Source of the DNA: a virus
DNA length: 64,000 nucleotides
Virus record (IMG/VR): IMGVR_UViG_3300046062_000024
Strand: one strand, 5' to 3'
Below, in pieces: positions 1 to 64,000 of the stretch. The position numbers and the translations under genes are program-made. Positions within the stretch are counted from its first letter, which is position 1. Every line of letters starts with the position of its first letter. The notes beneath the pieces are model-generated. The model searched no databases, was not told where the DNA came from, and worked only from the letters and a program-made list of their open reading frames with translations.

Positions 1-1
1 C

Positions 2-241
2 CTCGTGGACCGGCAGGCTCACGGCCGAGGGGTCGCGCCGGCCCCCCTCGACGGTCTTGCTCGCTTGCTCGTCCGGGGGGATGCGTTCGTCGCACTCGGC
101 GCAGATGGGCCAGTTGCGCTCGGGGTTCTCCTCGTCCATGCACGACGGACAGAGGTTGTCGTAATACACCTGTTTCACAAGGTCGAATCGAGCGCCACAC
201 TCGCGGCACTCGACGATGTCGCGGTCGTGGTCGTGGTTCAC
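2..241 (-). CDS. Cassette gene 1, CxxC zinc-finger protein (truncated by window edge)
   Basis: GTG 6 nt after the repeat; MNHDHDRDIVECRECG...LCPSC...ICAECDE; not in the ORF track. Confidence 0.7.
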   Translation of the reverse strand, partial: MNHDHDRDIVECRECGARFDLVKQVYYDNLCPSCMDEENPERNWPICAECDERIPPDEQASKTVEGGRRDPSAVSLPVHE

Positions 242-268
242 GGTGTCTCACGCCCCTCTTGGGGCTGG

Positions 269-296
269 CCCTCTCCTCGAAGCGAAAAGGAGAGGG
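269..296. repeat. 9-bp inverted repeat CCCTCTCCT/AGGAGAGGG overlapping an inverted partial copy of the array element (290-302)
   Basis: Read directly from the sequence. Confidence 0.85.
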
Positions 297-364
297 GCGT
301 GACCCGTAGTTGGCTGGCTGTACGCCTCGGTGCCCCTTTCGGGGCCGAAACCCGCCGCTGCGGG

Positions 365-796
365 CTACTTTCCGAGGCGGTCGCAGACCGCCTCGACGTT
401 CTCCTCGTGCCGGCCGTCGGCCGTGAACCCGTGGCCGGCGGCGGTGTAGTCGCTCGGTTCCTCGCCGATGGCTTCGGCGAGAATGGCGGACACGTCCGAG
501 TACGTCACGAGCATCTCGTGTGGTGCCACGTTCGTCATGCCGCGGGCCTCGTCCGCGGACCGCTGTCGGTCCTCCACCGCGCCGGACAGCGCGAGCGCCC
601 CGTTGTCCTCGTCGTTGCTGAACTCGTCGGCCGAGTCGAACAGCGTGTGGTCGAGGATGAACTCGTCGGTCACGTCGTCGCGGAACGGGTACAGCAGCGG
701 AAACGCCGCCCACGCCTGGATGTATTCCTGTCCGCTCGCCTCGCGTAGTTCGTCCAATGCGGTCGGTTTCGTCACGTCTGTGTCTATCTCGACCAT
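365..796 (-). CDS. Cassette gene, acidic hypothetical protein (143 aa)
   Basis: ATG 4 nt after the repeat; acidic halophile composition. Confidence 0.8.
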   Translation of the reverse strand: MVEIDTDVTKPTALDELREASGQEYIQAWAAFPLLYPFRDDVTDEFILDHTLFDSADEFSNDEDNGALALSGAVEDRQRSADEARGMTNVAPHEMLVTYSDVSAILAEAIGEEPSDYTAAGHGFTADGRHEENVEAVCDRLGK

Positions 797-841
797 GCAA
801 TCACGCCCCTCTCGGGGCCGTAGTGGCCTGTGGAGGCCACC

Positions 842-1576
842 CTATGGTTCTGCGTCTACGTCGTCGGGCGTTCGTTTGTCGCGCGTCTCCTCGACATCGG
901 GCATCGAATACTCGCCGAGCCGGGTTGCCTCCTCGGACAACTGCTTGGTCGGGTGGTACTCGTACTTCCGGCCGTCGCCCTCGGGCTGCTGGCGGCGGAC
1001 GACGAGTCCCTTGTTTCGGAACAGCCGCGACGAGCCGTTCTGGGTCTGTGTTTCCGACAGCGGGTTCGGCTCGTACTCGGCGAGCGCGCCCCCGCTGACC
1101 CAATCGGCGTCGTGGTCGGCATACCACTCCATGAGGATGTCGGCGATGACGTGGAGTTGGGTGTGTTCCCGGATACGCCCCGGCGGCTCGCCGGGGAACC
1201 CGACGTACTGCGGGTCAACTTTCCCGGCGAGCGGCGTGACCTGCGGCTGGAACCCGCTGCTGCCGGGACTCGAACTGGTGTCCTCGTCGGTGGTCGATGG
1301 CGCCGCCGGCTCGTCGCGCTCGGTCACGTCGGCGTCGATGGACGCGACCTCGTAGTCGTCCCACTCGACGCCGCCGAACATCTCGGCGGTAATGTCGCCG
1401 GCGTTCGGGCCGTCCGCGACGAGCGCGACCTCCGTGTCGCCGTCGCCGTTGACGACGACGGTGATGTCGGCCGCCTCGATGTCGCTCGGCGGGATGCCGA
1501 GGCCATTGAGGAGGCCCCTGGCGATGTTCGCGGCGGCGGAGCCCGCGACCTCGATGTTGGCTGTGTTGCCTGTCAT
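842..1576 (-). CDS. Cassette gene, protein with C-terminal winged-helix-like domain (244 aa)
   Basis: ATG 7 nt after the repeat; C-terminal SSRLFRNKGLVVRRQQ..GRKYEYHPT resembles a wHTH wing. Confidence 0.7.
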   Translation of the reverse strand: MTGNTANIEVAGSAAANIARGLLNGLGIPPSDIEAADITVVVNGDGDTEVALVADGPNAGDITAEMFGGVEWDDYEVASIDADVTERDEPAAPSTTDEDTSSSPGSSGFQPQVTPLAGKVDPQYVGFPGEPPGRIREHTQLHVIADILMEWYADHDADWVSGGALAEYEPNPLSETQTQNGSSRLFRNKGLVVRRQQPEGDGRKYEYHPTKQLSEEATRLGEYSMPDVEETRDKRTPDDVDAEP

Positions 1577-1662
1577 CGTGGAGTCACGCCCCTCTCGGGG
1601 CTGCCAGGAGCCGCTGTGTGCGCGTGTGTGCGGCTTCGTTGGTTGGCCGGCCCGTGGGCCGG

Positions 1663-2037
1663 CTACGCGCGCTCGCCGTCAGCGTCGGCCTCGACGCGGT
1701 CGAGAGCCACCGACAGAACGTCGGCTTCCATCACGACGTAGGCGAGACGCTTCAGTGTCTCCTCCGGGGTGTCGGCCTCGACGAGCGCCGGCCAGTCCGA
1801 GTACGTCGCCGGGTCGGTGTCCGCGTGTTCGACGATGGAGCCGTACAGTGCGCCGTCGTAGTAGTTCCGGGCGAACCAGTCGTGATAGTTGAGTTCCTCG
1901 GAACACATCTCCATGACGCCCTGCCGCCGGGAGTCGAAGTGGCCCGACTCGACCATCTCCTCGGCCTCATCGAGTAGCATCTCCACGAACGGTTCGACCG
2001 CCGCGTCGTACTCCGATTGCGTGATTGCGTCCGTCAC
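1663..2037 (-). CDS. Cassette gene, hypothetical protein (124 aa)
   Basis: GTG 6 nt after the repeat; acidic. Confidence 0.8.
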   Translation of the reverse strand: MTDAITQSEYDAAVEPFVEMLLDEAEEMVESGHFDSRRQGVMEMCSEELNYHDWFARNYYDGALYGSIVEHADTDPATYSDWPALVEADTPEETLKRLAYVVMEADVLSVALDRVEADADGERA

Positions 2038-2080
2038 AGTGTCTCACGCCCCTCTCGGGGCCGAATAGTATTGAGTCTGC

Positions 2081-2542
2081 CTACGACCGCGGCACGTCGT
2101 CCACCTCGACGGGGTACGTCGGGCCGTCCGGCAGGTCCTCGACGCGCCGGTTCTGAACGACGGTCTCGACCTCACCGTCCGGGTGGACAACGTGGTCGAA
2201 CGACACCGCTTCGGTGCCGAGACGCCGCGCTTTCCAGTGGTCGTGTGGGGGGACCGCCTCGGCGTCGCCGAACGTCCGGAAGTAGGCGTACTCGTCCACC
2301 GAGTTGACGGTCCCCCGCGTGCCGGTGTTCAGCGACCAGTATTCTTTCGCGTCGTAGAACGCCTGCCCGTTCCCGAGCGACGAGTAGCCGGGATGAACGT
2401 CGCCGCCGATGATGGCGCCCATGATGTAGCCGCCACAACCGGGACACTCCCGGGGCGCGTCGTCGGGACCGGGCTCGGGGTCGCTACACGAACACGGAGT
2501 GATACCGCCGTCGCCGTCGCCGTTGTTGGTTGCCTGTGGCAT
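2081..2542 (-). CDS. Cassette gene, Cys-containing hypothetical protein (153 aa)
   Basis: ATG 5 nt after the repeat; CSC..ECPGCGG. Confidence 0.75.
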   Translation of the reverse strand: MPQATNNGDGDGGITPCSCSDPEPGPDDAPRECPGCGGYIMGAIIGGDVHPGYSSLGNGQAFYDAKEYWSLNTGTRGTVNSVDEYAYFRTFGDAEAVPPHDHWKARRLGTEAVSFDHVVHPDGEVETVVQNRRVEDLPDGPTYPVEVDDVPRS

Positions 2543-2584
2543 CGTGGTCACGCCCCTCTCGGGGCCAATGTCCGGGGGTGGCGT

Positions 2585-2950
2585 TCACCCCTCGTGGCGG
2601 TACGTCTCCGCGATGGTGGCGCCGTGCTGGTCGATGGCGACGGTTCCGTCGAACCCGGTGACTCCGTAGCCGACGTTCTTGCTCCGGGTCCCGGTCGCGT
2701 CCTCGATGACCACCTCGTCATCCTCGACGGACAGTTCATCCCACTGGAAGGCGGTGTCGTCCAACGTCGCGCGGTCGAGGAAGATGTGGATGCCCCACAC
2801 CTCGGGCGGGTCGATGACCGACCACCACAACTCGTCGCCGTTGTCGTTCTCCGCGAGGACGGTGCCGCGCTCCTCGCCTTCGGGCGGTTCCTGCTCTTTG
2901 ACGTGGAACCCTATCTCCGTGAACGTCTCTTTGAACGTCTCGTGGTCCAT
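2585..2950 (-). CDS. Cassette gene, hypothetical protein (121 aa)
   Basis: ATG 4 nt after the repeat (MDHETFKETF); the longer track ORF reads through the repeat. Confidence 0.75.
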   Translation of the reverse strand: MDHETFKETFTEIGFHVKEQEPPEGEERGTVLAENDNGDELWWSVIDPPEVWGIHIFLDRATLDDTAFQWDELSVEDDEVVIEDATGTRSKNVGYGVTGFDGTVAIDQHGATIAETYRHEG

Positions 2951-2954
2951 CGAA

Positions 2955-3143
2955 TCACGCCCCTCTCGGGGCAGATACCGTGACATACCGCGACGAACCA
3001 TCCCGCTCGGGGCAGTAACCGTGACAGACCGCGGTATATCGCGGGGTATCGCCCCGTTTCGGGGAGATGCCGCGACATACCGCGACGAATCACCGGACAC
3101 CGACCCGTCTCGGGGAGGTACCGTGACATACCGCGACGAATCG
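2955..3143. repeat. Four degenerate ~41-52 bp tandem units, each containing the right half of the array element
   Basis: ACCGTGACATACCGCGACGAA identical at 2977-2997 and 3120-3140, near-identical at 3070-3089; TCGGGG begins each unit. Confidence 0.85.
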
Positions 3144-3719
3144 TCAGACCTCGGCGGCGTCGGCCGCCCACTGCATGAGGTCTTTCGCCTCGTTGTCGCG
3201 CTTGGCGGTGTTCTCCAGTTGCGCGAGCATCGCGTTGTACTCACGGGCGTCGAGGCCGCCGACCGGGCGGTTCGTGTGGTCGGCCTGCTCGGCTGTCCGT
3301 GTGGCCTCGGTTAGCACGTCCGTGTCCGTTCCGTCCCACCGTTTGAAGTTCTGGAGCGTCTCGACGACCGACAGGTTCGGCCGCTCGGTCACGTACCGGA
3401 CCGCTTGCTGTATCCAGTCGTGGACACCACCGTTGAACGCGACCGAGAGGTCGGCGGTGTCGGCCAGGAGGTCGAACCCGTCGAGTGCGGGGTTTGCCCG
3501 GAACTCGAACGAGTGGAACAGGTCCTCCACGGTCGTCCAGTGTTCGGACAGCACGTAGCCTTCGAGGTTGACGTAGCCCTCGGGGAACTCCTTGCGAGCG
3601 CTCACGTCGACCGTCAGCGCCAGGGTGTTCTCGACGGCGTAGTCCGCACGGCCGTCCTGCCCCCTGTCGCGGTGGGTCGCTTCTGCTTCGACCGTTCCGT
3701 TGACACGTATCGTTATCAC
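3144..3719 (-). CDS. Cassette gene, hypothetical protein (191 aa)
   Basis: GTG 6 nt after the repeat. Confidence 0.75.
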   Translation of the reverse strand: MITIRVNGTVEAEATHRDRGQDGRADYAVENTLALTVDVSARKEFPEGYVNLEGYVLSEHWTTVEDLFHSFEFRANPALDGFDLLADTADLSVAFNGGVHDWIQQAVRYVTERPNLSVVETLQNFKRWDGTDTDVLTEATRTAEQADHTNRPVGGLDAREYNAMLAQLENTAKRDNEAKDLMQWAADAAEV

Positions 3720-3761
3720 GGACAATCACGCCCCTCTCGGGGCGGCGACCGCTTACGGCGG

Positions 3762-4301
3762 TCAGTCGAGGATGCCGGCGAGTTCGCCGAGGCGGCGGAG
3801 GTCCTCGGACATATCCTCGCGGAGATGCGCTCCGTCGCGCTCGGTGGTGTGCGTGGGGAAGGCGTAGCCGTTCCAGTCGTCGCGGAGCCCGCGGACGTAG
3901 CCGTTACAGAACGCCTCGGCGCCGTCCGGCCACTCGTCGTCGTGGCTCTCGTAGGTGTCTCGGTCGCCGACCTCGTGTATCTCGATGTCCACGTTCCCGG
4001 TGAAATTCATCAGGTGAACGCCGCCGGATTTGACGTACACCCGGATGATGTCGCGGTCGCGGTCCGCCCGGGCGATGGTCGGGACGCTGTTCATCGAGCG
4101 GACGAGGAGTTCCGCCAGCGCCTCGGTCCGTGAGAGGTCAACTGGGACGGCGTGGAACACTTGGCGCTCGTCGCACTCCGTGCAGGTCCCCGACAGGCGA
4201 CGGCCAGTAACGGACACCTTCGGGTCTCCTGCCCCACACTCCGGGCACTGGTAGACGAGTCGCTCCCACGCTTCCGTCTCGGGTAGCTCCTGTTGTGGCA
4301 C
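3762..4301 (-). CDS. Cassette gene, zinc-ribbon protein (179 aa)
   Basis: GTG 5 nt after the repeat; CPECG...CTECD. Confidence 0.8.
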   Translation of the reverse strand: MPQQELPETEAWERLVYQCPECGAGDPKVSVTGRRLSGTCTECDERQVFHAVPVDLSRTEALAELLVRSMNSVPTIARADRDRDIIRVYVKSGGVHLMNFTGNVDIEIHEVGDRDTYESHDDEWPDGAEAFCNGYVRGLRDDWNGYAFPTHTTERDGAHLREDMSEDLRRLGELAGILD

Positions 4302-4349
4302 GGGAATCACGCCCCTCTCGGGGCCGAACCGGGGCGGGCGCCCCGGTCG

Positions 4350-4778
4350 TCAGTTGATGGGTTCGGCCCACGCCGCGATGTCCGCCGGAACGACCGACCC
4401 GGGGTTTTCGTAGAAACCGCCGTTCCGCATGACCCACCCCTGCATCCACACGTAGGCGAGGGCACGCGAGGCGGCGAGCGACTCCACCTCCAGCATTGCG
4501 ACCGACGAGGCGCCGGACACCATCTCTCCGGGCTCGTCGGGCTGGAGAACACAGTCGCCGTTGTCGTAGTCGCCCATCGACGGCTGGACGCTGTACGTCC
4601 CGTCGTCGGCCTGCATGACGCGGGCCGCTGTTGCCGTCCGGGGGTGGACGAACGCCTCGTGGTCCTCGTCGATGTGTCGGGCGTCGCGGCTGGCGATTTT
4701 GTCCTCGTCCCAATGCTCGACGCTGTAGAGCAGGTCCTCGTCGTCCGGGACCTGCTTGAAACTCGTAGCCATATCCAT
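4350..4778 (-). CDS. Cassette gene, hypothetical protein (142 aa)
   Basis: ATG 6 nt after the repeat. Confidence 0.8.
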   Translation of the reverse strand: MDMATSFKQVPDDEDLLYSVEHWDEDKIASRDARHIDEDHEAFVHPRTATAARVMQADDGTYSVQPSMGDYDNGDCVLQPDEPGEMVSGASSVAMLEVESLAASRALAYVWMQGWVMRNGGFYENPGSVVPADIAAWAEPIN

Positions 4779-4838
4779 CGGGCGTCACGCCCCTCTCGGG
4801 GCCGGGACCGCTTACGGCGGTCAGTCGAGGATGTCGTG

Positions 4839-4940
4839 TCAACAGTCCGGTAGCACTTCGATGTGTTCGTCACACACGGCTATCTCTGTACGCCCATCCC
4901 GCGTGACGGCAGGCGTGTCACAGAACGCACAATACGTCAT
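4839..4940 (-). CDS. Small Cys/His peptide (33 aa), ATGA-coupled to the upstream cassette gene
   Basis: MTYCAFCDTP..AVCDEH; 4-nt ATGA overlap with 4937..5329; followed in frame by HDILD* remnant. Confidence 0.5.
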   Translation of the reverse strand: MTYCAFCDTPAVTRDGRTEIAVCDEHIEVLPDC

Positions 4941-5329
4941 GTGACACCTCCGTCGCCGGGGCGCCGGATGGTGATGTCCGCAAGCAGCCAGTACGCCTCG
5001 TACCGCGAGAAGTGGCGCTCGGGGTGGTTCGGCGTGCCGGTCGCGCACACGTAGTCCGGCCCCACCTCGACATCCACGGCGACGTTCCACGATTCACCGT
5101 AGGTCATGTCGGTGTAGTCCACGTCGGAGACGCGGTGCCACTCGTCCGGCCCGGTTTCGACGGTGACGTACTCGGGCGTCCAGCGGTACCTGACGGAATC
5201 CACGGTGTGTCGGAGCGTGCGGTCGTCCAGCAGGTCGAGGTCGCTCGCGTGAACCGGGTGGAACGCATGCGGCTCGCTGGCGAACTCGCGGAGTTGCGCC
5301 GGGTCTGGATAGCGTGTTTCCTGTGGCAT
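4937..5329 (-). CDS. Cassette gene, hypothetical protein (130 aa)
   Basis: ATG 5 nt after the repeat (MPQETRY). Confidence 0.8.
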   Translation of the reverse strand: MPQETRYPDPAQLREFASEPHAFHPVHASDLDLLDDRTLRHTVDSVRYRWTPEYVTVETGPDEWHRVSDVDYTDMTYGESWNVAVDVEVGPDYVCATGTPNHPERHFSRYEAYWLLADITIRRPGDGGVT

Positions 5330-5372
5330 CGGCTTCACGCCCCTCTCGGGGCCGACAGCGGGCGTGTGCCCG

Positions 5373-6134
5373 CTACTCGTCGTCGGCCGCCTCGTCCGGC
5401 GGTTGGACGCTCCACCCGTCGGGGAGGAGACAGACGGCGAGGGTGGCGACCTCGTAGGATTTGAGGTTCGCCTGTATCTCGCCGGGGAGGTCGAGGTCGT
5501 CGTTCTCGACCAGCATCCAGTACAGGTCGCTCACGTCGTCTTTGAACAGCGACGTGAACCCCGTGTCGCGGGCGAGACACACCATCGGGCCGTAGCCCGT
5601 GTCGGGTTCCAGGTCAACCACCTCGCGGTTCGTGATGGACCCGATGGTCGGCCCGGCCTCGCGTTTGCGCTCGGCGCGCTCCGCTTGCGTGCGCGGCATC
5701 CGGTAGCCAGCGTTCTTCCGGTGGTTCTGGATGGCGCCGCAGGCGTTACACACCTGTTGGCGCTCGCCCGGGAGGGTGGCGACCGTCTGTTTGAGTCGGT
5801 CGTACCCGCAGCGGGCGCACTCGCCTTCGACTATCTCGGTGTACGAGCCCTGCGTGCCCTCGACGGGGCCGGACCGCATGTTGGACTCCAACAGCACCGG
5901 GAGGTCCTCGCCGGTGTCCATCCGGGCGATGCGGGGGTCGTCGCCGCCCGAGTCCTCGGGGAGCCGGGAGCGGACGCCGGGGCGGTCACACGGGTGGCCG
6001 TCCACGTCCGTCGTCTCCTGGCCGAGATAGTCCGGGCCGACGGTGCCGGATACGTCGAGGTTGTAGCCGCTCGGTGCGCCGCGTTCGTTGGCCCCCATCC
6101 GCTTGAGGGCACTGTCAGGCTCCTCGCCTGTCAT
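5373..6134 (-). CDS. Cassette gene, zinc-ribbon protein (253 aa)
   Basis: ATG 5 nt after the repeat; CARCG...CNACG. Confidence 0.8.
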   Translation of the reverse strand: MTGEEPDSALKRMGANERGAPSGYNLDVSGTVGPDYLGQETTDVDGHPCDRPGVRSRLPEDSGGDDPRIARMDTGEDLPVLLESNMRSGPVEGTQGSYTEIVEGECARCGYDRLKQTVATLPGERQQVCNACGAIQNHRKNAGYRMPRTQAERAERKREAGPTIGSITNREVVDLEPDTGYGPMVCLARDTGFTSLFKDDVSDLYWMLVENDDLDLPGEIQANLKSYEVATLAVCLLPDGWSVQPPDEAADDE

Positions 6135-6177
6135 CGCGGTCACGCCCCTCTCGGGGCACTGGTGTGGGTGGTGGGGG

Positions 6178-6474
6178 CTACAGGTCCGCGGGTGGAAAGC
6201 GCATCACCTCGACGGTGGCGAGTAATTCGTCGTCGCCCACCTCGATGTTCGGGTCGAACCGGCCGGAGCGGAGACACACGAACGCCCACTCGGCGCGCTC
6301 CGGTCTGTCCTCGACGTGGACCCAGAAGCCGAGACTGGTCACGTCCGAAAGCACCACGTCGGTCTGGTGTCCCATCACCCCGGCTTTCCACTCGCCGGAG
6401 ACGCGGTCGATGTAATCCATGTTGCGGAACGCCTGTTCCATCAATTCTCGCTGTCGTTCGGTCGGGTGTGGCAC
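6178..6474 (-). CDS. Cassette gene, hypothetical protein (98 aa)
   Basis: GTG 5 nt after the repeat (MPHPTERQ). Confidence 0.75.
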   Translation of the reverse strand: MPHPTERQRELMEQAFRNMDYIDRVSGEWKAGVMGHQTDVVLSDVTSLGFWVHVEDRPERAEWAFVCLRSGRFDPNIEVGDDELLATVEVMRFPPADL

Positions 6475-6524
6475 GGGAATCACGCCCCTCTCGGGGCCGG
6501 GAGCCGGCGGTCGCCCGCCGGTGG

Positions 6525-7469
6525 TTAGCGGAACACGCAGTACCCGATGTGGTCGTCGTCGCACGTGTGGAACACGGCGCCGTCGATGTGGTCGTCGTCG
6601 TGGGCCGCGTTCAACGCCGGGTGGTCGTCGTCGCCTTCTTCGATGAGGCCTTCGTCCTGTAACTCGAACGGGTCGATGGACCGCTGGTAGCGCAGTTCAT
6701 CGCTCCCGTAGAGACAGGACTCGTAATCGACCCACTCGCAGCGTTGACACCGGAACTCTAACTCGTGGGGGAGCCAGCCGCCCATCGCGCTGGTGTACGC
6801 CCGCGGGCCGGTGTAGCCGCCGCGAACGTCCGCGCCCTGATGGACTTGGACGAACCCGTACCCGGCGTAGGGACCGCCGAGGACGACGCCCTGAAGCACC
6901 TGCGAGAGTGAGTGACACTCCCCGTTGTAGGTGTTGAAGGTGAACCCCGCCTCGGTGCCCTGGATGTCGTTCTGGACCGCGAGAACGTCCGTGATGAACC
7001 CGTCGGGGACACCCCACTCGCGGAGGTCGAACTCCGTGAGCGCGTTGTCGAACAACAGGTCGCGGAACGCCTCGCTGGACGAGAGCCACGGCTCGCGCTC
7101 CTGGCTGTCGGTGTGGCCGAAGGCGTAGAGTGCGGCTTCCAGCGCGACCGCCGGCCGGTCGCGGCCGAAGGCCCGCTCCATCCAGTGGTAGACGTTGTGG
7201 GTAACGTAGCCGTTCCCCACGTCCCACGCCGGGCGTTCCCACGGGGGATTCTCCTGGTTTTCCTCCCAGTGCCGACCGTAGGCACTGCCGGAATCCAAGA
7301 GGTGCCTGCCCGTGTTCTCGGTCAGTTGGGACCGAATCACGTCCACGGCGTCGTCCGTGGCCATCGGGATAGGCTTCTCGCCGGGGGCGTTGTACGCCGC
7401 CTCGGCGAACGCCCGGACGAGTCGCTGGAGTTCGTCGGTACTGCCGTCTGTGGTCTGGTTGCCTGACAT
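6525..7469 (-). CDS. Cassette gene, conserved-looking viral hypothetical protein (314 aa)
   Basis: ATG 5 nt after the repeat; motifs TGRHLLDSGSAYGRHW, NTYNGE, HQGADVRGGY that I recall from uncharacterised phage proteins (unverified); C-terminal CQRC. Confidence 0.8.
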   Translation of the reverse strand: MSGNQTTDGSTDELQRLVRAFAEAAYNAPGEKPIPMATDDAVDVIRSQLTENTGRHLLDSGSAYGRHWEENQENPPWERPAWDVGNGYVTHNVYHWMERAFGRDRPAVALEAALYAFGHTDSQEREPWLSSSEAFRDLLFDNALTEFDLREWGVPDGFITDVLAVQNDIQGTEAGFTFNTYNGECHSLSQVLQGVVLGGPYAGYGFVQVHQGADVRGGYTGPRAYTSAMGGWLPHELEFRCQRCEWVDYESCLYGSDELRYQRSIDPFELQDEGLIEEGDDDHPALNAAHDDDHIDGAVFHTCDDDHIGYCVFR

Positions 7470-7521
7470 GGCAGTCACGCCCCTCTCGGGGCTGCTACCC
7501 GCCGATGAGGCGGGTGGTGTG

Positions 7522-7935
7522 CTACTCGGATAACACCATCTCGGGGACGGCCTCGTCGGGGAGTGCCGCCTCGAACTCGGCCGCCGCCGCGTTCACCTCG
7601 TCGATGAGCCTGACGACGAACCGAGGGTAGTATTCGACGGCTCGGCGGAGCAGGTCATCGTCGGCTTCCGGCGCCGGGACGCCGCTGCCCCGGCTGTTCG
7701 GGTGGTTTTTCGACACGAACAGCGCCCCGCTCTGACGGACGGTGTAGTAGCACGACCGGCCGGGTTTGGCGACCTTCACCGTGATGTCCCCGACGCCGGC
7801 CCCGCCGTAAGAGCGGGGTTTCGTGACGCCGGTGAGCATCTCGGCTTCGGGACGGTCGCGGAGCCACTCGCGGAGCGCCTCGTCGCTGTCCTCGACGCGC
7901 TCGACGGCTTCTCGGAGTTGTGGTATCTCCTCCAT
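7522..7935 (-). CDS. Cassette gene, hypothetical protein (137 aa)
   Basis: ATG 7 nt after a variant repeat. Confidence 0.8.
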   Translation of the reverse strand: MEEIPQLREAVERVEDSDEALREWLRDRPEAEMLTGVTKPRSYGGAGVGDITVKVAKPGRSCYYTVRQSGALFVSKNHPNSRGSGVPAPEADDDLLRRAVEYYPRFVVRLIDEVNAAAAEFEAALPDEAVPEMVLSE

Positions 7936-7991
7936 AGCGGTATCATGCCCCTCTCGGGACGAAACCGGGGAGTTGCCCCCCACCGACCGGG

Positions 7992-8255
7992 TCAGGTCGG
8001 CGTGACCAGCGGTTCAAGTTCTCGCGTTGCCCGCTCGACGCCGTGCGCCTCGGCGTACTGATAGCACCCGGGGTGAGCCTCCCCGTCGGGATACTCCTCA
8101 CGACGCCACAAGTCGATGGTTTGTGTCTCGTCGGCGTACCCGCCGCAGAGCGGACACGTCACGCTGTGGGCGTCTATCCACCGCTCGTTCGGCGAGACGC
8201 CAGCCGCCAGCGGGATGCCGTCAACGGTCGGCCGGTCGTTGTCGTTGTCCTCCAT
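7992..8255 (-). CDS. Cassette gene, zinc-finger protein (87 aa)
   Basis: ATG 5 nt after the repeat; CPLCG...HPGC. Confidence 0.75.
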   Translation of the reverse strand: MEDNDNDRPTVDGIPLAAGVSPNERWIDAHSVTCPLCGGYADETQTIDLWRREEYPDGEAHPGCYQYAEAHGVERATRELEPLVTPT

Positions 8256-8313
8256 AGCGGTCACGCCCCTCTCGGGGCCGAAGGCCGGAGCGTCGCCGGC
8301 GGGGTGGGTGGCT

Positions 8314-8607
8314 CTATAGCCACTCGTGGTCGGGGTGGGCGAGGAGCCACCCGGCGGCGATGCCTTCCGACTTGGCTGCCTCCGACATGACCGAGGGGGC
8401 CACGTCGGTCTGACGGACCGGGTATCCCTCGTGGAGTACCTCGCCCGCGTCGTGGTTCACCACGAGGTAGGTGTAGGTCCGGTGGTCGCTCACCCGCGCC
8501 TCGTTCTTGATACACCGCACGTCGAGGGGGCTGAAGTCCTCGGGGTCGTGCAGGGTGGTTTGCGATGCCTCCACGGCGTCGTCGTAGGTGCGCGTGTCGC
8601 GTCCCAT
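8314..8607 (-). CDS. Cassette gene, hypothetical protein (97 aa)
   Basis: ATG 6 nt after the repeat. Confidence 0.75.
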   Translation of the reverse strand: MGRDTRTYDDAVEASQTTLHDPEDFSPLDVRCIKNEARVSDHRTYTYLVVNHDAGEVLHEGYPVRQTDVAPSVMSEAAKSEGIAAGWLLAHPDHEWL

Positions 8608-8653
8608 CGTGGGTCACGCCCCTCTCGGGGCCGAAGGCCGGGGCGGTCCCGGG

Positions 8654-8797
8654 TTATTCCAGGTCGTGGACGGCGACGGGTTCGTCGTCGCTCGTCCGGT
8701 AGACCGCTATCTCGCTATGCTCCTCGCTGACGGAGACTACCAGGTCGCCGTCGATAAAGACGTTCAGGTACTCGCCGCGGTGGTCTGCCTCTATCAT
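8654..8797 (-). CDS. Cassette gene, small acidic protein (47 aa)
   Basis: ATG 6 nt after the repeat; MIEADHRGEYLNVFIDGDLVVSV...DLE; below the ORF-track cutoff. Confidence 0.7.
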   Translation of the reverse strand: MIEADHRGEYLNVFIDGDLVVSVSEEHSEIAVYRTSDDEPVAVHDLE

Positions 8798-8842
8798 CGG
8801 TGGTCACGCCCCTCTCGGGGCAAATACCGGGTGGGTTGTGGG

Positions 8843-9244
8843 TTATTCCCGGGGCGGCTTCGGGCCGATTTCGTCAATCAGGTCGGGGCGGTACCGCTCG
8901 GTTTTCTCGTACAGTACCCGCCGGAAGTGGACTGGCCCCGCGCCGATGCTCACACCGGCGGCCCACAGGTAGGCCGGACCGAAGGTGTCCAGCAGGAGCC
9001 TGACGTTGTTCCCGTCGGCGTGGAAAAACGCCTCGGCGACGTTGCCGTCCCACAGGTTGCCGGCGAAGTCGCCGCCGCGCTCGCGGACCCGCTCGGGGTC
9101 GTCGTGCTTGCGGACGAGTTCCTTGACGCTGTGGCGGTCCACGTCCGGGTGGTCGGACGGCTCGGCCAGCATGACGGTGGCGAACTCGGGCGATGCGCCG
9201 GCGACGAGTAGCCGTTCGGCGTCCGAATAGGAGTCGGGGTTCAT
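8843..9244 (-). CDS. Cassette gene, hypothetical protein (133 aa)
   Basis: ATG 6 nt after the repeat. Confidence 0.8.
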   Translation of the reverse strand: MNPDSYSDAERLLVAGASPEFATVMLAEPSDHPDVDRHSVKELVRKHDDPERVRERGGDFAGNLWDGNVAEAFFHADGNNVRLLLDTFGPAYLWAAGVSIGAGPVHFRRVLYEKTERYRPDLIDEIGPKPPRE

Positions 9245-9287
9245 CGGTGGTCACGCCCCTCTCGGGGCGACGGTGTGGGGCTGTCGG

Positions 9288-9497
9288 TCAGCCCTGTTGT
9301 TTGTTGAGTTGGGCCTTCAGTTCGGACCACAGGGACACGTCGCCGTCCCCGGTTCCGAACTCGTCGGCCTTGACCTGTTCTTCCAGCAGCCGCCCGACTC
9401 GTTCGGCGTCCATCTCGGTCGGGACGAACAGCATCGCTTCCGGGTCGTCGGGGACTCTCAGTATGTCCGTCGAGGCGTTCGGGTTGTCCGATTCCAT
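9288..9497 (-). CDS. Cassette gene, hypothetical protein (69 aa)
   Basis: ATG 6 nt after the repeat. Confidence 0.75.
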   Translation of the reverse strand: MESDNPNASTDILRVPDDPEAMLFVPTEMDAERVGRLLEEQVKADEFGTGDGDVSLWSELKAQLNKQQG

Positions 9498-9542
9498 CGG
9501 TGGTCACGCCCCTCTCGGGGCCGAACGAGGCGGGCCGGGGCG

Positions 9543-10019
9543 TTAGCCCCACTCCTCGCTGTGTAGTTGTTGCTCGCAGCGGAGGCAGGTGACGCTCTCA
9601 CCGCCCGATATGTAGTGGTGGGCGCGGTACGTGTAGACGCCGCGCTCGCCGCCACACTCGGGACACTCCTCGGGGACGCCCGAGAGGTCGGCCTCGAAAA
9701 GTGGGAACGCCACCGTGTAGCGACCCACGTGGTCGTCGCTCCGTTTCGCGCCGTGCTGTGGGTCGCCGCGGGTGACTGAGAAGTCCCGTACCTCGCGCGT
9801 CTCGACCGTCCACTCGCTGTCGTGGACGTGTTTCAGGACGTGGAGGTCGCCGGTCCCCGGCGTGCCCGGGATGTCGTGGTTTGCGACCGTCTCCAGCGCC
9901 GCCTCGATGCGGCTGGTCGAGGGACCGCGGCGTTGGCGGCCTCGGTCCCGTCGCGCTCGCTGGTGGTCGGTTCGGTCGAGTCGTGCCCGTCGTCGGGCTT
10001 CGGGGTAGGGGTCAGTCAT
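9543..10019 (-). CDS. Cassette gene, Arg-rich N-terminus and C-terminal zinc ribbon (158 aa)
   Basis: ATG 7 nt after a variant repeat; CPECG...CLRCE; the N-terminus may be frameshifted. Confidence 0.7.
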   Translation of the reverse strand: MTDPYPEARRRARLDRTDHQRARRDRGRQRRGPSTSRIEAALETVANHDIPGTPGTGDLHVLKHVHDSEWTVETREVRDFSVTRGDPQHGAKRSDDHVGRYTVAFPLFEADLSGVPEECPECGGERGVYTYRAHHYISGGESVTCLRCEQQLHSEEWG

Positions 10020-10063
10020 ACCGGGGTCTCGCCCCTCTCGGGGCCGAACGCGGGATGGGTGGG

Positions 10064-10300
10064 TTAGTAGTACCAGCCCATCTTGTCGCATATCTCGCGG
10101 GCGAGTTCCACTTCGCTCTCGTTGCGGGCGTCCACGTACTCGGTGCCGGCCAGCGCCACGATGCCCGGTTTGAGTACCTGCCGGAACACCTCGCGCTGGA
10201 GATAGTTGTGTTCGCTGTTGATGCCGGCTTGGAACTCGGCTATCTCGATACCGCTGTTCACGCTGTCGCCGATTGCGTCGGCGAGGTCGGCTGCGTCCAT
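10064..10300 (-). CDS. Cassette gene, hypothetical protein (78 aa)
   Basis: ATG 6 nt after the repeat. Confidence 0.75.
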   Translation of the reverse strand: MDAADLADAIGDSVNSGIEIAEFQAGINSEHNYLQREVFRQVLKPGIVALAGTEYVDARNESEVELAREICDKMGWYY

Positions 10301-10348
10301 CGGTGGTCACGCCCCTCTCGGGGCCGGCGGGGGCAGTCCCCGCGCTGG

Positions 10349-10591
10349 TTACTCGTGGACGACGACCCGGAGGCCGGACTCGACCATCTCGACGGCGGGG
10401 TCGGATGTATCCATCTCGTCCGGTACGTCGTACTCCTGGTCGGTCACGCGGACGGCCTCGACCTCGACGGCGAACGGGTCGCCCGGCCACTCGACTCCAT
10501 TGACGACGGCTTCGGCCGCCGTTTTGTGGTCGTCGGCCTCGGCCGCGCCGAGGACTTCGCCGCTTTCGACGTAGATGATGTACGTATCCAT
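10349..10591 (-). CDS. Cassette gene, hypothetical protein (80 aa)
   Basis: ATG 5 nt after a variant repeat. Confidence 0.75.
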   Translation of the reverse strand: MDTYIIYVESGEVLGAAEADDHKTAAEAVVNGVEWPGDPFAVEVEAVRVTDQEYDVPDEMDTSDPAVEMVESGLRVVVHE

Positions 10592-10636
10592 CGGTGCCAC
10601 GCCCCTCTCGGGGCCAAACCGGCTTGAAGCCGGTGG

Positions 10637-11167
10637 TTAGTCGTCCAGTCCCGCCACTACGTCGTCACGCGGTATCCACGACGTGGCCCCCGCTTCACCG
10701 TAGGGGGCGAAGTCCTCGGCCAGCATGATGCGGACCTCGGTGTCGTCGTCGTCCAACAGGTACGCCGCGGCGTGGCGACCCATATCGTTCGGGTCGCGTA
10801 CCTCCACGACCGGGTGGGGATGGCCGTGGGGGTAGTCATGCACCAGCAGGGTCGTGTTCAGGCGGTCCCCGCAGACATGGCAGGACGCGCCGGGGTAATC
10901 CCACTCGTCGTTCGCGGCGACGACCCCAACACCGAAGCCGTCGGGGTCGTGCCCGCCCGGCGGGAACTCCGTCAATGGGTACATCTCGCCGTCGCCCGCA
11001 GACTCGACGGACACATCCGGCGCGCACGATAGGCAGTACGCCGCGCCGTCGTAGATGTAGCCGGCCGCGCCGCCGGGCCACACGCCGCCAGGGAGTTCCC
11101 GGGCAGTCGGGGCGAGGTCGTCGTCGTCGGTCACGGACTCCGCACTCAGGTTTCCTATGACGCCCAT
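10637..11167 (-). CDS. Cassette gene, Cys-containing hypothetical protein (176 aa)
   Basis: ATG 7 nt after the repeat; CLSC...CHVCG. Confidence 0.8.
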   Translation of the reverse strand: MGVIGNLSAESVTDDDDLAPTARELPGGVWPGGAAGYIYDGAAYCLSCAPDVSVESAGDGEMYPLTEFPPGGHDPDGFGVGVVAANDEWDYPGASCHVCGDRLNTTLLVHDYPHGHPHPVVEVRDPNDMGRHAAAYLLDDDDTEVRIMLAEDFAPYGEAGATSWIPRDDVVAGLDD

Positions 11168-11209
11168 AGTCGAGTCACGCCCCTCTCGGGGCAGGACGCC
11201 GAGGGACCG

Positions 11210-11428
11210 TTATACACGGTCCGGGTCGCGGAGCAACACGTTCCGCTTCAGCGTGTGTCCGCACTCGGCGCATTTGATGTCGCCTTCTACCCACCCGCAG
11301 GGGTCCCGGCGTGTCGCGTGCGTCTCGGTCGGTGGGGGACACTCCCCACAGACGGGACACTCCGGCGGCACGGGCGGGCCGGGTGGGCGGTTCTCCCGTC
11401 TCGCGCCGCGTCGTCGTTCGCTGTGCAT
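11210..11428 (-). CDS. Cassette gene, Arg-rich N-terminus plus CPxCG zinc finger (72 aa)
   Basis: ATG 8 nt after the repeat; CPVCG...CAECG. Confidence 0.65.
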   Translation of the reverse strand: MHSERRRGARRENRPPGPPVPPECPVCGECPPPTETHATRRDPCGWVEGDIKCAECGHTLKRNVLLRDPDRV

Positions 11429-11490
11429 CGTCGGAGTCACGCCCCTCTCGGGGCTGACGGGAAGGCTGGATTGGGGCGCCGCCCCGGTGG

Positions 11491-11877
11491 TTACTGTCCG
11501 TACAACTCGAAGTCGAGGGTGTCGGCCTCGTATGGGGCGACGGCGGCCATGTAGCCGTGCGCGAAGTCCCGCGCCCGCGTCCGGTCGCCGGCGGGCGGCG
11601 CGGCGGCCTCGGGGCTGTCTTCCGCCAGCGGGCGGACGACCCCCATCAGGTCCGTCATGCCGTGTTCGGGGTACGCCAGGATGAACCAGTTGTCGTCGTG
11701 GGTTCGCCCGAGCAGGACTTGGTGGCCGTTGGCGAACAGGTAGGCCTCCTCGCCGTAGGCTTCGCCCTCGGCGGGGTCGAACCGGGTCCAGCCCGGTGGG
11801 AGTCGCTCGTCCGGCATACCCAGGGCCTCCTCGTTGTCGATGCCGTCGCGTAGGTCGGTTCCGTCGTACCCTGTCAT
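11491..11877 (-). CDS. Cassette gene, hypothetical protein (128 aa)
   Basis: ATG 7 nt after the repeat (MTGYDGTDL). Confidence 0.8.
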   Translation of the reverse strand: MTGYDGTDLRDGIDNEEALGMPDERLPPGWTRFDPAEGEAYGEEAYLFANGHQVLLGRTHDDNWFILAYPEHGMTDLMGVVRPLAEDSPEAAAPPAGDRTRARDFAHGYMAAVAPYEADTLDFELYGQ

Positions 11878-11923
11878 GGGTCGGTCACGCCCCTCTCGGG
11901 GCGATAAATCGGCGGCGGGGCGC

Positions 11924-12310
11924 CTATTCGTCGGACACCGGCGGGTACACCAGGGTGTTCGTCGCGCGCGGCGGCGTGACGAACTCGTCGTTCGACGGCT
12001 CAACCACGACGACGAGAACCGCGTCGTCGGGACTGATTACCTCGTTCTCCCCGTTGTCGGTGCCGAGCCACGAGGGGTGGTCGTCCATTATCTCGACGCC
12101 GCCGTCGTCGCAGATTTGGTACATCCGCGGTACCGCCTCGTAGGCGGGGTAGCCGTCCGCTTGGCCGATACGGTTAACCACGGTACCGTCCACGTCCACG
12201 GACCGGGAGACTGTCCCGACTATCAGGAGGAGCGGACCCCTACAGTCGCCGCGCTTACGGCCCGCTCGGTCCATCAAGTCGGCCAGTCCGGTTACTGTCG
12301 TGTCCGTCAT
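11924..12310 (-). CDS. Cassette gene, hypothetical protein (128 aa)
   Basis: ATG 3 nt after a variant repeat. Confidence 0.75.
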   Translation of the reverse strand: MTDTTVTGLADLMDRAGRKRGDCRGPLLLIVGTVSRSVDVDGTVVNRIGQADGYPAYEAVPRMYQICDDGGVEIMDDHPSWLGTDNGENEVISPDDAVLVVVVEPSNDEFVTPPRATNTLVYPPVSDE

Positions 12311-12352
12311 GGGTCACGTCCCCTCTCGGGGCAGGGCGACCGCTTACGGCGG

Positions 12353-12829
12353 TCAGTCGATTGGCGAGAGGGGCCGCAGGCTTTCCTCGCCGGCGTAGGG
12401 GCCGACATAGACGACTCGGTGGCCGTACTCGCCCGCGCCGGTGGTGAGTCGCTGCATGGCCGCGACCATCGGGTGGTCGTCGCGGAGGCCGTCGATGGCG
12501 TACAGCCGCAGGTCGTTGTTCGGCCGCCATTGGACGGCGGCGTGCAGCGGCTCGCACTCGACCCACTCGTCGGTGTGCGGCGGCTCGATGCAGACCCGCG
12601 TTGTCTTGTTACAGCGGGAGGTCGAGGGCGAAACCTCCCACCGGCGGCCGTCGGCCGTCTCGGCGTACACGCCGGAGACGTGGCGGTCGTCGGCGTCGGG
12701 GTCGTAGCGGTTCCGGCCGGCGGCGAGTTCGCGCTCCTCGCTGGTCCAGTCGCCGTCGTCGCGCGCGGGAACGAGCGCGCCCTCGTTCGTGGACTGGACG
12801 CCGGTCGCGTCTGCTGTTGCTCGGGTCAC
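12353..12829 (-). CDS. Cassette gene, hypothetical protein (158 aa)
   Basis: GTG 6 nt after the repeat. Confidence 0.75.
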   Translation of the reverse strand: MTRATADATGVQSTNEGALVPARDDGDWTSEERELAAGRNRYDPDADDRHVSGVYAETADGRRWEVSPSTSRCNKTTRVCIEPPHTDEWVECEPLHAAVQWRPNNDLRLYAIDGLRDDHPMVAAMQRLTTGAGEYGHRVVYVGPYAGEESLRPLSPID

Positions 12830-12873
12830 AGTTAGTCACGCCCCTCTCGGGGCCGGGCGACCGCTTACGGCGG

Positions 12874-13416
12874 TCAGTCGTCGTTCGTGGCGTCGTCCGG
12901 CAGGTCGCGCTCGGACACGTTCTGGACCTCGCTCGGTTCCACGCCGTAGCCGGAGGCGTGCGACCAGTATCCCTCAACGTCGCTCTCACCGACCTCGAAC
13001 GTCTCATGTCGGACGTTCCGATAGTGGGTGAGGTCGGCGACGTAGTAGGTCGCGCGGTCGAGGAACGGCGGGGCGGCGGGCAGGTGATGCTCGTCACCGA
13101 GGGACCGGAGTATGGCCTTCACGTTGTCGGTGAAGTCCGTCCACGGGTCGCTCGGGTCCGTCCACACGTCCGCGGGGCGGAACCTGTACCGTTCGACGAG
13201 GTGCTTCGGTTCCGACCACGCGGCCGGGGGCGTCACCTCCACGACGCGCCAGTCGGTTCCCGTCCACTTGATGTATTCGCCCCCGTGTTCGATGGGGTTC
13301 ACGTCCCAGTAGTTCACCCACCGCTCCGGCGGGTCGAACGCCGGACTGTCGGTGGGCGCGTGCTTGGGCCGCTCCTGATACCGGGTTTCGAGGGTTGTGT
13401 CGAGTTGGCCGGTCAT
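12874..13416 (-). CDS. Cassette gene, hypothetical protein (180 aa)
   Basis: ATG 7 nt after the repeat. Confidence 0.8.
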   Translation of the reverse strand: MTGQLDTTLETRYQERPKHAPTDSPAFDPPERWVNYWDVNPIEHGGEYIKWTGTDWRVVEVTPPAAWSEPKHLVERYRFRPADVWTDPSDPWTDFTDNVKAILRSLGDEHHLPAAPPFLDRATYYVADLTHYRNVRHETFEVGESDVEGYWSHASGYGVEPSEVQNVSERDLPDDATNDD

Positions 13417-13466
13417 CGGTCGGTCACGCCCCTCTCGGGGCCGGCGCGGGCGCTTCGCCCGCGCGG

Positions 13467-13793
13467 TCAGTCGTCGTCGCGGAGGCCGAGTTCGCTGAGG
13501 CGCTCCCGCAACGCCTGATGTTGGTCTACGGTCATGCCGGCGTCGAACTGACTCATGTCGTCGTTCGAGAGGTACACCACCCAGGACAGGATGGATTGGA
13601 CGATTGGGTCGTTCGGGCCGGCCACGTCGCTCCAGTAGTCGGCGGTGGCGATGAGGAGCCGGCGGTTCGTCGGCGGGTGGCGTCGGGCCATAGCCGCAGC
13701 CACGTCCGCGAACTTCTCGCGGACCTCGGCCACGTCGTCGCCGGCGAGTTGCCCTATCGGTTCCGCGAGGTCGATGGTGGGGTTGGCGCTCAT
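13467..13793 (-). CDS. Cassette gene, hypothetical protein (108 aa)
   Basis: ATG 8 nt after the repeat (MSANPT). Confidence 0.75.
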   Translation of the reverse strand: MSANPTIDLAEPIGQLAGDDVAEVREKFADVAAAMARRHPPTNRRLLIATADYWSDVAGPNDPIVQSILSWVVYLSNDDMSQFDAGMTVDQHQALRERLSELGLRDDD

Positions 13794-13842
13794 GGCCGGA
13801 GTCACGCCCCTCTCGGGGCCGGAGCCGGCAGCCGGCGGCTGG

Positions 13843-14016
13843 CTACCGGGTCGTGTTGCCGTGCGGCGGGTTGCGGTGCATGACCGGCTCCGGGTTTCCG
13901 GGGGCCAGCCGCGCCGCCTGTAGGTCCTCGCACCGCGGGCACAGTTCGGGGCCGGGTGGTCGGGGGTCGTTACACCGTCTGCACGCGAGGGAGTCCTCGT
14001 AGTCGTTGGCGCTCAT
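13843..14016 (-). CDS. Cassette gene, small zinc-finger protein (57 aa)
   Basis: ATG 8 nt after the repeat (MSANDY); CRRC...CPRC. Confidence 0.65.
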   Translation of the reverse strand: MSANDYEDSLACRRCNDPRPPGPELCPRCEDLQAARLAPGNPEPVMHRNPPHGNTTR

Positions 14017-14065
14017 GGCCGGAGTCACGCCCCTCTCGGGGCCGAGACGCGGGAGTCGAGACGGG

Positions 14066-14458
14066 TTAGACCGTGACGGTCATGCCGTCCGTGAACTCCC
14101 GCTCGCCGCTCGGCGTCTCCAGGTACCACTCGTAATCCTCCTGGTACACCTCGTACCCGTCGGGCAGGTAGCGGTTGATGCGGTCCTTTGTCGTTTGGGT
14201 CCGGTAGCCGTGGCTGTCAAGCCGGCGCGTGCGTCCCTCCGTAACGACCACCGGCGACTGGTGGTAGAAGTGGACGAGTGCGCCGTCGTACCGGACTTTC
14301 ACGTCGCGGTACGCGCCTTTGTCGGTCGTGCGGGCACACGTACAGCCCTTAACCGCGGGGCCGTTGTTACCGGGCTGGTGGTAGCCGGACCGCTCTTGTA
14401 CGGTTCCCTCGTCGGTCGCAGTCCCGAAACTCGGGACGGGTAGACTGTCGGCGCTCAT
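14066..14458 (-). CDS. Cassette gene, phage-type hypothetical protein (130 aa)
   Basis: ATG 8 nt after the repeat (MSADSL); YHQSPVV..GYRTQTTKDRIN motif recalled from phage hypotheticals (unverified). Confidence 0.8.
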   Translation of the reverse strand: MSADSLPVPSFGTATDEGTVQERSGYHQPGNNGPAVKGCTCARTTDKGAYRDVKVRYDGALVHFYHQSPVVVTEGRTRRLDSHGYRTQTTKDRINRYLPDGYEVYQEDYEWYLETPSGEREFTDGMTVTV

Positions 14459-14508
14459 GGCCGGAGTCACGCCCCTCTCGGGGCCGGCGGGGGCGGCCCC
14501 CGCGCTGG

Positions 14509-14769
14509 TCAGGGCAGGTACTTCAGGGGGTCCTCGTCGGACTCCCGCATGACGCCCTTCATGTGTTCGGCTTCCAGTTCCTCGACGGACTTGAACCGCG
14601 ACACCGACACGTCGCCGGCTTTGTCGCCCCACTCGCAGGTGGGGCAGCCGTCGCCCGACTGGAACTTCTCCGCCGGGTCGTCCGGCTGGTCGTCCCACTC
14701 GGCCACGTCGTGTCGGAGCGCGTACAGCGAGTACGGTTCGCCGCACTTCGCGCAGGGTATGTCGTTCAT
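14509..14769 (-). CDS. First (promoter-proximal) cassette gene, zinc-finger protein (86 aa)
   Basis: ATG 7 nt after the repeat; CAKCGEP...GCPTC. Confidence 0.8.
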   Translation of the reverse strand: MNDIPCAKCGEPYSLYALRHDVAEWDDQPDDPAEKFQSGDGCPTCEWGDKAGDVSVSRFKSVEELEAEHMKGVMRESDEDPLKYLP

Positions 14770-15949
14770 CGGCGGGTCACGCCCCTCTCGGGGCCGAAAG
14801 CCGCGATGCGAGTGTGGGTGTGTTCGCTAGTTGCCCACGGCGGCCCTCTCGGGCCGGTGCGCGTGGCTATGGTGGCTCTTGTGTCCCCGTGCAGCGGGCG
14901 TCTGTATCCACGGTGCTGTTTACTCTCGGGTACGTCTATCTGGTGATGGCTGGTGCCTTCTATGGCCGGTGGCGGCGGCGGCTTGTCGCCGTCGTGCCTG
15001 CCGGGTCGGGCTATGCCGACCGAGGCCGCGGCCGTCATACGCGCGCTCGCGTCGGGTCGCGTGCCATAGCCGTGAGATTCCTCGCGCCCCGGCGCTATGC
15101 CGGGGTCGCGTGCCCTAATAGCCCCTTCCAGGGACTCCGAAAACCACTCGTCGGCTGGTAGGCCGTGCGGCCGAACTGACCGGCGACCGCGCCGGGTCCG
15201 GGGTACTCCCGCGCCCCACCGCGCCCGCGCCGCTCGCGGGTGCGTGTGTTGGTCGGACTCGCGGGGATACTACTGGCCCCCACCGCCCTGTCGGCTCGGG
15301 AGTCTCACCCTTAATCGGGGCGCGGGGCCGGGCCGCCGTATCCGGCGGGGCGTCGTATTGTCGTACCCTGACGCCTCGGGTCGCGGGGCCGTTCCCCGGG
15401 GAGTCTCCCGGTTATCAATTGAGTGGGTTTTGGTTTCCCGTACCCACCGGGAGACTCGCACGCCCGCCGTTCGGGGCCTTAGACCGCCCCCGTTGCAGGG
15501 GACAGGATTGGACCCGTCCGGCGACGCACACACCGACCGCGCGACTTCTCGCCCGCGGCCCCGTCGCCCGCACACCTATCCGCGGCCACCGCCGCGTGTG
15601 CTATGGGCCGGAGCGTCTCGCGTGGGTGGGTAATCACCCCGGGCGAGCGTAGCCGGTGCCATGACGCGCGGGGGGTCGCCCCCGCGCCGTATGCTATTTC
15701 CGGGTTTACAGTTAAGTCTCCCCGTCGCAACCGGGGGTAGGCGGTGGTGCCGGAACCGTAGGGGCCTCACACGCCCCATTCCCGCGGCCCTACGGGGCCA
15801 CGGAGGGGGGCGCTTGAACGGCCGCCGCCGTCCGACGCCACCGGCCAACCGCAGGCCGGCACCGCGCCGGGTGGGCCGTGCCGGGATACCCCCGCGCCGG
15901 GAACCCGCCCCACGTCAGGGGGGATACCCCCATGTTGGGCCGCGGGGAG

Positions 15950-15957
15950 TATAAAAG
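15950..15957 (+). promoter_or_regulatory. Archaeal TATA box (TATAAAAG)
   Basis: Best TATA consensus in a very GC-rich intergenic region; purine-rich GGGGAG directly upstream; predicted TSS about 15979-15980. Confidence 0.6.
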
Positions 15958-15978
15958 TTTCGGTTCGCAAATTCCGGC

Positions 15979-16170
15979 GGTTCACGCCCCTCAGACACCC
16001 GAAAACGGCGCTTTGCGTCGTGGAAACATGATTCCACGACACGGCCCGCGTGCGGGGCGGTATCGGCCGATTCTGGCGGATATAGCCGCGATAACTCGTG
16101 ATTCCATCATGGCATACCCCCGAACAGCACCGCGCCACGACGGACGACCTAGCCGGTTCAGGCCGCGTGT
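15979..16170 (+). ncRNA. Candidate structured small RNA or long leader with a 5' end antisense to the array element
   Basis: TCACGCCCCTC at 15982-15992, about 30 nt after the TATA box; perfect 9-bp hairpin GTCGTGGAA/TTCCACGAC at 16017-16040 and further short stems; 3' end unknown. Confidence 0.35.
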
Positions 16171-16275
16171 GCCCCGATGATAGATAAACCCGGACGGAAC
16201 AGGCCGCCACCGGCCGAATCAGGACACCCCCCGGCGGGGGGACTAAGGCCACGGAGGCCCACGCTATTATCCATC

Positions 16276-17157
16276 ATGGCCGTCGAGGACTCCGACGACA
16301 TCAACCGATTCGCACAAGCCGTGAGCGGGCGCGAAGTCACGAACGACGACACGCTCGACTCCTACATACGCTGGATTCAGCGGTATGAGGAGTGGCTCAC
16401 CGCCGAGTCCCCCACGGAAACCACCGTCAGAGAGTTCGACCGATACCTCGCAAGCAACGACGAGTTCCTCTGGAACATGGGGCATCCCCTGCGGAACGAC
16501 GAGGACCGCCCCGGCTACGCATACCGAACCCGGGTCAAGGCGCTATCAGCCGTCAAGCTCTGGATGCGGTTTCACTACAACGTCGAGATACCGACAGAGG
16601 TCCAGAACATGGCACTCGGCGAGGCGCCGGACTACGACCCCGACTGGCTCTCGGAGAGCGACTGTGAACGAATCATCACCACCGCCACCGACGCCTGCGA
16701 CAACGAGGAGTGCCGGGCGCTCCTCCGGCTGTCCTACGACGCCATCCTCCGAGCCGCCGAAGCCGCGAGCATCGAACGAGACGACATCTCGCTGGACCGC
16801 GGGACGATATACGTCAGAGCCAAGAAGGGGTCGATGAACGCCGAGATTGGCCTCGACGACACCACCGTCTCCCGGCTCCGAGAACACACCGCCGCCTTCC
16901 CGGGACGTGACCGGCTGTTCCGAAACGCATACGGCCGGGCCTGGAAACCGAACGCGCTCGCCCAGCACTTCCGACGATGCCACCACGAGGTCGGCATCCA
17001 CAGTTTCTCCCGACACAGCCCCATCATCCACCGGCTCAACGCCGGCGAACCCTTCGGCACAGTCATGCGGCGGGCGAGGCACTCGAACAGCACGACGACG
17101 ATGCGGTATGCCCGCCTCGTCGGGGCGGAGATACCGCCGTGGGTCGAGGACGGGTGA
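16276..17157 (+). CDS. Tyrosine recombinase/integrase (XerC-like, 293 aa)
   Basis: Catalytic set R (ILRAAEA), K (AKKG), H-x-x-x-R (IHSFSRH), H and Y (RHSNSTTTMRY); N-terminal core-binding-like domain. Confidence 0.9.
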   Translation: MAVEDSDDINRFAQAVSGREVTNDDTLDSYIRWIQRYEEWLTAESPTETTVREFDRYLASNDEFLWNMGHPLRNDEDRPGYAYRTRVKALSAVKLWMRFHYNVEIPTEVQNMALGEAPDYDPDWLSESDCERIITTATDACDNEECRALLRLSYDAILRAAEAASIERDDISLDRGTIYVRAKKGSMNAEIGLDDTTVSRLREHTAAFPGRDRLFRNAYGRAWKPNALAQHFRRCHHEVGIHSFSRHSPIIHRLNAGEPFGTVMRRARHSNSTTTMRYARLVGAEIPPWVEDG

Positions 17158-17373
17158 CTACTTGAACTCCTCCTCGACCAGCCGTTCGAGTTCGGCGCGG
17201 GACTCCTCGCCGTAGAGCGCGCGCTGCATCACGAGGACGCGACACGCCGGCGCCTTCGGTCCGCGGATACCGGCACAGAGGTCGTCCGATACGTCCATCG
17301 CCACCCTGACCGCGTCCGGGTGCGGTGGGCGTGGTGGCGTGAGGTCGTCGAGCATGGGAGTGGGGTCGGTCAC
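17158..17373 (-). CDS. Hypothetical protein (71 aa)
   Basis: ORF track; ATGA-type overlap with the upstream gene. Confidence 0.55.
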   Translation of the reverse strand: MTDPTPMLDDLTPPRPPHPDAVRVAMDVSDDLCAGIRGPKAPACRVLVMQRALYGEESRAELERLVEEEFK

Positions 17374-17864
17374 ATCATCATGGAGGGGTCGTCGATGACC
17401 TCGAAGTCGTCCATGACCTCCGCGAGTTCAGCGGGGTCTGCGCCCGTGTCGGCTTCGCGTTTGAGCGTGGCGAGTTCTCGGACGCCCTGTACTTGCTCCT
17501 CGATGGGTCGGGAGCGGAGCGCGTCGAGTATCTGGAGGCACAGTTCGCACGTTTCGTCGTCCATCGCCGCCTTCACCCGGTCGATGTATTCGTCGCCGAG
17601 TTCCGCGGCGGCTTCGAGGTCCGACAACCCCTCCGTGGTCAGTATATCTGGATTGGTCGCGGCATGTCGCGGTTGGTCACTCCCATCGGGCTCGGCGTCC
17701 TCGGCGGACTCGGCGTTCTCGGGGAGCGGTTCGCCGCTGTCGTCGTCGAACGCCGGGACCGGGACGGGCACGCCGAACGGGCCGAACGCCTCGGTCGTCA
17801 CGCCGGGCGGGGTTGGGAACGGGTCGGGCGCGTCGGAGTCATCGTCGTTCTCGTTCGAGGCCAT
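17370..17864 (-). CDS. Acidic, Pro-rich hypothetical protein (164 aa)
   Basis: ORF track; halophile composition. Confidence 0.7.
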   Translation of the reverse strand: MASNENDDDSDAPDPFPTPPGVTTEAFGPFGVPVPVPAFDDDSGEPLPENAESAEDAEPDGSDQPRHAATNPDILTTEGLSDLEAAAELGDEYIDRVKAAMDDETCELCLQILDALRSRPIEEQVQGVRELATLKREADTGADPAELAEVMDDFEVIDDPSMMM

Positions 17865-17955
17865 ACGCTACAGACGGGTTGAGGCTCCACGCTATTGGTA
17901 CTTGAGGTTGGTCGGGAGAAGTGGAGGGCGGCGTGGCCGGCCGGTGGGTCCCGTG

Positions 17956-18147
17956 TCAGAAGCGGTCGAGGGGGCTGTCGCCATCCATCACGTCCGGCGG
18001 GTCGGGGGCGCCTTTCGGCTTGACGAGCGGGAGGCCGAGCGGGCCGTCGACGACTTCCGGCTCGATGTCCTCCAGCACGCCGATGTCGTCCCCGAAGTCG
18101 CCGAGTTGACCGAAGTCGGGCTTGGGTACGTCAGGCATCTGTATCAT
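17956..18147 (-). CDS. Small Pro/Asp-rich protein (63 aa)
   Basis: ORF track. Confidence 0.5.
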   Translation of the reverse strand: MIQMPDVPKPDFGQLGDFGDDIGVLEDIEPEVVDGPLGLPLVKPKGAPDPPDVMDGDSPLDRF

Positions 18148-19114
18148 CCAGTCCGTGCCGGAGGAATATAGTGTTGGGGGTCATTGCCCACTGGACTTTC
18201 GGCTGTGTGAGCTTCGGATGGTACTCGTAGGTGTACCTCGTCCTCGTGACGTTATCGTACCCGGCGTTCATCGGCGTCGTGTAGTCGTTCCCCCATTTTT
18301 CAAGTTCGTTTCCGACCCTATCGAGGTGGCCGAACCCGAGGCAGTGGCCGATTTCGTGAAGCAAGGTGACGAGGCCGGCGGTGGGGCCATCGAAATCCCC
18401 GTCGCCGCCGACGTTCTTTATCCTGTCCGTGGGGTCGCGGCCCCAGTCCTTGAAGAACCCTGGCTGTATCCAGCCGCCGTACCCGACGCCCTCGCCGTAC
18501 ACGGAGCCGAACCGTTTGAGCGCCATGTTCGCGTCCTTCGCCATCACGTCGTTCGCCCAGTACCAGGAGCCGTACTCGTCGAAGTCCATGCCCTCCGGGA
18601 TGGGGTCCGGGTGGACCGCCACGTCCACATCGTAGCCCTCCGAGGCGAACGCATCCAGCAAGCAGTACCGCACGTACTTTGTGGACTGATGACACGCCGT
18701 CTCGGCCCACGGTTTCTCCGCCGGCCAATACAGCCGGACCTCGATGGTCGCGTCGGGGGCCTCCGGCGGCTCCGGCCACGGGCACGCATCGTTCCCGACG
18801 AACGGCGGCCACGTCACGTCTATCTCGTCGTCATCCCCGCCGTCCGAGGGGTCGTCCGACGGTGGTTCCTCGGGCGGCGGTTCCTCCGGCGGCGGTTCCT
18901 CGGGCTCCGATGGCGGCTCCTCCGGCTCCGGCTCCGATGGAGCGTCGTCGGGCGGGGCGTCGTCGGACGGCGGCTCCTCCTCGGGGTCGTCCGGCGGTGG
19001 CTCGCCGTCCGGCGGGGCGTCCGGGTCGTCGGGACTCGGCGACGAGCCCCCGCCGCCGCCTCTCGACAATAGCGACCGGAGCGTGGCGATAACGCGGCGC
19101 AGCCAGACCTTCAT
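18131..19114 (-). CDS. Zinc metalloprotease (metzincin-like) with a Pro/Glu/Asp-rich stalk
   Basis: LLHEIGHCLGFGH = HExxHxxGxxH; downstream TPM Met-turn; basic/hydrophobic N-terminus then EEPPP repeats. Confidence 0.8.
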   Translation of the reverse strand: MKVWLRRVIATLRSLLSRGGGGGSSPSPDDPDAPPDGEPPPDDPEEEPPSDDAPPDDAPSEPEPEEPPSEPEEPPPEEPPPEEPPSDDPSDGGDDDEIDVTWPPFVGNDACPWPEPPEAPDATIEVRLYWPAEKPWAETACHQSTKYVRYCLLDAFASEGYDVDVAVHPDPIPEGMDFDEYGSWYWANDVMAKDANMALKRFGSVYGEGVGYGGWIQPGFFKDWGRDPTDRIKNVGGDGDFDGPTAGLVTLLHEIGHCLGFGHLDRVGNELEKWGNDYTTPMNAGYDNVTRTRYTYEYHPKLTQPKVQWAMTPNTIFLRHGLDDTDA

Positions 19115-19497
19115 GGAAGCTCCCCGACACCGGGCTCGCGGAGTAGCTCCGCGAGCGGCTCGATGTCCTCACCGAACCGCTGGACGGCCACGTGCGGCGG
19201 CGGGAACAGCGTGTCGATGGATTCCTGTTGTGCCTCGATGTAGAACGTGATTGCTCGCGCGAGCGTCTCCGCGGAGACGCTGGCGAGGTCCGCCTGCGTC
19301 GACATGTTCTTCAACACGGACCCGACGAGACTCGTCCCCGCCCCGGGGGCTTCTTCCAACCCGGAGCCCAACGCCGAACCCATCGTGGCGACGTTCTGAA
19401 TCGGGTCCATTGCATCCGCGATGGCCTGGGCCTCCTCCGGTGTGATGGGGAACTCCTGTTGGAAGTCCTCCGCCGACGGCTCGCCCGACGCGCTCAT
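19111..19497 (-). CDS. Hypothetical protein (128 aa)
   Basis: ORF track; overlaps the next start. Confidence 0.7.
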   Translation of the reverse strand: MSASGEPSAEDFQQEFPITPEEAQAIADAMDPIQNVATMGSALGSGLEEAPGAGTSLVGSVLKNMSTQADLASVSAETLARAITFYIEAQQESIDTLFPPPHVAVQRFGEDIEPLAELLREPGVGELP

Positions 19498-19500
19498 CGG

Positions 19501-19839
19501 TTATCGGCCCCCGCGTTCTTCGAGGTACTTGAGCGTGTTCTGTGAGAGGACGATGTCGCCAGCAGTGTCCAGCGGCGGCGGGAGGTCACTGATGACGTTT
19601 TCGAGAAACGCCGGCCGAGTGGGGTACTCCTGGCCGCGCTGTGTCGCTATCTCGCGTCGGTGGAGCGCAAGGATGTCGCCGACGAACGGCGCCGCATCCA
19701 CCGCGTCCGCCGCGAGGGCCTCGTGGAGCGCCTCCTGCTCGGGCTCGGTGAGGACACGGGAGAGTCCGTCGTGGTTGATTTTCTCCTCCAGGTCCGGCCT
19801 CGCCTCGACCAGTTTGTCGATAGGGCTCTTGTCCGCCAT
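19501..19839 (-). CDS. Hypothetical protein (112 aa)
   Basis: ORF track. Confidence 0.7.
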   Translation of the reverse strand: MADKSPIDKLVEARPDLEEKINHDGLSRVLTEPEQEALHEALAADAVDAAPFVGDILALHRREIATQRGQEYPTRPAFLENVISDLPPPLDTAGDIVLSQNTLKYLEERGGR

Positions 19840-19921
19840 TGGGTGTCGCTACTCCCTATGACCAGTTAAACTCCAGGGGCGGCTTCGGCTACGGACTGAA
19901 CACGGACTCCCTGATTGGCAG

Positions 19922-20728
19922 CTACTCCCCCTCGGGGATTGGGTTAGCCTCGTTCTTGCACATCGGTTTGTTGAATCCGCGAATACGCCGGCAGAGGTCA
20001 TGCTCGACCCCACAATACCCGTCCCCCCTGTTGTGGGTCGCGCGATGCTCGACAAATTCCATCAGAACATCCGCCTGTTTTCGTTTGAGGGTCAAATACG
20101 GACGCACCCGTTTAAGCACCGCGTGCATCATCGGCATCGAGGTCAAATCCAGACGGTAGAGGTCTCGCTTCCTGTCGGAGTGAGGCTCTTTCGCCCCCTT
20201 CGTCGTCTTTATCCGAGCAGAATCCAGCATTCCACGGACATCTTGCACAAATTCCTCCTCCACGCTGTGCAAAATAATCACGTTTGGTGCATAACGGTAA
20301 TTACCGTCCCCCTGCGACCATCGGCCAATTGTAACCGTCCCCTCCCCGTCGATAAGACCAGCGATATAGCCTGCCTCGGCGTCGGTTAACTCGACCTCCC
20401 ACTCCTCGATTGCATCCTGTAACGGCATCCCCATCGACATCACGGGGAAACATACGTCCATCTTCGCTATCTTATTATGGACGGAACTATATGTCCTCCC
20501 GAGTTCTTCGGCGAGTTCCTCGGTATTCATCCCGCCGATGTTATCGCGTATGAACTGTTCCTCCCCCTCTCCCCACCCGTAGTGCGGTCGGTCCTCCGAC
20601 AACCCCATCGAATCGGCCTTCCCGTAAACGCTTGGTTTCGACCGACCCAACTCGTCCGCTATATCACCCGCCGACTGGTCGTGGTAGTGCTGTTCGAGAT
20701 GCTCCTCCTCCTCTTTGGTCCACTCCAT
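19922..20728 (-). CDS. Free-standing LAGLIDADG homing endonuclease with two N-terminal HTH-like repeats
   Basis: YIAGLIDGEGTV motif; WTKEEEEHL..DIADELGRS and WGEGEEQFI..ELAEELGRT repeats; GTTAAG box at 20753-20758. Confidence 0.8.
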   Translation of the reverse strand: MEWTKEEEEHLEQHYHDQSAGDIADELGRSKPSVYGKADSMGLSEDRPHYGWGEGEEQFIRDNIGGMNTEELAEELGRTYSSVHNKIAKMDVCFPVMSMGMPLQDAIEEWEVELTDAEAGYIAGLIDGEGTVTIGRWSQGDGNYRYAPNVIILHSVEEEFVQDVRGMLDSARIKTTKGAKEPHSDRKRDLYRLDLTSMPMMHAVLKRVRPYLTLKRKQADVLMEFVEHRATHNRGDGYCGVEHDLCRRIRGFNKPMCKNEANPIPEGE

Positions 20729-20768
20729 GAAAAGACCATTGCCGTTGGGTTACTTAACCGTTCGGGAG

Positions 20769-22346
20769 TCAGGGACTAAAGACGCTTTCTCTCAGCGGCC
20801 CGAAACCGGACGCCACGTTCTTACCCTTGACCTCCTCATTCGCCCCCGGCGCAGCGCGCGGATGGTAGCCGGGTTCGCTGTTCCGCTTCGCCACGCGCTT
20901 GAGTTCCTTCGCGGTCTCGATGATGCCCGCGTCGTACAGCCGCGCGACAAGTCCTGCAACGGCGGGGGTGGCCATGCTCGTTCCCTTCATGGAAGCCCGG
21001 GCATCTTTCAGCCCGTCGTACAGCCCCTCGGCCCACCCCGTGGACATTTGGTGGAGTAGCTCACCCTCGTCGTCGCTGTCGGCCTTCGTCTGGCGCCCCC
21101 CTCCGGGGGCTGCAACGTCCGGGGCGATGAACTCCGTCGTGTTGTACCTGTTCGCGTCATCCTCGAACCTCCCCCGGTTCTTCTCGTACCAGTCGCCCTG
21201 CGGGCCGCGAGAGGAGAAATACGCCGGTGCCCCGTCCTTCAGCGACCACGAACCGACGGTGATGGCCTTCTCCGAGACGCCGGGCGAGCCGATGGTCCAC
21301 TTGTCGGGGCCGGCGTTACCGGCTGCGACGACGAAGATTGCGCCGGCGTCGTCGCCGGCGTTCTCTTTACATCGGCGGCGGATGAACTTCGCGTAGGGGT
21401 CCTCGTCCAGCGGTCCCTGTTGGTCGCCGCCGAGCGACATGGAAATCACGTCGGCGCCCCAGTCGAGTGCGCCCTCCATCGCGGCGAGTATCCACGACGT
21501 TTTCCCGAACCCGGGGAACGTGTTCAACGCCTTGAAGTGACCGAACGGCGAGCCGTCCGCGACACCGCGAACCGTCCCCCACGCACTGGACGCCGGCGCC
21601 CCCACGGCGGTGTACGTTGTGTGCGTACCGTGGGCCATGAAATCGCTGGGGCCTTCACCGGGGACGTAGCTCTCCAGCCGCGGCGTCCGACCGCCCGCAG
21701 CGGGGGGGACCACGGTGAAGCCAGTGTCAACGACCCCGACCTTGGCACTCGACCCGTCGTGGGCGTCCAGCATGTGACTATCCCGAATCCAGTCATACGA
21801 CTCCTGTGTCGGGACGTGTTTTTCGCCGGTGAGCCCGAGGCCGAAGGCGTCGTCGAGCGCGGTGGCCATCGTCTTCATCGGGTCGCCGGGCGGGAGTTGT
21901 GCCGGCGTGACCTGGGGTATCTCGACGCGAGAGACGCCGACCTCGCCGACGTACTTGTCCTCGACGCCGCCGATGTTGAACGCCGCCGTCGACAGCGCCG
22001 AGGCGACGGGGTCGGTCGATGGACGCATGAACGGTAGCTGTGGGAGTGAGGCGTCGGATTGTTTGACGCCGACGAGTTGGTCCTGGTGTACCTGGACGAC
22101 GCCGTCGAGGCGGGCGACGGTGGGGAGTGCCTCGCTGGGCATCGTGGTGGCGACGAACTCGCTGGAGACGACGCCCTGCGTCGCCAACTCGACGTTCGGG
22201 ACGTTCTGTAGTGCCTGAGAAACGGCTTCCGCTTCGCCGAACTCCGTCTCGACAAGCACGTCGAGTGGGGACGCCCCCTGGTCTTCCAGCCGGCGGGCGA
22301 ACTCGGTGTTGAGGACCTCCTTTGTCTCGTCGTCGAGCGTAACCAT
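20769..22346 (-). CDS. Subtilisin-like S8 serine protease with N-terminal propeptide (525 aa)
   Basis: VGVVDTG, AHGTH, AAGN, KGTSMATPAVAG. Confidence 0.92.
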   Translation of the reverse strand: MVTLDDETKEVLNTEFARRLEDQGASPLDVLVETEFGEAEAVSQALQNVPNVELATQGVVSSEFVATTMPSEALPTVARLDGVVQVHQDQLVGVKQSDASLPQLPFMRPSTDPVASALSTAAFNIGGVEDKYVGEVGVSRVEIPQVTPAQLPPGDPMKTMATALDDAFGLGLTGEKHVPTQESYDWIRDSHMLDAHDGSSAKVGVVDTGFTVVPPAAGGRTPRLESYVPGEGPSDFMAHGTHTTYTAVGAPASSAWGTVRGVADGSPFGHFKALNTFPGFGKTSWILAAMEGALDWGADVISMSLGGDQQGPLDEDPYAKFIRRRCKENAGDDAGAIFVVAAGNAGPDKWTIGSPGVSEKAITVGSWSLKDGAPAYFSSRGPQGDWYEKNRGRFEDDANRYNTTEFIAPDVAAPGGGRQTKADSDDEGELLHQMSTGWAEGLYDGLKDARASMKGTSMATPAVAGLVARLYDAGIIETAKELKRVAKRNSEPGYHPRAAPGANEEVKGKNVASGFGPLRESVFSP

Positions 22347-22444
22347 GCACGTCCGTTGCGCGCGGCGTCACTAAAAGCCCGGGTCACGGCCGTTTGTCGG
22401 CCGGCAGCCCCCAATCCTTTGTCGCTGGCTGTAGAACTCCGGGT

Positions 22445-22975
22445 ATGCACGCAGGGAGACGTGACGTGGAACCGCGCGTCCCGGACGCCGCCCCGCGTGG
22501 GGTTGGTGGCGTGTTCCCCGCGCTCACGGAGACGCTCGGGAACCCCGCGACCGCCGCGATTGGCCCGGACGAACCATCACTCGCATCACTATCGACCGCT
22601 CCGGCCGTTCCGCCGGCGACGGTCGCCAGTTACGCCGTCGAAGGCGACCAGGGCGTCTCACGGTTGGAAGAAATCATCAGGAACCGCGCGAACCGTCTCG
22701 AAACGGGGAAGTTCTCGAAGTACGACGCCTACTACCTCCCGCAGACTCTCGCTCCGCCCGGAGTTTGGGAGTACAAATGCCGGACCTGCCGGTTCTACAA
22801 CGCCCGCGAGAAGGTCAACTCCCGGGGCGGGAAGTGCAACGTCGTCGGTCAGAGCGGCGACCCCTTCGGCGGCGAGAACGTCCACCCCGAGGCGTGGTGT
22901 GCGTACTGGCTGCCGCAGCAGGGCCGGTCGTGGTTCGAGTGGGCAGCGGATAGACTGGAGGGTGGGGATGACTGA
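22445..22975 (+). CDS. Protein with a C-terminal HiPIP-like four-Cys motif
   Basis: CRTCRFY..GKCNVV..VHPEAWCAYW matches C-x2-C-xn-C-xn-WC of high-potential iron-sulfur proteins. Confidence 0.6.
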   Translation: MHAGRRDVEPRVPDAAPRGVGGVFPALTETLGNPATAAIGPDEPSLASLSTAPAVPPATVASYAVEGDQGVSRLEEIIRNRANRLETGKFSKYDAYYLPQTLAPPGVWEYKCRTCRFYNAREKVNSRGGKCNVVGQSGDPFGGENVHPEAWCAYWLPQQGRSWFEWAADRLEGGDD

Positions 22976-23322
22976 CGACGACCGGCTGGTTGTCGATGAA
23001 ACGTACACCGACAAGGGGATACCGCACAAGTACGCGGGAAAACGCGGGTCGACACATGACGGTAAGGACGGCCGTATCTACACTTTCGAGTTCGCAGACC
23101 ACCCCGAGTCGAGCGACGGCCCCGGGGAGTTCGGCGAACTCGCTCGGAACATCGTCATCCGGCGGTTGCCCGTCGCACACATCGACACACACATCGGGGG
23201 CGTGACGGACTTGGGGGAGACCGACAGCGAGACGGGGCGGCACCTGTATCGGGTCGGCATCTTCGTCCACGAGGGCGCATTTCAATGACGTGGTTCGAGT
23301 GGGCAGCGGATAGACTGGAGGG
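22929..23322 (+). repeat. 34-bp direct repeat at 22929-22962 and 23289-23322 (360-bp period)
   Basis: CGTGGTTCGAGTGGGCAGCGGATAGACTGGAGGG identical in both copies. Confidence 0.9.
22968..23288 (+). CDS. Hypothetical protein, paralog 1 (106 aa)
   Basis: Shares DGRIYTFEF.DHPE...GPGE.GELARN with 23328..23651. Confidence 0.8.
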   Translation: MTDDDRLVVDETYTDKGIPHKYAGKRGSTHDGKDGRIYTFEFADHPESSDGPGEFGELARNIVIRRLPVAHIDTHIGGVTDLGETDSETGRHLYRVGIFVHEGAFQ

Positions 23323-23327
23323 CAGGG

Positions 23328-23651
23328 ATGGATAAAATCGACCGGCTGAATGTCGGACAGTGGTACAACGCAAAGCAGATACCCCACGAGCTAACGGGAA
23401 AGCGGGAGGCGACCCACAACGGCGCCGACGGCCGCATCTACACGTTCGAGTTCGAGGACCACCCCGAGTTGTACTCCGGGCCGGGGGAGAGCGGCGAACT
23501 GGCCCGCAACGTCATCACCCGCAACCTGCCAGTCTCGTCTTTCGACACGCTTGTCGTCGGCGTGACGGACATGGGAGAAGTCGAGGCCTTCCCGGAACAC
23601 CACCAGTACGAGGCCGAAATCTTCGTCCACGGGGACGCGCTTCAGAGGTAA
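23328..23651 (+). CDS. Hypothetical protein, paralog 2 (107 aa)
   Basis: Paralog of 22968..23288. Confidence 0.8.
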   Translation: MDKIDRLNVGQWYNAKQIPHELTGKREATHNGADGRIYTFEFEDHPELYSGPGESGELARNVITRNLPVSSFDTLVVGVTDMGEVEAFPEHHQYEAEIFVHGDALQR

Positions 23652-24430
23652 TACGGAACAAGCCACTCGGGGCGCAGCGGCGTCCGGTTCGCCACATCCC
23701 CCAACCGAGTATGGAGGCGTAAGATACGGCGGAGCCGTCGCGTTGCCGGCGACGCGCCCCACAACGCCTCCGCCTCGTCCATCATCTCCTCCCGCCGGAA
23801 CGCGAGGTCCTGGCGGGTGGTGTATCCCTCCGTGAACAGTGTGGAGATGCCGGCGTCCTCGTCGTCCGGCTGGTCGAGATAGTCGTCCAACAGTTGCATC
23901 ACGGCGCCGAACTCCAGCATAAACTCCACCTCGTCGTAGGTCGGTTCCGCTTTGAGCGCGTGGAGGTGTGTCCGCGCCGACCAGCCGCCTTTCATCTCTG
24001 TCACGAGCATCAAGTCGGTCGCGGAGGGGTCCTCGAACTGTGAGAGGCTCTCGTCCTGCCATTGGGCGATTTTCTCCATCCCGTCGTCGAACTCCGGGCT
24101 TCTTGCCACGTCTGAGGCGGTTTCGACGAGTTCGAGTTCGGGGTACTCGGTGCCGCCGTGGAGGGCGCGGCGGGTGACGCCGCCGCCGATGCGTTCGTTC
24201 CGGTAATCGGTCACGCAGTCCATCGCGGCAATGGCGGCGGCGTACAGCGAGCCCTCGAAGTGCCGCGGCTCGCCGACCGCCATCCACGACAGGTACGTCG
24301 TGACGACGTTGACGTGCCGGACCATCTTCAGCGAGCCCTCGCGTTCGGGCTCGGGGATGTGGCGTTCGATGAGTGCCGGGGCGAACCCGAAGTCGTGGCC
24401 GAGTTGGCGGCGTTCGTGCGACAGCATCAC
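23642..24430 (-). CDS. Class I isoprenoid synthase / terpene-cyclase-like protein (262 aa)
   Basis: MDCVTD (degenerate first motif), EMKGG, QLLDDYLDQPDD second Asp-rich motif. Confidence 0.6.
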   Translation of the reverse strand: MMLSHERRQLGHDFGFAPALIERHIPEPEREGSLKMVRHVNVVTTYLSWMAVGEPRHFEGSLYAAAIAAMDCVTDYRNERIGGGVTRRALHGGTEYPELELVETASDVARSPEFDDGMEKIAQWQDESLSQFEDPSATDLMLVTEMKGGWSARTHLHALKAEPTYDEVEFMLEFGAVMQLLDDYLDQPDDEDAGISTLFTEGYTTRQDLAFRREEMMDEAEALWGASPATRRLRRILRLHTRLGDVANRTPLRPEWLVPYYL

Positions 24431-25866
24431 GAATCAAATACGCCGTTCTCGTGCTGTAATTTTGTCGTCTCCGAAAGGGAACGGCGCTCGATGCTGTGCC
24501 TGTCCATCCATCTCAGAATCGTGGAGCCACTAACTTCGCACTCCTCGGCGATTTCGCGCCCTGATTTCTCGTGGTCGTGATACTGCTCGCGGAGCCACTC
24601 CTCGTCCGTGTACGGGCCATCTTTTATGTGGGATTCCCCTCTGGGGCGTCGGGCGATGTCGTACGTATCCATCCAGTTGTGGACTGTGCCTTCACTGACT
24701 CCACACTCCTCGGCGATTTCGCGCGCTGACTTTTCGCACTCCTGATACTGCTCTCGGAGATACTCCTCGTCAGTGTGCGGGCCGTCGCCGCGCTGCGTTT
24801 CTGGCCCGGAGCGCCGGTCGATGTCGTGCTTGTCCGCCCAATGATAAATCGTGGCGGCGCTCACATCGCACTCCTCGGCCATATCGACCGCCGACCTCCC
24901 CCGCTCGTGGTACTGCTCGCGGAGCCACTCCTCGTTCATGTACGGCTCGTCCCCGCGGTTGGCCTCCGAGAGCGAGCGGCGCTCAATGCCATGTTTTTCC
25001 ATCCAGTAGTGGATTGTGTTCCCATCTACATCACACACCTCGGCGATTTCGTCCTTTGTTTTTTCCTGACCGTGGTACTGCTCGCGGAGCCATTCCTCGT
25101 TGCGCCACGGGCTGTGCAAGACCTCAACGTCTCGGTCTTGGATGTCCGAGTTTGCCTTGTTTAGCCCGGTGGTGGGGCCTTCATACCGCCTCCCCCCAAT
25201 CTCTACGGTTTTCCGCTCCGGGATGGACTCAGTTGGCTCGCTTTCCACGTCAGAAACGTACACCACCTTATCGCGGTAGTTTTGGGATGCTTCCGAGCGC
25301 GAGCGGCGTTCGATGTCATGCCGTTCCATCCACTTGCAGATTGTTTTATGACCAACTTCACACTCATCAGCCATTTCGAGAGTTGACTTTTCCTTCTCGT
25401 GGTACTGCTCGCGGAGCCACTCCTCGTCTTTGTGCGGGCCTTCAGCCATTTGCATCTCTGAGTACGACCGACGCTCGATGCCGTGGCGGTCCATCCAACT
25501 GTAAATTGTGCTTGTAACCACCTCACACTCGTCAGCGATTTCGAGAGCCGACTTTTTTTGCTCGTGGTACTGCTCGCGGAGCCACTCCTTGTTCGCAAAC
25601 GGACCGTCGCCAGTTTGCGATTCTGCCCCCGAACGGCGGTCGATGTCGTACTCGTCCATCCACCGGAGGATTGTTGTTTCACCAACTCCACACTTCTCGC
25701 CCATCTCAGACATGGTCATTTCCAGCCCGTGGTACCGGTTGTAGAGCCACTCGGGGTCCTGATACTTCTCGTCGTACTCCTCGCCGGCCTCGGCCTGCTC
25801 GTCGGCGCGGTCGTCGATGACCTCGACCGTTTCGCCCTCGCTCTTGTACGGTGTCTCCTCGCTCAT
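24427..25866 (-). CDS. Protein of seven tandem ~55-aa HTH-like repeats (479 aa)
   Basis: Repeat EEWLREQYHE..KS..EIA.EC.V...TI..WM..H.IERRS in a 3+4 arrangement. Confidence 0.85.
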   Translation of the reverse strand: MSEETPYKSEGETVEVIDDRADEQAEAGEEYDEKYQDPEWLYNRYHGLEMTMSEMGEKCGVGETTILRWMDEYDIDRRSGAESQTGDGPFANKEWLREQYHEQKKSALEIADECEVVTSTIYSWMDRHGIERRSYSEMQMAEGPHKDEEWLREQYHEKEKSTLEMADECEVGHKTICKWMERHDIERRSRSEASQNYRDKVVYVSDVESEPTESIPERKTVEIGGRRYEGPTTGLNKANSDIQDRDVEVLHSPWRNEEWLREQYHGQEKTKDEIAEVCDVDGNTIHYWMEKHGIERRSLSEANRGDEPYMNEEWLREQYHERGRSAVDMAEECDVSAATIYHWADKHDIDRRSGPETQRGDGPHTDEEYLREQYQECEKSAREIAEECGVSEGTVHNWMDTYDIARRPRGESHIKDGPYTDEEWLREQYHDHEKSGREIAEECEVSGSTILRWMDRHSIERRSLSETTKLQHENGVFDS

Positions 25867-28085
25867 GCTATCGCCTCGTCCGGGATGAAGGATACGTCTA
25901 CCTCGTCCAGTACGGAATCCTGGGACGCCATCTTATAAACCATCCATGCAGGGACCGTCTCCATCATCGAGGTCTTCTCGTGGTCCGGCATGTCCTGAAC
26001 CCACGCCGTGGCGTTGTCGTACCACTTCTCTAACTCCTCGTTCTCGTCCTTGATGAACGACGGGATGTCGTCGTCGGCGATGTCGTCCGCGACTTGATAC
26101 AGAATACCCGTCTCCTCGCCGTACTTGCGGGCGGCGTCCTCCTGTTCCGGTGGGACGCTCACGTAGGTCGCGGGCATCCAGGCGGCCATCCCGAACAGCC
26201 CCCCGGTTTTCATCCGGTTAATCTCGATGTATTTGTCGTACCCGCCGCCGAGCATGCCCCAGGTGAAGTTCTGCCCTTCGGCGAAAAACCCGTCCACGAG
26301 ATGTCGGGTGCCGTGGCCCATCGCTTGCACTACGTCGGGGTCGTCGGCGAGTTCGAGCGCGAGCGCCATCAACCCGTTCTCCGCCATGACGGTGAGGCCG
26401 GTCGTGACCTTGTGGCCCTTCCGGCCGAACGGGAGTTTCTCCAGGATTTTCCACAACGCCGGCGCCCCACGACGGGTCGCGTCGCCGTCGTACACGTCGT
26501 CGGCGACCAACGAGTTGTGCGTGACCACGCCGTCTGCGATGTAGTTGTGGTCTCCCTCGACACAAAGGTCGTAAGTGGGTTGCGGCTCGTCAACTGGCTC
26601 CACCGACTTCACCCTGGTAAATCCGACCGCATCGTAGTCGGGACCGCCGTCGGGGAACAGCACCGTCCGCTCCAACCGCATCGAGCGTGTCCTGTCGAAG
26701 CCCGACAGCCGTTCGCGGTACTCGGGAGATAGCGGGACCATCCCATCCATGACCTTGTGCGGTCCAATACTGAAGTGGTACAGCCGCGTCTCTGTGGTCG
26801 GGGCGCCGTCGATGTGGCCCGTATCGACCGTCCGGGACCAGATGTTCGTCGTTGTGAACCCGAGTTGGTCCAGCAGTTCCTTCAGGTCGCGCACAAGCGG
26901 GCCGTTTGCCATCCCGAGTTCTATCATCCCGTCTTTCTTCGCGGTCCCGTCCGCGTCAATGACGCCCGCGACGAACTGCCGTTGCGTCTCGGGGTCAGCT
27001 CCCCACACCCACTCGGGAACACGAATTTCTGTATGGTTCTCCGCCAATCCCAGGTCGCGGTACTTTCGCGCCAGCGACACGTCCGGCACCTGGAGCCTGT
27101 CGGGACGAACGTCGATGCTATTGTCCGTCTGCTCGGCCAACGCATCGTGGACCCACTCGCGGATGGGGTCAGTAGATGGAACGTGGACATCCACTCTATA
27201 GTCAGTGACGGACCCGTCGCCAACGATAATGCCCGCGAGGCGGGCGAAGGTACTGTCGTGGCTCTCTCCCGACACCGATGTCTGCTTGGCCGCAACAACC
27301 ACGTCGCCATCCGACAGGTCAGACGCCTCGACGTACTCGTACCCCACATCGGGCGTCTCGTACTTCATCTGCTTACTCCGGCAGAGGTCGGCGGGTGCGA
27401 CATCGACATCTGCCGCATCGAACACGGCTTCCACGTCCGATTCGGTGAGGTAGTTGGTCGATTCCCACTCTTTGTCGGCTTGGTAGAGCCAGTTTTGAAC
27501 GGTTCCGTCAGCGGCGTCTGTGTCTGCTCTTGCCGCGATGTCTGTGACCGTGGACGACAACATACGCATCACCTCCTCGGTCGGCGCGTACCTGACCTGC
27601 TGGTCCTTCCGGTAGACCAAGAACTCGTGGTCCGGGGTGCAGGTCACAGTACGGTTGCCCATCTCGACGCACACGACGTTCTGGACGCCGTTCTCGTGGA
27701 AGTGAGTAACCTTTCGGGGAGTGTAGGTGTGCTGGCCCTCGTCGTAGGCCAACACCTCGTCGCCCTCCTCGATTTCTACGATAGGGACACTCTCCCCGCT
27801 CGATTTACGAACGCGGGTGTCTCCGGTCACGCAGGCGTTGTGGATGAGTTCAACGATGGCTGCGTGGTCGAGGGCTCGGTCGTAGGGCACGTCGTACACG
27901 TCCGCAACCAGCATCGTCAGCACGGGGCGAACGCGCTTCCCGCCCTGTGTGGCGTGCGCGAGGATTTTCCGCTTCCCGGCGAAGCCCTCCTCGGTCTCGA
28001 TGATTTCGTCGAGCCGGTCGTCTATCCGCTGTTTGGCCTCCACGTAGTATTCCTCGAACGCATCGAACTCTGCTTGGGTGGGCAT
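25863..28085 (-). CDS. Trans-polyprenyl diphosphate synthase (GGPP synthase family) interrupted by an intein
   Basis: GGKRVRP, IHNA|SLVADDVYDGDATRRG, KTGGLF, YQVADDIAD; the spliced product would be 300 aa. Confidence 0.9.
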   Translation of the reverse strand: MPTQAEFDAFEEYYVEAKQRIDDRLDEIIETEEGFAGKRKILAHATQGGKRVRPVLTMLVADVYDVPYDRALDHAAIVELIHNACVTGDTRVRKSSGESVPIVEIEEGDEVLAYDEGQHTYTPRKVTHFHENGVQNVVCVEMGNRTVTCTPDHEFLVYRKDQQVRYAPTEEVMRMLSSTVTDIAARADTDAADGTVQNWLYQADKEWESTNYLTESDVEAVFDAADVDVAPADLCRSKQMKYETPDVGYEYVEASDLSDGDVVVAAKQTSVSGESHDSTFARLAGIIVGDGSVTDYRVDVHVPSTDPIREWVHDALAEQTDNSIDVRPDRLQVPDVSLARKYRDLGLAENHTEIRVPEWVWGADPETQRQFVAGVIDADGTAKKDGMIELGMANGPLVRDLKELLDQLGFTTTNIWSRTVDTGHIDGAPTTETRLYHFSIGPHKVMDGMVPLSPEYRERLSGFDRTRSMRLERTVLFPDGGPDYDAVGFTRVKSVEPVDEPQPTYDLCVEGDHNYIADGVVTHNSLVADDVYDGDATRRGAPALWKILEKLPFGRKGHKVTTGLTVMAENGLMALALELADDPDVVQAMGHGTRHLVDGFFAEGQNFTWGMLGGGYDKYIEINRMKTGGLFGMAAWMPATYVSVPPEQEDAARKYGEETGILYQVADDIADDDIPSFIKDENEELEKWYDNATAWVQDMPDHEKTSMMETVPAWMVYKMASQDSVLDEVDVSFIPDEAIA
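26514..27833 (-). mobile_element. Intein (440 aa) with LAGLIDADG endonuclease
   Basis: N-terminal CVTGDT, block B TPDHEF, LAGIIVGDG and VAGVIDADG, C-terminal HN followed by extein Ser. Confidence 0.92.
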
Positions 28086-28094
28086 GAGGCCGCC

Positions 28095-28274
28095 TTAGTC
28101 GTGGATTTCGTTGTTCGTCGGCTCGACGTACTCGTCACAGTGCTGGCACCGGACGCCGTTTCCGTCCTTGTCCATGTGCTTTCGGATGACGTTGCCGAAT
28201 ATCTCTGCCTGCCGCCCCCGAATCTTCACCCCGAGCCGGCTCTCGCACTCGGGGCAGTCACCCTCGATTCGCAT
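28095..28274 (-). CDS. Small zinc-ribbon protein (59 aa)
   Basis: CPECE...CQHCD. Confidence 0.7.
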   Translation of the reverse strand: MRIEGDCPECESRLGVKIRGRQAEIFGNVIRKHMDKDGNGVRCQHCDEYVEPTNNEIHD

Positions 28275-28278
28275 GTGG

Positions 28279-28755
28279 CTATGACTCAGCCTCCACACCG
28301 TCGGCCGCCTGCTGTTGTTGCCACACGAGCGTCTCCAGCATGATGTCCAGTACGTTACTGGTGACGAGCCACACGCGCTCTCGGGACTCGCCGTCCGCCG
28401 GGTGGATGCTCACACCCCCGTGCTGGTAGCGTGCTTTGTCCGGCGTCATCGGGTCGTCCACGTCGAGGATGCGGAGCCCGTAGTCCTGGTAGGTGACGAT
28501 GGCGCCGATGTACTCCCACTCCGGCGTGAGTTCGTCGAGGATGACGATGCGCGGTCCTTCGACGATGCCGAGCATCACCTGCTCGATGGACTCCTCCCCG
28601 CTCTCGTCCGTCAAGTGAACGGACATCGCCGTTCCGACTGGGGATTCGTCGTACCGCTCCCTGATGATACTCCAGTTAAACCCGGCGTTCACCCGAGGGA
28701 GCAGGTCTTTCATGGTCTGTCCAACGATACCGAGGGTGGTTGTGTTCTCCGTCAT
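28279..28755 (-). CDS. Hypothetical protein (158 aa)
   Basis: Start at MTENTTTLG within the track ORF. Confidence 0.7.
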   Translation of the reverse strand: MTENTTTLGIVGQTMKDLLPRVNAGFNWSIIRERYDESPVGTAMSVHLTDESGEESIEQVMLGIVEGPRIVILDELTPEWEYIGAIVTYQDYGLRILDVDDPMTPDKARYQHGGVSIHPADGESRERVWLVTSNVLDIMLETLVWQQQQAADGVEAES

Positions 28756-28865
28756 CAGTGGCCTCCAGTGTTCGGCATGGTCTTGCGCTTCCGCTTCCGG
28801 TAGGCGAGCAGGGCGACGACGACAGCCAGCACGACGACGCCCAGCACCGCGAGGGCTCGTTTCAC
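28755..28865 (-). CDS. Small single-pass membrane peptide (36 aa)
   Basis: MKRALAVLGVVVLAVVVALLAYRKRKRK; overlaps both neighbours. Confidence 0.55.
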   Translation of the reverse strand: MKRALAVLGVVVLAVVVALLAYRKRKRKTMPNTGGH

Positions 28866-29683
28866 GCCGCCACCTCCTCGCGCTGGAGGAACTCGCGGAC
28901 TGTTGTGCCCCACGCATCCCGCCGCGCCTCGAAGTCCGCCGTGTACGGAAGGACGGCCTCGATGTCCGTGCCGAAGTCCGGGGGGCCGTCGCTGTCGTAG
29001 CCGAACAGCGGGTAGTCATCGGCGGTCTCCCGTAGGACTTCGTGGATGCGTTCGGCTGTCGCGTCGCCGACGCCGTCGATGTCCGTGAAGTCGACGCCCG
29101 CGGTTGCGTGGTCGACGATGGCGTCGGCGTTGATTTCGGACATGTTCAGGACGCCGGAGTGCGGGACGTTAGCTTGCTTGAAGAACTCGTGGGTCTTGGT
29201 GGCGTCGCGGACGGCGCTCGGGTGTGGCGTCGAGACGACGTAGGCGTAGTCCAGCGGGACCTCGCTGGCGACGGTCTGGAGTTCCTCGCCAGAGCCCGGT
29301 GGGGAGTCGATGACGATGACCTCCGTGTCGTCGCTCCACTCGACGTTCTGGATGTAGTCAAGGACTGCCTCCGCGCGCCACTTCGCGCCGCGGAGGACTG
29401 GTACGTCGTCCGGCAGGACGAGTCCTTGTGAGACGAGTTGGACGCCCTCGACCTCCGGTGGGACGAGCGAGTCGCTGGATGCGAGTCGCTCGTCGGAGAT
29501 GTCGACCTCCTCGCCGCCGATGACCTGGAGGCTGTTCGGCGTCGAGATGTCGGCGTCGATGAAACCGACGCTGTCGACGTGTTCGGTTGCTTGCCGGGCG
29601 ATGTCGGACGCGACCGTCGTCTTGCCGACGCCGCCCTTTCCCGAGGCGACGGCGACGAGTTGTGGTACGTTTTCGAGTTTCAT
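28862..29683 (-). CDS. Mrp/NBP35-MinD/ParA-family P-loop ATPase lacking the Fe-S CxxC motif
   Basis: ASGKGGVGKTT, DADISTPN, IDSPPGSG, LNMS not followed by CPxC. Confidence 0.85.
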   Translation of the reverse strand: MKLENVPQLVAVASGKGGVGKTTVASDIARQATEHVDSVGFIDADISTPNSLQVIGGEEVDISDERLASSDSLVPPEVEGVQLVSQGLVLPDDVPVLRGAKWRAEAVLDYIQNVEWSDDTEVIVIDSPPGSGEELQTVASEVPLDYAYVVSTPHPSAVRDATKTHEFFKQANVPHSGVLNMSEINADAIVDHATAGVDFTDIDGVGDATAERIHEVLRETADDYPLFGYDSDGPPDFGTDIEAVLPYTADFEARRDAWGTTVREFLQREEVAA

Positions 29684-31485
29684 GCTTCAGCCTGCTGGTC
29701 GTCGTTGGTGTCTTCGAGACCGAGTTTCTCGCGGACCCGTCGGCCTTTCTCCTCGGCGGCGGGGTCCGGTTCCTGTTGGCCCATGCCCTGTGGCTCCGGT
29801 TCCGGTTGCGGCTCGGGCTCGGGCTCCGTGTCGGGTTCGGGGTAGCCGCGGTCCCGGTCAGGGTCCGGCGCCGGCCGCTGCGGCTGGCGTTCCTGCTGGG
29901 TGGACTCCGTGACGGTCGGCGGAACGTATCCGGGCTGGCCTTGCACGCCCTGTTGGGGTGGGTCCCAGAGTGCGTGGCCCTCGCCGGGCGTGGAGTGCTG
30001 GAGTTCCTTGAACGCGGGTACGAGGGCCTCCCGGACGGTCACGCCGACTTCTTTCGGTATCTTGCGGAGGTTGTCGTTGAGCATCTCCAGGTGTTTCTCC
30101 TGGGACTCCATCTTGCGGTCGGTTTTGAGGTACTCCGGGTCGTCGATGCCGTCGGCGCCGAGCCGTTTCGCGTCGCGGAGTTCCTCCGTGAACGACGACC
30201 GCATGTTCTCCAGTTGGCGTTCGAGGCGGTCGACTTCGTCCTCTTTGAGTTCCTCGTTGATGATGGCCTGTACGTCCTCGGCGGTGAGGTCCTCGTCGTC
30301 CTCGGCCTGCATCTCCCGCATCTGGTCGAGCGTCTGCGTGAAGTTCTGGGACATCTGCTGTTGGGCCTGCGCCTGTTTCTCGCCGAGGTGTTGGATGGCG
30401 TCGCCGATGGCGTCGGCCATGTCCTTTCCGCTGTCGTCGTTGATGACGCCCATGTTGTCCAGGAGTTGGACGGTATCTTCCAACGACCGCGAGTCGTCCT
30501 GTTGATAGTCGGACTCGTCCGGGATGAGGCCCGCGTTCTTGGCTTTCGCCAGTTTCTCGATGAAGTCCTCGTCGCCGCCGTCGTCACCGATGAGCCCTAG
30601 CTGGACGGCCTGCTCGAACGGCATCGTGACCGACGAGCCGTCCTCCCGTTCGACCGTCACCATCTGGCCGTCCGGTTCGTCGTCCACGGCGTCCTGGACG
30701 GCATCGGTCAGTTGCTCGACCTGTCTCTGAAGCGCGTCCACCCGCGGGTCGGTTCCCTGCCGGCCGCCCTGCTGGGGCGGCGGCCCCTGCTGTCCCCGGC
30801 GCTGGTGTTGTGGCGGGTTCGGTTGGCCGCCGTGTGCTGGCGGGAAGTCGCCGGGCTGTCCTTGGACGGGGACGCCGCCGCTCATGGATTCCGGCGCCGT
30901 CGGGTCCTGCTCGACGCTGGCGCCTTGTATCGCGCCCATGCCGCTCGGTGCGCCGCCGGCGGCCTGCTGCTGGGTCTGGTAGTTATCAATCCACGTCTCG
31001 TAGCGGCGTTGGATGTAGTCCACGTCCGTGCCGGTGACGCCGCTCTTGGTCCCGCGGAGGAACTGGTCGACGTACATGGGCGCGGGGAGTTGTTGTGCGT
31101 CCCGGATTTCGTCCACCATCATCTGGATGGCGCGGCTACGGATGCCCATTTCGTATTTCTCGTCCATCTCCTCGAAGAACGTCTCGAACTCGCTGATGGC
31201 TTCTTCGAGCGGGTCACGGAACAGCCCGGAACCTTCGACGAGGTTGGCTTCTATCTCCTCGGCGGCCTCCTCTACGTCCGCCCACCGCTCGGACAGCAGT
31301 GGTTGTGAGAAGTCGCGGCCCTCCGCCGCCCCGCTTTGCGATTCGCCTTGTGCTATCTCCATCAGCGCACTACGCATTTCATCTTTGTCCCACTCGGCTT
31401 TCTCACTCCGGTGGGTGATTACACGGTCTATCGCGTCGTAGTACGCCGGGTCTACCTCCGGCATGACCGGGCTTTTCAAGGCCAT
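29680..31485 (-). CDS. Large acidic protein with Gln/Pro/Gly low-complexity tracts and coiled-coil-like segments (601 aa)
   Basis: ORF track; ATGA coupling to the ATPase gene. Confidence 0.8.
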   Translation of the reverse strand: MALKSPVMPEVDPAYYDAIDRVITHRSEKAEWDKDEMRSALMEIAQGESQSGAAEGRDFSQPLLSERWADVEEAAEEIEANLVEGSGLFRDPLEEAISEFETFFEEMDEKYEMGIRSRAIQMMVDEIRDAQQLPAPMYVDQFLRGTKSGVTGTDVDYIQRRYETWIDNYQTQQQAAGGAPSGMGAIQGASVEQDPTAPESMSGGVPVQGQPGDFPPAHGGQPNPPQHQRRGQQGPPPQQGGRQGTDPRVDALQRQVEQLTDAVQDAVDDEPDGQMVTVEREDGSSVTMPFEQAVQLGLIGDDGGDEDFIEKLAKAKNAGLIPDESDYQQDDSRSLEDTVQLLDNMGVINDDSGKDMADAIGDAIQHLGEKQAQAQQQMSQNFTQTLDQMREMQAEDDEDLTAEDVQAIINEELKEDEVDRLERQLENMRSSFTEELRDAKRLGADGIDDPEYLKTDRKMESQEKHLEMLNDNLRKIPKEVGVTVREALVPAFKELQHSTPGEGHALWDPPQQGVQGQPGYVPPTVTESTQQERQPQRPAPDPDRDRGYPEPDTEPEPEPQPEPEPQGMGQQEPDPAAEEKGRRVREKLGLEDTNDDQQAEA

Positions 31486-31685
31486 GTTGATAAGTCTGGT
31501 CCATACACCGTAATAGCGCGCCGTACCTCAACGGTACAAATCGCCATACGGGGGCGACATTCAGGGGTATAATTCCCCGGCGGTGTAAATCAGTCAGGTG
31601 TAATATCGTGGGGGCCGCCGGCCGTCTCCCACCCCCGCATCGGACACGCAGTTAGACGGTTCATCGTAACTTGGTAGTGGCGCTA

Positions 31686-31946
31686 TCAGGGACCGTTGCC
31701 GCTGGATGATTGGATAGGGAGCGGCTGTTGGTCGCCTTGGAGGTCGGAGAGGGTGTGGAAGTATAGGTCCAGCGACGTGTGGGTCGCGCCCGCGGCGCGC
31801 TGGTAGGTCTCCGGGTCGACGCACATTCGGGCGTACTTCTTGAAGAACGTGTACGGCGGTGCGGGTAAGTGGTCGGAGAACGTGTCGCCGGACTTGACCA
31901 CGGTATGTGCGGAGTAGTCGAGCCCGCACGCGGGGCACCCGTTCAT
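31686..31946 (-). CDS. Small CPxCG protein (86 aa)
   Basis: MNGCPACG. Confidence 0.6.
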   Translation of the reverse strand: MNGCPACGLDYSAHTVVKSGDTFSDHLPAPPYTFFKKYARMCVDPETYQRAAGATHTSLDLYFHTLSDLQGDQQPLPIQSSSGNGP

Positions 31947-31947
31947 G

Positions 31948-32418
31948 TCACTGTTCCACCACCGGGCCGAGTGTGTCTGCGAACTCCGCGACCTCGTCCG
32001 CGAACTCCCCCGTCCAGTGGTTGTGGAACACCGACTTGACCGCGTCCGCGTAGTTGTCTCCGTACACTTCCCGCACATCGGCGAGTAGATGAGACATCGC
32101 TGCGCGGACCACCTTTTCCTGGACGCGGCGGTCGCCGGTGGCGGGTTCCGTGAGGAGCCGGCCGAGTCTGACCTCGGGGTATTGTTTGGTGTCCTGCGGG
32201 ACGAAGTATTGGGACCCGGTCGGGACATCGACTAGTTCGAGGACGTTTTCGTCGGGGTCGAGGTCGTAGTATTCTTGGTTCACGTCGTTGTCCCAGACCC
32301 GTTGCACGTCGGCGGCGTCGCGGCGGCTGACGCCTGTGACCTGCATCGGGCGGTGGCTCGTCATGTCCAGTACCACGTCGCCGGGGAGGAGCGCGTCTCG
32401 GTCGAGTAAGTTGGTCAT
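31948..32418 (-). CDS. Hypothetical protein (156 aa)
   Basis: ORF track; acidic. Confidence 0.75.
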   Translation of the reverse strand: MTNLLDRDALLPGDVVLDMTSHRPMQVTGVSRRDAADVQRVWDNDVNQEYYDLDPDENVLELVDVPTGSQYFVPQDTKQYPEVRLGRLLTEPATGDRRVQEKVVRAAMSHLLADVREVYGDNYADAVKSVFHNHWTGEFADEVAEFADTLGPVVEQ

Positions 32419-32667
32419 ATGTATTTTCCACGGCCTATCGGGATGGTACTCGGCCGCGTGGAATCAAGCTACCGCCCCACGGGGCGGTTTCGGCCGGGGA
32501 TTGATTGGGACAGTGACAGGCACCCGTATACTTAAGTCCCCAGGGGCAGATGGGTCTGGCTGTTCACAGCCGTCCCGCGGAAAAGGCTATCCCTCGCCTG
32601 TTCTGTGGGGCTGCTACCACATAAAGGTAGTGCCAACTATGCACGGCAGCCCACCCACGAAAATAAC

Positions 32668-35600
32668 ATGACGACGCAAGACCCGATTCAGAGCGACGCT
32701 ACCGTAGTATCGAACACGACCCATTTTCCCGCGCGCCTGACATCGAGCGACCGATGGATGGTCTGGAAAGCCACGGAGAATCAACGAAAGGTACCGCGCG
32801 CGCCCTGGGACGGAAGCGTGGACGCCTTCGCCTCCGCGATGGACCCCGACAACTGGCAGGACTACGAGACCGCGTGTGAGTACGTGGAGATGCTCGACGG
32901 GTTCGACGGCCTTACGTTCTCGCTACAGGACGGCGACGGGTTGACCCTGATGGACTACGACGACGTGCGTAACCCCGACACCGGCGAGGTGCTGCCGGAG
33001 GTCTCGAACCACATCGAGCGCGTCGGCGGGTTCGCGCAGGTCTCGACGAGCGGCACCGGCATCCACCTCATCGTCGAAGGCGACCTCCCCGAGAACGCCC
33101 GCTCGCTCGTCATCGACCTCGACGGGCACCCCGACGCGGAACTGGAGATATACGACGGCGACCGCTTCATCGCCATGACCGGGGACAAGGTCGAGCGGTC
33201 ACGGCCGAACGTCCGCGGCGGCCAAGCCCTGCTTGACGACATCGTGGCGGAGTACGGCGAGGACGCCACCGCCGTCGAGCCCGGCGAGCGCGCCGAAGAA
33301 TGGGACGCGAGCAAGAGCCGTGCCGAAATCGAGGACACCGAGACCACGTCGAACATCGAGGACATATTCGACGCCATCAAACACACCGACTACTCCGACA
33401 TCCGGCTCCGCTCGACACTCACCGAAGGCGAGAACGCCTCACGGAAATCGTTCGACCCCTCCTGGGAGACATCCGAATCCGGGACGCGGCTCGGATACGA
33501 GGACGGCGGCTGGATTTACCGGCAGGGCAACGTCGGCCTCGACGCCCTCCAGTTAGTGGCGCTCGAAGAACGCATCATCCACGACCCACGCGACTACCCC
33601 GACGGCCAGGAGTTCTGGGACGCCGTCGAGGAGCTACGAGCCCGCGGCGCACCCATCCCCGAGTACGACGACACCGCAGCCGGGAGCGACATGGTCGCGG
33701 TCCTTCCGCACACCCCGAATGGTGGCGAGTGGAACTGGAAATCCGCGACGCGGGCGATTTCGGCCGACGACATGCCCGGGATGGAGGAGGCGCGCGAGCG
33801 ACTCGACGAGATGCTGGAGGACGTGTGGACGGGGAGTGACGACGTGTTGATTGACGCCTTGCCGAGCCTCGGGAAATCCTCCGGCGCGATACGCGCAACC
33901 GCCCGGACCGGACAGCCGGTCACGGTCTACTGCGCGCGCCACGAGCTATACGGCCAGAACCAGGAGTGGTGCGACGATTACGGCCTCACGTACTACACGC
34001 TCCCGTCGATGCCCCGGGACTGCCCGACCGCCAGCGGCGAGTACGGCGACGACTGGCAGGACAGAGCGATGGATTGGTACGGGCGCGGCGCCACCCCGAA
34101 AGCGATACACGCCCACGCGGAGAACGCGCTCGGGCGACCCCTCCCGTGCCAGGAGGACGGCCGCTGTCCGTACTCCGCGAAATGGGATTTCGAGCCCGAC
34201 GACTACGATGTCCTCATCGGCCACTACAAGCACGCCTACAAGACGGCCACTCACTCCGGCCGCGTTGCCGTGTTCGACGAGTTCCCCGAGGACACCTACA
34301 CCACGCCGCTCGCCGGCCCCGCGTTCAAGGGCGCGGTGACGCGGTACCTCCAGGATGCCGACGACATACCCGCCGACGACTACGCCGGCCTCGTGGCGAA
34401 ACGTACCGACGACGAGATGCGGGGCGCGATAGCGGACCACTTCGACGGCGAAGTCGAAACGGACCCCGAGAGCGTTATCTACAACGATGACGCCCACGCG
34501 AACGCGCCCCTCGCAGTGTACGCGCTCGTCCACGCGAAAGACCTCGGGAACGGTTACGAACACGCCCGCCTCCCCGACGGCGACCGCGCCGTCGTGGCGA
34601 AAGAAGACCTGACCATCAGCCTGATGCACACCCCCGACCTCACCTACACGTCCACGACGGTCGCACTCGACGGCACCCCGACCAAACGGATGTGGGACAC
34701 GATTCTCGGCACCTACCTGGAGCGCCGCAGCCCACTCGACACCGCCGAGCGCCGACACTACCTCGTCAACGTCCTCGGCGTCAACGTCGTCCAGACGACC
34801 GACTACATCAAACCATACTCCAGTGGGACATACGTGACGGCGGGCGGGATGCAGCGCGACGAGGCAATCCTGGAAGGGATACGCGGTGTCTACGACGAGA
34901 AACCCGCCCTCATCACCACCCAGAACGCGGAGGAAAAGTACGAGCGCGCCGGCCTCTTAGAACACACGTCAGACACCGAACACTACGGGAACCTCAAGGG
35001 AACGAACCGCTTCTCCTCCACCCGGCTCGGCACCGTCATCGGGTCACGCCACTACGGCGACCGCTACATCAAGCGGTGGGGCGCCTTCGAGAACAAAGCC
35101 ATCGAGGCCAACGACGAACACGGCGTCGAGCGCAGCTACGGCGAGTTCGGAGACAAGATACTCCGACACATGCGCGAACACGAGACGCTCCAGGCGGTCC
35201 TCCGGTTCGGACGCGACGGCGGCGGCGGGACCGTGTTCGTCCACACCAACACCCTCCCGGAGTGGGTCCCATTGGCGGGACGTGGAACGACCATCAAGGT
35301 CTGGAGCGACGGGATGAAAGAAGTGATGGATGCCGTCAAGCGCGCATCGAAGTGGACGACGACCGAGGTCGCCGAGCGGTGCAGCATCACGCGCAGACAG
35401 GTCCTTAACAACCTCAACACGTTGGCGGAGATGGGATACGTGTCCGTGAAAAAGGACGATAGCGAATACGTCTGGGGGGATGGCGGGCTGGTGGAGGCGC
35501 CCGACGCGGGGCACGTCGAGTTCGAGGACATCGAGGTGGATGCGTTGTCTGTCGAGGAGGAGCGCGAAATCTCGCGTAGCGTTATCCTTACGTGGGACTT

Positions 35601-35715
35601 CGCGCCAGTGGGCTTGGAAACCTTCGCTACAGGAGGAGCCCCCGAGTACGGGCGGGCCACCGATGGGGGGACGGGGGCGGATGGGTCGTCGGGAGTGGGG
35701 GAGCCGCCGCCGTAG
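32668..35715 (+). CDS. Replication protein: N-terminal primase-polymerase (NrS-1/AEP-like), central helicase-like NTPase, C-terminal wHTH
   Basis: WMVWK..RKVP, MDYDD, QVSTSGTGIH, ELEIYDGDRFIAMTG; ALPSLGKS and VFDE; ETLQAVLRFGR; TTTEVAERCSITRRQVLNNLNTL. Confidence 0.8.
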   Translation: MTTQDPIQSDATVVSNTTHFPARLTSSDRWMVWKATENQRKVPRAPWDGSVDAFASAMDPDNWQDYETACEYVEMLDGFDGLTFSLQDGDGLTLMDYDDVRNPDTGEVLPEVSNHIERVGGFAQVSTSGTGIHLIVEGDLPENARSLVIDLDGHPDAELEIYDGDRFIAMTGDKVERSRPNVRGGQALLDDIVAEYGEDATAVEPGERAEEWDASKSRAEIEDTETTSNIEDIFDAIKHTDYSDIRLRSTLTEGENASRKSFDPSWETSESGTRLGYEDGGWIYRQGNVGLDALQLVALEERIIHDPRDYPDGQEFWDAVEELRARGAPIPEYDDTAAGSDMVAVLPHTPNGGEWNWKSATRAISADDMPGMEEARERLDEMLEDVWTGSDDVLIDALPSLGKSSGAIRATARTGQPVTVYCARHELYGQNQEWCDDYGLTYYTLPSMPRDCPTASGEYGDDWQDRAMDWYGRGATPKAIHAHAENALGRPLPCQEDGRCPYSAKWDFEPDDYDVLIGHYKHAYKTATHSGRVAVFDEFPEDTYTTPLAGPAFKGAVTRYLQDADDIPADDYAGLVAKRTDDEMRGAIADHFDGEVETDPESVIYNDDAHANAPLAVYALVHAKDLGNGYEHARLPDGDRAVVAKEDLTISLMHTPDLTYTSTTVALDGTPTKRMWDTILGTYLERRSPLDTAERRHYLVNVLGVNVVQTTDYIKPYSSGTYVTAGGMQRDEAILEGIRGVYDEKPALITTQNAEEKYERAGLLEHTSDTEHYGNLKGTNRFSSTRLGTVIGSRHYGDRYIKRWGAFENKAIEANDEHGVERSYGEFGDKILRHMREHETLQAVLRFGRDGGGGTVFVHTNTLPEWVPLAGRGTTIKVWSDGMKEVMDAVKRASKWTTTEVAERCSITRRQVLNNLNTLAEMGYVSVKKDDSEYVWGDGGLVEAPDAGHVEFEDIEVDALSVEEEREISRSVILTWDFAPVGLETFATGGAPEYGRATDGGTGADGSSGVGEPPP

Positions 35716-35907
35716 CGGTCTCTCGGTGGGGGCCGGGGGGGGGGGTTTCTCGTGGCGGTGCTGAGCGGCGCACAGCGGCGCGTGCGTTAGTCCGGTATTA
35801 CCCCCTCACCACTGGGCGCGACGCCGATAGCGGCGAAAAGTTATTAACATTGCCCGTTAATTGGGTCATATGGGAGCCGAACCCCCGAAGCCGAGGTGTA
35901 CGAATAC

Positions 35908-36108
35908 ATGCCAAACAAGGTCTCAAAACGCCGCGTGAAGGCGGTATCGCAGGGCGACAACCGCGGCGTCCTCGTCCCGATTTCCCGCTCACAGTTAGAG
36001 GAGGCCGGCGTAGACCCCAACAGCGACATCGAGGTGAATCGGTACGTCTACGACACCGACCGGGCCGAGATACGCCTCCGACTGTTCGAGCAGGACGAGG
36101 AGGCGTAG
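35908..36108 (+). CDS. Small AbrB-like DNA-binding protein (66 aa)
   Basis: GVLVPISRSQLEEAGVD pattern. Confidence 0.5.
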   Translation: MPNKVSKRRVKAVSQGDNRGVLVPISRSQLEEAGVDPNSDIEVNRYVYDTDRAEIRLRLFEQDEEA

Positions 36109-36110
36109 CC

Positions 36111-36305
36111 ATGCCGTTGAACGCCATCTCGCCGTGCGACTGCTCTATCATTCCTGTCTCCCCACAAGAGGCGTATGTCGTGTTCCCGACCATCGGGGAG
36201 GAGCTACAGTCAGCGATAGACGAAGCGGAATCGCTCTCCGGCCCCCACGTCCTCTGCCCGAACTGCGGCCGAACGTTCACCACCGGAGAGGTCGGACGAA
36301 AATGA
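36111..36305 (+). CDS. Small zinc-ribbon protein (64 aa)
   Basis: CDC...CPNCG. Confidence 0.6.
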   Translation: MPLNAISPCDCSIIPVSPQEAYVVFPTIGEELQSAIDEAESLSGPHVLCPNCGRTFTTGEVGRK

Positions 36306-36547
36306 CTGATGAAATAGAGGTCGTGGAGTCTCTACCCGACCGACCGTTAACACATGCAGAGATAGCCGCCTTGGCCGGCGCTGACAGTATCAAGGGCGTC
36401 GAGCCGACCGGTTATCACCCCGAGACGTTAGAAATAATGGGTGTCGCACTCGGTACCGGGTCGGACGAGGTGCTTGTGGCGTATCACCCCGAACGGTGCC
36501 AGTGGGAGGTGGTCGAGCGTTGGGGCCGAAGTAAACCACAACCATGA
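36302..36547 (+). CDS. Hypothetical protein (81 aa)
   Basis: ATGA overlaps at both ends. Confidence 0.65.
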   Translation: MTDEIEVVESLPDRPLTHAEIAALAGADSIKGVEPTGYHPETLEIMGVALGTGSDEVLVAYHPERCQWEVVERWGRSKPQP

Positions 36548-36888
36548 CACCGACCGACGAGGAGTACGACGAGCCGTACTACGACCCCGAGTGGCTCCGC
36601 CACCAGTACCACGAGTTGGGCAAGTCCACGGTCGAAATCGCCCAGGAGCGCGACGTGGACCCGACCACGATTGGGAACTGGATGAAACGCCACAACATCG
36701 ACAGGCGCTCGCTCTCGGAAGCCCACATGACCCGCGGGATACACCAGGACGAGGAGTGGCTCCGCGAACAGTACCACGAGCAGGAGAAATCGCTGTACGA
36801 CATCGCCGACGAGTGCGGCGTTAGCGCCCCGACGGTGTTCCGCTGGATGACGCGGCACGACATCGACCGCCGCTCGCGCGGCCGATAA
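36544..36888 (+). CDS. Two-repeat HTH protein, same repeat as 24427..25866
   Basis: PEWLRHQYHE..KSTVEIA and EEWLREQYHEQEKSLYDIA. Confidence 0.85.
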   Translation: MTPTDEEYDEPYYDPEWLRHQYHELGKSTVEIAQERDVDPTTIGNWMKRHNIDRRSLSEAHMTRGIHQDEEWLREQYHEQEKSLYDIADECGVSAPTVFRWMTRHDIDRRSRGR

Positions 36889-36936
36889 CACCGTCCACCC
36901 CAACGTTTTTTGTCGTGGTCGGGTATAGATGGAGGC

Positions 36937-37182
36937 ATGAGTGACAGACCGGAGGCGGCAAAGGCCGGTGAGGTGAGCGTCAACGTCACGGAGTCAGTTC
37001 TCGACAGCATCGACCAAGTGTTCGATGCGTTCGGGCTCCCCGAACCGGGCAGCGTCCTGAAGCGGCTCGCGCCGCGACACGTCGCCGACGCGCTCGGCTT
37101 CCCGACGCCGGACTCGCTGGCCGACGGCATCATGGCCGACATCGACCGCGACCTCGGCGTCAACCACCCGCCGGAGCGATAA
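36937..37182 (+). CDS. Hypothetical protein (81 aa)
   Basis: GGAGG then ATG; acidic. Confidence 0.6.
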   Translation: MSDRPEAAKAGEVSVNVTESVLDSIDQVFDAFGLPEPGSVLKRLAPRHVADALGFPTPDSLADGIMADIDRDLGVNHPPER

Positions 37183-37212
37183 CCAGCGGACCCACCCCAA
37201 TCCAACACAACA

Positions 37213-37704
37213 ATGCCCCACAGGCCTCAGCACCAGTTCGACCCGGTGGCTGCCTCCGCAATCGCAGCCCTCAACGCCGCACAGCGCACCGAACGCACCG
37301 TCCGAAGCCAAGCCGGCGCCCCGGCACCGCCCGGCGCGGACTCCGCCGTCAACAGCGCACGAGACGTACTGATGCAGGTCTCGTCGTTCAGCCCCCTCAA
37401 CATCCTCGGTAGCGGCCAGACCCCGCAACTCCCCGGGATGCAGGGCCAGGGCGGCATCCCAGACCCCTCATCCATCCTCCCGGGCGCGCAAGGCCAGGGC
37501 GGCCTTCCCCAGCTTCCTGGGATGCAGGGCCAGGGCGGCATCCCGAGCCCCCAGCAGCTTCTCCCGAGCATGGGCGGCCAGACCGGGATGACGGGCCGAC
37601 GCCAGCGGCCGAACGGCAACGGCGGCAACGGCGGGAACGGCGGCGCCTCCGACTCGGAGACCGACGAGAGCCCCGACCGTAACGCCACCGACTCGCGGGC
37701 GTAA
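37213..37704 (+). CDS. Gln/Gly/Pro low-complexity protein with PQLPGMQGQGGIP repeats (163 aa)
   Basis: Internal tandem peptide repeat. Confidence 0.7.
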   Translation: MPHRPQHQFDPVAASAIAALNAAQRTERTVRSQAGAPAPPGADSAVNSARDVLMQVSSFSPLNILGSGQTPQLPGMQGQGGIPDPSSILPGAQGQGGLPQLPGMQGQGGIPSPQQLLPSMGGQTGMTGRRQRPNGNGGNGGNGGASDSETDESPDRNATDSRA

Positions 37705-37734
37705 CGCCCCGCCGCCTGCCACCCCGGTTTCTCC

Positions 37735-37929
37735 TCACCGCGACTCCGACGACGAGTCGCGCTCGTCCGCCTGTAGATGCCGTCGGAACTCCTGTTCGTT
37801 CTTGACAACGAACCGCGCAACTTCCAGCGCCATCTCGCCGTGCGTCAAGTCGAACCGCCCCCGAGCCGCTTCCCACTCCTGTCGGACCTTCTTGTCGCCG
37901 CGTATCTGTATCCGCACACGTCTCGACAT
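37735..37929 (-). CDS. Small ribbon-helix-helix-like regulator (64 aa)
   Basis: N-terminal RVRIQIR strand followed by two helices; divergent from 37988. Confidence 0.5.
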   Translation of the reverse strand: MSRRVRIQIRGDKKVRQEWEAARGRFDLTHGEMALEVARFVVKNEQEFRRHLQADERDSSSESR

Positions 37930-37955
37930 GGGGGTATGACTCGTAGTACCCCACT

Positions 37956-37961
37956 ATTAAG
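37956..37961. promoter_or_regulatory. Bidirectional TATA-like box (ATTAAG/CTTAAT)
   Basis: About 27 nt from both divergent starts (37929 and 37988). Confidence 0.5.
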
Positions 37962-37987
37962 TCCATCCCTCGGCAACACAGTCGTGT

Positions 37988-38791
37988 ATGCCCCGAAGTG
38001 GCACTGAACTCCTCTCCGAAGCGCGCTTCCGCGGCGCGATGCCGGACGGGTTCAAAACGACGCTGACCGACTCGAACCGACTCCGCCAACTGGCGAACGC
38101 CGACCTGAACGCCATCACCGAGGTCGTCGCCGACTACGGCGACAACGACCTCACCGAGCGGGACCTCATCCGCGCGGAAATCCAGGGCGTCATGTCGTCG
38201 TTCGTCACGCCCGAGCGCACACTCGAACTCCCCGGCACCGGGATGGAGTTCGAGCGGCTCCAGCGGTTCGCCGCCTACTACAAGCGCGACAACGAGACCC
38301 CGTCGGGCACGGTGAAGAACCTGCGGCGAGGCACCGTGGACGACATCGTGTTCACGTTCGCCTCCCCCGAGGTGTACGAGGAAATCACGGGGACCGCCCA
38401 GGACAACTTCATCGCCACGGGCCTCACGGGCGGGAACACGCTCGAACTCATCGACCAAGACGGGACCGTCGACGGCGGCCAGACCGCCGGCACCACGCTC
38501 GACCTGGACGACAACGAGATGCTGTACTTCACGGGTGACTTCATCGACCTCAGCGACGGCAAGTCCGTCATCACGAAGTTCCACTACGCGGACATCGACG
38601 GGGAGGACCACGAGCCGAACAACCACCTGTTCGCCAACCGCCTGTCGGGCACCCACACGACGCTCTCCCAGGGCGCCTGGGTCAAGCAGACCGTGGACAT
38701 CGACGCGAAAATCTACGAGGGCGGGGACGCCGAAGTCGTCCCGGTGGCCTTCTACATGGCCCCCGGCTCGAACGTCCCCAGCCTCGTCTAA
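37988..38791 (+). CDS. Putative major structural (capsid-like, beta-rich) protein (267 aa)
   Basis: Own promoter, very biased codons, beta-rich C-half, heads a block of structural-looking genes; fold not confirmed. Confidence 0.4.
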   Translation: MPRSGTELLSEARFRGAMPDGFKTTLTDSNRLRQLANADLNAITEVVADYGDNDLTERDLIRAEIQGVMSSFVTPERTLELPGTGMEFERLQRFAAYYKRDNETPSGTVKNLRRGTVDDIVFTFASPEVYEEITGTAQDNFIATGLTGGNTLELIDQDGTVDGGQTAGTTLDLDDNEMLYFTGDFIDLSDGKSVITKFHYADIDGEDHEPNNHLFANRLSGTHTTLSQGAWVKQTVDIDAKIYEGGDAEVVPVAFYMAPGSNVPSLV

Positions 38792-38809
38792 CGGCCAACC
38801 ATCCGATAC

Positions 38810-39250
38810 ATGGTTGACCCAGACTACCAGCCAGGACCCGACACCCCGGCCGGCGCAACGCCGGGTAGCGTCGTCCCCGGCGCCGCCGTGCCCGACACCT
38901 CGACGGAGGTCGTCGAGACCGTCTCCGTCACTGGCGTGGACGTTACGGTCACGGGGACGACTCGCGTCGGCACCCCGAGCGGCCGCGGCGGCGAAGTCAA
39001 GGCGGTCCGCGTCGACGCCGACGCGGCCGACTTCGACTTCAACGTCGAGCGCGACGGCAGCGACGTGTTCGTCAACGAACAGTCCCCCAGCGGGACGAGC
39101 GAGGAGGAGTTCTTCCCCACCGACGACGAAAACGCCTCGTTCGCCGGCGAGGACCCACAAATCGACTTCGACGTGTCCACTACATCTGCGACGACGGGCG
39201 CAACGGCAGATGTCGAAGTGGATGTCGGGTTCGAGGAGCAAGAGGAGTAG
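38810..39250 (+). CDS. Putative structural beta-sandwich protein (146 aa)
   Basis: Val/Thr/Asp-rich alternating strands. Confidence 0.55.
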   Translation: MVDPDYQPGPDTPAGATPGSVVPGAAVPDTSTEVVETVSVTGVDVTVTGTTRVGTPSGRGGEVKAVRVDADAADFDFNVERDGSDVFVNEQSPSGTSEEEFFPTDDENASFAGEDPQIDFDVSTTSATTGATADVEVDVGFEEQEE

Positions 39251-39391
39251 CTCCCCCAGAACCTAACCCCTCGCGGCGCAAAACCCCACCCTGTAGCGCC
39301 ACCTCGGCCGAGCGCCGAGGCATGGACCCGCCGGTGGAACCCAACCGATGCACGCCACAAATGCGGCCCTCACACCGGATGGAGGTGGAAC

Positions 39392-39643
39392 ATGCAGGAC
39401 ATGAGCGTCATGGAGTTAGCCCGCTCCATCAGCGGCATCATCATCATCATGGCGTTCGTAACCATCTCGCTGGGGGACGTGTTCGTCGACGGCGTGTCGT
39501 TCAACCCGTGGATGGTCGCCGTGATGCTCGGGCTGATTTACGGCCTGTTGAGCCTCGAACACTTCGTCCTCGACCACTTCCCGTTAAAAATAAAAGTATC
39601 GACACCGACAGCCGACGACACGGACGACAACGGCAACACCTGA
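39392..39643 (+). CDS. Small membrane protein (two hydrophobic segments)
   Basis: ISGIIIIMAFVTISL and WMVAVMLGLIYGLL. Confidence 0.7.
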   Translation: MQDMSVMELARSISGIIIIMAFVTISLGDVFVDGVSFNPWMVAVMLGLIYGLLSLEHFVLDHFPLKIKVSTPTADDTDDNGNT

Positions 39644-39659
39644 CCCCACTCACACAGCC

Positions 39660-39977
39660 ATGTTCGACACGGACATCACGACCATAATCGACACCATCGG
39701 CTTCTTGACCGGCGTGTTCGGCGTCTCGATGGTCGTGTACCTCCTGATGATTTCACGGAAACAGTACGACCACGGGCGACTCTGGACGCTACTCATCGTC
39801 GGGAGTGCGCTCATCGTGATGAACTTCCAACCCTTCATCTCACAAGAACTCGTTACCGAGCTACTCCGCCTCATTGCCTACGCCGTCCTGTTCGTCCTGT
39901 TTGCACGGGAGTCGTATGTTCTATGGGACGAGGCCGAGCCGGTCTCGTCAGCCGCCGACGCACTCAACGGCGAGTAA
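39660..39977 (+). CDS. Small membrane protein (three hydrophobic segments)
   Basis: Hydrophobic stretches in the translation. Confidence 0.75.
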   Translation: MFDTDITTIIDTIGFLTGVFGVSMVVYLLMISRKQYDHGRLWTLLIVGSALIVMNFQPFISQELVTELLRLIAYAVLFVLFARESYVLWDEAEPVSSAADALNGE

Positions 39978-40034
39978 CTACCGCACTGGCTTCCCTGCCC
40001 AACTTTTATGGCTGCATTACCCGTTGACTGACGC

Positions 40035-40340
40035 ATGGCCTCGGACCTGCTCCACAAGTACAGCGCACACCCCGACATCGACCAGTCGGCCGTCCGCGAC
40101 GCACTCAACGACCTCACTGACGACGACATCTCCGTGTCCTCACCCATCACCGCCGGCGCCCCGGAGGCGTCAGTCGGCGTCGAGCGCGGCGACGACATGG
40201 CCGTCGTGGAAGTGACAGTCAGCGGACACAGCGGAGACTGGAGTAAAACGAGCGAGCAGGCCGTCACGGACGCCGTGGAGGCCGTGGAGGGCGTGGTGGA
40301 GCGGGCCGACGCCGAGGGCGGCTACGAGCCCGACGGGTAG
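40035..40340 (+). CDS. Hypothetical protein (101 aa)
   Basis: ORF track. Confidence 0.7.
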   Translation: MASDLLHKYSAHPDIDQSAVRDALNDLTDDDISVSSPITAGAPEASVGVERGDDMAVVEVTVSGHSGDWSKTSEQAVTDAVEAVEGVVERADAEGGYEPDG

Positions 40341-40343
40341 TCG

Positions 40344-40814
40344 ATGCCGGCGGTCGACCTCACAGACTACGGGCTCGACAACCGACCGCGCGTCGAGAAG
40401 CGCCGACGCCTCGACCTCGGCGCCCGCTCCGTCGGCTACATCGGACTGAACCTCGAAACCGGCCGGCCGTGCTACACCTCCGTCCGCGACACCGACGACC
40501 ACCGCTACCACGGCGAGGACCCCTGGTACGACCTCCCGTTCGGCGGCGACGGCTACGGCCTGTCGGTCGCGCTGTTCGAGCGGCTCCACGACGCCGGCGT
40601 CGAAGCCGTCTACATTCCCGAGACGGACACGGGCCGCGTCTACCACTTCTCGTTTCAGCAGTTCGTGAACGGCGCCCCAATCAACTTTGAGGACGAGGCG
40701 GCCGACCGGGGGTTCATGAAAGACCCACAGATGGTCGTGGCCGTCGCGGACGCAATCGACGTGTGGGACGACCACTATCCGGGCATCTTCGCAAAACAGC
40801 CAGCGTACCGTTGA
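40344..40814 (+). CDS. Hypothetical protein (156 aa)
   Basis: ORF track. Confidence 0.75.
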   Translation: MPAVDLTDYGLDNRPRVEKRRRLDLGARSVGYIGLNLETGRPCYTSVRDTDDHRYHGEDPWYDLPFGGDGYGLSVALFERLHDAGVEAVYIPETDTGRVYHFSFQQFVNGAPINFEDEAADRGFMKDPQMVVAVADAIDVWDDHYPGIFAKQPAYR

Positions 40815-40817
40815 CCC

Positions 40818-41624
40818 CTAAGGTCTGATTTCGCCGGCGTCCACCTGGACTCTGTAATTATACCACTGTCTCGGCAAGTTCGGGTTCGTGTTCGTCAACG
40901 GCCCGTATTGGACGACGGCGCGGTTGTAGCCGGCGCCCTCAAGCATGTCCAGCACCGTGGTCTCGTCCTGCACGGGGCGGACGTGGTAGGTCCGGGCGCG
41001 ACCGATTACGTCGATGGTCTGGCTCCCCCCGCTCTGGTTATTGAACCCGAAGTAAAAGCGGTTCGGGCCGTCCTGCTCCGAGTCGATGCGGATGATTCCC
41101 TGGTCGGTTTTCTCCGACAGCGCCGTCGTCGGCATCACCGAGTCGGTTGACACGGTGGGGTTGTCGACGTATGTGAAGTCCGACAGGACGCCGGCTCGCT
41201 GGTCGAGGTCCTCCGCGGAGAGGCCGCGGCCGCGGTCCTCGCCCTCGGCGAGCCCGTCGAGAACGTCGCCGTCCCCGCATTGAACGCCGACGTACACGCC
41301 GTCCTGCGGGACGGCGAACGTCCACTCCTGGATGGTGCGGTCGCGTTCCTGTTCGATGGAGAACACCTCGTCGCCCGGGCTGTTCGTGTCTCGCGAGAAC
41401 CCGTCCTCGCCGAACCACCCGAACTCCTTGGTGCTGCCGTCAGCGACGCTGAAGGCGTCGAACACGCGCTCGACGCGCCTGACGGAGCGCGCTACCTGGA
41501 ACGCGAGGACGTTGATTGCGCTCCGGTCCGAGGTGCCGTAGGTGAGGACGATGTTGTCCCAGTTGCGGCTGAACACGTCGGTTGCGGCCGGGTAGGTGGA
41601 CTCGTATTTGTTTCTTTGGTCCAT
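40818..41624 (-). CDS. Beta-rich hypothetical, possibly structural protein (268 aa)
   Basis: Start at MDQRNKY; divergent from 41688. Confidence 0.7.
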   Translation of the reverse strand: MDQRNKYESTYPAATDVFSRNWDNIVLTYGTSDRSAINVLAFQVARSVRRVERVFDAFSVADGSTKEFGWFGEDGFSRDTNSPGDEVFSIEQERDRTIQEWTFAVPQDGVYVGVQCGDGDVLDGLAEGEDRGRGLSAEDLDQRAGVLSDFTYVDNPTVSTDSVMPTTALSEKTDQGIIRIDSEQDGPNRFYFGFNNQSGGSQTIDVIGRARTYHVRPVQDETTVLDMLEGAGYNRAVVQYGPLTNTNPNLPRQWYNYRVQVDAGEIRP

Positions 41625-41687
41625 CACAACGGACCGTTGCACGTCGGTGGGGGTAAACCTATGGGTGAGCGCCGGCAAGCGGTTGGC

Positions 41688-42524
41688 ATGACACCGAACG
41701 GTGGCGGTACCACTCGGGAGTACGTCCGTCCGAGCGATGTCGTCGATGAACTCAACTTCATCGAGCGGATGCGGAACGAACTCTCGTCGGGCGACGAGTT
41801 CCTGGAGGCGATACTCACGAACCAGCGTCTCCTCGCGCTACAAATCATCCAGCGGATGCAGGAACAGACCGGGCGGAGTCTGCCCGTCGATGCGGTCGAT
41901 ACGGAGAACGATGGCTCGCCCGCCGGGTACCGCGTGGACGCACGCCCCGTCCCCGAGGGCAAATTGATTAACGACTCGATGGTGCCGCTGGATGCCGTCG
42001 GCCTCGCCAACCGGACGATTTACGAGAACGACATCGGTCCCGCGACGTTCCAGGTTAACGGCACGGTGTTCGCCACCACGATTCGCGTGACGGAGGACGT
42101 GGGCTCTGGGGACCCCATCCGGGTGGTGGCGCCGGGGAACATCACGGAGGCCGTGGGCGACGTGGCGCTGTCGCTGCTCGGGCTGCCCGGCAGTATCGGT
42201 GTTGGGACGTTCGACGTGGCGGAGACGGACGATAACGTCGAGATACAACCAGGGGAGACCGCGCACGTCCTCCGCGTCACCGTCGGCGGTGGCGACTGGG
42301 TGTCCGTGGGGACGAACGACGAGACGCACACGGAGTACCAGTACACCATCGACGGCGAGGAACTGCTGGAGACGCCGCTCAAGGAACCACTCGGTCTCTA
42401 CAACGACCCCTATAAGTTCCCGACGCCGCTGTCGGCCGACCAAACGTTCGGCGTCAAGGTCACTCGGCAGAACTCGGCGTCCGGCGCCGCCGAATACTAC
42501 TCGAAAGCCGCGTACTTCGATTGA
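41688..42524 (+). CDS. Putative structural protein with a C-terminal beta-sandwich (278 aa)
   Basis: Start at MTPNGGG; strand-rich C-terminal domain. Confidence 0.6.
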   Translation: MTPNGGGTTREYVRPSDVVDELNFIERMRNELSSGDEFLEAILTNQRLLALQIIQRMQEQTGRSLPVDAVDTENDGSPAGYRVDARPVPEGKLINDSMVPLDAVGLANRTIYENDIGPATFQVNGTVFATTIRVTEDVGSGDPIRVVAPGNITEAVGDVALSLLGLPGSIGVGTFDVAETDDNVEIQPGETAHVLRVTVGGGDWVSVGTNDETHTEYQYTIDGEELLETPLKEPLGLYNDPYKFPTPLSADQTFGVKVTRQNSASGAAEYYSKAAYFD

Positions 42525-42573
42525 GCGCCGCGTTGGCCAAACCTTGAAGCGGCGTGCGTCTCATACCTCAGGT

Positions 42574-42798
42574 ATGACTGGCGAGCGGACGCATAAAGGG
42601 ATGTCTAAACCCCCCGAGGGGGTGGTGGCGGGCGAGACCGTGCCCGTCGAGTCCGAGCCCGACGAGGCGGCGCGACAGGCGATAGAACACGTGATGAATC
42701 ACATCAAGGCACGGCATCCGAGTGGGGCGGAGATGAGTGAGAGCGAGCGGCGGGAGAAGGCAAAGGCGTGGCTCCGCGACATGGGGGTGGAGGTGTGA
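42574..42798 (+). CDS. Small hypothetical protein (74 aa)
   Basis: GTGA overlap with 42795. Confidence 0.55.
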   Translation: MTGERTHKGMSKPPEGVVAGETVPVESEPDEAARQAIEHVMNHIKARHPSGAEMSESERREKAKAWLRDMGVEV

Positions 42799-43679
42799 GC
42801 GACCTTCCCGACATCGAGACCGGCCAAGTATCCTTCATCGCGTACTTCAACGCCATCGACCAGGGCGGCGTCCAATCCATCGACCCCGAGGAGGTCACGA
42901 GCGACGCCGGCATCGAATCCGCGACGCTGTACGACAACGGCGTGGACGGCACCTATGACCTGACGCACGTTTCCAGCGGCTTCACGAACGACAACGGCCC
43001 GGTTGAGTGCCAGTTCCGGGTCAAGAGCGACGGGTGGATGGTCGCGTACCTCGACCAATCGGAGGAGTTTAACCAGAATGTTCTCGGGAACGCAGGCGAA
43101 TCAGGCACTTATCCTCCTTATCCGGTCGATTCGGGTGTGACTGGCTGGTGGCGGTTGGACCCCCAATGGGCGGGAGTCGGGGAAAACTACCAGGGTGGAA
43201 CTCCGCCTGATGGGGTGAATCATGGTCTCGCCCGTACCATCAATTCTCTCCGGGGGGAGTTCTCGAACTCCGGGTCAATCTCGTACTCCGCGAGCGACGT
43301 GGGCCTGTATAACTTCCAGTATTCCGACGCGACGGCCCACACGCTACTGACCTCGATAGTCGAGAATTACCAGGGTGGAGCGGGCGGCCCGTGGGGGTTC
43401 TCGTACACGGGCTCGACGACCATTGAGGCCGCCGCGATGGCAGGCGGCATCATCGCTGACTTGTACGACGGCGACCTGGAGATGTCGTTTGAAAACACGA
43501 AACTCGTCAAAGCAAGCGACATCACAAATGACCATCCCACGAAAGGCTTCGGTGTCATCAACCCGGTATCTCGCGGCCTCATCCCGAACGCCGACACGAC
43601 ATACGAACACCACATGACGATAAAAGACGGGGGCGATTACCGGACGGAGATACCGACGGCGTACCTCCTCTGGAGCTAA
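42795..43679 (+). CDS. Putative spike/receptor-binding protein A1 (294 aa)
   Basis: GTG start; N-terminus MSDLPDIETGQVSFIAYFNAIDQGGV shared with 45019..45846; divergent C-half. Confidence 0.6.
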   Translation: MSDLPDIETGQVSFIAYFNAIDQGGVQSIDPEEVTSDAGIESATLYDNGVDGTYDLTHVSSGFTNDNGPVECQFRVKSDGWMVAYLDQSEEFNQNVLGNAGESGTYPPYPVDSGVTGWWRLDPQWAGVGENYQGGTPPDGVNHGLARTINSLRGEFSNSGSISYSASDVGLYNFQYSDATAHTLLTSIVENYQGGAGGPWGFSYTGSTTIEAAAMAGGIIADLYDGDLEMSFENTKLVKASDITNDHPTKGFGVINPVSRGLIPNADTTYEHHMTIKDGGDYRTEIPTAYLLWS

Positions 43680-43682
43680 CCC

Positions 43683-44909
43683 ATGAGTGTCACCAACGAA
43701 TCTCACCACGACGCGGACGAGAAATCGCTGTCGGACGACTCCGAGGCCAGAACCGGCACGGGCGGCGACGTACTCGACGTGTGGACGAAGGGCCGCCGGA
43801 CGCTGCTCCGGGACCTGTGGGGCGCCGGAACCGTGAACAACAACTCGTCGTTCGACGCGCCGAAAGGCATCGTGGACCCGAGCGGGAGCCGTCACGACCA
43901 CTCGTTCGAGAACGGGGAGAAGCGTCATGGCGTCTACACGTCGGGCCTCGTCCTCACGGCCGATGGAGCGCCGATGTCGGGGGAGGCGAGAATCGAAAAG
44001 GACGGGACCGCGGTCGAATCCGCCGATGCGTCCGGCAGGTTCATTCTCGCTACCACCCCACAGTCGGGGGTGACGGACGGCGCGGACGTAGCGGGCGTGG
44101 AGTACGACCTCCGGTTCGACATCAACCCGTCCGGTATCGACGTGTATGAGACGGGCATCTTCTCGGGGCGCGATATTGGAACCATCCGGTACGGTGACAT
44201 GGAGGGGGAAATCACGGACTACAACGGCGACCCCGTGCCGAACGAGCCCGTGAGCGGAAAAGGCGGCGGGGCGAGTACGGACGACGACGGGTTCTACACG
44301 TTCAGCGCCCCGGGCGGGACGGACGTAACGGTGTCGTCCCTCTCCGGTGGACACGACAAGACCAAGACGATTCCGGGCGGCTCGACGCTCACGGTGAACT
44401 GGCAGTTCTCGGGGGTGCTGGCGAGTGCGACGCTGCCCGACGGAAAGGCGGTCCCGAACGCCCCCGTCGAAATCGACACTCGTGAAGGCCCGGCGCGAAC
44501 CGACAACGGCGGCGAGGTCCAGTACGTGATGGTGCCGCCCGAGACCGAAGTGACGGTCACGTACCTCGACACCTACGAGGAAACCGTGACGACGGCCGAC
44601 GAGGGCCAGAACGTGGTGGCGCCGATGGAACTCGGCGCCGGCTGTAAAGGCACTATCGTGTCGGAACGGGGCGCGAAGGCGGAGAACGTCGACGTGTATA
44701 TGGACGTTGAGGGCGTCCCTATTGCGTATAGCCGCGAGACCGGGCGGTTCGCCATCGGCGTCCTCGACCCCGGGAACCTATTGGTCGTGTGTAGCGATGA
44801 GGACCGTCGGTACGAGCGGGCGGACAAGGAGTTGGACTTATCGCAGGACGACGTGGTCGAGGTCGATTTCGAGTTGACTGACGCGACGAACATCGGGAAC
44901 GCCATTTAG
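43683..44909 (+). CDS. Putative structural protein B1 with carboxypeptidase-regulatory-like beta-sandwich repeats (408 aa)
   Basis: GEITDYNGDPVPN..V....GGASTDDDGFYTF motif; paralog of 45853..47076. Confidence 0.7.
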   Translation: MSVTNESHHDADEKSLSDDSEARTGTGGDVLDVWTKGRRTLLRDLWGAGTVNNNSSFDAPKGIVDPSGSRHDHSFENGEKRHGVYTSGLVLTADGAPMSGEARIEKDGTAVESADASGRFILATTPQSGVTDGADVAGVEYDLRFDINPSGIDVYETGIFSGRDIGTIRYGDMEGEITDYNGDPVPNEPVSGKGGGASTDDDGFYTFSAPGGTDVTVSSLSGGHDKTKTIPGGSTLTVNWQFSGVLASATLPDGKAVPNAPVEIDTREGPARTDNGGEVQYVMVPPETEVTVTYLDTYEETVTTADEGQNVVAPMELGAGCKGTIVSERGAKAENVDVYMDVEGVPIAYSRETGRFAIGVLDPGNLLVVCSDEDRRYERADKELDLSQDDVVEVDFELTDATNIGNAI

Positions 44910-46820
44910 CCCGGAAAGCCGCCCCACGTTTCAAGTCGCTCGGGCAGATACACCCACCCATGCCGACCGACATCGCCCGGGAATACAGACGAGCCATCGG
45001 CTGCGCGGAGGTGGGTCTGTGAGCGACCTCCCCGATATAGAGACCGGGAAAGTATCCTTCATCGCGTACTTCAACGCCATCGACCAGGGCGGCGTCAACG
45101 ACATCGACCCGACCGAAGTCACCAACCACTCGAACGTCCAGTCCTACACGTTGTACGATAACGGCGTCGAAGGCGTCTACAACACCGTCACGGGGCGGAA
45201 CTGCGATTTCCGGGTAAAGGAGGACGGCTGGTTCGTCGCGTGGTTCAACCGGGACGAGAACTTCAACAACAACTCGTACATCTCCGCGGACGATGTTCGC
45301 GGTCCCTGGGACCTCCTGAACGATTGGGTTGACCATACCAGTGCGGACGACATCACGGCGAACTCGTTGGAACGCTGCATCAACGCGCTAAAGAGCGAAC
45401 TCAGCAACAGCGGCAGCGTCACGTACAGCGCCAGCGACGTAGGTCTGTACGACTATCGGTACTCCTCAGCCGCCGGCATCACCGCGCTCTCGACCTACCA
45501 CCGCGAAGGTAGCGAAAACACATCAACCCAGCAGAATCCTGGGCTCCAGTACACGTCCGGCACGACCGTTCATTGGGCCGCCGGCATCGGCACCGTCCGC
45601 GCCGACGCCGGGTTTAGCGACTTATCGGAGGGCGAGGTAGACTTCAATGGGACGGACATCGCCTACGCCAATACCGGAGACAACGACTACAACGACACGA
45701 AGGACCACGGCGGTATCGACCTCATCAGCCGCGGGCTCATCCCCGATGCGGACACGGAGTACACGGGACTGGTTCGCTGTGAAGTAATCATAGACAACGA
45801 GCCGTATGCTGAAGCGGTGCTGAGTTGTCTTCTGGTGTGGGAGTGACCCATCATGGGCGTCAATGCAACACAGGATGTCGATGTGGAAACGGACATCACG
45901 CCCGAATCCCCGGGTGGCGCGAGCGACGGCCCCGGCGGCGGGGTGATGAGCGTATGGCAGCAGGACCGCGTCACGAAGCTCAACCAGTTGGCGACCTCGT
46001 CGTTCACGAACAATTCGTCGTATGACATCCCGAACGGCGTCGTGGACACCCAACAGTTCGACACCGCGTTCGAGAACAACGAAAAACGCCTCGGCGTGTT
46101 CGCCACGGGCCTCGTCCTCACGGCCGATGGAGCGCCGATGCCGGGGGCGGCGAGAATCGAAAAGGACGGAAAAGCGGTCGAATCCGTCGATACGTCCGGC
46201 CAGTTCACCGCCACCACCACGCCACAACAAGGGGTCGTGAACGGCGAGAACGCGGGTAGTGAGGAGTACGATTTCCGGTTCGACATCGACCTTGAAGGTA
46301 TCGACCTGTTCAAAACCGGCATCTATTCGGGACGCGACATCGGGACGATTCAGTACGGCGACATGGAGGGGAAAATCACGGACTACAACGGCGACCCCAT
46401 CCCGAACGAATCCGTGACCGGGAAAGGCGGCGGTGGGGCGAGTACGGACGACGAGGGGTTCTACACGTTCCGCGCGCCCGGCGGAACCGACGTGACGGTC
46501 TCATCATTGTCCGGGGAAGTAGACAAGACCCGGACGGTCCCCGGCGCCTCGGCGCTCACGGTAGACTGGCAGTTCGCCGGCGTGACGGCGAAAGCATCAC
46601 TGCCCGACGGCACGACCGTGCCGAACGCCCCCGTCGAAATCAGCAGCCGCGAGGGGAACGCCCGCACCGACGAGGGCGGGGAGAACCAGTACGTCGCGGT
46701 GCCGCCCGAGACCGAAGTGACGGTCACGTACCTCGACACCTACGAGGAAACCGTGACGACGGCCGACGAGGGCCAGAACGTGGTGGCGCCGATGGAACTC
46801 GGCGCCGGCTGTAAAGGCAC
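44531..46820 (+). repeat. 123-bp identical direct repeat (44531-44653 and 46698-46820) within a ~2.2-kb two-gene duplication
   Basis: Base-by-base comparison of the two segments. Confidence 0.85.
45019..45846 (+). CDS. Putative spike/receptor-binding protein A2 (275 aa)
   Basis: Paralog of 42795..43679. Confidence 0.6.
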   Translation: MSDLPDIETGKVSFIAYFNAIDQGGVNDIDPTEVTNHSNVQSYTLYDNGVEGVYNTVTGRNCDFRVKEDGWFVAWFNRDENFNNNSYISADDVRGPWDLLNDWVDHTSADDITANSLERCINALKSELSNSGSVTYSASDVGLYDYRYSSAAGITALSTYHREGSENTSTQQNPGLQYTSGTTVHWAAGIGTVRADAGFSDLSEGEVDFNGTDIAYANTGDNDYNDTKDHGGIDLISRGLIPDADTEYTGLVRCEVIIDNEPYAEAVLSCLLVWE

Positions 46821-47076
46821 CATCGTCTCCGAACGCGGCGTGAAAGTCGAGAACGTGGACGTGTATATGGACGTTGAAGGCGTCCCGATTGCGTACAGCC
46901 GCGACACGGGGCGGTTCGCCATCGGCGTCGCTGACCCGGGCAACCTGTACGTCGTGTGCAGCGACGAGGACCGCCGGTACGAGCGCGCCGACAAGGAGTT
47001 GGACTTATCCCAGGACGATGTCGTCGAGGTCAACTTCCGGCTCGTGGACTCGACGGCCGTCGGCAACGTCGCATAG
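45853..47076 (+). CDS. Putative structural protein B2 (407 aa)
   Basis: Paralog of 43683..44909. Confidence 0.7.
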   Translation: MGVNATQDVDVETDITPESPGGASDGPGGGVMSVWQQDRVTKLNQLATSSFTNNSSYDIPNGVVDTQQFDTAFENNEKRLGVFATGLVLTADGAPMPGAARIEKDGKAVESVDTSGQFTATTTPQQGVVNGENAGSEEYDFRFDIDLEGIDLFKTGIYSGRDIGTIQYGDMEGKITDYNGDPIPNESVTGKGGGGASTDDEGFYTFRAPGGTDVTVSSLSGEVDKTRTVPGASALTVDWQFAGVTAKASLPDGTTVPNAPVEISSREGNARTDEGGENQYVAVPPETEVTVTYLDTYEETVTTADEGQNVVAPMELGAGCKGTIVSERGVKVENVDVYMDVEGVPIAYSRDTGRFAIGVADPGNLYVVCSDEDRRYERADKELDLSQDDVVEVNFRLVDSTAVGNVA

Positions 47077-47125
47077 CCGCCCACGCCCCCTGTGTTTCAA
47101 GAAGCCTCGGGAGGTATAGCTACGC

Positions 47126-48832
47126 ATGCCGGCCAACACCGACCGGAAATACAAACAAATCATCGACTACGTCGTCGACCAAGTCGGCGCAGACGTAGAC
47201 AGAGACCTCCTCCGGGTCGCTATCGCCTCCCAAGACGACCCCGCGACGATGAACATGAACGTCGAGGAAATCGGGGGCACCGCACAGTCCGGCGGCGACC
47301 TCATTGCCGCGCTCCAGTCCGTCAGTGCCGACGACGAACTCCGCCTCCGGCTGTTCGCAGAGGACAACGCCGGTAATCTCGCCGAGATACAGGGCGAAGA
47401 ACTCGGCACACCCCTTGCCGGCACCGAGACCGCGGTCGTCACGAAACTCGCCGACATCCTGGGTTCGGTCGCCAACGACGAAGCGCGCGTGTCCGTGTAC
47501 GCCGAGGACGACGCCGGGAACCTCGTCGAAGTCCAGTCAGGCGACCTCGACGCTACCGTCGCCGGGACCGAGACCGGCGTCGTCACCGTGGTCGCCCGCG
47601 CGCTCGCCGAAGTCGGGAACACGGAACTCCGCACCCGCGTCCTCGGGCTGGATGACGCCGGCGCACTCCAGGAGGGACAAATAGAGGCGCTCGACACCGG
47701 CGTCGCCGCCGGGACGTACTCCCAACTCACCTATCTCGCCCGCGCACTCAACTCACAGAGCCTCGACGAGTTCATCTCTCGCGTCACGGACTCGACCGGC
47801 ACCCAAATCGACCCCTTAACCCAGGACGCCACCGAGGCCGTCGGGAACACGGAACTCCGCACCCGCGCACTCGGTCCCGATTCCGCTGGTAATCTCAGAC
47901 AGGCGAACGTCGAGGGATTCGACACCGGCCTCGCCGCCACGGACGCCGGGGTGGCGACGTACACCGCTCGCGCGCTGGAGGCCATTGGCCAGGACCACGT
48001 CCAGGCCTCGCTGTACGCCGACGACCCGAACAACGTACTCAGCCGTCTCAACGTCAACAACAACGGCGAACTGCTGACGGATGCGACGTTGAGCAGCGAG
48101 AGCGCGTTCATCGACGCGGACGACGACGACGGCAATACGCTCAACCCGAACGCGGAGACGCTCTCCCAAGCAATCGTGGACCCTGACGGGCTCGTGACGT
48201 ATCTCGCCCGGGCGCTGGCGTCGCAGGGCCAGGACGAGCTTCAAGTCGAACAGCAGACGCCGGTTGGCATCGAGGGCGATGACGACGATGGGAACACGCT
48301 CAATGTGGCCGTGGAGAGGTTCTCGGAGGGTATCACCGACCGGCCGGGCCTCCTTACCTACCTCGCCCGGGCGCTTGCCTCGAAAGGCCACGACCAGCTT
48401 CGCGTGGACCTCCAGAACAACAACGCCGGCACGCTCGCCGTCGAACCCCAGACGCCGGTCGCGGTCGAGGACGCCTCCGGCACCCAGGTAAACCCCGCAA
48501 TCCAAACTGACTACCTTTACTACCAGACCGGCGGCCACGACCTCGTGGGGTCGGGCGACATCTCCATTGGTCCTGCCGCCGTCCAGCGCGCGACCGCCGT
48601 TGTCATCGCCGCCACCTCGACCGACGACAACGCCTTCAGCGTCAGCGTCGAGTGGGTCGACGGCAACGGGAACACGTATCAGAGCGAGTCCGCGACGGAC
48701 ATCGGGCTGGACTCGATTACGGAGGATTACGCCCGTCTCGTGCGAAAGGGGCCACAGGTCCAGGTCACGGTGACGGACGAGTCCGGCGCGGCGCAGAACC
48801 TCGTGAACGTCCACGCCGACACGGAGCGGTAG
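47126..48832 (+). CDS. Repeat-rich putative fibre/structural protein (568 aa)
   Basis: Recurrent L(T/V)YLARAL and DD.GN.L motifs. Confidence 0.65.
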   Translation: MPANTDRKYKQIIDYVVDQVGADVDRDLLRVAIASQDDPATMNMNVEEIGGTAQSGGDLIAALQSVSADDELRLRLFAEDNAGNLAEIQGEELGTPLAGTETAVVTKLADILGSVANDEARVSVYAEDDAGNLVEVQSGDLDATVAGTETGVVTVVARALAEVGNTELRTRVLGLDDAGALQEGQIEALDTGVAAGTYSQLTYLARALNSQSLDEFISRVTDSTGTQIDPLTQDATEAVGNTELRTRALGPDSAGNLRQANVEGFDTGLAATDAGVATYTARALEAIGQDHVQASLYADDPNNVLSRLNVNNNGELLTDATLSSESAFIDADDDDGNTLNPNAETLSQAIVDPDGLVTYLARALASQGQDELQVEQQTPVGIEGDDDDGNTLNVAVERFSEGITDRPGLLTYLARALASKGHDQLRVDLQNNNAGTLAVEPQTPVAVEDASGTQVNPAIQTDYLYYQTGGHDLVGSGDISIGPAAVQRATAVVIAATSTDDNAFSVSVEWVDGNGNTYQSESATDIGLDSITEDYARLVRKGPQVQVTVTDESGAAQNLVNVHADTER

Positions 48833-50152
48833 ATGCCCTACGACCAGTTGGCCGGCGTCGACGAACCACCGGGCGACGGCGGGGAGAGTACGCCGTACCG
48901 AGCGAAGAAAACCGCCGCCCAAACCGTCCAGTTCAGTCTCGACCCGGATTTCCCCGTCTCGAAGAAACGCTGGTACTATTCGTCGAACGGCACCGACTTC
49001 GACGACACCAACATTGCCAGTAAGACCGGCGAAATCGAGGTCTCGACCACCGCAACCGGCACCGACACCGCCCGCCTCCGCACCGCCATCAGCGGCGAAT
49101 ACGTCTCCCATGCGCTCGCCGAACCCGGCCAAGCCATCCGCATCCCAACGACGCACCTCTCGTTCGACGCGGACGGCGCCGTCCAACTCAGCCACGGTCG
49201 GATGATATGGGGCGCCTTCACGTATGACGCCGCGAACGACGCCATTGAGAACGGCCTCGGCCTCGTCCTCGACAGCACCGGATTGTCGGCGTTCCTCCGC
49301 AAGAACTCGGCGCACGTCGAGGACTCACCCGTCACGCAGACCGCGTGGAACCTCGACGACGCGCTGGACCCCGGCACGGGCGCCGGGGCGCTGGACCTCT
49401 CGGCGGGCCACACGTGGAACGAGCCCTACACGTGGTACAACGCCAACCCCTTGACGGTCGGCTATGTGGATTCGCGGCTCGACCGCTTCCGACCCGTCCA
49501 CCAGTTCCGGCCCGAGACCTCGCCGACGATGGGCACCCCGAACCTCCCGATTCAGTGCATCGTCGACAACCAGGGGACCGCGAGCGCGCTGGAGTGCTAC
49601 GTTGGTGGCGTCCAGTACAGTATGTACGGCGCCACGAGAGAGGGTCGGAACATCCGTCGGACCCGCACCGGCCGCACGACGCAGAACACGTATATCGACA
49701 CGCCGGCCGCCACGTCCAATAACGCGGTCGACCCGTTCGCCGAGCCCGGCCTCCCACTCCTCGCCGTGCGACGGCGGGGACGCGACACGATGCCGCTGAA
49801 CACCGATAGCTTCGAGGTCAGGCCGACACAGGACGTGTGGCTGTTCGTGTGGGACGAGTACGACGAGGCGAGCGCGCTCACCGGGGCGAACTTCCGGCAC
49901 CCACACGGCGACAACACCGGCGTCGAGTCCCAGGTCGAGGTGGACACGGAGGCGACCGCGTACTCGCCGGCGACGGCGGTGTTGCGGGAGGCCATCCCGT
50001 TGAAGGGGGCGGATACGACGCCGGTGGCGTTCGCCGACGAGCGCACCGGCGGCACGGTGCCGGACCGCGCCACGCGGGTGGTGTCGGCGGCCCATCGTGG
50101 GAACGCGGCGGACGTGGACCCGATACGCGCGCGGTTGACCGAGGGCTATTAA
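48833..50152 (+). CDS. Putative virion protein, lectin/jelly-roll-like (439 aa)
   Basis: AWNLDDALDPG.G.GALDLSAGH..N.PYTWY resembles a motif I recall from phage structural hypotheticals (unverified). Confidence 0.55.
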   Translation: MPYDQLAGVDEPPGDGGESTPYRAKKTAAQTVQFSLDPDFPVSKKRWYYSSNGTDFDDTNIASKTGEIEVSTTATGTDTARLRTAISGEYVSHALAEPGQAIRIPTTHLSFDADGAVQLSHGRMIWGAFTYDAANDAIENGLGLVLDSTGLSAFLRKNSAHVEDSPVTQTAWNLDDALDPGTGAGALDLSAGHTWNEPYTWYNANPLTVGYVDSRLDRFRPVHQFRPETSPTMGTPNLPIQCIVDNQGTASALECYVGGVQYSMYGATREGRNIRRTRTGRTTQNTYIDTPAATSNNAVDPFAEPGLPLLAVRRRGRDTMPLNTDSFEVRPTQDVWLFVWDEYDEASALTGANFRHPHGDNTGVESQVEVDTEATAYSPATAVLREAIPLKGADTTPVAFADERTGGTVPDRATRVVSAAHRGNAADVDPIRARLTEGY

Positions 50153-50176
50153 CCCTGGCGCTCGGTAGGGTTTCGC

Positions 50177-51604
50177 ATGGGCGTTGACCAGGTGTCGCGG
50201 CACGACCATAGTTCGGATGCGGACGGTGGCGAGTCCATCTCGCCCACAGCGGTCAGTACAAAAACTGTTAATGGTATCGTTAATGTCGCGTCGTTTAATA
50301 CGTTCCAAGACGCGATTGATTATGCAGATGTCGGTGGAGAGCTTTGGTTCGACCCCACAGAGACGTTCAAAGTCTCTAACTACGGGAACGCAACCATTAA
50401 TAAACCGCTCTCGTTCACCGGGCGGCACGCACGGAGCGCATCAAGCATAGAAGCTGTCGGCAGCACCATCCGCCAGGACACCACATCGCCCGCGTTCCAG
50501 ATTCCAAGCGGTGAAGACATCAAAGCAATATCGTGGAATGGTGTTGGATTCAACATGGATTCCAACGCCCCCATTCTTGAAAACCTCGGAACGGCAAATT
50601 TTTCAACTATTAGCGAGGTTTACGGGAGCTGCAATGCGAACGGCGGCAACGCCTTCAACCTCGTCGGAGAAAACTACTTCCTGACACTCAAAGACGTATA
50701 TGTCAGGCGGGCCGACCCTGGACCCGCAACGACTATTGAAACCTTGGGCGGACAGGTTACTATCCGCGACTCGTCCTTCCAGGCAGGCTCAAGTGCAACC
50801 GGCGGGCCAATTCTCGATGTCGGCGTTGAGAGCAGGCTGCTTCTAGATTCCGTCGACGTTGGCGGGTCGACAGATGTTGACGGCATCCATATATATCAGC
50901 CGTCGACTCGCTTCTTTGCTCCGGGCGGGACGATACAAAATTGCTCAGCAGAAAGCGTTAATCGGGGGTTTGTCGTCGGAGAAGCAGGCAAAACGAACGC
51001 GTCAGTCGTCGGTGTGGAGCTTCTCGGGAATTTCACCATTAAAAACGACGGTCCCGGTGTGTTGTTTGATGATGCTGTGGGGTGTGTCGACAGGATGTCA
51101 GTACTGGAGGAGGGGTCGTCGTCAGGAACAGCCGGTGAGGCAACGTCAAACGCGGCGCAATGTGGATTCCAACTCAGCGAAGCTTTACGGGCTGAGACAT
51201 ACGACGTGTCTCCCGGAAACCGATGCCATGTGCATTTCCAGGGAACGCCTGTTGAAACAGACGGGCGAATATCGGGGTTCACCGCACCGACAGAGGGGTC
51301 GACGGTGTGGAATAAGGATGACGCTGGACTTAACGTCAAGGACCCGCAGGGATGGTTTGAGGTTCCTCACGGGACAAAAGGAGTTGAGACTCAAAGCGGG
51401 GATGGGTCAACGAAAACCTTCTCGATTCCACACGGCCTTAGTGGCCGTGCGCCGTCGATGGTGAGTGTTGATGCGGCGAGCGAGGACGCGTCTACGGACT
51501 TTTATGTTAGTGACCGAACAGGCACCGATATTGAAATAACGTACCCGGCGGCCCCAGCTAGCGGGACGGACAATCTCCAGTGGATTTGGATTGCAGCGGT
51601 CTAA
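50177..51604 (+). CDS. Pectate-lyase-like beta-helix spike/depolymerase (475 aa)
   Basis: VNVASF..FQDAID..GGELWF opening, Asn/Gly/Val/Ile coil pattern, C-terminal FSIPHGL motif; visibly AT-richer than flanks. Confidence 0.65.
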   Translation: MGVDQVSRHDHSSDADGGESISPTAVSTKTVNGIVNVASFNTFQDAIDYADVGGELWFDPTETFKVSNYGNATINKPLSFTGRHARSASSIEAVGSTIRQDTTSPAFQIPSGEDIKAISWNGVGFNMDSNAPILENLGTANFSTISEVYGSCNANGGNAFNLVGENYFLTLKDVYVRRADPGPATTIETLGGQVTIRDSSFQAGSSATGGPILDVGVESRLLLDSVDVGGSTDVDGIHIYQPSTRFFAPGGTIQNCSAESVNRGFVVGEAGKTNASVVGVELLGNFTIKNDGPGVLFDDAVGCVDRMSVLEEGSSSGTAGEATSNAAQCGFQLSEALRAETYDVSPGNRCHVHFQGTPVETDGRISGFTAPTEGSTVWNKDDAGLNVKDPQGWFEVPHGTKGVETQSGDGSTKTFSIPHGLSGRAPSMVSVDAASEDASTDFYVSDRTGTDIEITYPAAPASGTDNLQWIWIAAV

Positions 51605-51709
51605 TACCGCACAAAAATTCGTCAAGGCCGCTCGGTAATGAGCGCAACTGACCGCCTGTTTCAATAGCGGGGCGAGGTGTTATAGTCTAAGGACCGCTAC
51701 CGCCTCGTT

Positions 51710-51937
51710 ATGGACCTGTCGAGCTTCGCTAAACCACGGTTCGTCCTCGCCGCGCTCGCACTCGTCGTCGTCGGCGTCCTCATGGGCATCGGCCGAGTGG
51801 ACCAGACCGGCGGCCTCACCGTCATCATCGGCGTCCTCGCCGCCTTCGGCGCCTACACCCAGAGCGACAGAGCCCAGCAGGCGGCCGAGACCGCCACCGT
51901 CCACGCCAAATCCCGACTGCCGACGACGGACGAGTAG
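51710..51937 (+). CDS. Small two-TM membrane protein (holin-like or virion membrane protein)
   Basis: Two hydrophobic helices and a polar tail; follows the spike gene. Confidence 0.6.
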   Translation: MDLSSFAKPRFVLAALALVVVGVLMGIGRVDQTGGLTVIIGVLAAFGAYTQSDRAQQAAETATVHAKSRLPTTDE

Positions 51938-51951
51938 CGACGGGCGGTGGC

Positions 51952-51957
51952 TTTAAG
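51952..51957 (+). promoter_or_regulatory. TATA-like box TTTAAG
   Basis: 27 nt before ATG 51984 (leaderless geometry). Confidence 0.5.
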
Positions 51958-51983
51958 CCCCGATGGTGTGATGCTATAGCCGC

Positions 51984-52127
51984 ATGTCGGAGACAACGAC
52001 CGTCGAGGTAACACACGAGGGCCGACTCACCATCCCAAAACCCACACGGAAAGCCCTCGGCATCGAAGGCCAAAACGCGATACTCCAGTTAGACATCGAA
52101 GTCCGCGAGGAGGTCAACAATGGCTGA
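51984..52127 (+). CDS. AbrB/MazE/SpoVT-family DNA-binding protein (47 aa)
   Basis: EVTHEGRLTIPKPTRKALGIE; below the ORF-track cutoff. Confidence 0.75.
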   Translation: MSETTTVEVTHEGRLTIPKPTRKALGIEGQNAILQLDIEVREEVNNG

Positions 52128-52398
52128 CCACGACATCGACCTCACCACCGAGGGGTTCACCATCCACGCATCAGAGAAAGTGTCAACAGGGGATTATGAG
52201 ACGGGCACCGTCTCCATGACCATCGAGGGGTCAATCGAAGGCGTCGACGTAGACGCCGAACTCCCCGACGCACTCCGCGCACGACTCCACACCATCCAGC
52301 GGCAACTCCAGCGCGACGTAGAACAGGCCGCGATGAACCGGGTGCGGGAGCGACAGCACGAGGAGTGGGGCCCGAACGCCGGCGTCGACAGGGAGTGA
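52120..52398 (+). CDS. Hypothetical protein (92 aa)
   Basis: GGAGG SD; ORF track. Confidence 0.7.
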   Translation: MADHDIDLTTEGFTIHASEKVSTGDYETGTVSMTIEGSIEGVDVDAELPDALRARLHTIQRQLQRDVEQAAMNRVRERQHEEWGPNAGVDRE

Positions 52399-52404
52399 CC
52401 GATA

Positions 52405-52941
52405 GTGGAGTCGATGCTCAACTGGCCCGAGGGCTTCCAGCGCACCCCACCGGAGCAGCGCGAATCCGCGACGAAGTTCTCCAAGAGCTTCAGCGGGACG
52501 AAAAGCGAGTTGGACGCCGAGATGGAGCGGCTCGGCGTCGACGGATGGGCGCTCGACGACGTGTCCGGTTCCAGCGGCGACCCCGGCGTCGTCGTGCGCT
52601 GGCGGAAAGACGGCACCGACTACGCCGTCGCCTGCGACTTCTACACCTCGAAGCGGTCGAACCTCCGCGCCACATACCTCTGGTTGAACGAAACACGGAT
52701 GCGGAACCAGCGGCCCGTCGAGACCGGCCAGGACCAACTCGCCGCCGCACAGATACCCTCGAAGGACGCCGACGTGGCCGCCGACCCGGAGCCGCACGTC
52801 GTCCTCGGCGTCGAGCCCGACGCCGACGAGGACGACGTGATGGACGCCTTCAGGGAGAAGGTGAAAGAAGTCCATCCCGACAACGACGGCAGCCAAGCAG
52901 CGTTCAGCCGAGTCAAGCGAGCCCGAGACAAACTCCTCTAA
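52405..52941 (+). CDS. J-domain (DnaJ-type) protein with phage-type N-terminal domain
   Basis: PHVVLGV....DVMDAFREKVKEVHPD..G...AF..VKRA. Confidence 0.85.
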   Translation: MESMLNWPEGFQRTPPEQRESATKFSKSFSGTKSELDAEMERLGVDGWALDDVSGSSGDPGVVVRWRKDGTDYAVACDFYTSKRSNLRATYLWLNETRMRNQRPVETGQDQLAAAQIPSKDADVAADPEPHVVLGVEPDADEDDVMDAFREKVKEVHPDNDGSQAAFSRVKRARDKLL

Positions 52942-52944
52942 ATT

Positions 52945-53334
52945 ATGGGAGCGACACGTACACCCGACGACCTCGCCCAGCCAGTCGAGGAGATGACGAA
53001 CGCCGCGCGCCGCGGCCGAATCGCCCACATCGTCGGCTGTAAGACGAACTGGGAGTCGCCGCTCGACAAACGAACGCTGAACAGCGTCCACGCCTACCTC
53101 ACCGGCGAGTTCTACACCCCACCGGGCGCGCTCAACACCCCGGAGAGCCCCGATTTCGAGCCCAGAGCGGACATCATGGTCGCGGTCGCCGCTGAAGCCG
53201 ACATCGCCGACCCCGAGTCGTGGGCCGTGGACGGCGAGTCCACGATGCCGAAGGGCTTTCGGTCGCACGAACTCGTCGCACTCATCGAGGAACTCAAAGA
53301 ACGCGGCGACCGGCGGTCATGGACAAATGACTAA
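52945..53334 (+). CDS. Hypothetical protein (129 aa)
   Basis: ORF track. Confidence 0.7.
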
Positions 53335-53749
53335 TTCAAATCGAAAAGGTGCAACAAAAGAACGCGAGTTGACGAGCTATCTCGACGACGAGGGGTGGGC
53401 GGTGATACGCGCGCCGGCGTCGGGCTCGGCGACAGCGCGAGAGCTACCCGACGTACTCGCGGGGAACGGCGACGTGTTCTACGCCATCGAGGCGAAGGCC
53501 TCCAGCGGCGACCCCATCTACTACGAGCAAGCCGAGGTCGAGGCCTTGACGTTTTTCGCCGACGGGTTCCGCGCGACGCCGCTCCTCGGCGCGCGATTTG
53601 ACGAGGCCTACGGGGACCCGTCGTATGGCGAGCCGTGGCCCGGGTGGTATTTCTTCGAGCCCGGGAGTCTGCATAGAACGGACGGCGGCAGTTACCGGGT
53701 GAAGAAACAATACGCTGAAACGGACGGGACGCCAATCATTGAGATGTGA
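53327..53749 (+). CDS. hjc: Archaeal Holliday junction resolvase
   Basis: [34 protein letters not shown]. Confidence 0.92.
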
Positions 53750-53923
53750 CGAACCTCAGCGTCGGCGCTGTCCTCGTCCGCGCGGCGTGGTTTGCCGTAC
53801 TCGTGTTTACCGCGTACTGGGTCTTTATCCTGTGGCGGCTCTATCGCGGACGTGAGCGGCTGTAGCCCGCGTCCGGTCGGCGACCCCTCGGGTTGAAGTT
53901 CGTGGGGCGGTAACGTGGCCGCT

Positions 53924-55003
53924 ATGGACCAAGACGTAGTAGAGATACGGCCCGACAGACCAATCACGACGATGGGTTTCCACACGGTCGACCCCGGTGA
54001 CGTGTACGAGCTACACGACTGGCCCACTTCGGTCGAGGGCGCCGACGAACCCGTCACCGTCGCCGTCATGGACTCCGGCATCCACGAGGACGCCGTCTCC
54101 GACCACCCGTGGTTCACAGAGGCCGAAGTCGTCGAGCGGTACGACGCCACCGACACCGGCACCGGCGGCGACGCAGTCGGCCACGGAACCGGGTGTGCGA
54201 GCCTCATAGCGAAAGCCGCGACGAACGCCAGCGACCACCTGGAGACCGACGTGCCGTCCATCGAGTTCCACGACGTGCGCATCTTCGGCGACAGCGGCCG
54301 TACCGGAACGACCGCTATCCTCGACGCCTACAGGTACCTGCTCGATAACGCCAGCGACATCGACATCGTGAACATGTCGTGGGGAAGCCGGCGCGACGTA
54401 CCCGCCATCAACCAGCCGCACGAGAAGCTAATCGACGCCGGCGTCCACGACTGCGTCGCAGCCGGGAACAGCGGAGCGGACGGTGGGTCGCCGGCGACGG
54501 CCGACGGCGCGTTCAGCGTCGGGGCGTTGACGGAGGACGGCGAGCCGACGCGGTTCTCGTCGTTCAATCCAGAGAAGGGCAACCCGGATGTGGCCACCGC
54601 AGGGAAGGACATCAAGATGGCGCGCGCGCCGGGTACGTCGATGGGCCGACCGCTCGACGACGATTTCACGAAGGCGAGCGGCACGAGTTTCGCCAGCCCG
54701 CTCACGGGGGGCGGATACGTGCTGGCGCACCATCAGAAGCCGTCGTCGTGGGACAAACGCTTCATGGGCGCCGCGACGGGCATCCCGGGGACGCCGAAGG
54801 ACGGCGGCGGCGTGCTGAAGCTCTCGCCGGCGCTGGACGGCCGCCAGCCGGATTCGCCGGACCCGACGGTGAGCGCCAAAGCGTGGGGGTTCAGTGCGGG
54901 CGAGGTGGTGTATCTCGGCGCCGACTGGATACCGGACGGGGCGGAAAAGGCGGTACTTCGGGAGGAGTCGAAGCGCGGCGCCACTATTGAGTTCCGCGAA
55001 TAG
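53924..55003 (+). CDS. Second S8 subtilisin-like protease (359 aa)
   Basis: VAVMDSG, GHGTG, AAGN, SGTSFASP. Confidence 0.9.
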   Translation: MDQDVVEIRPDRPITTMGFHTVDPGDVYELHDWPTSVEGADEPVTVAVMDSGIHEDAVSDHPWFTEAEVVERYDATDTGTGGDAVGHGTGCASLIAKAATNASDHLETDVPSIEFHDVRIFGDSGRTGTTAILDAYRYLLDNASDIDIVNMSWGSRRDVPAINQPHEKLIDAGVHDCVAAGNSGADGGSPATADGAFSVGALTEDGEPTRFSSFNPEKGNPDVATAGKDIKMARAPGTSMGRPLDDDFTKASGTSFASPLTGGGYVLAHHQKPSSWDKRFMGAATGIPGTPKDGGGVLKLSPALDGRQPDSPDPTVSAKAWGFSAGEVVYLGADWIPDGAEKAVLREESKRGATIEFRE

Positions 55004-55052
55004 CGCACCCGAGGTTTAAGGTTCTCCTGCCGGAACGTACCGGGCAAGAACT

Positions 55053-57782
55053 ATGGCTCTCACAAGAGGCGGCGTCAACGGCGGCGGCGGCGGCGATGAC
55101 GACGACGACGGTGGCGGTGGAGGCGGCGGCGGTGGCGGCGGTGGCGGCGGTTTCACGTTGAGCGGCCTCGGACTCAACGGCGGCGGTGGTGGTGGCGGTG
55201 GTAGCGACGACGACGACGATGACGGTGGCGGTGGCGGAGGCGGCGGTGGCGGAGGCGGCGGTGGCGGGTTCCTGTCGGGCGTGAAGGACGCCGGCAGCGA
55301 CTTCGTCGACGACACGCAGGACGCGGTCGAGGACGCGACCGGCGGCGACGACGGAGGCGGGGTCTCCGACATCGCCATCCCGGACCTCGGTCTCGGCGGC
55401 GGCGGCCTCGTCGAGACCGGCCCCGGGCCTGAGCCCGAGGAGCCAGTTAGCGGCGGCGTCGGCGTCGATACACCCGACGTGTCGACGCCAGATACCGGCG
55501 GCATCCCGGACGAGGTGGGCGTCCCGTTCCCGGATGTGACGACGGGCTCCGGGCCGGAGACCGACGGCCCGAGCGGCGGCGTCTCCGTTGGCCTGGGAGA
55601 GAAAGAAGTCGGCATCCCGGACGCGGACCTTTCGGGAGCCCCCGACTTGAGCGATATAGACTACCCGAACAACGACACGCCGAACAGCCCGGAGGCGGAC
55701 GACCCGACATCCGGCTCCCCGGACTACTCCGATGTCCCGATTCCCGGCCTTAGTCGCCGCGGCGGCGGCCCGGACGTGAACGACGTGGACGACCCGGACG
55801 CCGACGCGCCGGATAGCCCGGATGCCGACACCCCCGACGAGCCGGACGACGGCGGCGGGTGGCTGTCGGGCGCAAAGGACTTCGGCAGTGACCTTGTCGG
55901 CGGCGGTGGGGACGTGGTGGACGAGACTGTCGGCGGCACGCAGGATTTCCTCGGCGACGTGGGCGGCGGCGTCGAGGACGTAGCTGGCGGCGGCGTGGAC
56001 ACGGTGACGGATGTCGGTGGGGGCCTCATCGGACTCGGCGCCGAGGGGTACGACACGGCAGCCGGCGCCGGCGAGGAGTTTGTCGGCGGCACGGAGGACG
56101 TGGTGACGGGAACGGGCGAGGCGCTCCACGAGGGCGGCGAAACGCTCTACGAGGGCGGCGAGACGCTCGTCAGCGGCACGGGGGGCGTGGCGAGGGAGAG
56201 CGGCGAGGCGCTCTACGAGGGCGGCGAGACGCTCTACGCGGGCGGCGAGGAGGTCGTGGGCGGCACGGGGGACGTGATAGAGGAGAGCGGCGAGGCGCTG
56301 TACGAAGGCGGCCAGGATGTCGTGAGCGGGACCGGAGACGTGATAGAGGAGAGCGGCGAGACGCTCTACGAGGGCGGCGAGGAGGTCGTCGGCGGCACGC
56401 TGGACGTGATAGAGCGGTTGGCCGGCATGGGCGGCGGGCAGCCAACCGGCGGTGGGCCTGTGGAGGCGAACGTGTCCCTGGACGATGGGCAGTCGGGCGG
56501 GCCCGGCGACCTGGGCCGCACGGCCGGTATATGGGGAACCGGCGACACGGAAGATGAGGAGGTCGGCGAGGACGGGGGCGGCGAATCGCAGGGCCCCGTC
56601 ATCGACGAGGTCGCCCACCCGGACGAGGCGGAACCGGGGACGAACTACAGCGTCGAGGTTCCGATTCGCAACCCCGGCGACGAGCCGAAAACCGTCACGG
56701 TGCGGGTCGACGGCGAGGACCGCACCCAGACCATCCCCCCGGGCGGCGTGGCGACGTTTAGCTACAAGAAACGGAAGAACCGCGCCCAAGTCACCCGCCA
56801 CGCCGTTGACGTAATCGACCAGAAAACCGGGAAATCGGAGTCCTACATCATCCCCGTTAACAACTCGGAGGAGCAGTCGAGCGGCGGCGGCGGGGGCTTC
56901 CCGACACCACCCTTCCCGTCACCCCCGCCAACCGCGGCGGGAGCCCCGCCGGCGCCGTCGGGGGCGAGTCAAGTGAGGCATGACGTGCCGATTGGTATAC
57001 CGGAGGTCGCGTACCCATCGACGGTCCCCGTTGGCGAGGAGGTAAGCGGCCGAATCGCCGTAGCGAACGCGACTGACGACCGCCGGTCGGACTTCGTGGT
57101 CGTGGGCGACATGACGCAAGGCCTGACGGTGCCATCCGGGCAGTCGGCAACGACGGAACACGAGTTCGTCCTGAACGAACCGGGGCTGCACACGTTCAAC
57201 ATCAGACTCGAAAACCAGCCCGGCGGGAACGAACTCGACACCCACAGGGTCAACGTTGAGGCTGTCCAGACGCCCGGCGGCGGACAAGACCCCGCCCAGC
57301 CCCCAGGCGGCGGCGGCGGTGGCGGCGGAACGTCGCCGTACCCGCCGACCCAGCCCCCCGGAGGCGGCGGTGGCTATCCGTCTCCGCCGACCGCGCCCGG
57401 CGGCGGCACGTCGCCCTACCCGCCAACACAACCCGGCGGCGGTGGGTCTCCGTACCCACCGACCCAGCCCGGCCGCGGCGGTGGCGGCGGAGGCGGTGGT
57501 GGGGGCGGCGGCTTCCCCACCCTCCCAGGACAGCCCGGCGGCGGAGGCGGCGGTGTCGTCGCTCCGATTTCGCCGCCCGGCGGTGGTGGCGGCGGGGATG
57601 GCGGGGACGGGGGCCTCGGTGTCGCCGAACTCATCCCGCTGCTACAGATGATGCAGCAGGACGACGGCGACGGTGGCGACGGCGGCGGGCAGCCGCCGCA
57701 ACGCCGCGGCCCACCGCCGCTCGCCGCCGGCGGCCCCGAGCCGACGATAGTCGACCCGCTCGGCATCATCCCGGGCATCTGA
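55053..57782 (+). CDS. Large Gly/Asp/Pro-rich protein with 11/22-aa repeats and two Ig/CARDB-like domains (909 aa)
   Basis: Poly-Gly tracts; EEVVGGTGDVIEESGEALYEGG repeats; YSVEVPIRNPGDEP..VTVRVDG and VSGRIAVANAT domains; TTTAAG at 55015. Confidence 0.75.
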   Translation: MALTRGGVNGGGGGDDDDDGGGGGGGGGGGGGGFTLSGLGLNGGGGGGGGSDDDDDDGGGGGGGGGGGGGGGFLSGVKDAGSDFVDDTQDAVEDATGGDDGGGVSDIAIPDLGLGGGGLVETGPGPEPEEPVSGGVGVDTPDVSTPDTGGIPDEVGVPFPDVTTGSGPETDGPSGGVSVGLGEKEVGIPDADLSGAPDLSDIDYPNNDTPNSPEADDPTSGSPDYSDVPIPGLSRRGGGPDVNDVDDPDADAPDSPDADTPDEPDDGGGWLSGAKDFGSDLVGGGGDVVDETVGGTQDFLGDVGGGVEDVAGGGVDTVTDVGGGLIGLGAEGYDTAAGAGEEFVGGTEDVVTGTGEALHEGGETLYEGGETLVSGTGGVARESGEALYEGGETLYAGGEEVVGGTGDVIEESGEALYEGGQDVVSGTGDVIEESGETLYEGGEEVVGGTLDVIERLAGMGGGQPTGGGPVEANVSLDDGQSGGPGDLGRTAGIWGTGDTEDEEVGEDGGGESQGPVIDEVAHPDEAEPGTNYSVEVPIRNPGDEPKTVTVRVDGEDRTQTIPPGGVATFSYKKRKNRAQVTRHAVDVIDQKTGKSESYIIPVNNSEEQSSGGGGGFPTPPFPSPPPTAAGAPPAPSGASQVRHDVPIGIPEVAYPSTVPVGEEVSGRIAVANATDDRRSDFVVVGDMTQGLTVPSGQSATTEHEFVLNEPGLHTFNIRLENQPGGNELDTHRVNVEAVQTPGGGQDPAQPPGGGGGGGGTSPYPPTQPPGGGGGYPSPPTAPGGGTSPYPPTQPGGGGSPYPPTQPGRGGGGGGGGGGGGFPTLPGQPGGGGGGVVAPISPPGGGGGGDGGDGGLGVAELIPLLQMMQQDDGDGGDGGGQPPQRRGPPPLAAGGPEPTIVDPLGIIPGI

Positions 57783-57788
57783 ACTGAT

Positions 57789-58409
57789 GTGGCGCCCGGA
57801 GGCGGCGCGATGGTAGGCGTCCCGGAGCCGCTCGCCGACGGGCTGAACGGGTTCGTCGCGTCGTTCGACGTAACGGATAGCCTCGGCGACACGCGGTACT
57901 GGACGATGTGGGACGGGAAGTTCGACGCGGTCCCCGGCATCAGCGGCCTCTGGTTCCCCACGGAGGGGTTGATGGTACTGGAACAGCGCGGGATGACCCA
58001 TCACAACGCCGCCTACCGAAACGTCTACGACCGCCTCGGCCACATCTCGCCCGTAATGGCGTGGGCCTCCGGGTCCAACACCAACAACCGATACCTTGAC
58101 ATCCCATCGTCGGCGGGCGGACTGTATCAGGCCTTGTCCCGTCTGGACGCAGCGGATGACGTTGCGCGGTGGAGCAGCGGCTCGTATCTCTCCCCCGAGG
58201 ACGTGTGGGCAGTCATCTACGCGGCCCGGCTCGTGGATGCCCCGCCAGAAACGAACGTGACAGCGAGCTACGACCACCACGGTATCGCCAGCGTCGACCC
58301 GGGCTACTCCGAACAGTCGCGGTTCACGCTGGAGGACGCCTACACCGAGTTACAGTTCAGCCCCGCCGGCAAGCCGGAGCCGAGAATCGACAGAGGGCAG
58401 TACCTATGA
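57789..58409 (+). CDS. Hypothetical protein (about 200 aa)
   Basis: ORF track; ATGA overlap downstream. Confidence 0.7.
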   Translation: MAPGGGAMVGVPEPLADGLNGFVASFDVTDSLGDTRYWTMWDGKFDAVPGISGLWFPTEGLMVLEQRGMTHHNAAYRNVYDRLGHISPVMAWASGSNTNNRYLDIPSSAGGLYQALSRLDAADDVARWSSGSYLSPEDVWAVIYAARLVDAPPETNVTASYDHHGIASVDPGYSEQSRFTLEDAYTELQFSPAGKPEPRIDRGQYL

Positions 58410-59059
58410 CCGTCGACCTGTTTCACGTCACTCGGGTCCGGGATGCCGAGAGCGTCTTCATCGACGGGCTCGTCGCGGACTCCGAGACGCCGGCGCGGAA
58501 AGAGAACCGGGAGATAATACAGGAGGAGGATGCCGACCCGATGGCGCCGATGAACGAGTCGGCGACGGTGCAGGCCGAGCGGTACTTCGACGAGGTCATC
58601 GCTGACGCCAAGCGCGCCGTCGATGGGGTCGAGGAGTATCCCGCCCATCAGCCGGCGAACTTCTTTTGGCCGTCGGAGAATCAGGCGAGACAGTCCGCGT
58701 CGGGTGTCTCGTGGGGCGGGGTCATCGTCGCCGTGGACCGCCACGCGATGCCGGAGGCGTGTCGGTGTGCGATTGCGCCGACCGACGGGGTGGGTCAGAT
58801 ATTCACAAAATATTACGACACGTTCCGTGACCACGACACGTTCGACCGGGAGAAACAGTACGAACGTGCAAAAGAATGGTGGCAGGAGGTCGAGATGTAC
58901 GGCGGCGAGAACCGTCGGAACCACGAGATATGGTGCGACTGCGACGTGCCGCCGCACGCTATCGAGTGGATACACAACCCGCGAACCGAGAGCCGCATCT
59001 ACGAGCCCCCCGAACCGGGCCAATCACGGCTGGTGGAGTTCGAGGTGGACGATGGTTGA
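58406..59059 (+). CDS. Possible ADP-ribosyltransferase/KptA-like fold protein (217 aa)
   Basis: LFHVT...SVFIDGL at the N-terminus, NFFWPS, VIVAVD, EIWCDCDVPPHAI at the C-terminus. Confidence 0.45.
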   Translation: MTVDLFHVTRVRDAESVFIDGLVADSETPARKENREIIQEEDADPMAPMNESATVQAERYFDEVIADAKRAVDGVEEYPAHQPANFFWPSENQARQSASGVSWGGVIVAVDRHAMPEACRCAIAPTDGVGQIFTKYYDTFRDHDTFDREKQYERAKEWWQEVEMYGGENRRNHEIWCDCDVPPHAIEWIHNPRTESRIYEPPEPGQSRLVEFEVDDG

Positions 59060-59540
59060 CCCGGCGTTGTTCGAGGAGTACGTCGAGGAAATCGACGGGT
59101 GGCCGGGGAGTACCATCGAGTCGAGGGAGAACATCGGCGTCTCGATGCACGCCATCGACTTCTCGCTCGACTGGCCGAACGAGGCGCCGGCGGCAAAACA
59201 CCCACTCCGGTACGGCGCCGTCGAGCGGTCTGCGGTCATCTTCGAGGACGACCGGACCGTTGACGAGTGGGAGCTACGACTCGCGCCCATCCAGCAGGCT
59301 GACAACGGCGACGAGGAGGCGGTTATACGACGCCTGGAGAGCATCTTCACCCCGGAGGTGGGGTACGGCGTGAACGTGTTGTTGGCGTCTGACGGCGACA
59401 CATGGACGCCGCACGCCCATCCTGCGCGCGGCGGGCCGCGCCGCCAGCCCGCAGACGACGTTCTCCCGGACCTCCGCTCGCTGTGGGACCGCTACCGGGA
59501 CCTCGTCACGAGCGACCCGTTCGGAGTGGTCGCGCGATGA
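59052..59540 (+). CDS. Hypothetical protein (162 aa)
   Basis: Start at MVDPALF. Confidence 0.7.
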   Translation: MVDPALFEEYVEEIDGWPGSTIESRENIGVSMHAIDFSLDWPNEAPAAKHPLRYGAVERSAVIFEDDRTVDEWELRLAPIQQADNGDEEAVIRRLESIFTPEVGYGVNVLLASDGDTWTPHAHPARGGPRRQPADDVLPDLRSLWDRYRDLVTSDPFGVVAR

Positions 59541-60262
59541 TGGAGTTGTGGCGCAAGGGCGTCCCGTCGATTGGGGAGACGTGGCCGCGACGGTTCCACT
59601 TCCGGCGCTCAACCGGGGGTCTCGGCGCCGGCGTCTACACGTTCCGCACGGAATCGGCCGCCACGCGGAACAACGAGGACCGCCGGTTCGGGTCGAGCGA
59701 GATATACCGGCTCGAAAACGCCGTGGAGAACCCGATTCAGCCGCGGACGAGGGACGCGACGCAACTCTTGAACGATTTCTCCCGGAAGCTGGCCCTCGTC
59801 GCCGCGGAGGTCCGCAGCGGTGAGGTGTCGTGGGAGTACGTCGAGGAGCGCGGTGCGTCCCTCCGGTTGACGCTAACCGGCGGGTTCGGCGGCCAGCCGA
59901 GGGTTGACGATGGGAACGACAGCCTCGGGCATGACATCATCCCGCTGCTCGGGGACATCCCGGAGTTGCGTGAGACGTGGGGGTACGATTCGGACGGGTT
60001 CGTCCAGGACGCCATCCAGGCCGCGAAAGCCGCAAACCGGGACATTGACCGTGGTCGGAACTCCCACGGCACGCAGCCGCTCAACCACCTGTTGTACCCC
60101 GAGTACGACGGCGTATGCCCCCACGAGGGGGCGGGTGGCGACAGCGGCAAGTGGGGGTGTGTGGTACTCCTCGAACGAGTCCAGGAGTGTGTGGACCGGG
60201 AGTTCACGTATAGCGACGAAATCGAGGCCGCGACGCTGAACGACTGCTTTGGAGGACCCTAA
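59537..60262 (+). CDS. Hypothetical protein (241 aa)
   Basis: ATGA overlap. Confidence 0.7.
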   Translation: MMELWRKGVPSIGETWPRRFHFRRSTGGLGAGVYTFRTESAATRNNEDRRFGSSEIYRLENAVENPIQPRTRDATQLLNDFSRKLALVAAEVRSGEVSWEYVEERGASLRLTLTGGFGGQPRVDDGNDSLGHDIIPLLGDIPELRETWGYDSDGFVQDAIQAAKAANRDIDRGRNSHGTQPLNHLLYPEYDGVCPHEGAGGDSGKWGCVVLLERVQECVDREFTYSDEIEAATLNDCFGGP

Positions 60263-60265
60263 CCC

Positions 60266-60544
60266 ATGCGATACTCGGACGAACTCGGACGGGAGTACAC
60301 CAAGCAAGAAGCCCGATTCTGGCGGGAGGTGAAACACGCGATTCAAGCCAATCGCGGGGTGGCGTCGGTCTACCCTGTCGCACAGAATATGGGCATCCCG
60401 AAGCACCGAGAGCAACAGTTGGTTCGGACGTGGATGAACGACGGCCTCGTGCGCGGGCTGGACGGCGGGACTGCCCGATTGACGCTCACCCCGTTCGGTC
60501 GGCGGTTCACGTTCGAGGACCGATACAGCGACATCATGGAGTAG
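60266..60544 (+). CDS. Small winged-helix protein (92 aa)
   Basis: VAQNMGIP..QQLVRTWMNDGLVR....LTLTPFG. Confidence 0.6.
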   Translation: MRYSDELGREYTKQEARFWREVKHAIQANRGVASVYPVAQNMGIPKHREQQLVRTWMNDGLVRGLDGGTARLTLTPFGRRFTFEDRYSDIME

Positions 60545-60599
60545 CGGGTTTAAGCCAACCGAAGGGACGTAAACGAGGACTCCGTAGGTATGGGTGTAG

Positions 60600-61208
60600 A
60601 TGAACTCCGACCAAGCACTCCATCACCTCAACGAGGTACGGGCGAACGTGGACGGTGACATCGCCGAGTACGTGGATACCATCGCGCAACTGGTCCTGCT
60701 GAATCAGGACATCGACTCGCCGATGCTCGGAGCGAAGGTCACGGTGTACCTGGACCCACCGACCGAGAGCCACAGCGTCCCCGCCGATGAGGTGCCGGAC
60801 GACATCGACCCCGACCGCGACGACGTGACCTACTACTCCGGGTACGAGAATGACGGCGAGGAGATGGTCCGCTACCGACTCAAGACCGACCCCGAACACC
60901 CCGACGCCATCCCGGTGGAGGGGCTCACGTTCGAGGGCAACGTCGCCGAGAGCGCGCCCGATGGACCGCTGTGGGACCCGAACAAGGACGAGTACACGGT
61001 CAAAGAGGACTACCCGATGGGGACCGTCAACGCGGCCATCCCCGAACAGTGGGAGGATGGCGGCATCGACGCGCTGTTCTCCGAGGGGTACTGTTCATCG
61101 ACCGAGGACCGGACGAGTCTCGTTCCGCACAAGGGCGATGGTACAGAGACAGCGTGCTACCGCCCGGGGTGGGACGATGCTCAAGTGTTCCACCTCGACC
61201 GCGAGTAG
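60600..61208 (+). CDS. Acidic hypothetical protein (202 aa)
   Basis: ORF track; TTTAAG box upstream. Confidence 0.75.
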   Translation: MNSDQALHHLNEVRANVDGDIAEYVDTIAQLVLLNQDIDSPMLGAKVTVYLDPPTESHSVPADEVPDDIDPDRDDVTYYSGYENDGEEMVRYRLKTDPEHPDAIPVEGLTFEGNVAESAPDGPLWDPNKDEYTVKEDYPMGTVNAAIPEQWEDGGIDALFSEGYCSSTEDRTSLVPHKGDGTETACYRPGWDDAQVFHLDRE

Positions 61209-61209
61209 T

Positions 61210-61836
61210 CTACTCCTCTCGCTTCTCGTCGTCGGGGTGGTTCGACATGACGGTCTCGTGGTCGCGGCCGAGGAGTAGCGCGGTGGCTGCGTCCTCGTGG
61301 ATGATGTCGTCTACGACGCCGTCTTGGACGATGTCGCCGTTGTTACGGATGTAGACCGGCTCGCCTTCGTAGTCGTACTCGTTCCCGTGGCTGTCGGTGC
61401 CGCCGAACGCGCCGGGGGTGGGGAGGCTGACTTCTCTCGTGTGGCCGTCGATGTAGAACACTGCGCCCTCGACGTGTGCCTGCGGTTCGGCGTCGCCGCC
61501 GACCAGTACCTCGTCGGGCTCCGACGGGACCATTGCCTCGACCTCCTGTTGGGCGTCGTGGGCGCACTCGGCCGAGCAGAAGTACCGCGACCCGTACACG
61601 TCGTTGTCCTCGTACTCGGCGTGGAAGAACTGGACGGCGCCGCCGGCGTCCTCGACGGCGCGCCCGTGGGGCCGTACCTCGCCGCAGTGTTCACAGCCCT
61701 CCTCGACATCCTGGACGGTCGGGAGTATCTCCATCATGCCGTCCAGTACGTCGCTCCAGGAGTCATGCGTGGGGGCGCGGTGGTCGCCGAGTCGTTCCTT
61801 GGTGTCCTCGCCGACGGTGATACTCGTGTCACCCAT
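61210..61836 (-). CDS. RHH-like N-terminus plus CxxC..FCSxxC zinc motif (208 aa)
   Basis: DTSITVGEDTKERL; CEHCG...YFCSAEC. Confidence 0.65.
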   Translation of the reverse strand: MGDTSITVGEDTKERLGDHRAPTHDSWSDVLDGMMEILPTVQDVEEGCEHCGEVRPHGRAVEDAGGAVQFFHAEYEDNDVYGSRYFCSAECAHDAQQEVEAMVPSEPDEVLVGGDAEPQAHVEGAVFYIDGHTREVSLPTPGAFGGTDSHGNEYDYEGEPVYIRNNGDIVQDGVVDDIIHEDAATALLLGRDHETVMSNHPDDEKREE

Positions 61837-61960
61837 AGAAGAAATTGGTGGCAATTTGTCTTATGCCTTACGAAAAACCGCTTCGGTCCTAACGTTGCGC
61901 GCTCCATCTTACGGATGTTCCCCCACCTCTAACTTCATCGCCTACAAAAAGGGGGTAACG

Positions 61961-62581
61961 ATGGGCACCACCGACGATTTCGTCCTCGACATGCACTTCG
62001 CGGACTGGCTGTGGAACCACATCAGAGCCTCCCCCCGCATCTACTGGCCCGACGACCAGAAACTCATCTACATCACGAACCCCGGCCGGAACCAGGAGAA
62101 ATACTACCGCGACGGGGCCTGGAACAAGGACAACTGGCGCGACTGGTATAGTAACATGGGCGCGCTCGGCCCGACGATGACGATGAGCCCCATGATGGAT
62201 TTCCACGACGATAAAGTACGCGAGGTCGCCCTCGCGGGCACGCCCTACACCACCATCGGGTCGTGGTACACCTTCGAGATGCGCGAGAAAGAAGGCGACT
62301 CGGCGTCGTTCGTCCCCATCCGAGTGCCCGTGCCGCGCGACTGGGAAGGGGAGGTCCGCAAGTGGGCCGACGACAATTACGGCCGCGTAACGCGCGTCAA
62401 GCCCGTCGAGTTCACGGAACGCTTCGCCGACGCACTCCCAGCGCACGAGGCCCGTAGCGCCGCCCGCGACATCAAGGACGTACACGTCCGCTTCGAGAAC
62501 GTCGAGAGCGAACGGGAAGCCAAACGACTCGTGGAGGACGCGACCGATTACGCCGAACGCGGCGCACGGGCGGTGATGTGA
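61961..62581 (+). CDS. Hypothetical protein (206 aa)
   Basis: Start at MGTTDDF. Confidence 0.75.
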   Translation: MGTTDDFVLDMHFADWLWNHIRASPRIYWPDDQKLIYITNPGRNQEKYYRDGAWNKDNWRDWYSNMGALGPTMTMSPMMDFHDDKVREVALAGTPYTTIGSWYTFEMREKEGDSASFVPIRVPVPRDWEGEVRKWADDNYGRVTRVKPVEFTERFADALPAHEARSAARDIKDVHVRFENVESEREAKRLVEDATDYAERGARAVM

Positions 62582-63141
62582 TGCCGATAGAGCCCGAACA
62601 CATCGACGGGATGCCGGACTGTATCGAGGACCTCCGGGCCGCCATCAACAAGTGGGGCGAGGTCCACAACGAGACCGCGACGGTCGGTCGGTTAACTATC
62701 GACTTCTCGACCACCGACGACAACGGCCTGAGCCTGATGGCGAAAGCCAGCGCCGGCAGGTACGGGTCCAGCGTCGTCGTGGACACGACGAACGCGGAGG
62801 TCGTGACCGGCACAATCCGGCTCGGCGACCTCGCGCTCCCCGAGGGCGCCGACCTGTTCTTGGCGAAAGTCGAGGTCGAGAAACTCATCGACAAAGCGGA
62901 CCCGCCGGCGACGGCCAGTACGATAGATGACGACGCCGGCCTCTACGTGCGGATGCGGAGCATGGCAGGGAACCACCTCGCCCGCGAGGGCGATGACATC
63001 GTCCACGTCGAACTCAACGCCCGCATGGACATCAAGGAGTTCACCGACTGGTACCGGCGATTCATACGGGTCTACAATCGGGAGAAGGCATCCATCCGCG
63101 AGCGAACCATCGAGTTGGGTGCTTCGGAGGACGAATTATGA
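62578..63141 (+). CDS. Hypothetical protein (187 aa)
   Basis: Overlap-coupled. Confidence 0.75.
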   Translation: MMPIEPEHIDGMPDCIEDLRAAINKWGEVHNETATVGRLTIDFSTTDDNGLSLMAKASAGRYGSSVVVDTTNAEVVTGTIRLGDLALPEGADLFLAKVEVEKLIDKADPPATASTIDDDAGLYVRMRSMAGNHLAREGDDIVHVELNARMDIKEFTDWYRRFIRVYNREKASIRERTIELGASEDEL

Positions 63142-63509
63142 GTGACTTCGCCCCGCCACCGACCCCGACCGCGAAACTCGAAATCATCGTCAGGTTCGTC
63201 CAGGACGTAGAAGAACTACCGCCGGGCCACGAGGACACCATCCAGGCGTCGGTGTCGAAGAAAGCCCGTGAGGCGGGCATCACGCCGGACCCCATCTTCG
63301 TCCACCAGGACGTGTCGATGACGTTCGACGAACCATTGGAGCCCAACACGCTCAACGAACTGGCGTTCCAGTTAGAGGAGACGACGATTTCGGCCGACCA
63401 GCTACCCCGGTTGACGCGCATCATCGTGGATACCTGCCGCGACTTCGAGGTGCCGGCGAGCCAGGAGAACGTCCTCGTCTCCACGTATGCCCCATTCACC
63501 ATCTCATAA
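63138..63509 (+). CDS. Hypothetical protein (123 aa)
   Basis: ATGA overlap. Confidence 0.7.
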   Translation: MSDFAPPPTPTAKLEIIVRFVQDVEELPPGHEDTIQASVSKKAREAGITPDPIFVHQDVSMTFDEPLEPNTLNELAFQLEETTISADQLPRLTRIIVDTCRDFEVPASQENVLVSTYAPFTIS

Positions 63510-63524
63510 CCCCTATATCCATAG

Positions 63525-64000
63525 ATGACGGGCAGAGACGACCTACGCACGGTATCCGTCGATGCGGACGATGAATACGGCGCGCAACTCTACGTCTCCG
63601 ACGAACGCCCGGCGCGCGGCGACATGGACCCGATAGCAAACCAGGAGGCGAACCTGCGGAAACCGAGCGGCGGCCTGTGGACCTCGACGCACACCGGCGA
63701 CGGCACGTTGTCGTCGTGGGTGTCGTGGGCTGCCGGCGAGAACTTCTACGACGGCAGCGAGAAGGCCTGGAGGCTCACGCTGACCGCCGGCACGGAACTA
63801 CTCGTCATCGACGGCAGACAGGACCTCGCCGACATCGTGGACGTGTACCCCCGGGAGGCGCCGCATCAGGCCATCCACGAGGGCCCGGGAATCGACTATG
63901 AGGCCACAAGCGACTATCACGACGGCATCTGGTTGACGGCGGAGGGACAGCGAGAGACCCGGTTGGCGTCGAAAGGGACGGTGACGCTGTACGGGTGGGA
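63525..64000 (+). CDS. Hypothetical protein, truncated by window edge
   Basis: Open frame MTGRDDLRT...KPSGGLWTS...HDGIWLT...LYGW running off the end; not in the ORF track. Confidence 0.7.
   Translation, partial: MTGRDDLRTVSVDADDEYGAQLYVSDERPARGDMDPIANQEANLRKPSGGLWTSTHTGDGTLSSWVSWAAGENFYDGSEKAWRLTLTAGTELLVIDGRQDLADIVDVYPREAPHQAIHEGPGIDYEATSDYHDGIWLTAEGQRETRLASKGTVTLYGW

Follow-up and report, generated by a model that had tools for sequence, protein, structure and literature searches.

Archaeal membrane lipids, carotenoids and quinones are isoprenoid-based. In trans-isoprenyl diphosphate synthases (IPPS) the residue five positions before the first DDxxD motif bears on chain length: it is a bulky Phe or Tyr in the C20-limited archaeal GGPP synthases, and a small residue permits longer chains. 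Related enzymes include MoeN5, the moenomycin head-to-middle prenyltransferase (about 260 aa), which is an IPPS-like protein with DDxxD and DxxxD motifs and a non-IPP acceptor (review PMC7839719). Viral proteins with the class I fold include the Orpheovirus terpene synthase 8jw3, proteins of Pithovirus and Cedratvirus, and trans-prenyltransferases of Indivirus, Marseillevirus and an uncultured bacteriophage. These belong to viruses of eukaryotes (giant viruses) or to bacteriophage, none is archaeal and none is paired. No archaeal virus or plasmid with its own prenyl-chain synthesis is reported in the literature searched on haloviruses and archaeal viruses.

The window analysed here (the whole 64-kb stretch of DNA) contains a divergent trans-isoprenyl diphosphate synthase gene and, in the same minus-strand operon, a small gene for a second protein of the same fold, the partner (Table 1). 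Such an element-borne pair is not described for archaeal viruses or plasmids in that literature, in agreement with the earlier note, which did not recognize it as a standard halovirus auxiliary function. We propose that the carriers form one family of extrachromosomal elements, about 80 kb in size, whose hosts are Halobacteria living in halite; these elements are probably viruses. Our main conclusion, held with somewhat better than even confidence, is that the two genes constitute a conserved isoprenoid module on mobile elements of halite Halobacteria, in which the partner processes the product of the synthase.

Table 1. Features of the isoprenoid block and of one further gene in the window.
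Feature	Coordinates	Strand	Details
Partner gene, 261 aa from ATG at 24427 (GTG at 24430 is an alternative start)	23642-24430	-	DxxTD 24206-24220; DDYLDQPDD 23861-23887
HTH-repeat protein, 479 residues, seven tandem HTH repeats	24427-25866	-	Matches many HTH families
Trans-isoprenyl diphosphate synthase precursor, 740 aa, intein-split	25863-28085	-	PF00348 90.3 bits; Intein_splicing 64.1; LAGLIDADG_3 35.2; alignment with intein-free homologues
C-extein, residues 525-740	25863-26513	-	DDVYD (26487-26501), then RRG, KTGG, DDIAD (26073-26087) and clade-specific C-terminus LPSFI..ELEKWY
LAGLIDADG intein, 440 residues	26514-27833	-	Cys1, TPDH block B, two LAGLIDADG-type motifs, C-terminal His-Asn, +1 Ser
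N-extein, residues 1-84	27834-28085	-	IPP-binding GGKRVRP (27924-27944), His82, Ala84 at -5
Conserved upstream genes of the same block	28095-31485	-	Same order in relatives
67-aa CxxC zinc-ribbon protein, upstream block	28095-28298	-
Approx. 158-aa ORF, upstream block	within 28095-31485	-
ParA/Mrp-like ATPase, upstream block	28862-29683	-	Pfam PF10609, E 1.5e-36
601-aa protein, upstream block	29680-31485	-
Homologue of a phage structural protein family	48833-50152		Family includes HGTV-1 gp10

The synthase matches PF00348 (cut-off 27 bits) in two stretches that flank the intein, and removal of residues 85–524 leaves a 300-residue protein that aligns end to end with intein-free homologues of 300–301 residues. 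The earlier note had claimed a complete trans-prenyltransferase, and this is borne out: GGKRVRP, H82, both Asp-rich motifs, RRG and KTGG are all present, at positions that are invariant in 46 homologues. The invariant basic and diphosphate-site residues are G49, K50, R51, R53, H82, K186 and T187 (numbered as in an intein-free homologue). The Ala that the note had placed five residues before the first DDxxD is indeed there, as the last residue of the N-extein, and is joined by Ser525 at -4. The same Ala-Ser pair is named in the titles of T. maritima octaprenyl synthase mutants (A76Y/S77F) and is found in the 3rmg alignment; in the Geoglobus GGPP synthase the -5 residue is Phe (HMMER alignment). 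Ala-Ser at -5/-4 is a long-chain pattern, with which the chain should be predicted to grow beyond C20. This rule may not transfer to the present enzyme, because over its last 70 residues it departs from canonical synthases and its NCBIfam equivalog scores are all far under the cut-offs. Alignments to solved synthases end at the second Asp-rich motif, after which the clade-specific C-terminus replaces the usual Lys-rich GK..K region.

The synthase is interrupted four residues before the first Asp-rich motif by an intein with all the expected elements (Cys1 in CVTGDT.., TPDH, ..VVTHN preceding the +1 Ser, and the motifs LAGIIVGDG and VAGVIDADG). An intein-free allele exists: in one halite contig, 24 replacement letters bridge 26490-27835, for a net loss of 1320 nt. 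Homologues in Halobacteriales MAGs have at the identical site a mini-intein that, unlike that of the window, lacks an endonuclease. The gene between synthase and partner does not belong to the isoprenoid pathway; its product is an array of seven HTH repeats. It is missing in all seven other lineages, and in a halite contig position 24431 is joined directly to 25866, so that the gene is left out. We interpret the HTH-repeat gene and the intein alike as selfish elements inserted in some members of the population and lacking in others. The three genes overlap at their ends, the synthase and HTH-repeat ORFs sharing ATGA and the HTH-repeat ORF and the partner ATG sharing TGATG.

The partner has no match to any Pfam (E≤0.1) or NCBIfam (E≤1) family, including the terpene-synthase families. 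Its AlphaFold model (pLDDT 94.3, pTM 0.91) has a class I isoprenoid-synthase fold and matches only class I isoprenoid-fold enzymes, so that the second class I protein reported by the earlier note in this overlapping operon is confirmed. The Z-scores are 16.1 for the pimarane diterpene synthase 7e4o, 15.9 for FPP synthase, 14.8 for MoeN5 and 13.1 for CrtM, and thus terpene synthases, IPPS, MoeN5 and CrtM all lie within 3 units; further terpene-synthase matches are 3sae (Z 14.4) and 6oh6 (Z 13.4). Among viral proteins the Orpheovirus enzyme scores Z 12.5 and the other viral class I proteins are BFVD matches with TM 0.5–0.63, and none has a sequence family in common with the partner.

An exhaustive search with a partner profile gave 1173 matches at E≤1e-3. 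Beyond the core family these include unnamed proteins of 240–290 residues, ten of which were scanned and have at most sub-threshold polyprenyl_synt similarity, and many proteins of 300–350 residues, the usual length of IPPS. The profile points to head-to-tail IPPS, with KGG and DDYLD aligning to the KT and second Asp-rich motif of the trans enzymes. Residues D70, D74, Q124, K146, G147, Q178, D182, D185, D189, G193 and T196 are invariant down to 20% identity, and the partner and its aligned relatives contain no conserved equivalent of GKRxR or RRG. We propose from these patterns that the partner represents a new family and a diverged descendant of trans-IPPS. Its relatives form a widespread group of small, uncharacterised IPPS-like proteins that share one fixed set of motifs and could supply new terpene or prenyl-transfer chemistry.

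Because the partner keeps the motifs of an allylic-diphosphate site (DxxxD, KGG and DDYLDxxxD) and lacks those that bind IPP, it is less likely to be another chain-elongating synthase than to act as a terpene synthase or to transfer prenyl groups to an acceptor other than IPP. The description "terpene-synthase-like" in the earlier note holds for the fold, with a pimarane diterpene synthase as the best structure match, but not for family membership, where the partner is a relative of trans-IPPS. Its first motif is DxxTD rather than the DDxxD of terpene synthases; DDYLDQPDD fits a D-x3-D-x3-D spacing and fits the second IPPS motif equally. D70xxxD74 and D181xxxD185 also fit the pattern of squalene and phytoene synthases, with no PF00494 match. 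The motifs are compatible with a cyclase, a prenyltransferase and a head-to-head synthase alike.

The synthase is followed by the partner in 8 of 8 element lineages examined, with partner identities down to about 40%, and the two genes are translationally coupled in most relatives. The DNA pairs available have 40–60% protein identity, at which synonymous sites would be saturated. Several contigs of related elements are 80.8–90.3 kb long, and that of the window is about 81.8 kb. In one relative there are also genes for a UbiA prenyltransferase and a chorismate lyase, which suggests that the elements use prenyl diphosphates. Relatives of the partner are absent from the viral-contig collection, from 185,579 species genomes and from the phage and plasmid collections. 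Known phages, 72,556 plasmids and the same species genomes contain no close relatives of either gene, except that the synthase clade occurs in two Halobacteriales MAGs. The lack of a partner relative in the species genomes argues that the block is not host chromosome.

Motifs and model together make it probable that the pair gives rise to a long-chain isoprenoid of its own. Once the intein has spliced out, the 300-residue synthase would condense IPP onto an allylic diphosphate, and the small Ala-Ser pair would let the chain exceed C20. The partner retains a putative Mg2+/allylic-diphosphate site (DxxTD, Q124, K146-G-G and DDYLDxxxD) and not the IPP-binding basic motifs, and for this reason would be expected to ionise the prenyl diphosphate supplied by the synthase. 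Either a terpene would then be released, as in terpene-synthase chemistry, or the chain would be moved to a non-IPP acceptor in a MoeN5-like reaction. A product of C25 or longer and a role for it in a virion membrane, as suggested by the earlier note, are possible readings.

Alternatively, the two proteins could form a heteromeric prenyl diphosphate synthase in which the partner, in the manner of the small subunits known from hexaprenyl, heptaprenyl and geranyl diphosphate synthases, tunes chain length and catalyses no reaction of its own. The adjacency and coupling of the two genes fit such an arrangement, as do the shared IPPS fold and the matches of small subunits to the partner model (9kp1_A, Z 12.0; 5xn6_C, Z 13.0). 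A complex predicted for the natural pair of one relative, each protein with its alignment, scored 0.00, which speaks neither for nor against binding. The small subunits of prenyl diphosphate synthases are not known to have Asp-rich motifs, whereas DxxxD and DDxxDxxxD are invariant in the partner even at 20% identity; this argues for a catalytic metal site, and we regard a non-catalytic subunit as unlikely. It is very unlikely, in our judgement, that the synthase merely raises the supply of the host C20 precursor GGPP for lipids or bacterioruberin during infection, with the partner unrelated to it. Homologues are annotated as GGPP synthases by their sources and an archaeal GGPP synthase is the best solved-structure match, but Ala rather than Phe or Tyr is at -5, and identity to the nearest ordinary cellular synthases is at most about 33%, a large gap from the enzyme's own clade. 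The strict pairing in all eight lineages further argues for a joint function.

Whether the module is virus-encoded, as the earlier note had it, is a separate matter. The window contains spike-like and glycan-binding genes and some genes common to haloviruses, but no capsid, portal or terminase/packaging ATPase gene was identified in these 64 kb of about 81.8 kb, the other approximately 18 kb of the contig lying beyond the window (30 ORFs by PHROGs, 20 of them also by Pfam). PDB sequence searches and Atlas look-ups likewise gave no hallmark gene for capsid or packaging, and the HK97-fold capsid protein, a hallmark of Caudoviricetes, was not detected among the 30 ORFs. The best virion-structural candidate is the homologue of phage structural proteins (Table 1). 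In its model (pLDDT 64, pTM 0.70) the N-terminal domain adopts a concanavalin-like lectin/GH16 sandwich (Z 14.2) and not a capsid fold. There are no tRNA genes in the window, and a right-end protein has no relatives in metagenome contigs. An exact 39-mer used to trace the contig further had no match in the viral or metagenome collections.

A plasmid or other non-viral mobile element, with the module as a plasmid-borne secondary-metabolite cassette and not a viral auxiliary function, is a serious alternative to which we give rather less than an even chance. A ParA/Mrp-like ATPase, a Prim-Pol replicase and tyrosine recombinases fit it, as do the lack of family matches to terminase, portal or capsid, the primase-helicase and the ParA-like ATPase being the only two Walker-A proteins in the 64 kb, and the absence of the partner from the viral-contig collection; the closest cellular synthases, too, lie within a P450/methyltransferase/cyclase cluster. 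Against it are the relationship of one gene to phage structural proteins including HGTV-1 gp10, a DnaJ-like gene in common with haloviruses HCTV-2 and BJ1, a RusA-like resolvase, beta-helix tailspike-like and fibre-like leads, and the lack of any relative among the plasmids searched. We continue to regard the elements as probable viruses. A more far-reaching idea, which we consider distinctly unlikely, is that they are haloarchaeal viruses of a new lineage, tailless and lipid-containing, and produce a long-chain isoprenoid or terpenoid of their own (in some a prenylated aromatic, through UbiA and chorismate lyase). On this view a virus-specific synthase and a new class of terpene synthase or prenyltransferase derived from IPPS would make the compound, which would serve to build or remodel the virion or host membrane.

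The strict conservation of the pair across the halite element family suggests an altered isoprenoid chemistry of the host or particle. The idea lends itself to a direct test by expression and product analysis, given the small size of both genes and the existence of intein-free alleles. The nearest cellular counterparts of the synthase are those of the Halobacteriales MAGs QS_1_68_20 and SRP195330_co1_97, which are 42–47% identical to it and have the same clade-specific C-terminus and intein site; unlike the window gene, both are chromosomal (nuo genes are on the contig) and sit within a P450/methyltransferase/squalene-hopene-cyclase-like cluster, where no partner homologue is near the synthase. 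Long-chain trans-isoprenyl diphosphate synthases such as the T. maritima octaprenyl enzyme (PF00348) have in common with it the fold family, both Asp-rich motifs, GGKRxRP, RRG, KT and the Ala-Ser pair. The present enzyme differs in its length of only 300 residues, in an insertion that follows RRG, in its C-terminal 70 residues, in its intein and in its location on a mobile element. MoeN5 resembles the partner in size and trans-IPPS fold (227 residues aligned, rmsd 3.8), but there is no detectable sequence similarity, and an archaeal mobile element contrasts with an actinomycete antibiotic cluster. The pimarane-type diterpene synthases (7e4o/7e4m) align over 237 residues with an rmsd of 3.6. 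From class I terpene synthases in general the partner differs by an IPPS-type DDYLD in place of NSE/DTE, besides its DxxTD and the absence of a terpene-synthase Pfam match. The pair unites a divergent synthase with an unnamed enzyme family of the same fold, and its proposed logic, in which a class I enzyme receives its substrate from a prenyl diphosphate synthase, is that of the bacterial class I terpene synthases, including the "large" beta-prene synthases (5yo8), whose substrates are long prenyl diphosphates.

Three ORFs that overlap at their ends occupy the minus strand of the region (see table), with third-position GC of 0.73–0.86 in all three, as in the real genes of this GC-rich window (58–72% in 2-kb windows). 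The partner gene follows the synthase gene in each of the eight independent lineages whose context could be recovered (the window plus L001, L004, L006, L008, L010, L015 and L016, loci on related metagenome contigs), with partner identity falling to ~40%, and in L001, L006 and L008 the synthase stop codon is directly followed by the partner ATG. The conserved block order is Prim-Pol, a ~556-aa protein, a ParA/Mrp-like ATPase, 159-aa and 59-aa proteins, synthase, partner and subtilase. In L004 (2060–4957) a LAGLIDADG intein lies in the conserved subtilase, not in the synthase. The earlier note had placed a synthase and a second class I-fold protein in one operon, which the PF00348 match, motifs and partner model bear out; the pair is conserved and probably forms an active two-enzyme isoprenoid module, borne by a mobile element, with a long-chain-type synthase.

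Positions of the features in the window
Feature	Position	Strand	Length
Free-standing LAGLIDADG endonuclease and the HTH-like unit before it	19922–20728		
Partner (gene 3)	23642–24430	minus	262 aa from GTG; 261 aa from ATG at 24427
HTH-repeat ORF (gene 2)	24427–25866	minus	479 aa
Synthase (gene 1)	25863–28085	minus	740 aa
Intein of gene 1 (residues 85–524)	26514–27833		
ParA/Mrp-like protein	28862–29683		
Primase-helicase	32605–35715		
Short HTH ORF	36544–36888		114 aa
Duplicated two-gene module	42768–47076		303+408 aa and 275+407 aa
gp10-like protein	48833–50152		
Beta-helix ORF	50177–51604		
DnaJ-like protein	52405–52941		
Second subtilase	53915–55003		
Gly/Asp-rich protein	55053–57782		909 aa
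Homologues of genes flanking the UbiA insert	62578–63509		

Gene 1 matches polyprenyl_synt (PF00348; 90.3 bits, cut-off 27) as well as Intein_splicing and LAGLIDADG_3. The intein, bounded by alignment with intein-free homologues of 300–301 residues from related contigs (57–71% identity), begins with Cys1 and ends in His-Asn, with Ser at +1; a TPDH block and two LAGLIDADG-type motifs lie in between. An intein-free allele is present in metagenomes of the same study, with a joint across 26490–27835 that has 24 replacement letters and a net loss of 1320 nt. Predicted splicing yields a synthase of 300 residues with GGKRVRP, His82, DDVYD then RRG, KTGG and DDIAD, at motif positions invariant in 46 homologues. 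The extein junction (..IHNA|SLVADD..) puts Ala84 at -5 and Ser525 at -4 of the first Asp-rich motif, confirming the Ala reported earlier at -5. In HMMER alignments the -5 residue is Phe in a Geoglobus GGPP synthase and the Ala-Ser pair recurs in a Bacteroides long-chain-type enzyme; mutant entries of the T. maritima octaprenyl synthase titled A76Y/S77F concern the same pair. Under the established rule for chain length, the product is predicted to be longer than C20. Caveats to this reading are an insertion after RRG, a last 70 residues that do not align to canonical synthases and are missing the usual Lys-rich region, and scores far under the cut-offs of every NCBIfam equivalog.

The synthase clade comprises ~70 members at ≥40% identity, followed by a gap down to ~33% for ordinary synthases, and its cellular members occur only in two uncultured Halobacteriales MAGs. 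There the gene is on a contig with nuo genes, clustered with P450 and CMAS-type methyltransferase genes and one that resembles squalene-hopene cyclase, and the MAG synthase has a mini-intein at exactly the intein site of the window. This context links the clade to specialised terpenoid metabolism and not to core lipid synthesis, and the shared site shows movement of the intein between cellular and element-borne alleles. The locus in MAG QS_1_68_20 (contig PXRE01000018.1) is a chromosomal terpenoid cluster with six P450 ORFs and four CMAS-type methyltransferases alongside the cyclase-like gene and synthase.

Gene 2, seven tandem HTH repeats, is missing from every relative examined, and a related halite contig skips it by joining 24431 directly to 25866; it is an insertion and no pathway gene. 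The synthase/partner junction is an insertion hot spot, with no insert in four lineages, two-TM proteins of 76–77 aa in two, a zinc-ribbon protein of 126 aa in one and the HTH array in the window. The HTH unit (..EWLREQYHE..S..EIAEEC.V...TI..WM..H.I.RRS) also occurs twice in the short HTH ORF, and a unit akin to it precedes the free-standing endonuclease.

The window derives from a halite metagenome; the contig in the partner's cluster record is 81.8 kb and relatives are on contigs of 80.8, 82.0 and 90.3 kb. The element has no close match among 185,579 species genomes, 50,697 phage records and 72,556 plasmids, which rules out host chromosome, the origin that would have undercut the earlier note. 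We lean modestly towards a virus and consider a plasmid-like element credible, if less probable. In favour of a virus, the gp10-like protein matches phrog_1645 (E 7.8e-14) and HGTV-1 gp10, annotated 'virion structural protein', the DnaJ-like protein has 46% identity to that of haloviruses HCTV-2 and BJ1, the element carries a RusA-like resolvase, and the beta-helix ORF is akin to beta-helix tailspikes (TM 0.53–0.57, a lead only). Against or neutral for a virus, the 30 scanned ORFs of the window include no terminase, portal or capsid families, and the only proteins with a canonical Walker A motif in the 64 kb are the primase-helicase and ParA/Mrp-like protein. No tRNA genes were found in window positions 1–64000.

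The gp10-like protein, homologous also to phiGT1 gp4, is the most conserved family protein seen (69–93% identity). In the model, the N-terminal domain forms a concanavalin-like lectin/GH16-like sandwich (Z 14.2), which would suit a surface or spike protein that binds glycans, and not a capsid. Third-position GC of the beta-helix ORF is only 0.58, against ~0.8–0.9 in its neighbours, suggesting recent acquisition. The two-gene module is a tandem duplicate whose larger proteins bear a CarboxypepD_reg-like domain, and the copies thus resemble alternative sets of spike or receptor-binding proteins. The extremely Gly/Asp-rich, low-complexity protein directly follows the second subtilase gene.

In the 80.8-kb relative (JGI contig), small genes in a long array are followed by two adjoining genes (L019:3267–4720), for a UbiA-family prenyltransferase (PF01040, E 2.6e-21; far under the cut-offs of the nearest NCBIfam models, which are MenA-type) and a chorismate lyase-like protein (PF01947, E 5e-11). 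The window is without this insert: the genes that flank it have homologues side by side there. Aromatic-acid prenylation needs a prenyl diphosphate donor, and from this gene pair at least one family member appears equipped for it.

The partner has no match in Pfam or NCBIfam; its family, seen only in metagenomes, comprises 24 clusters (41–78% identity, 34 invariant positions). Its AlphaFold model, with the family alignment as input, is all-helical (pLDDT 94.3, pTM 0.91), and a Foldseek-independent search of 48,161 chains gave only class I isoprenoid-fold enzymes among the 50 matches listed, including a pimarane diterpene synthase (Z 16.1, 237 aligned, rmsd 3.6), FPP synthase (15.9), C45 synthase (15.0), MoeN5 (14.8), CrtM (13.1) and an Orpheovirus terpene synthase (12.5). 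Helical proteins reach ~Z 14 through arrangement alone, so the argument rests on the uniformity of these matches and on sequence. The family profile aligns KGG and DDYLD with the KT and second Asp-rich motif of trans-isoprenyl diphosphate synthases (6kd7, E 0.03; FPP synthases). Searching all 1.84 billion representatives exhaustively with the profile found 1173 proteins at E≤1e-3, which beyond the core family are unnamed proteins of 240–290 residues and many of 300–350, the usual length of such synthases; three of ten smaller relatives scanned have sub-threshold similarity to polyprenyl_synt or DUF5685. D70, D74, Q124, K146, G147, Q178, D182, D185, D189, G193 and T196 are still invariant among relatives of 20–27% identity, so the partner retains the site at which isoprenyl diphosphate synthases bind metal and the allylic diphosphate. 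Neither the family nor the distant-relative alignments have a conserved equivalent of the IPP-binding motifs GKRxR and RRG. This combination suggests that the partner ionises a prenyl diphosphate without adding IPP, acting as a terpene synthase or as a prenyltransferase with a different acceptor, in a new family derived from isoprenyl diphosphate synthases. The proposal that the element makes its own C25-or-longer isoprenoid or a terpene is partly supported, by the two-enzyme module with a long-chain-type synthase; a role in a virion membrane would be conjectural. For partner chemistry the motifs fit both enzyme types, whose structural scores lie within 3 Z units. The prenyltransferase option has a precedent in MoeN5, a protein of ~260 residues with the trans-isoprenyl diphosphate synthase fold, DDxxD/DxxxD motifs and a non-IPP acceptor (PMC7839719).
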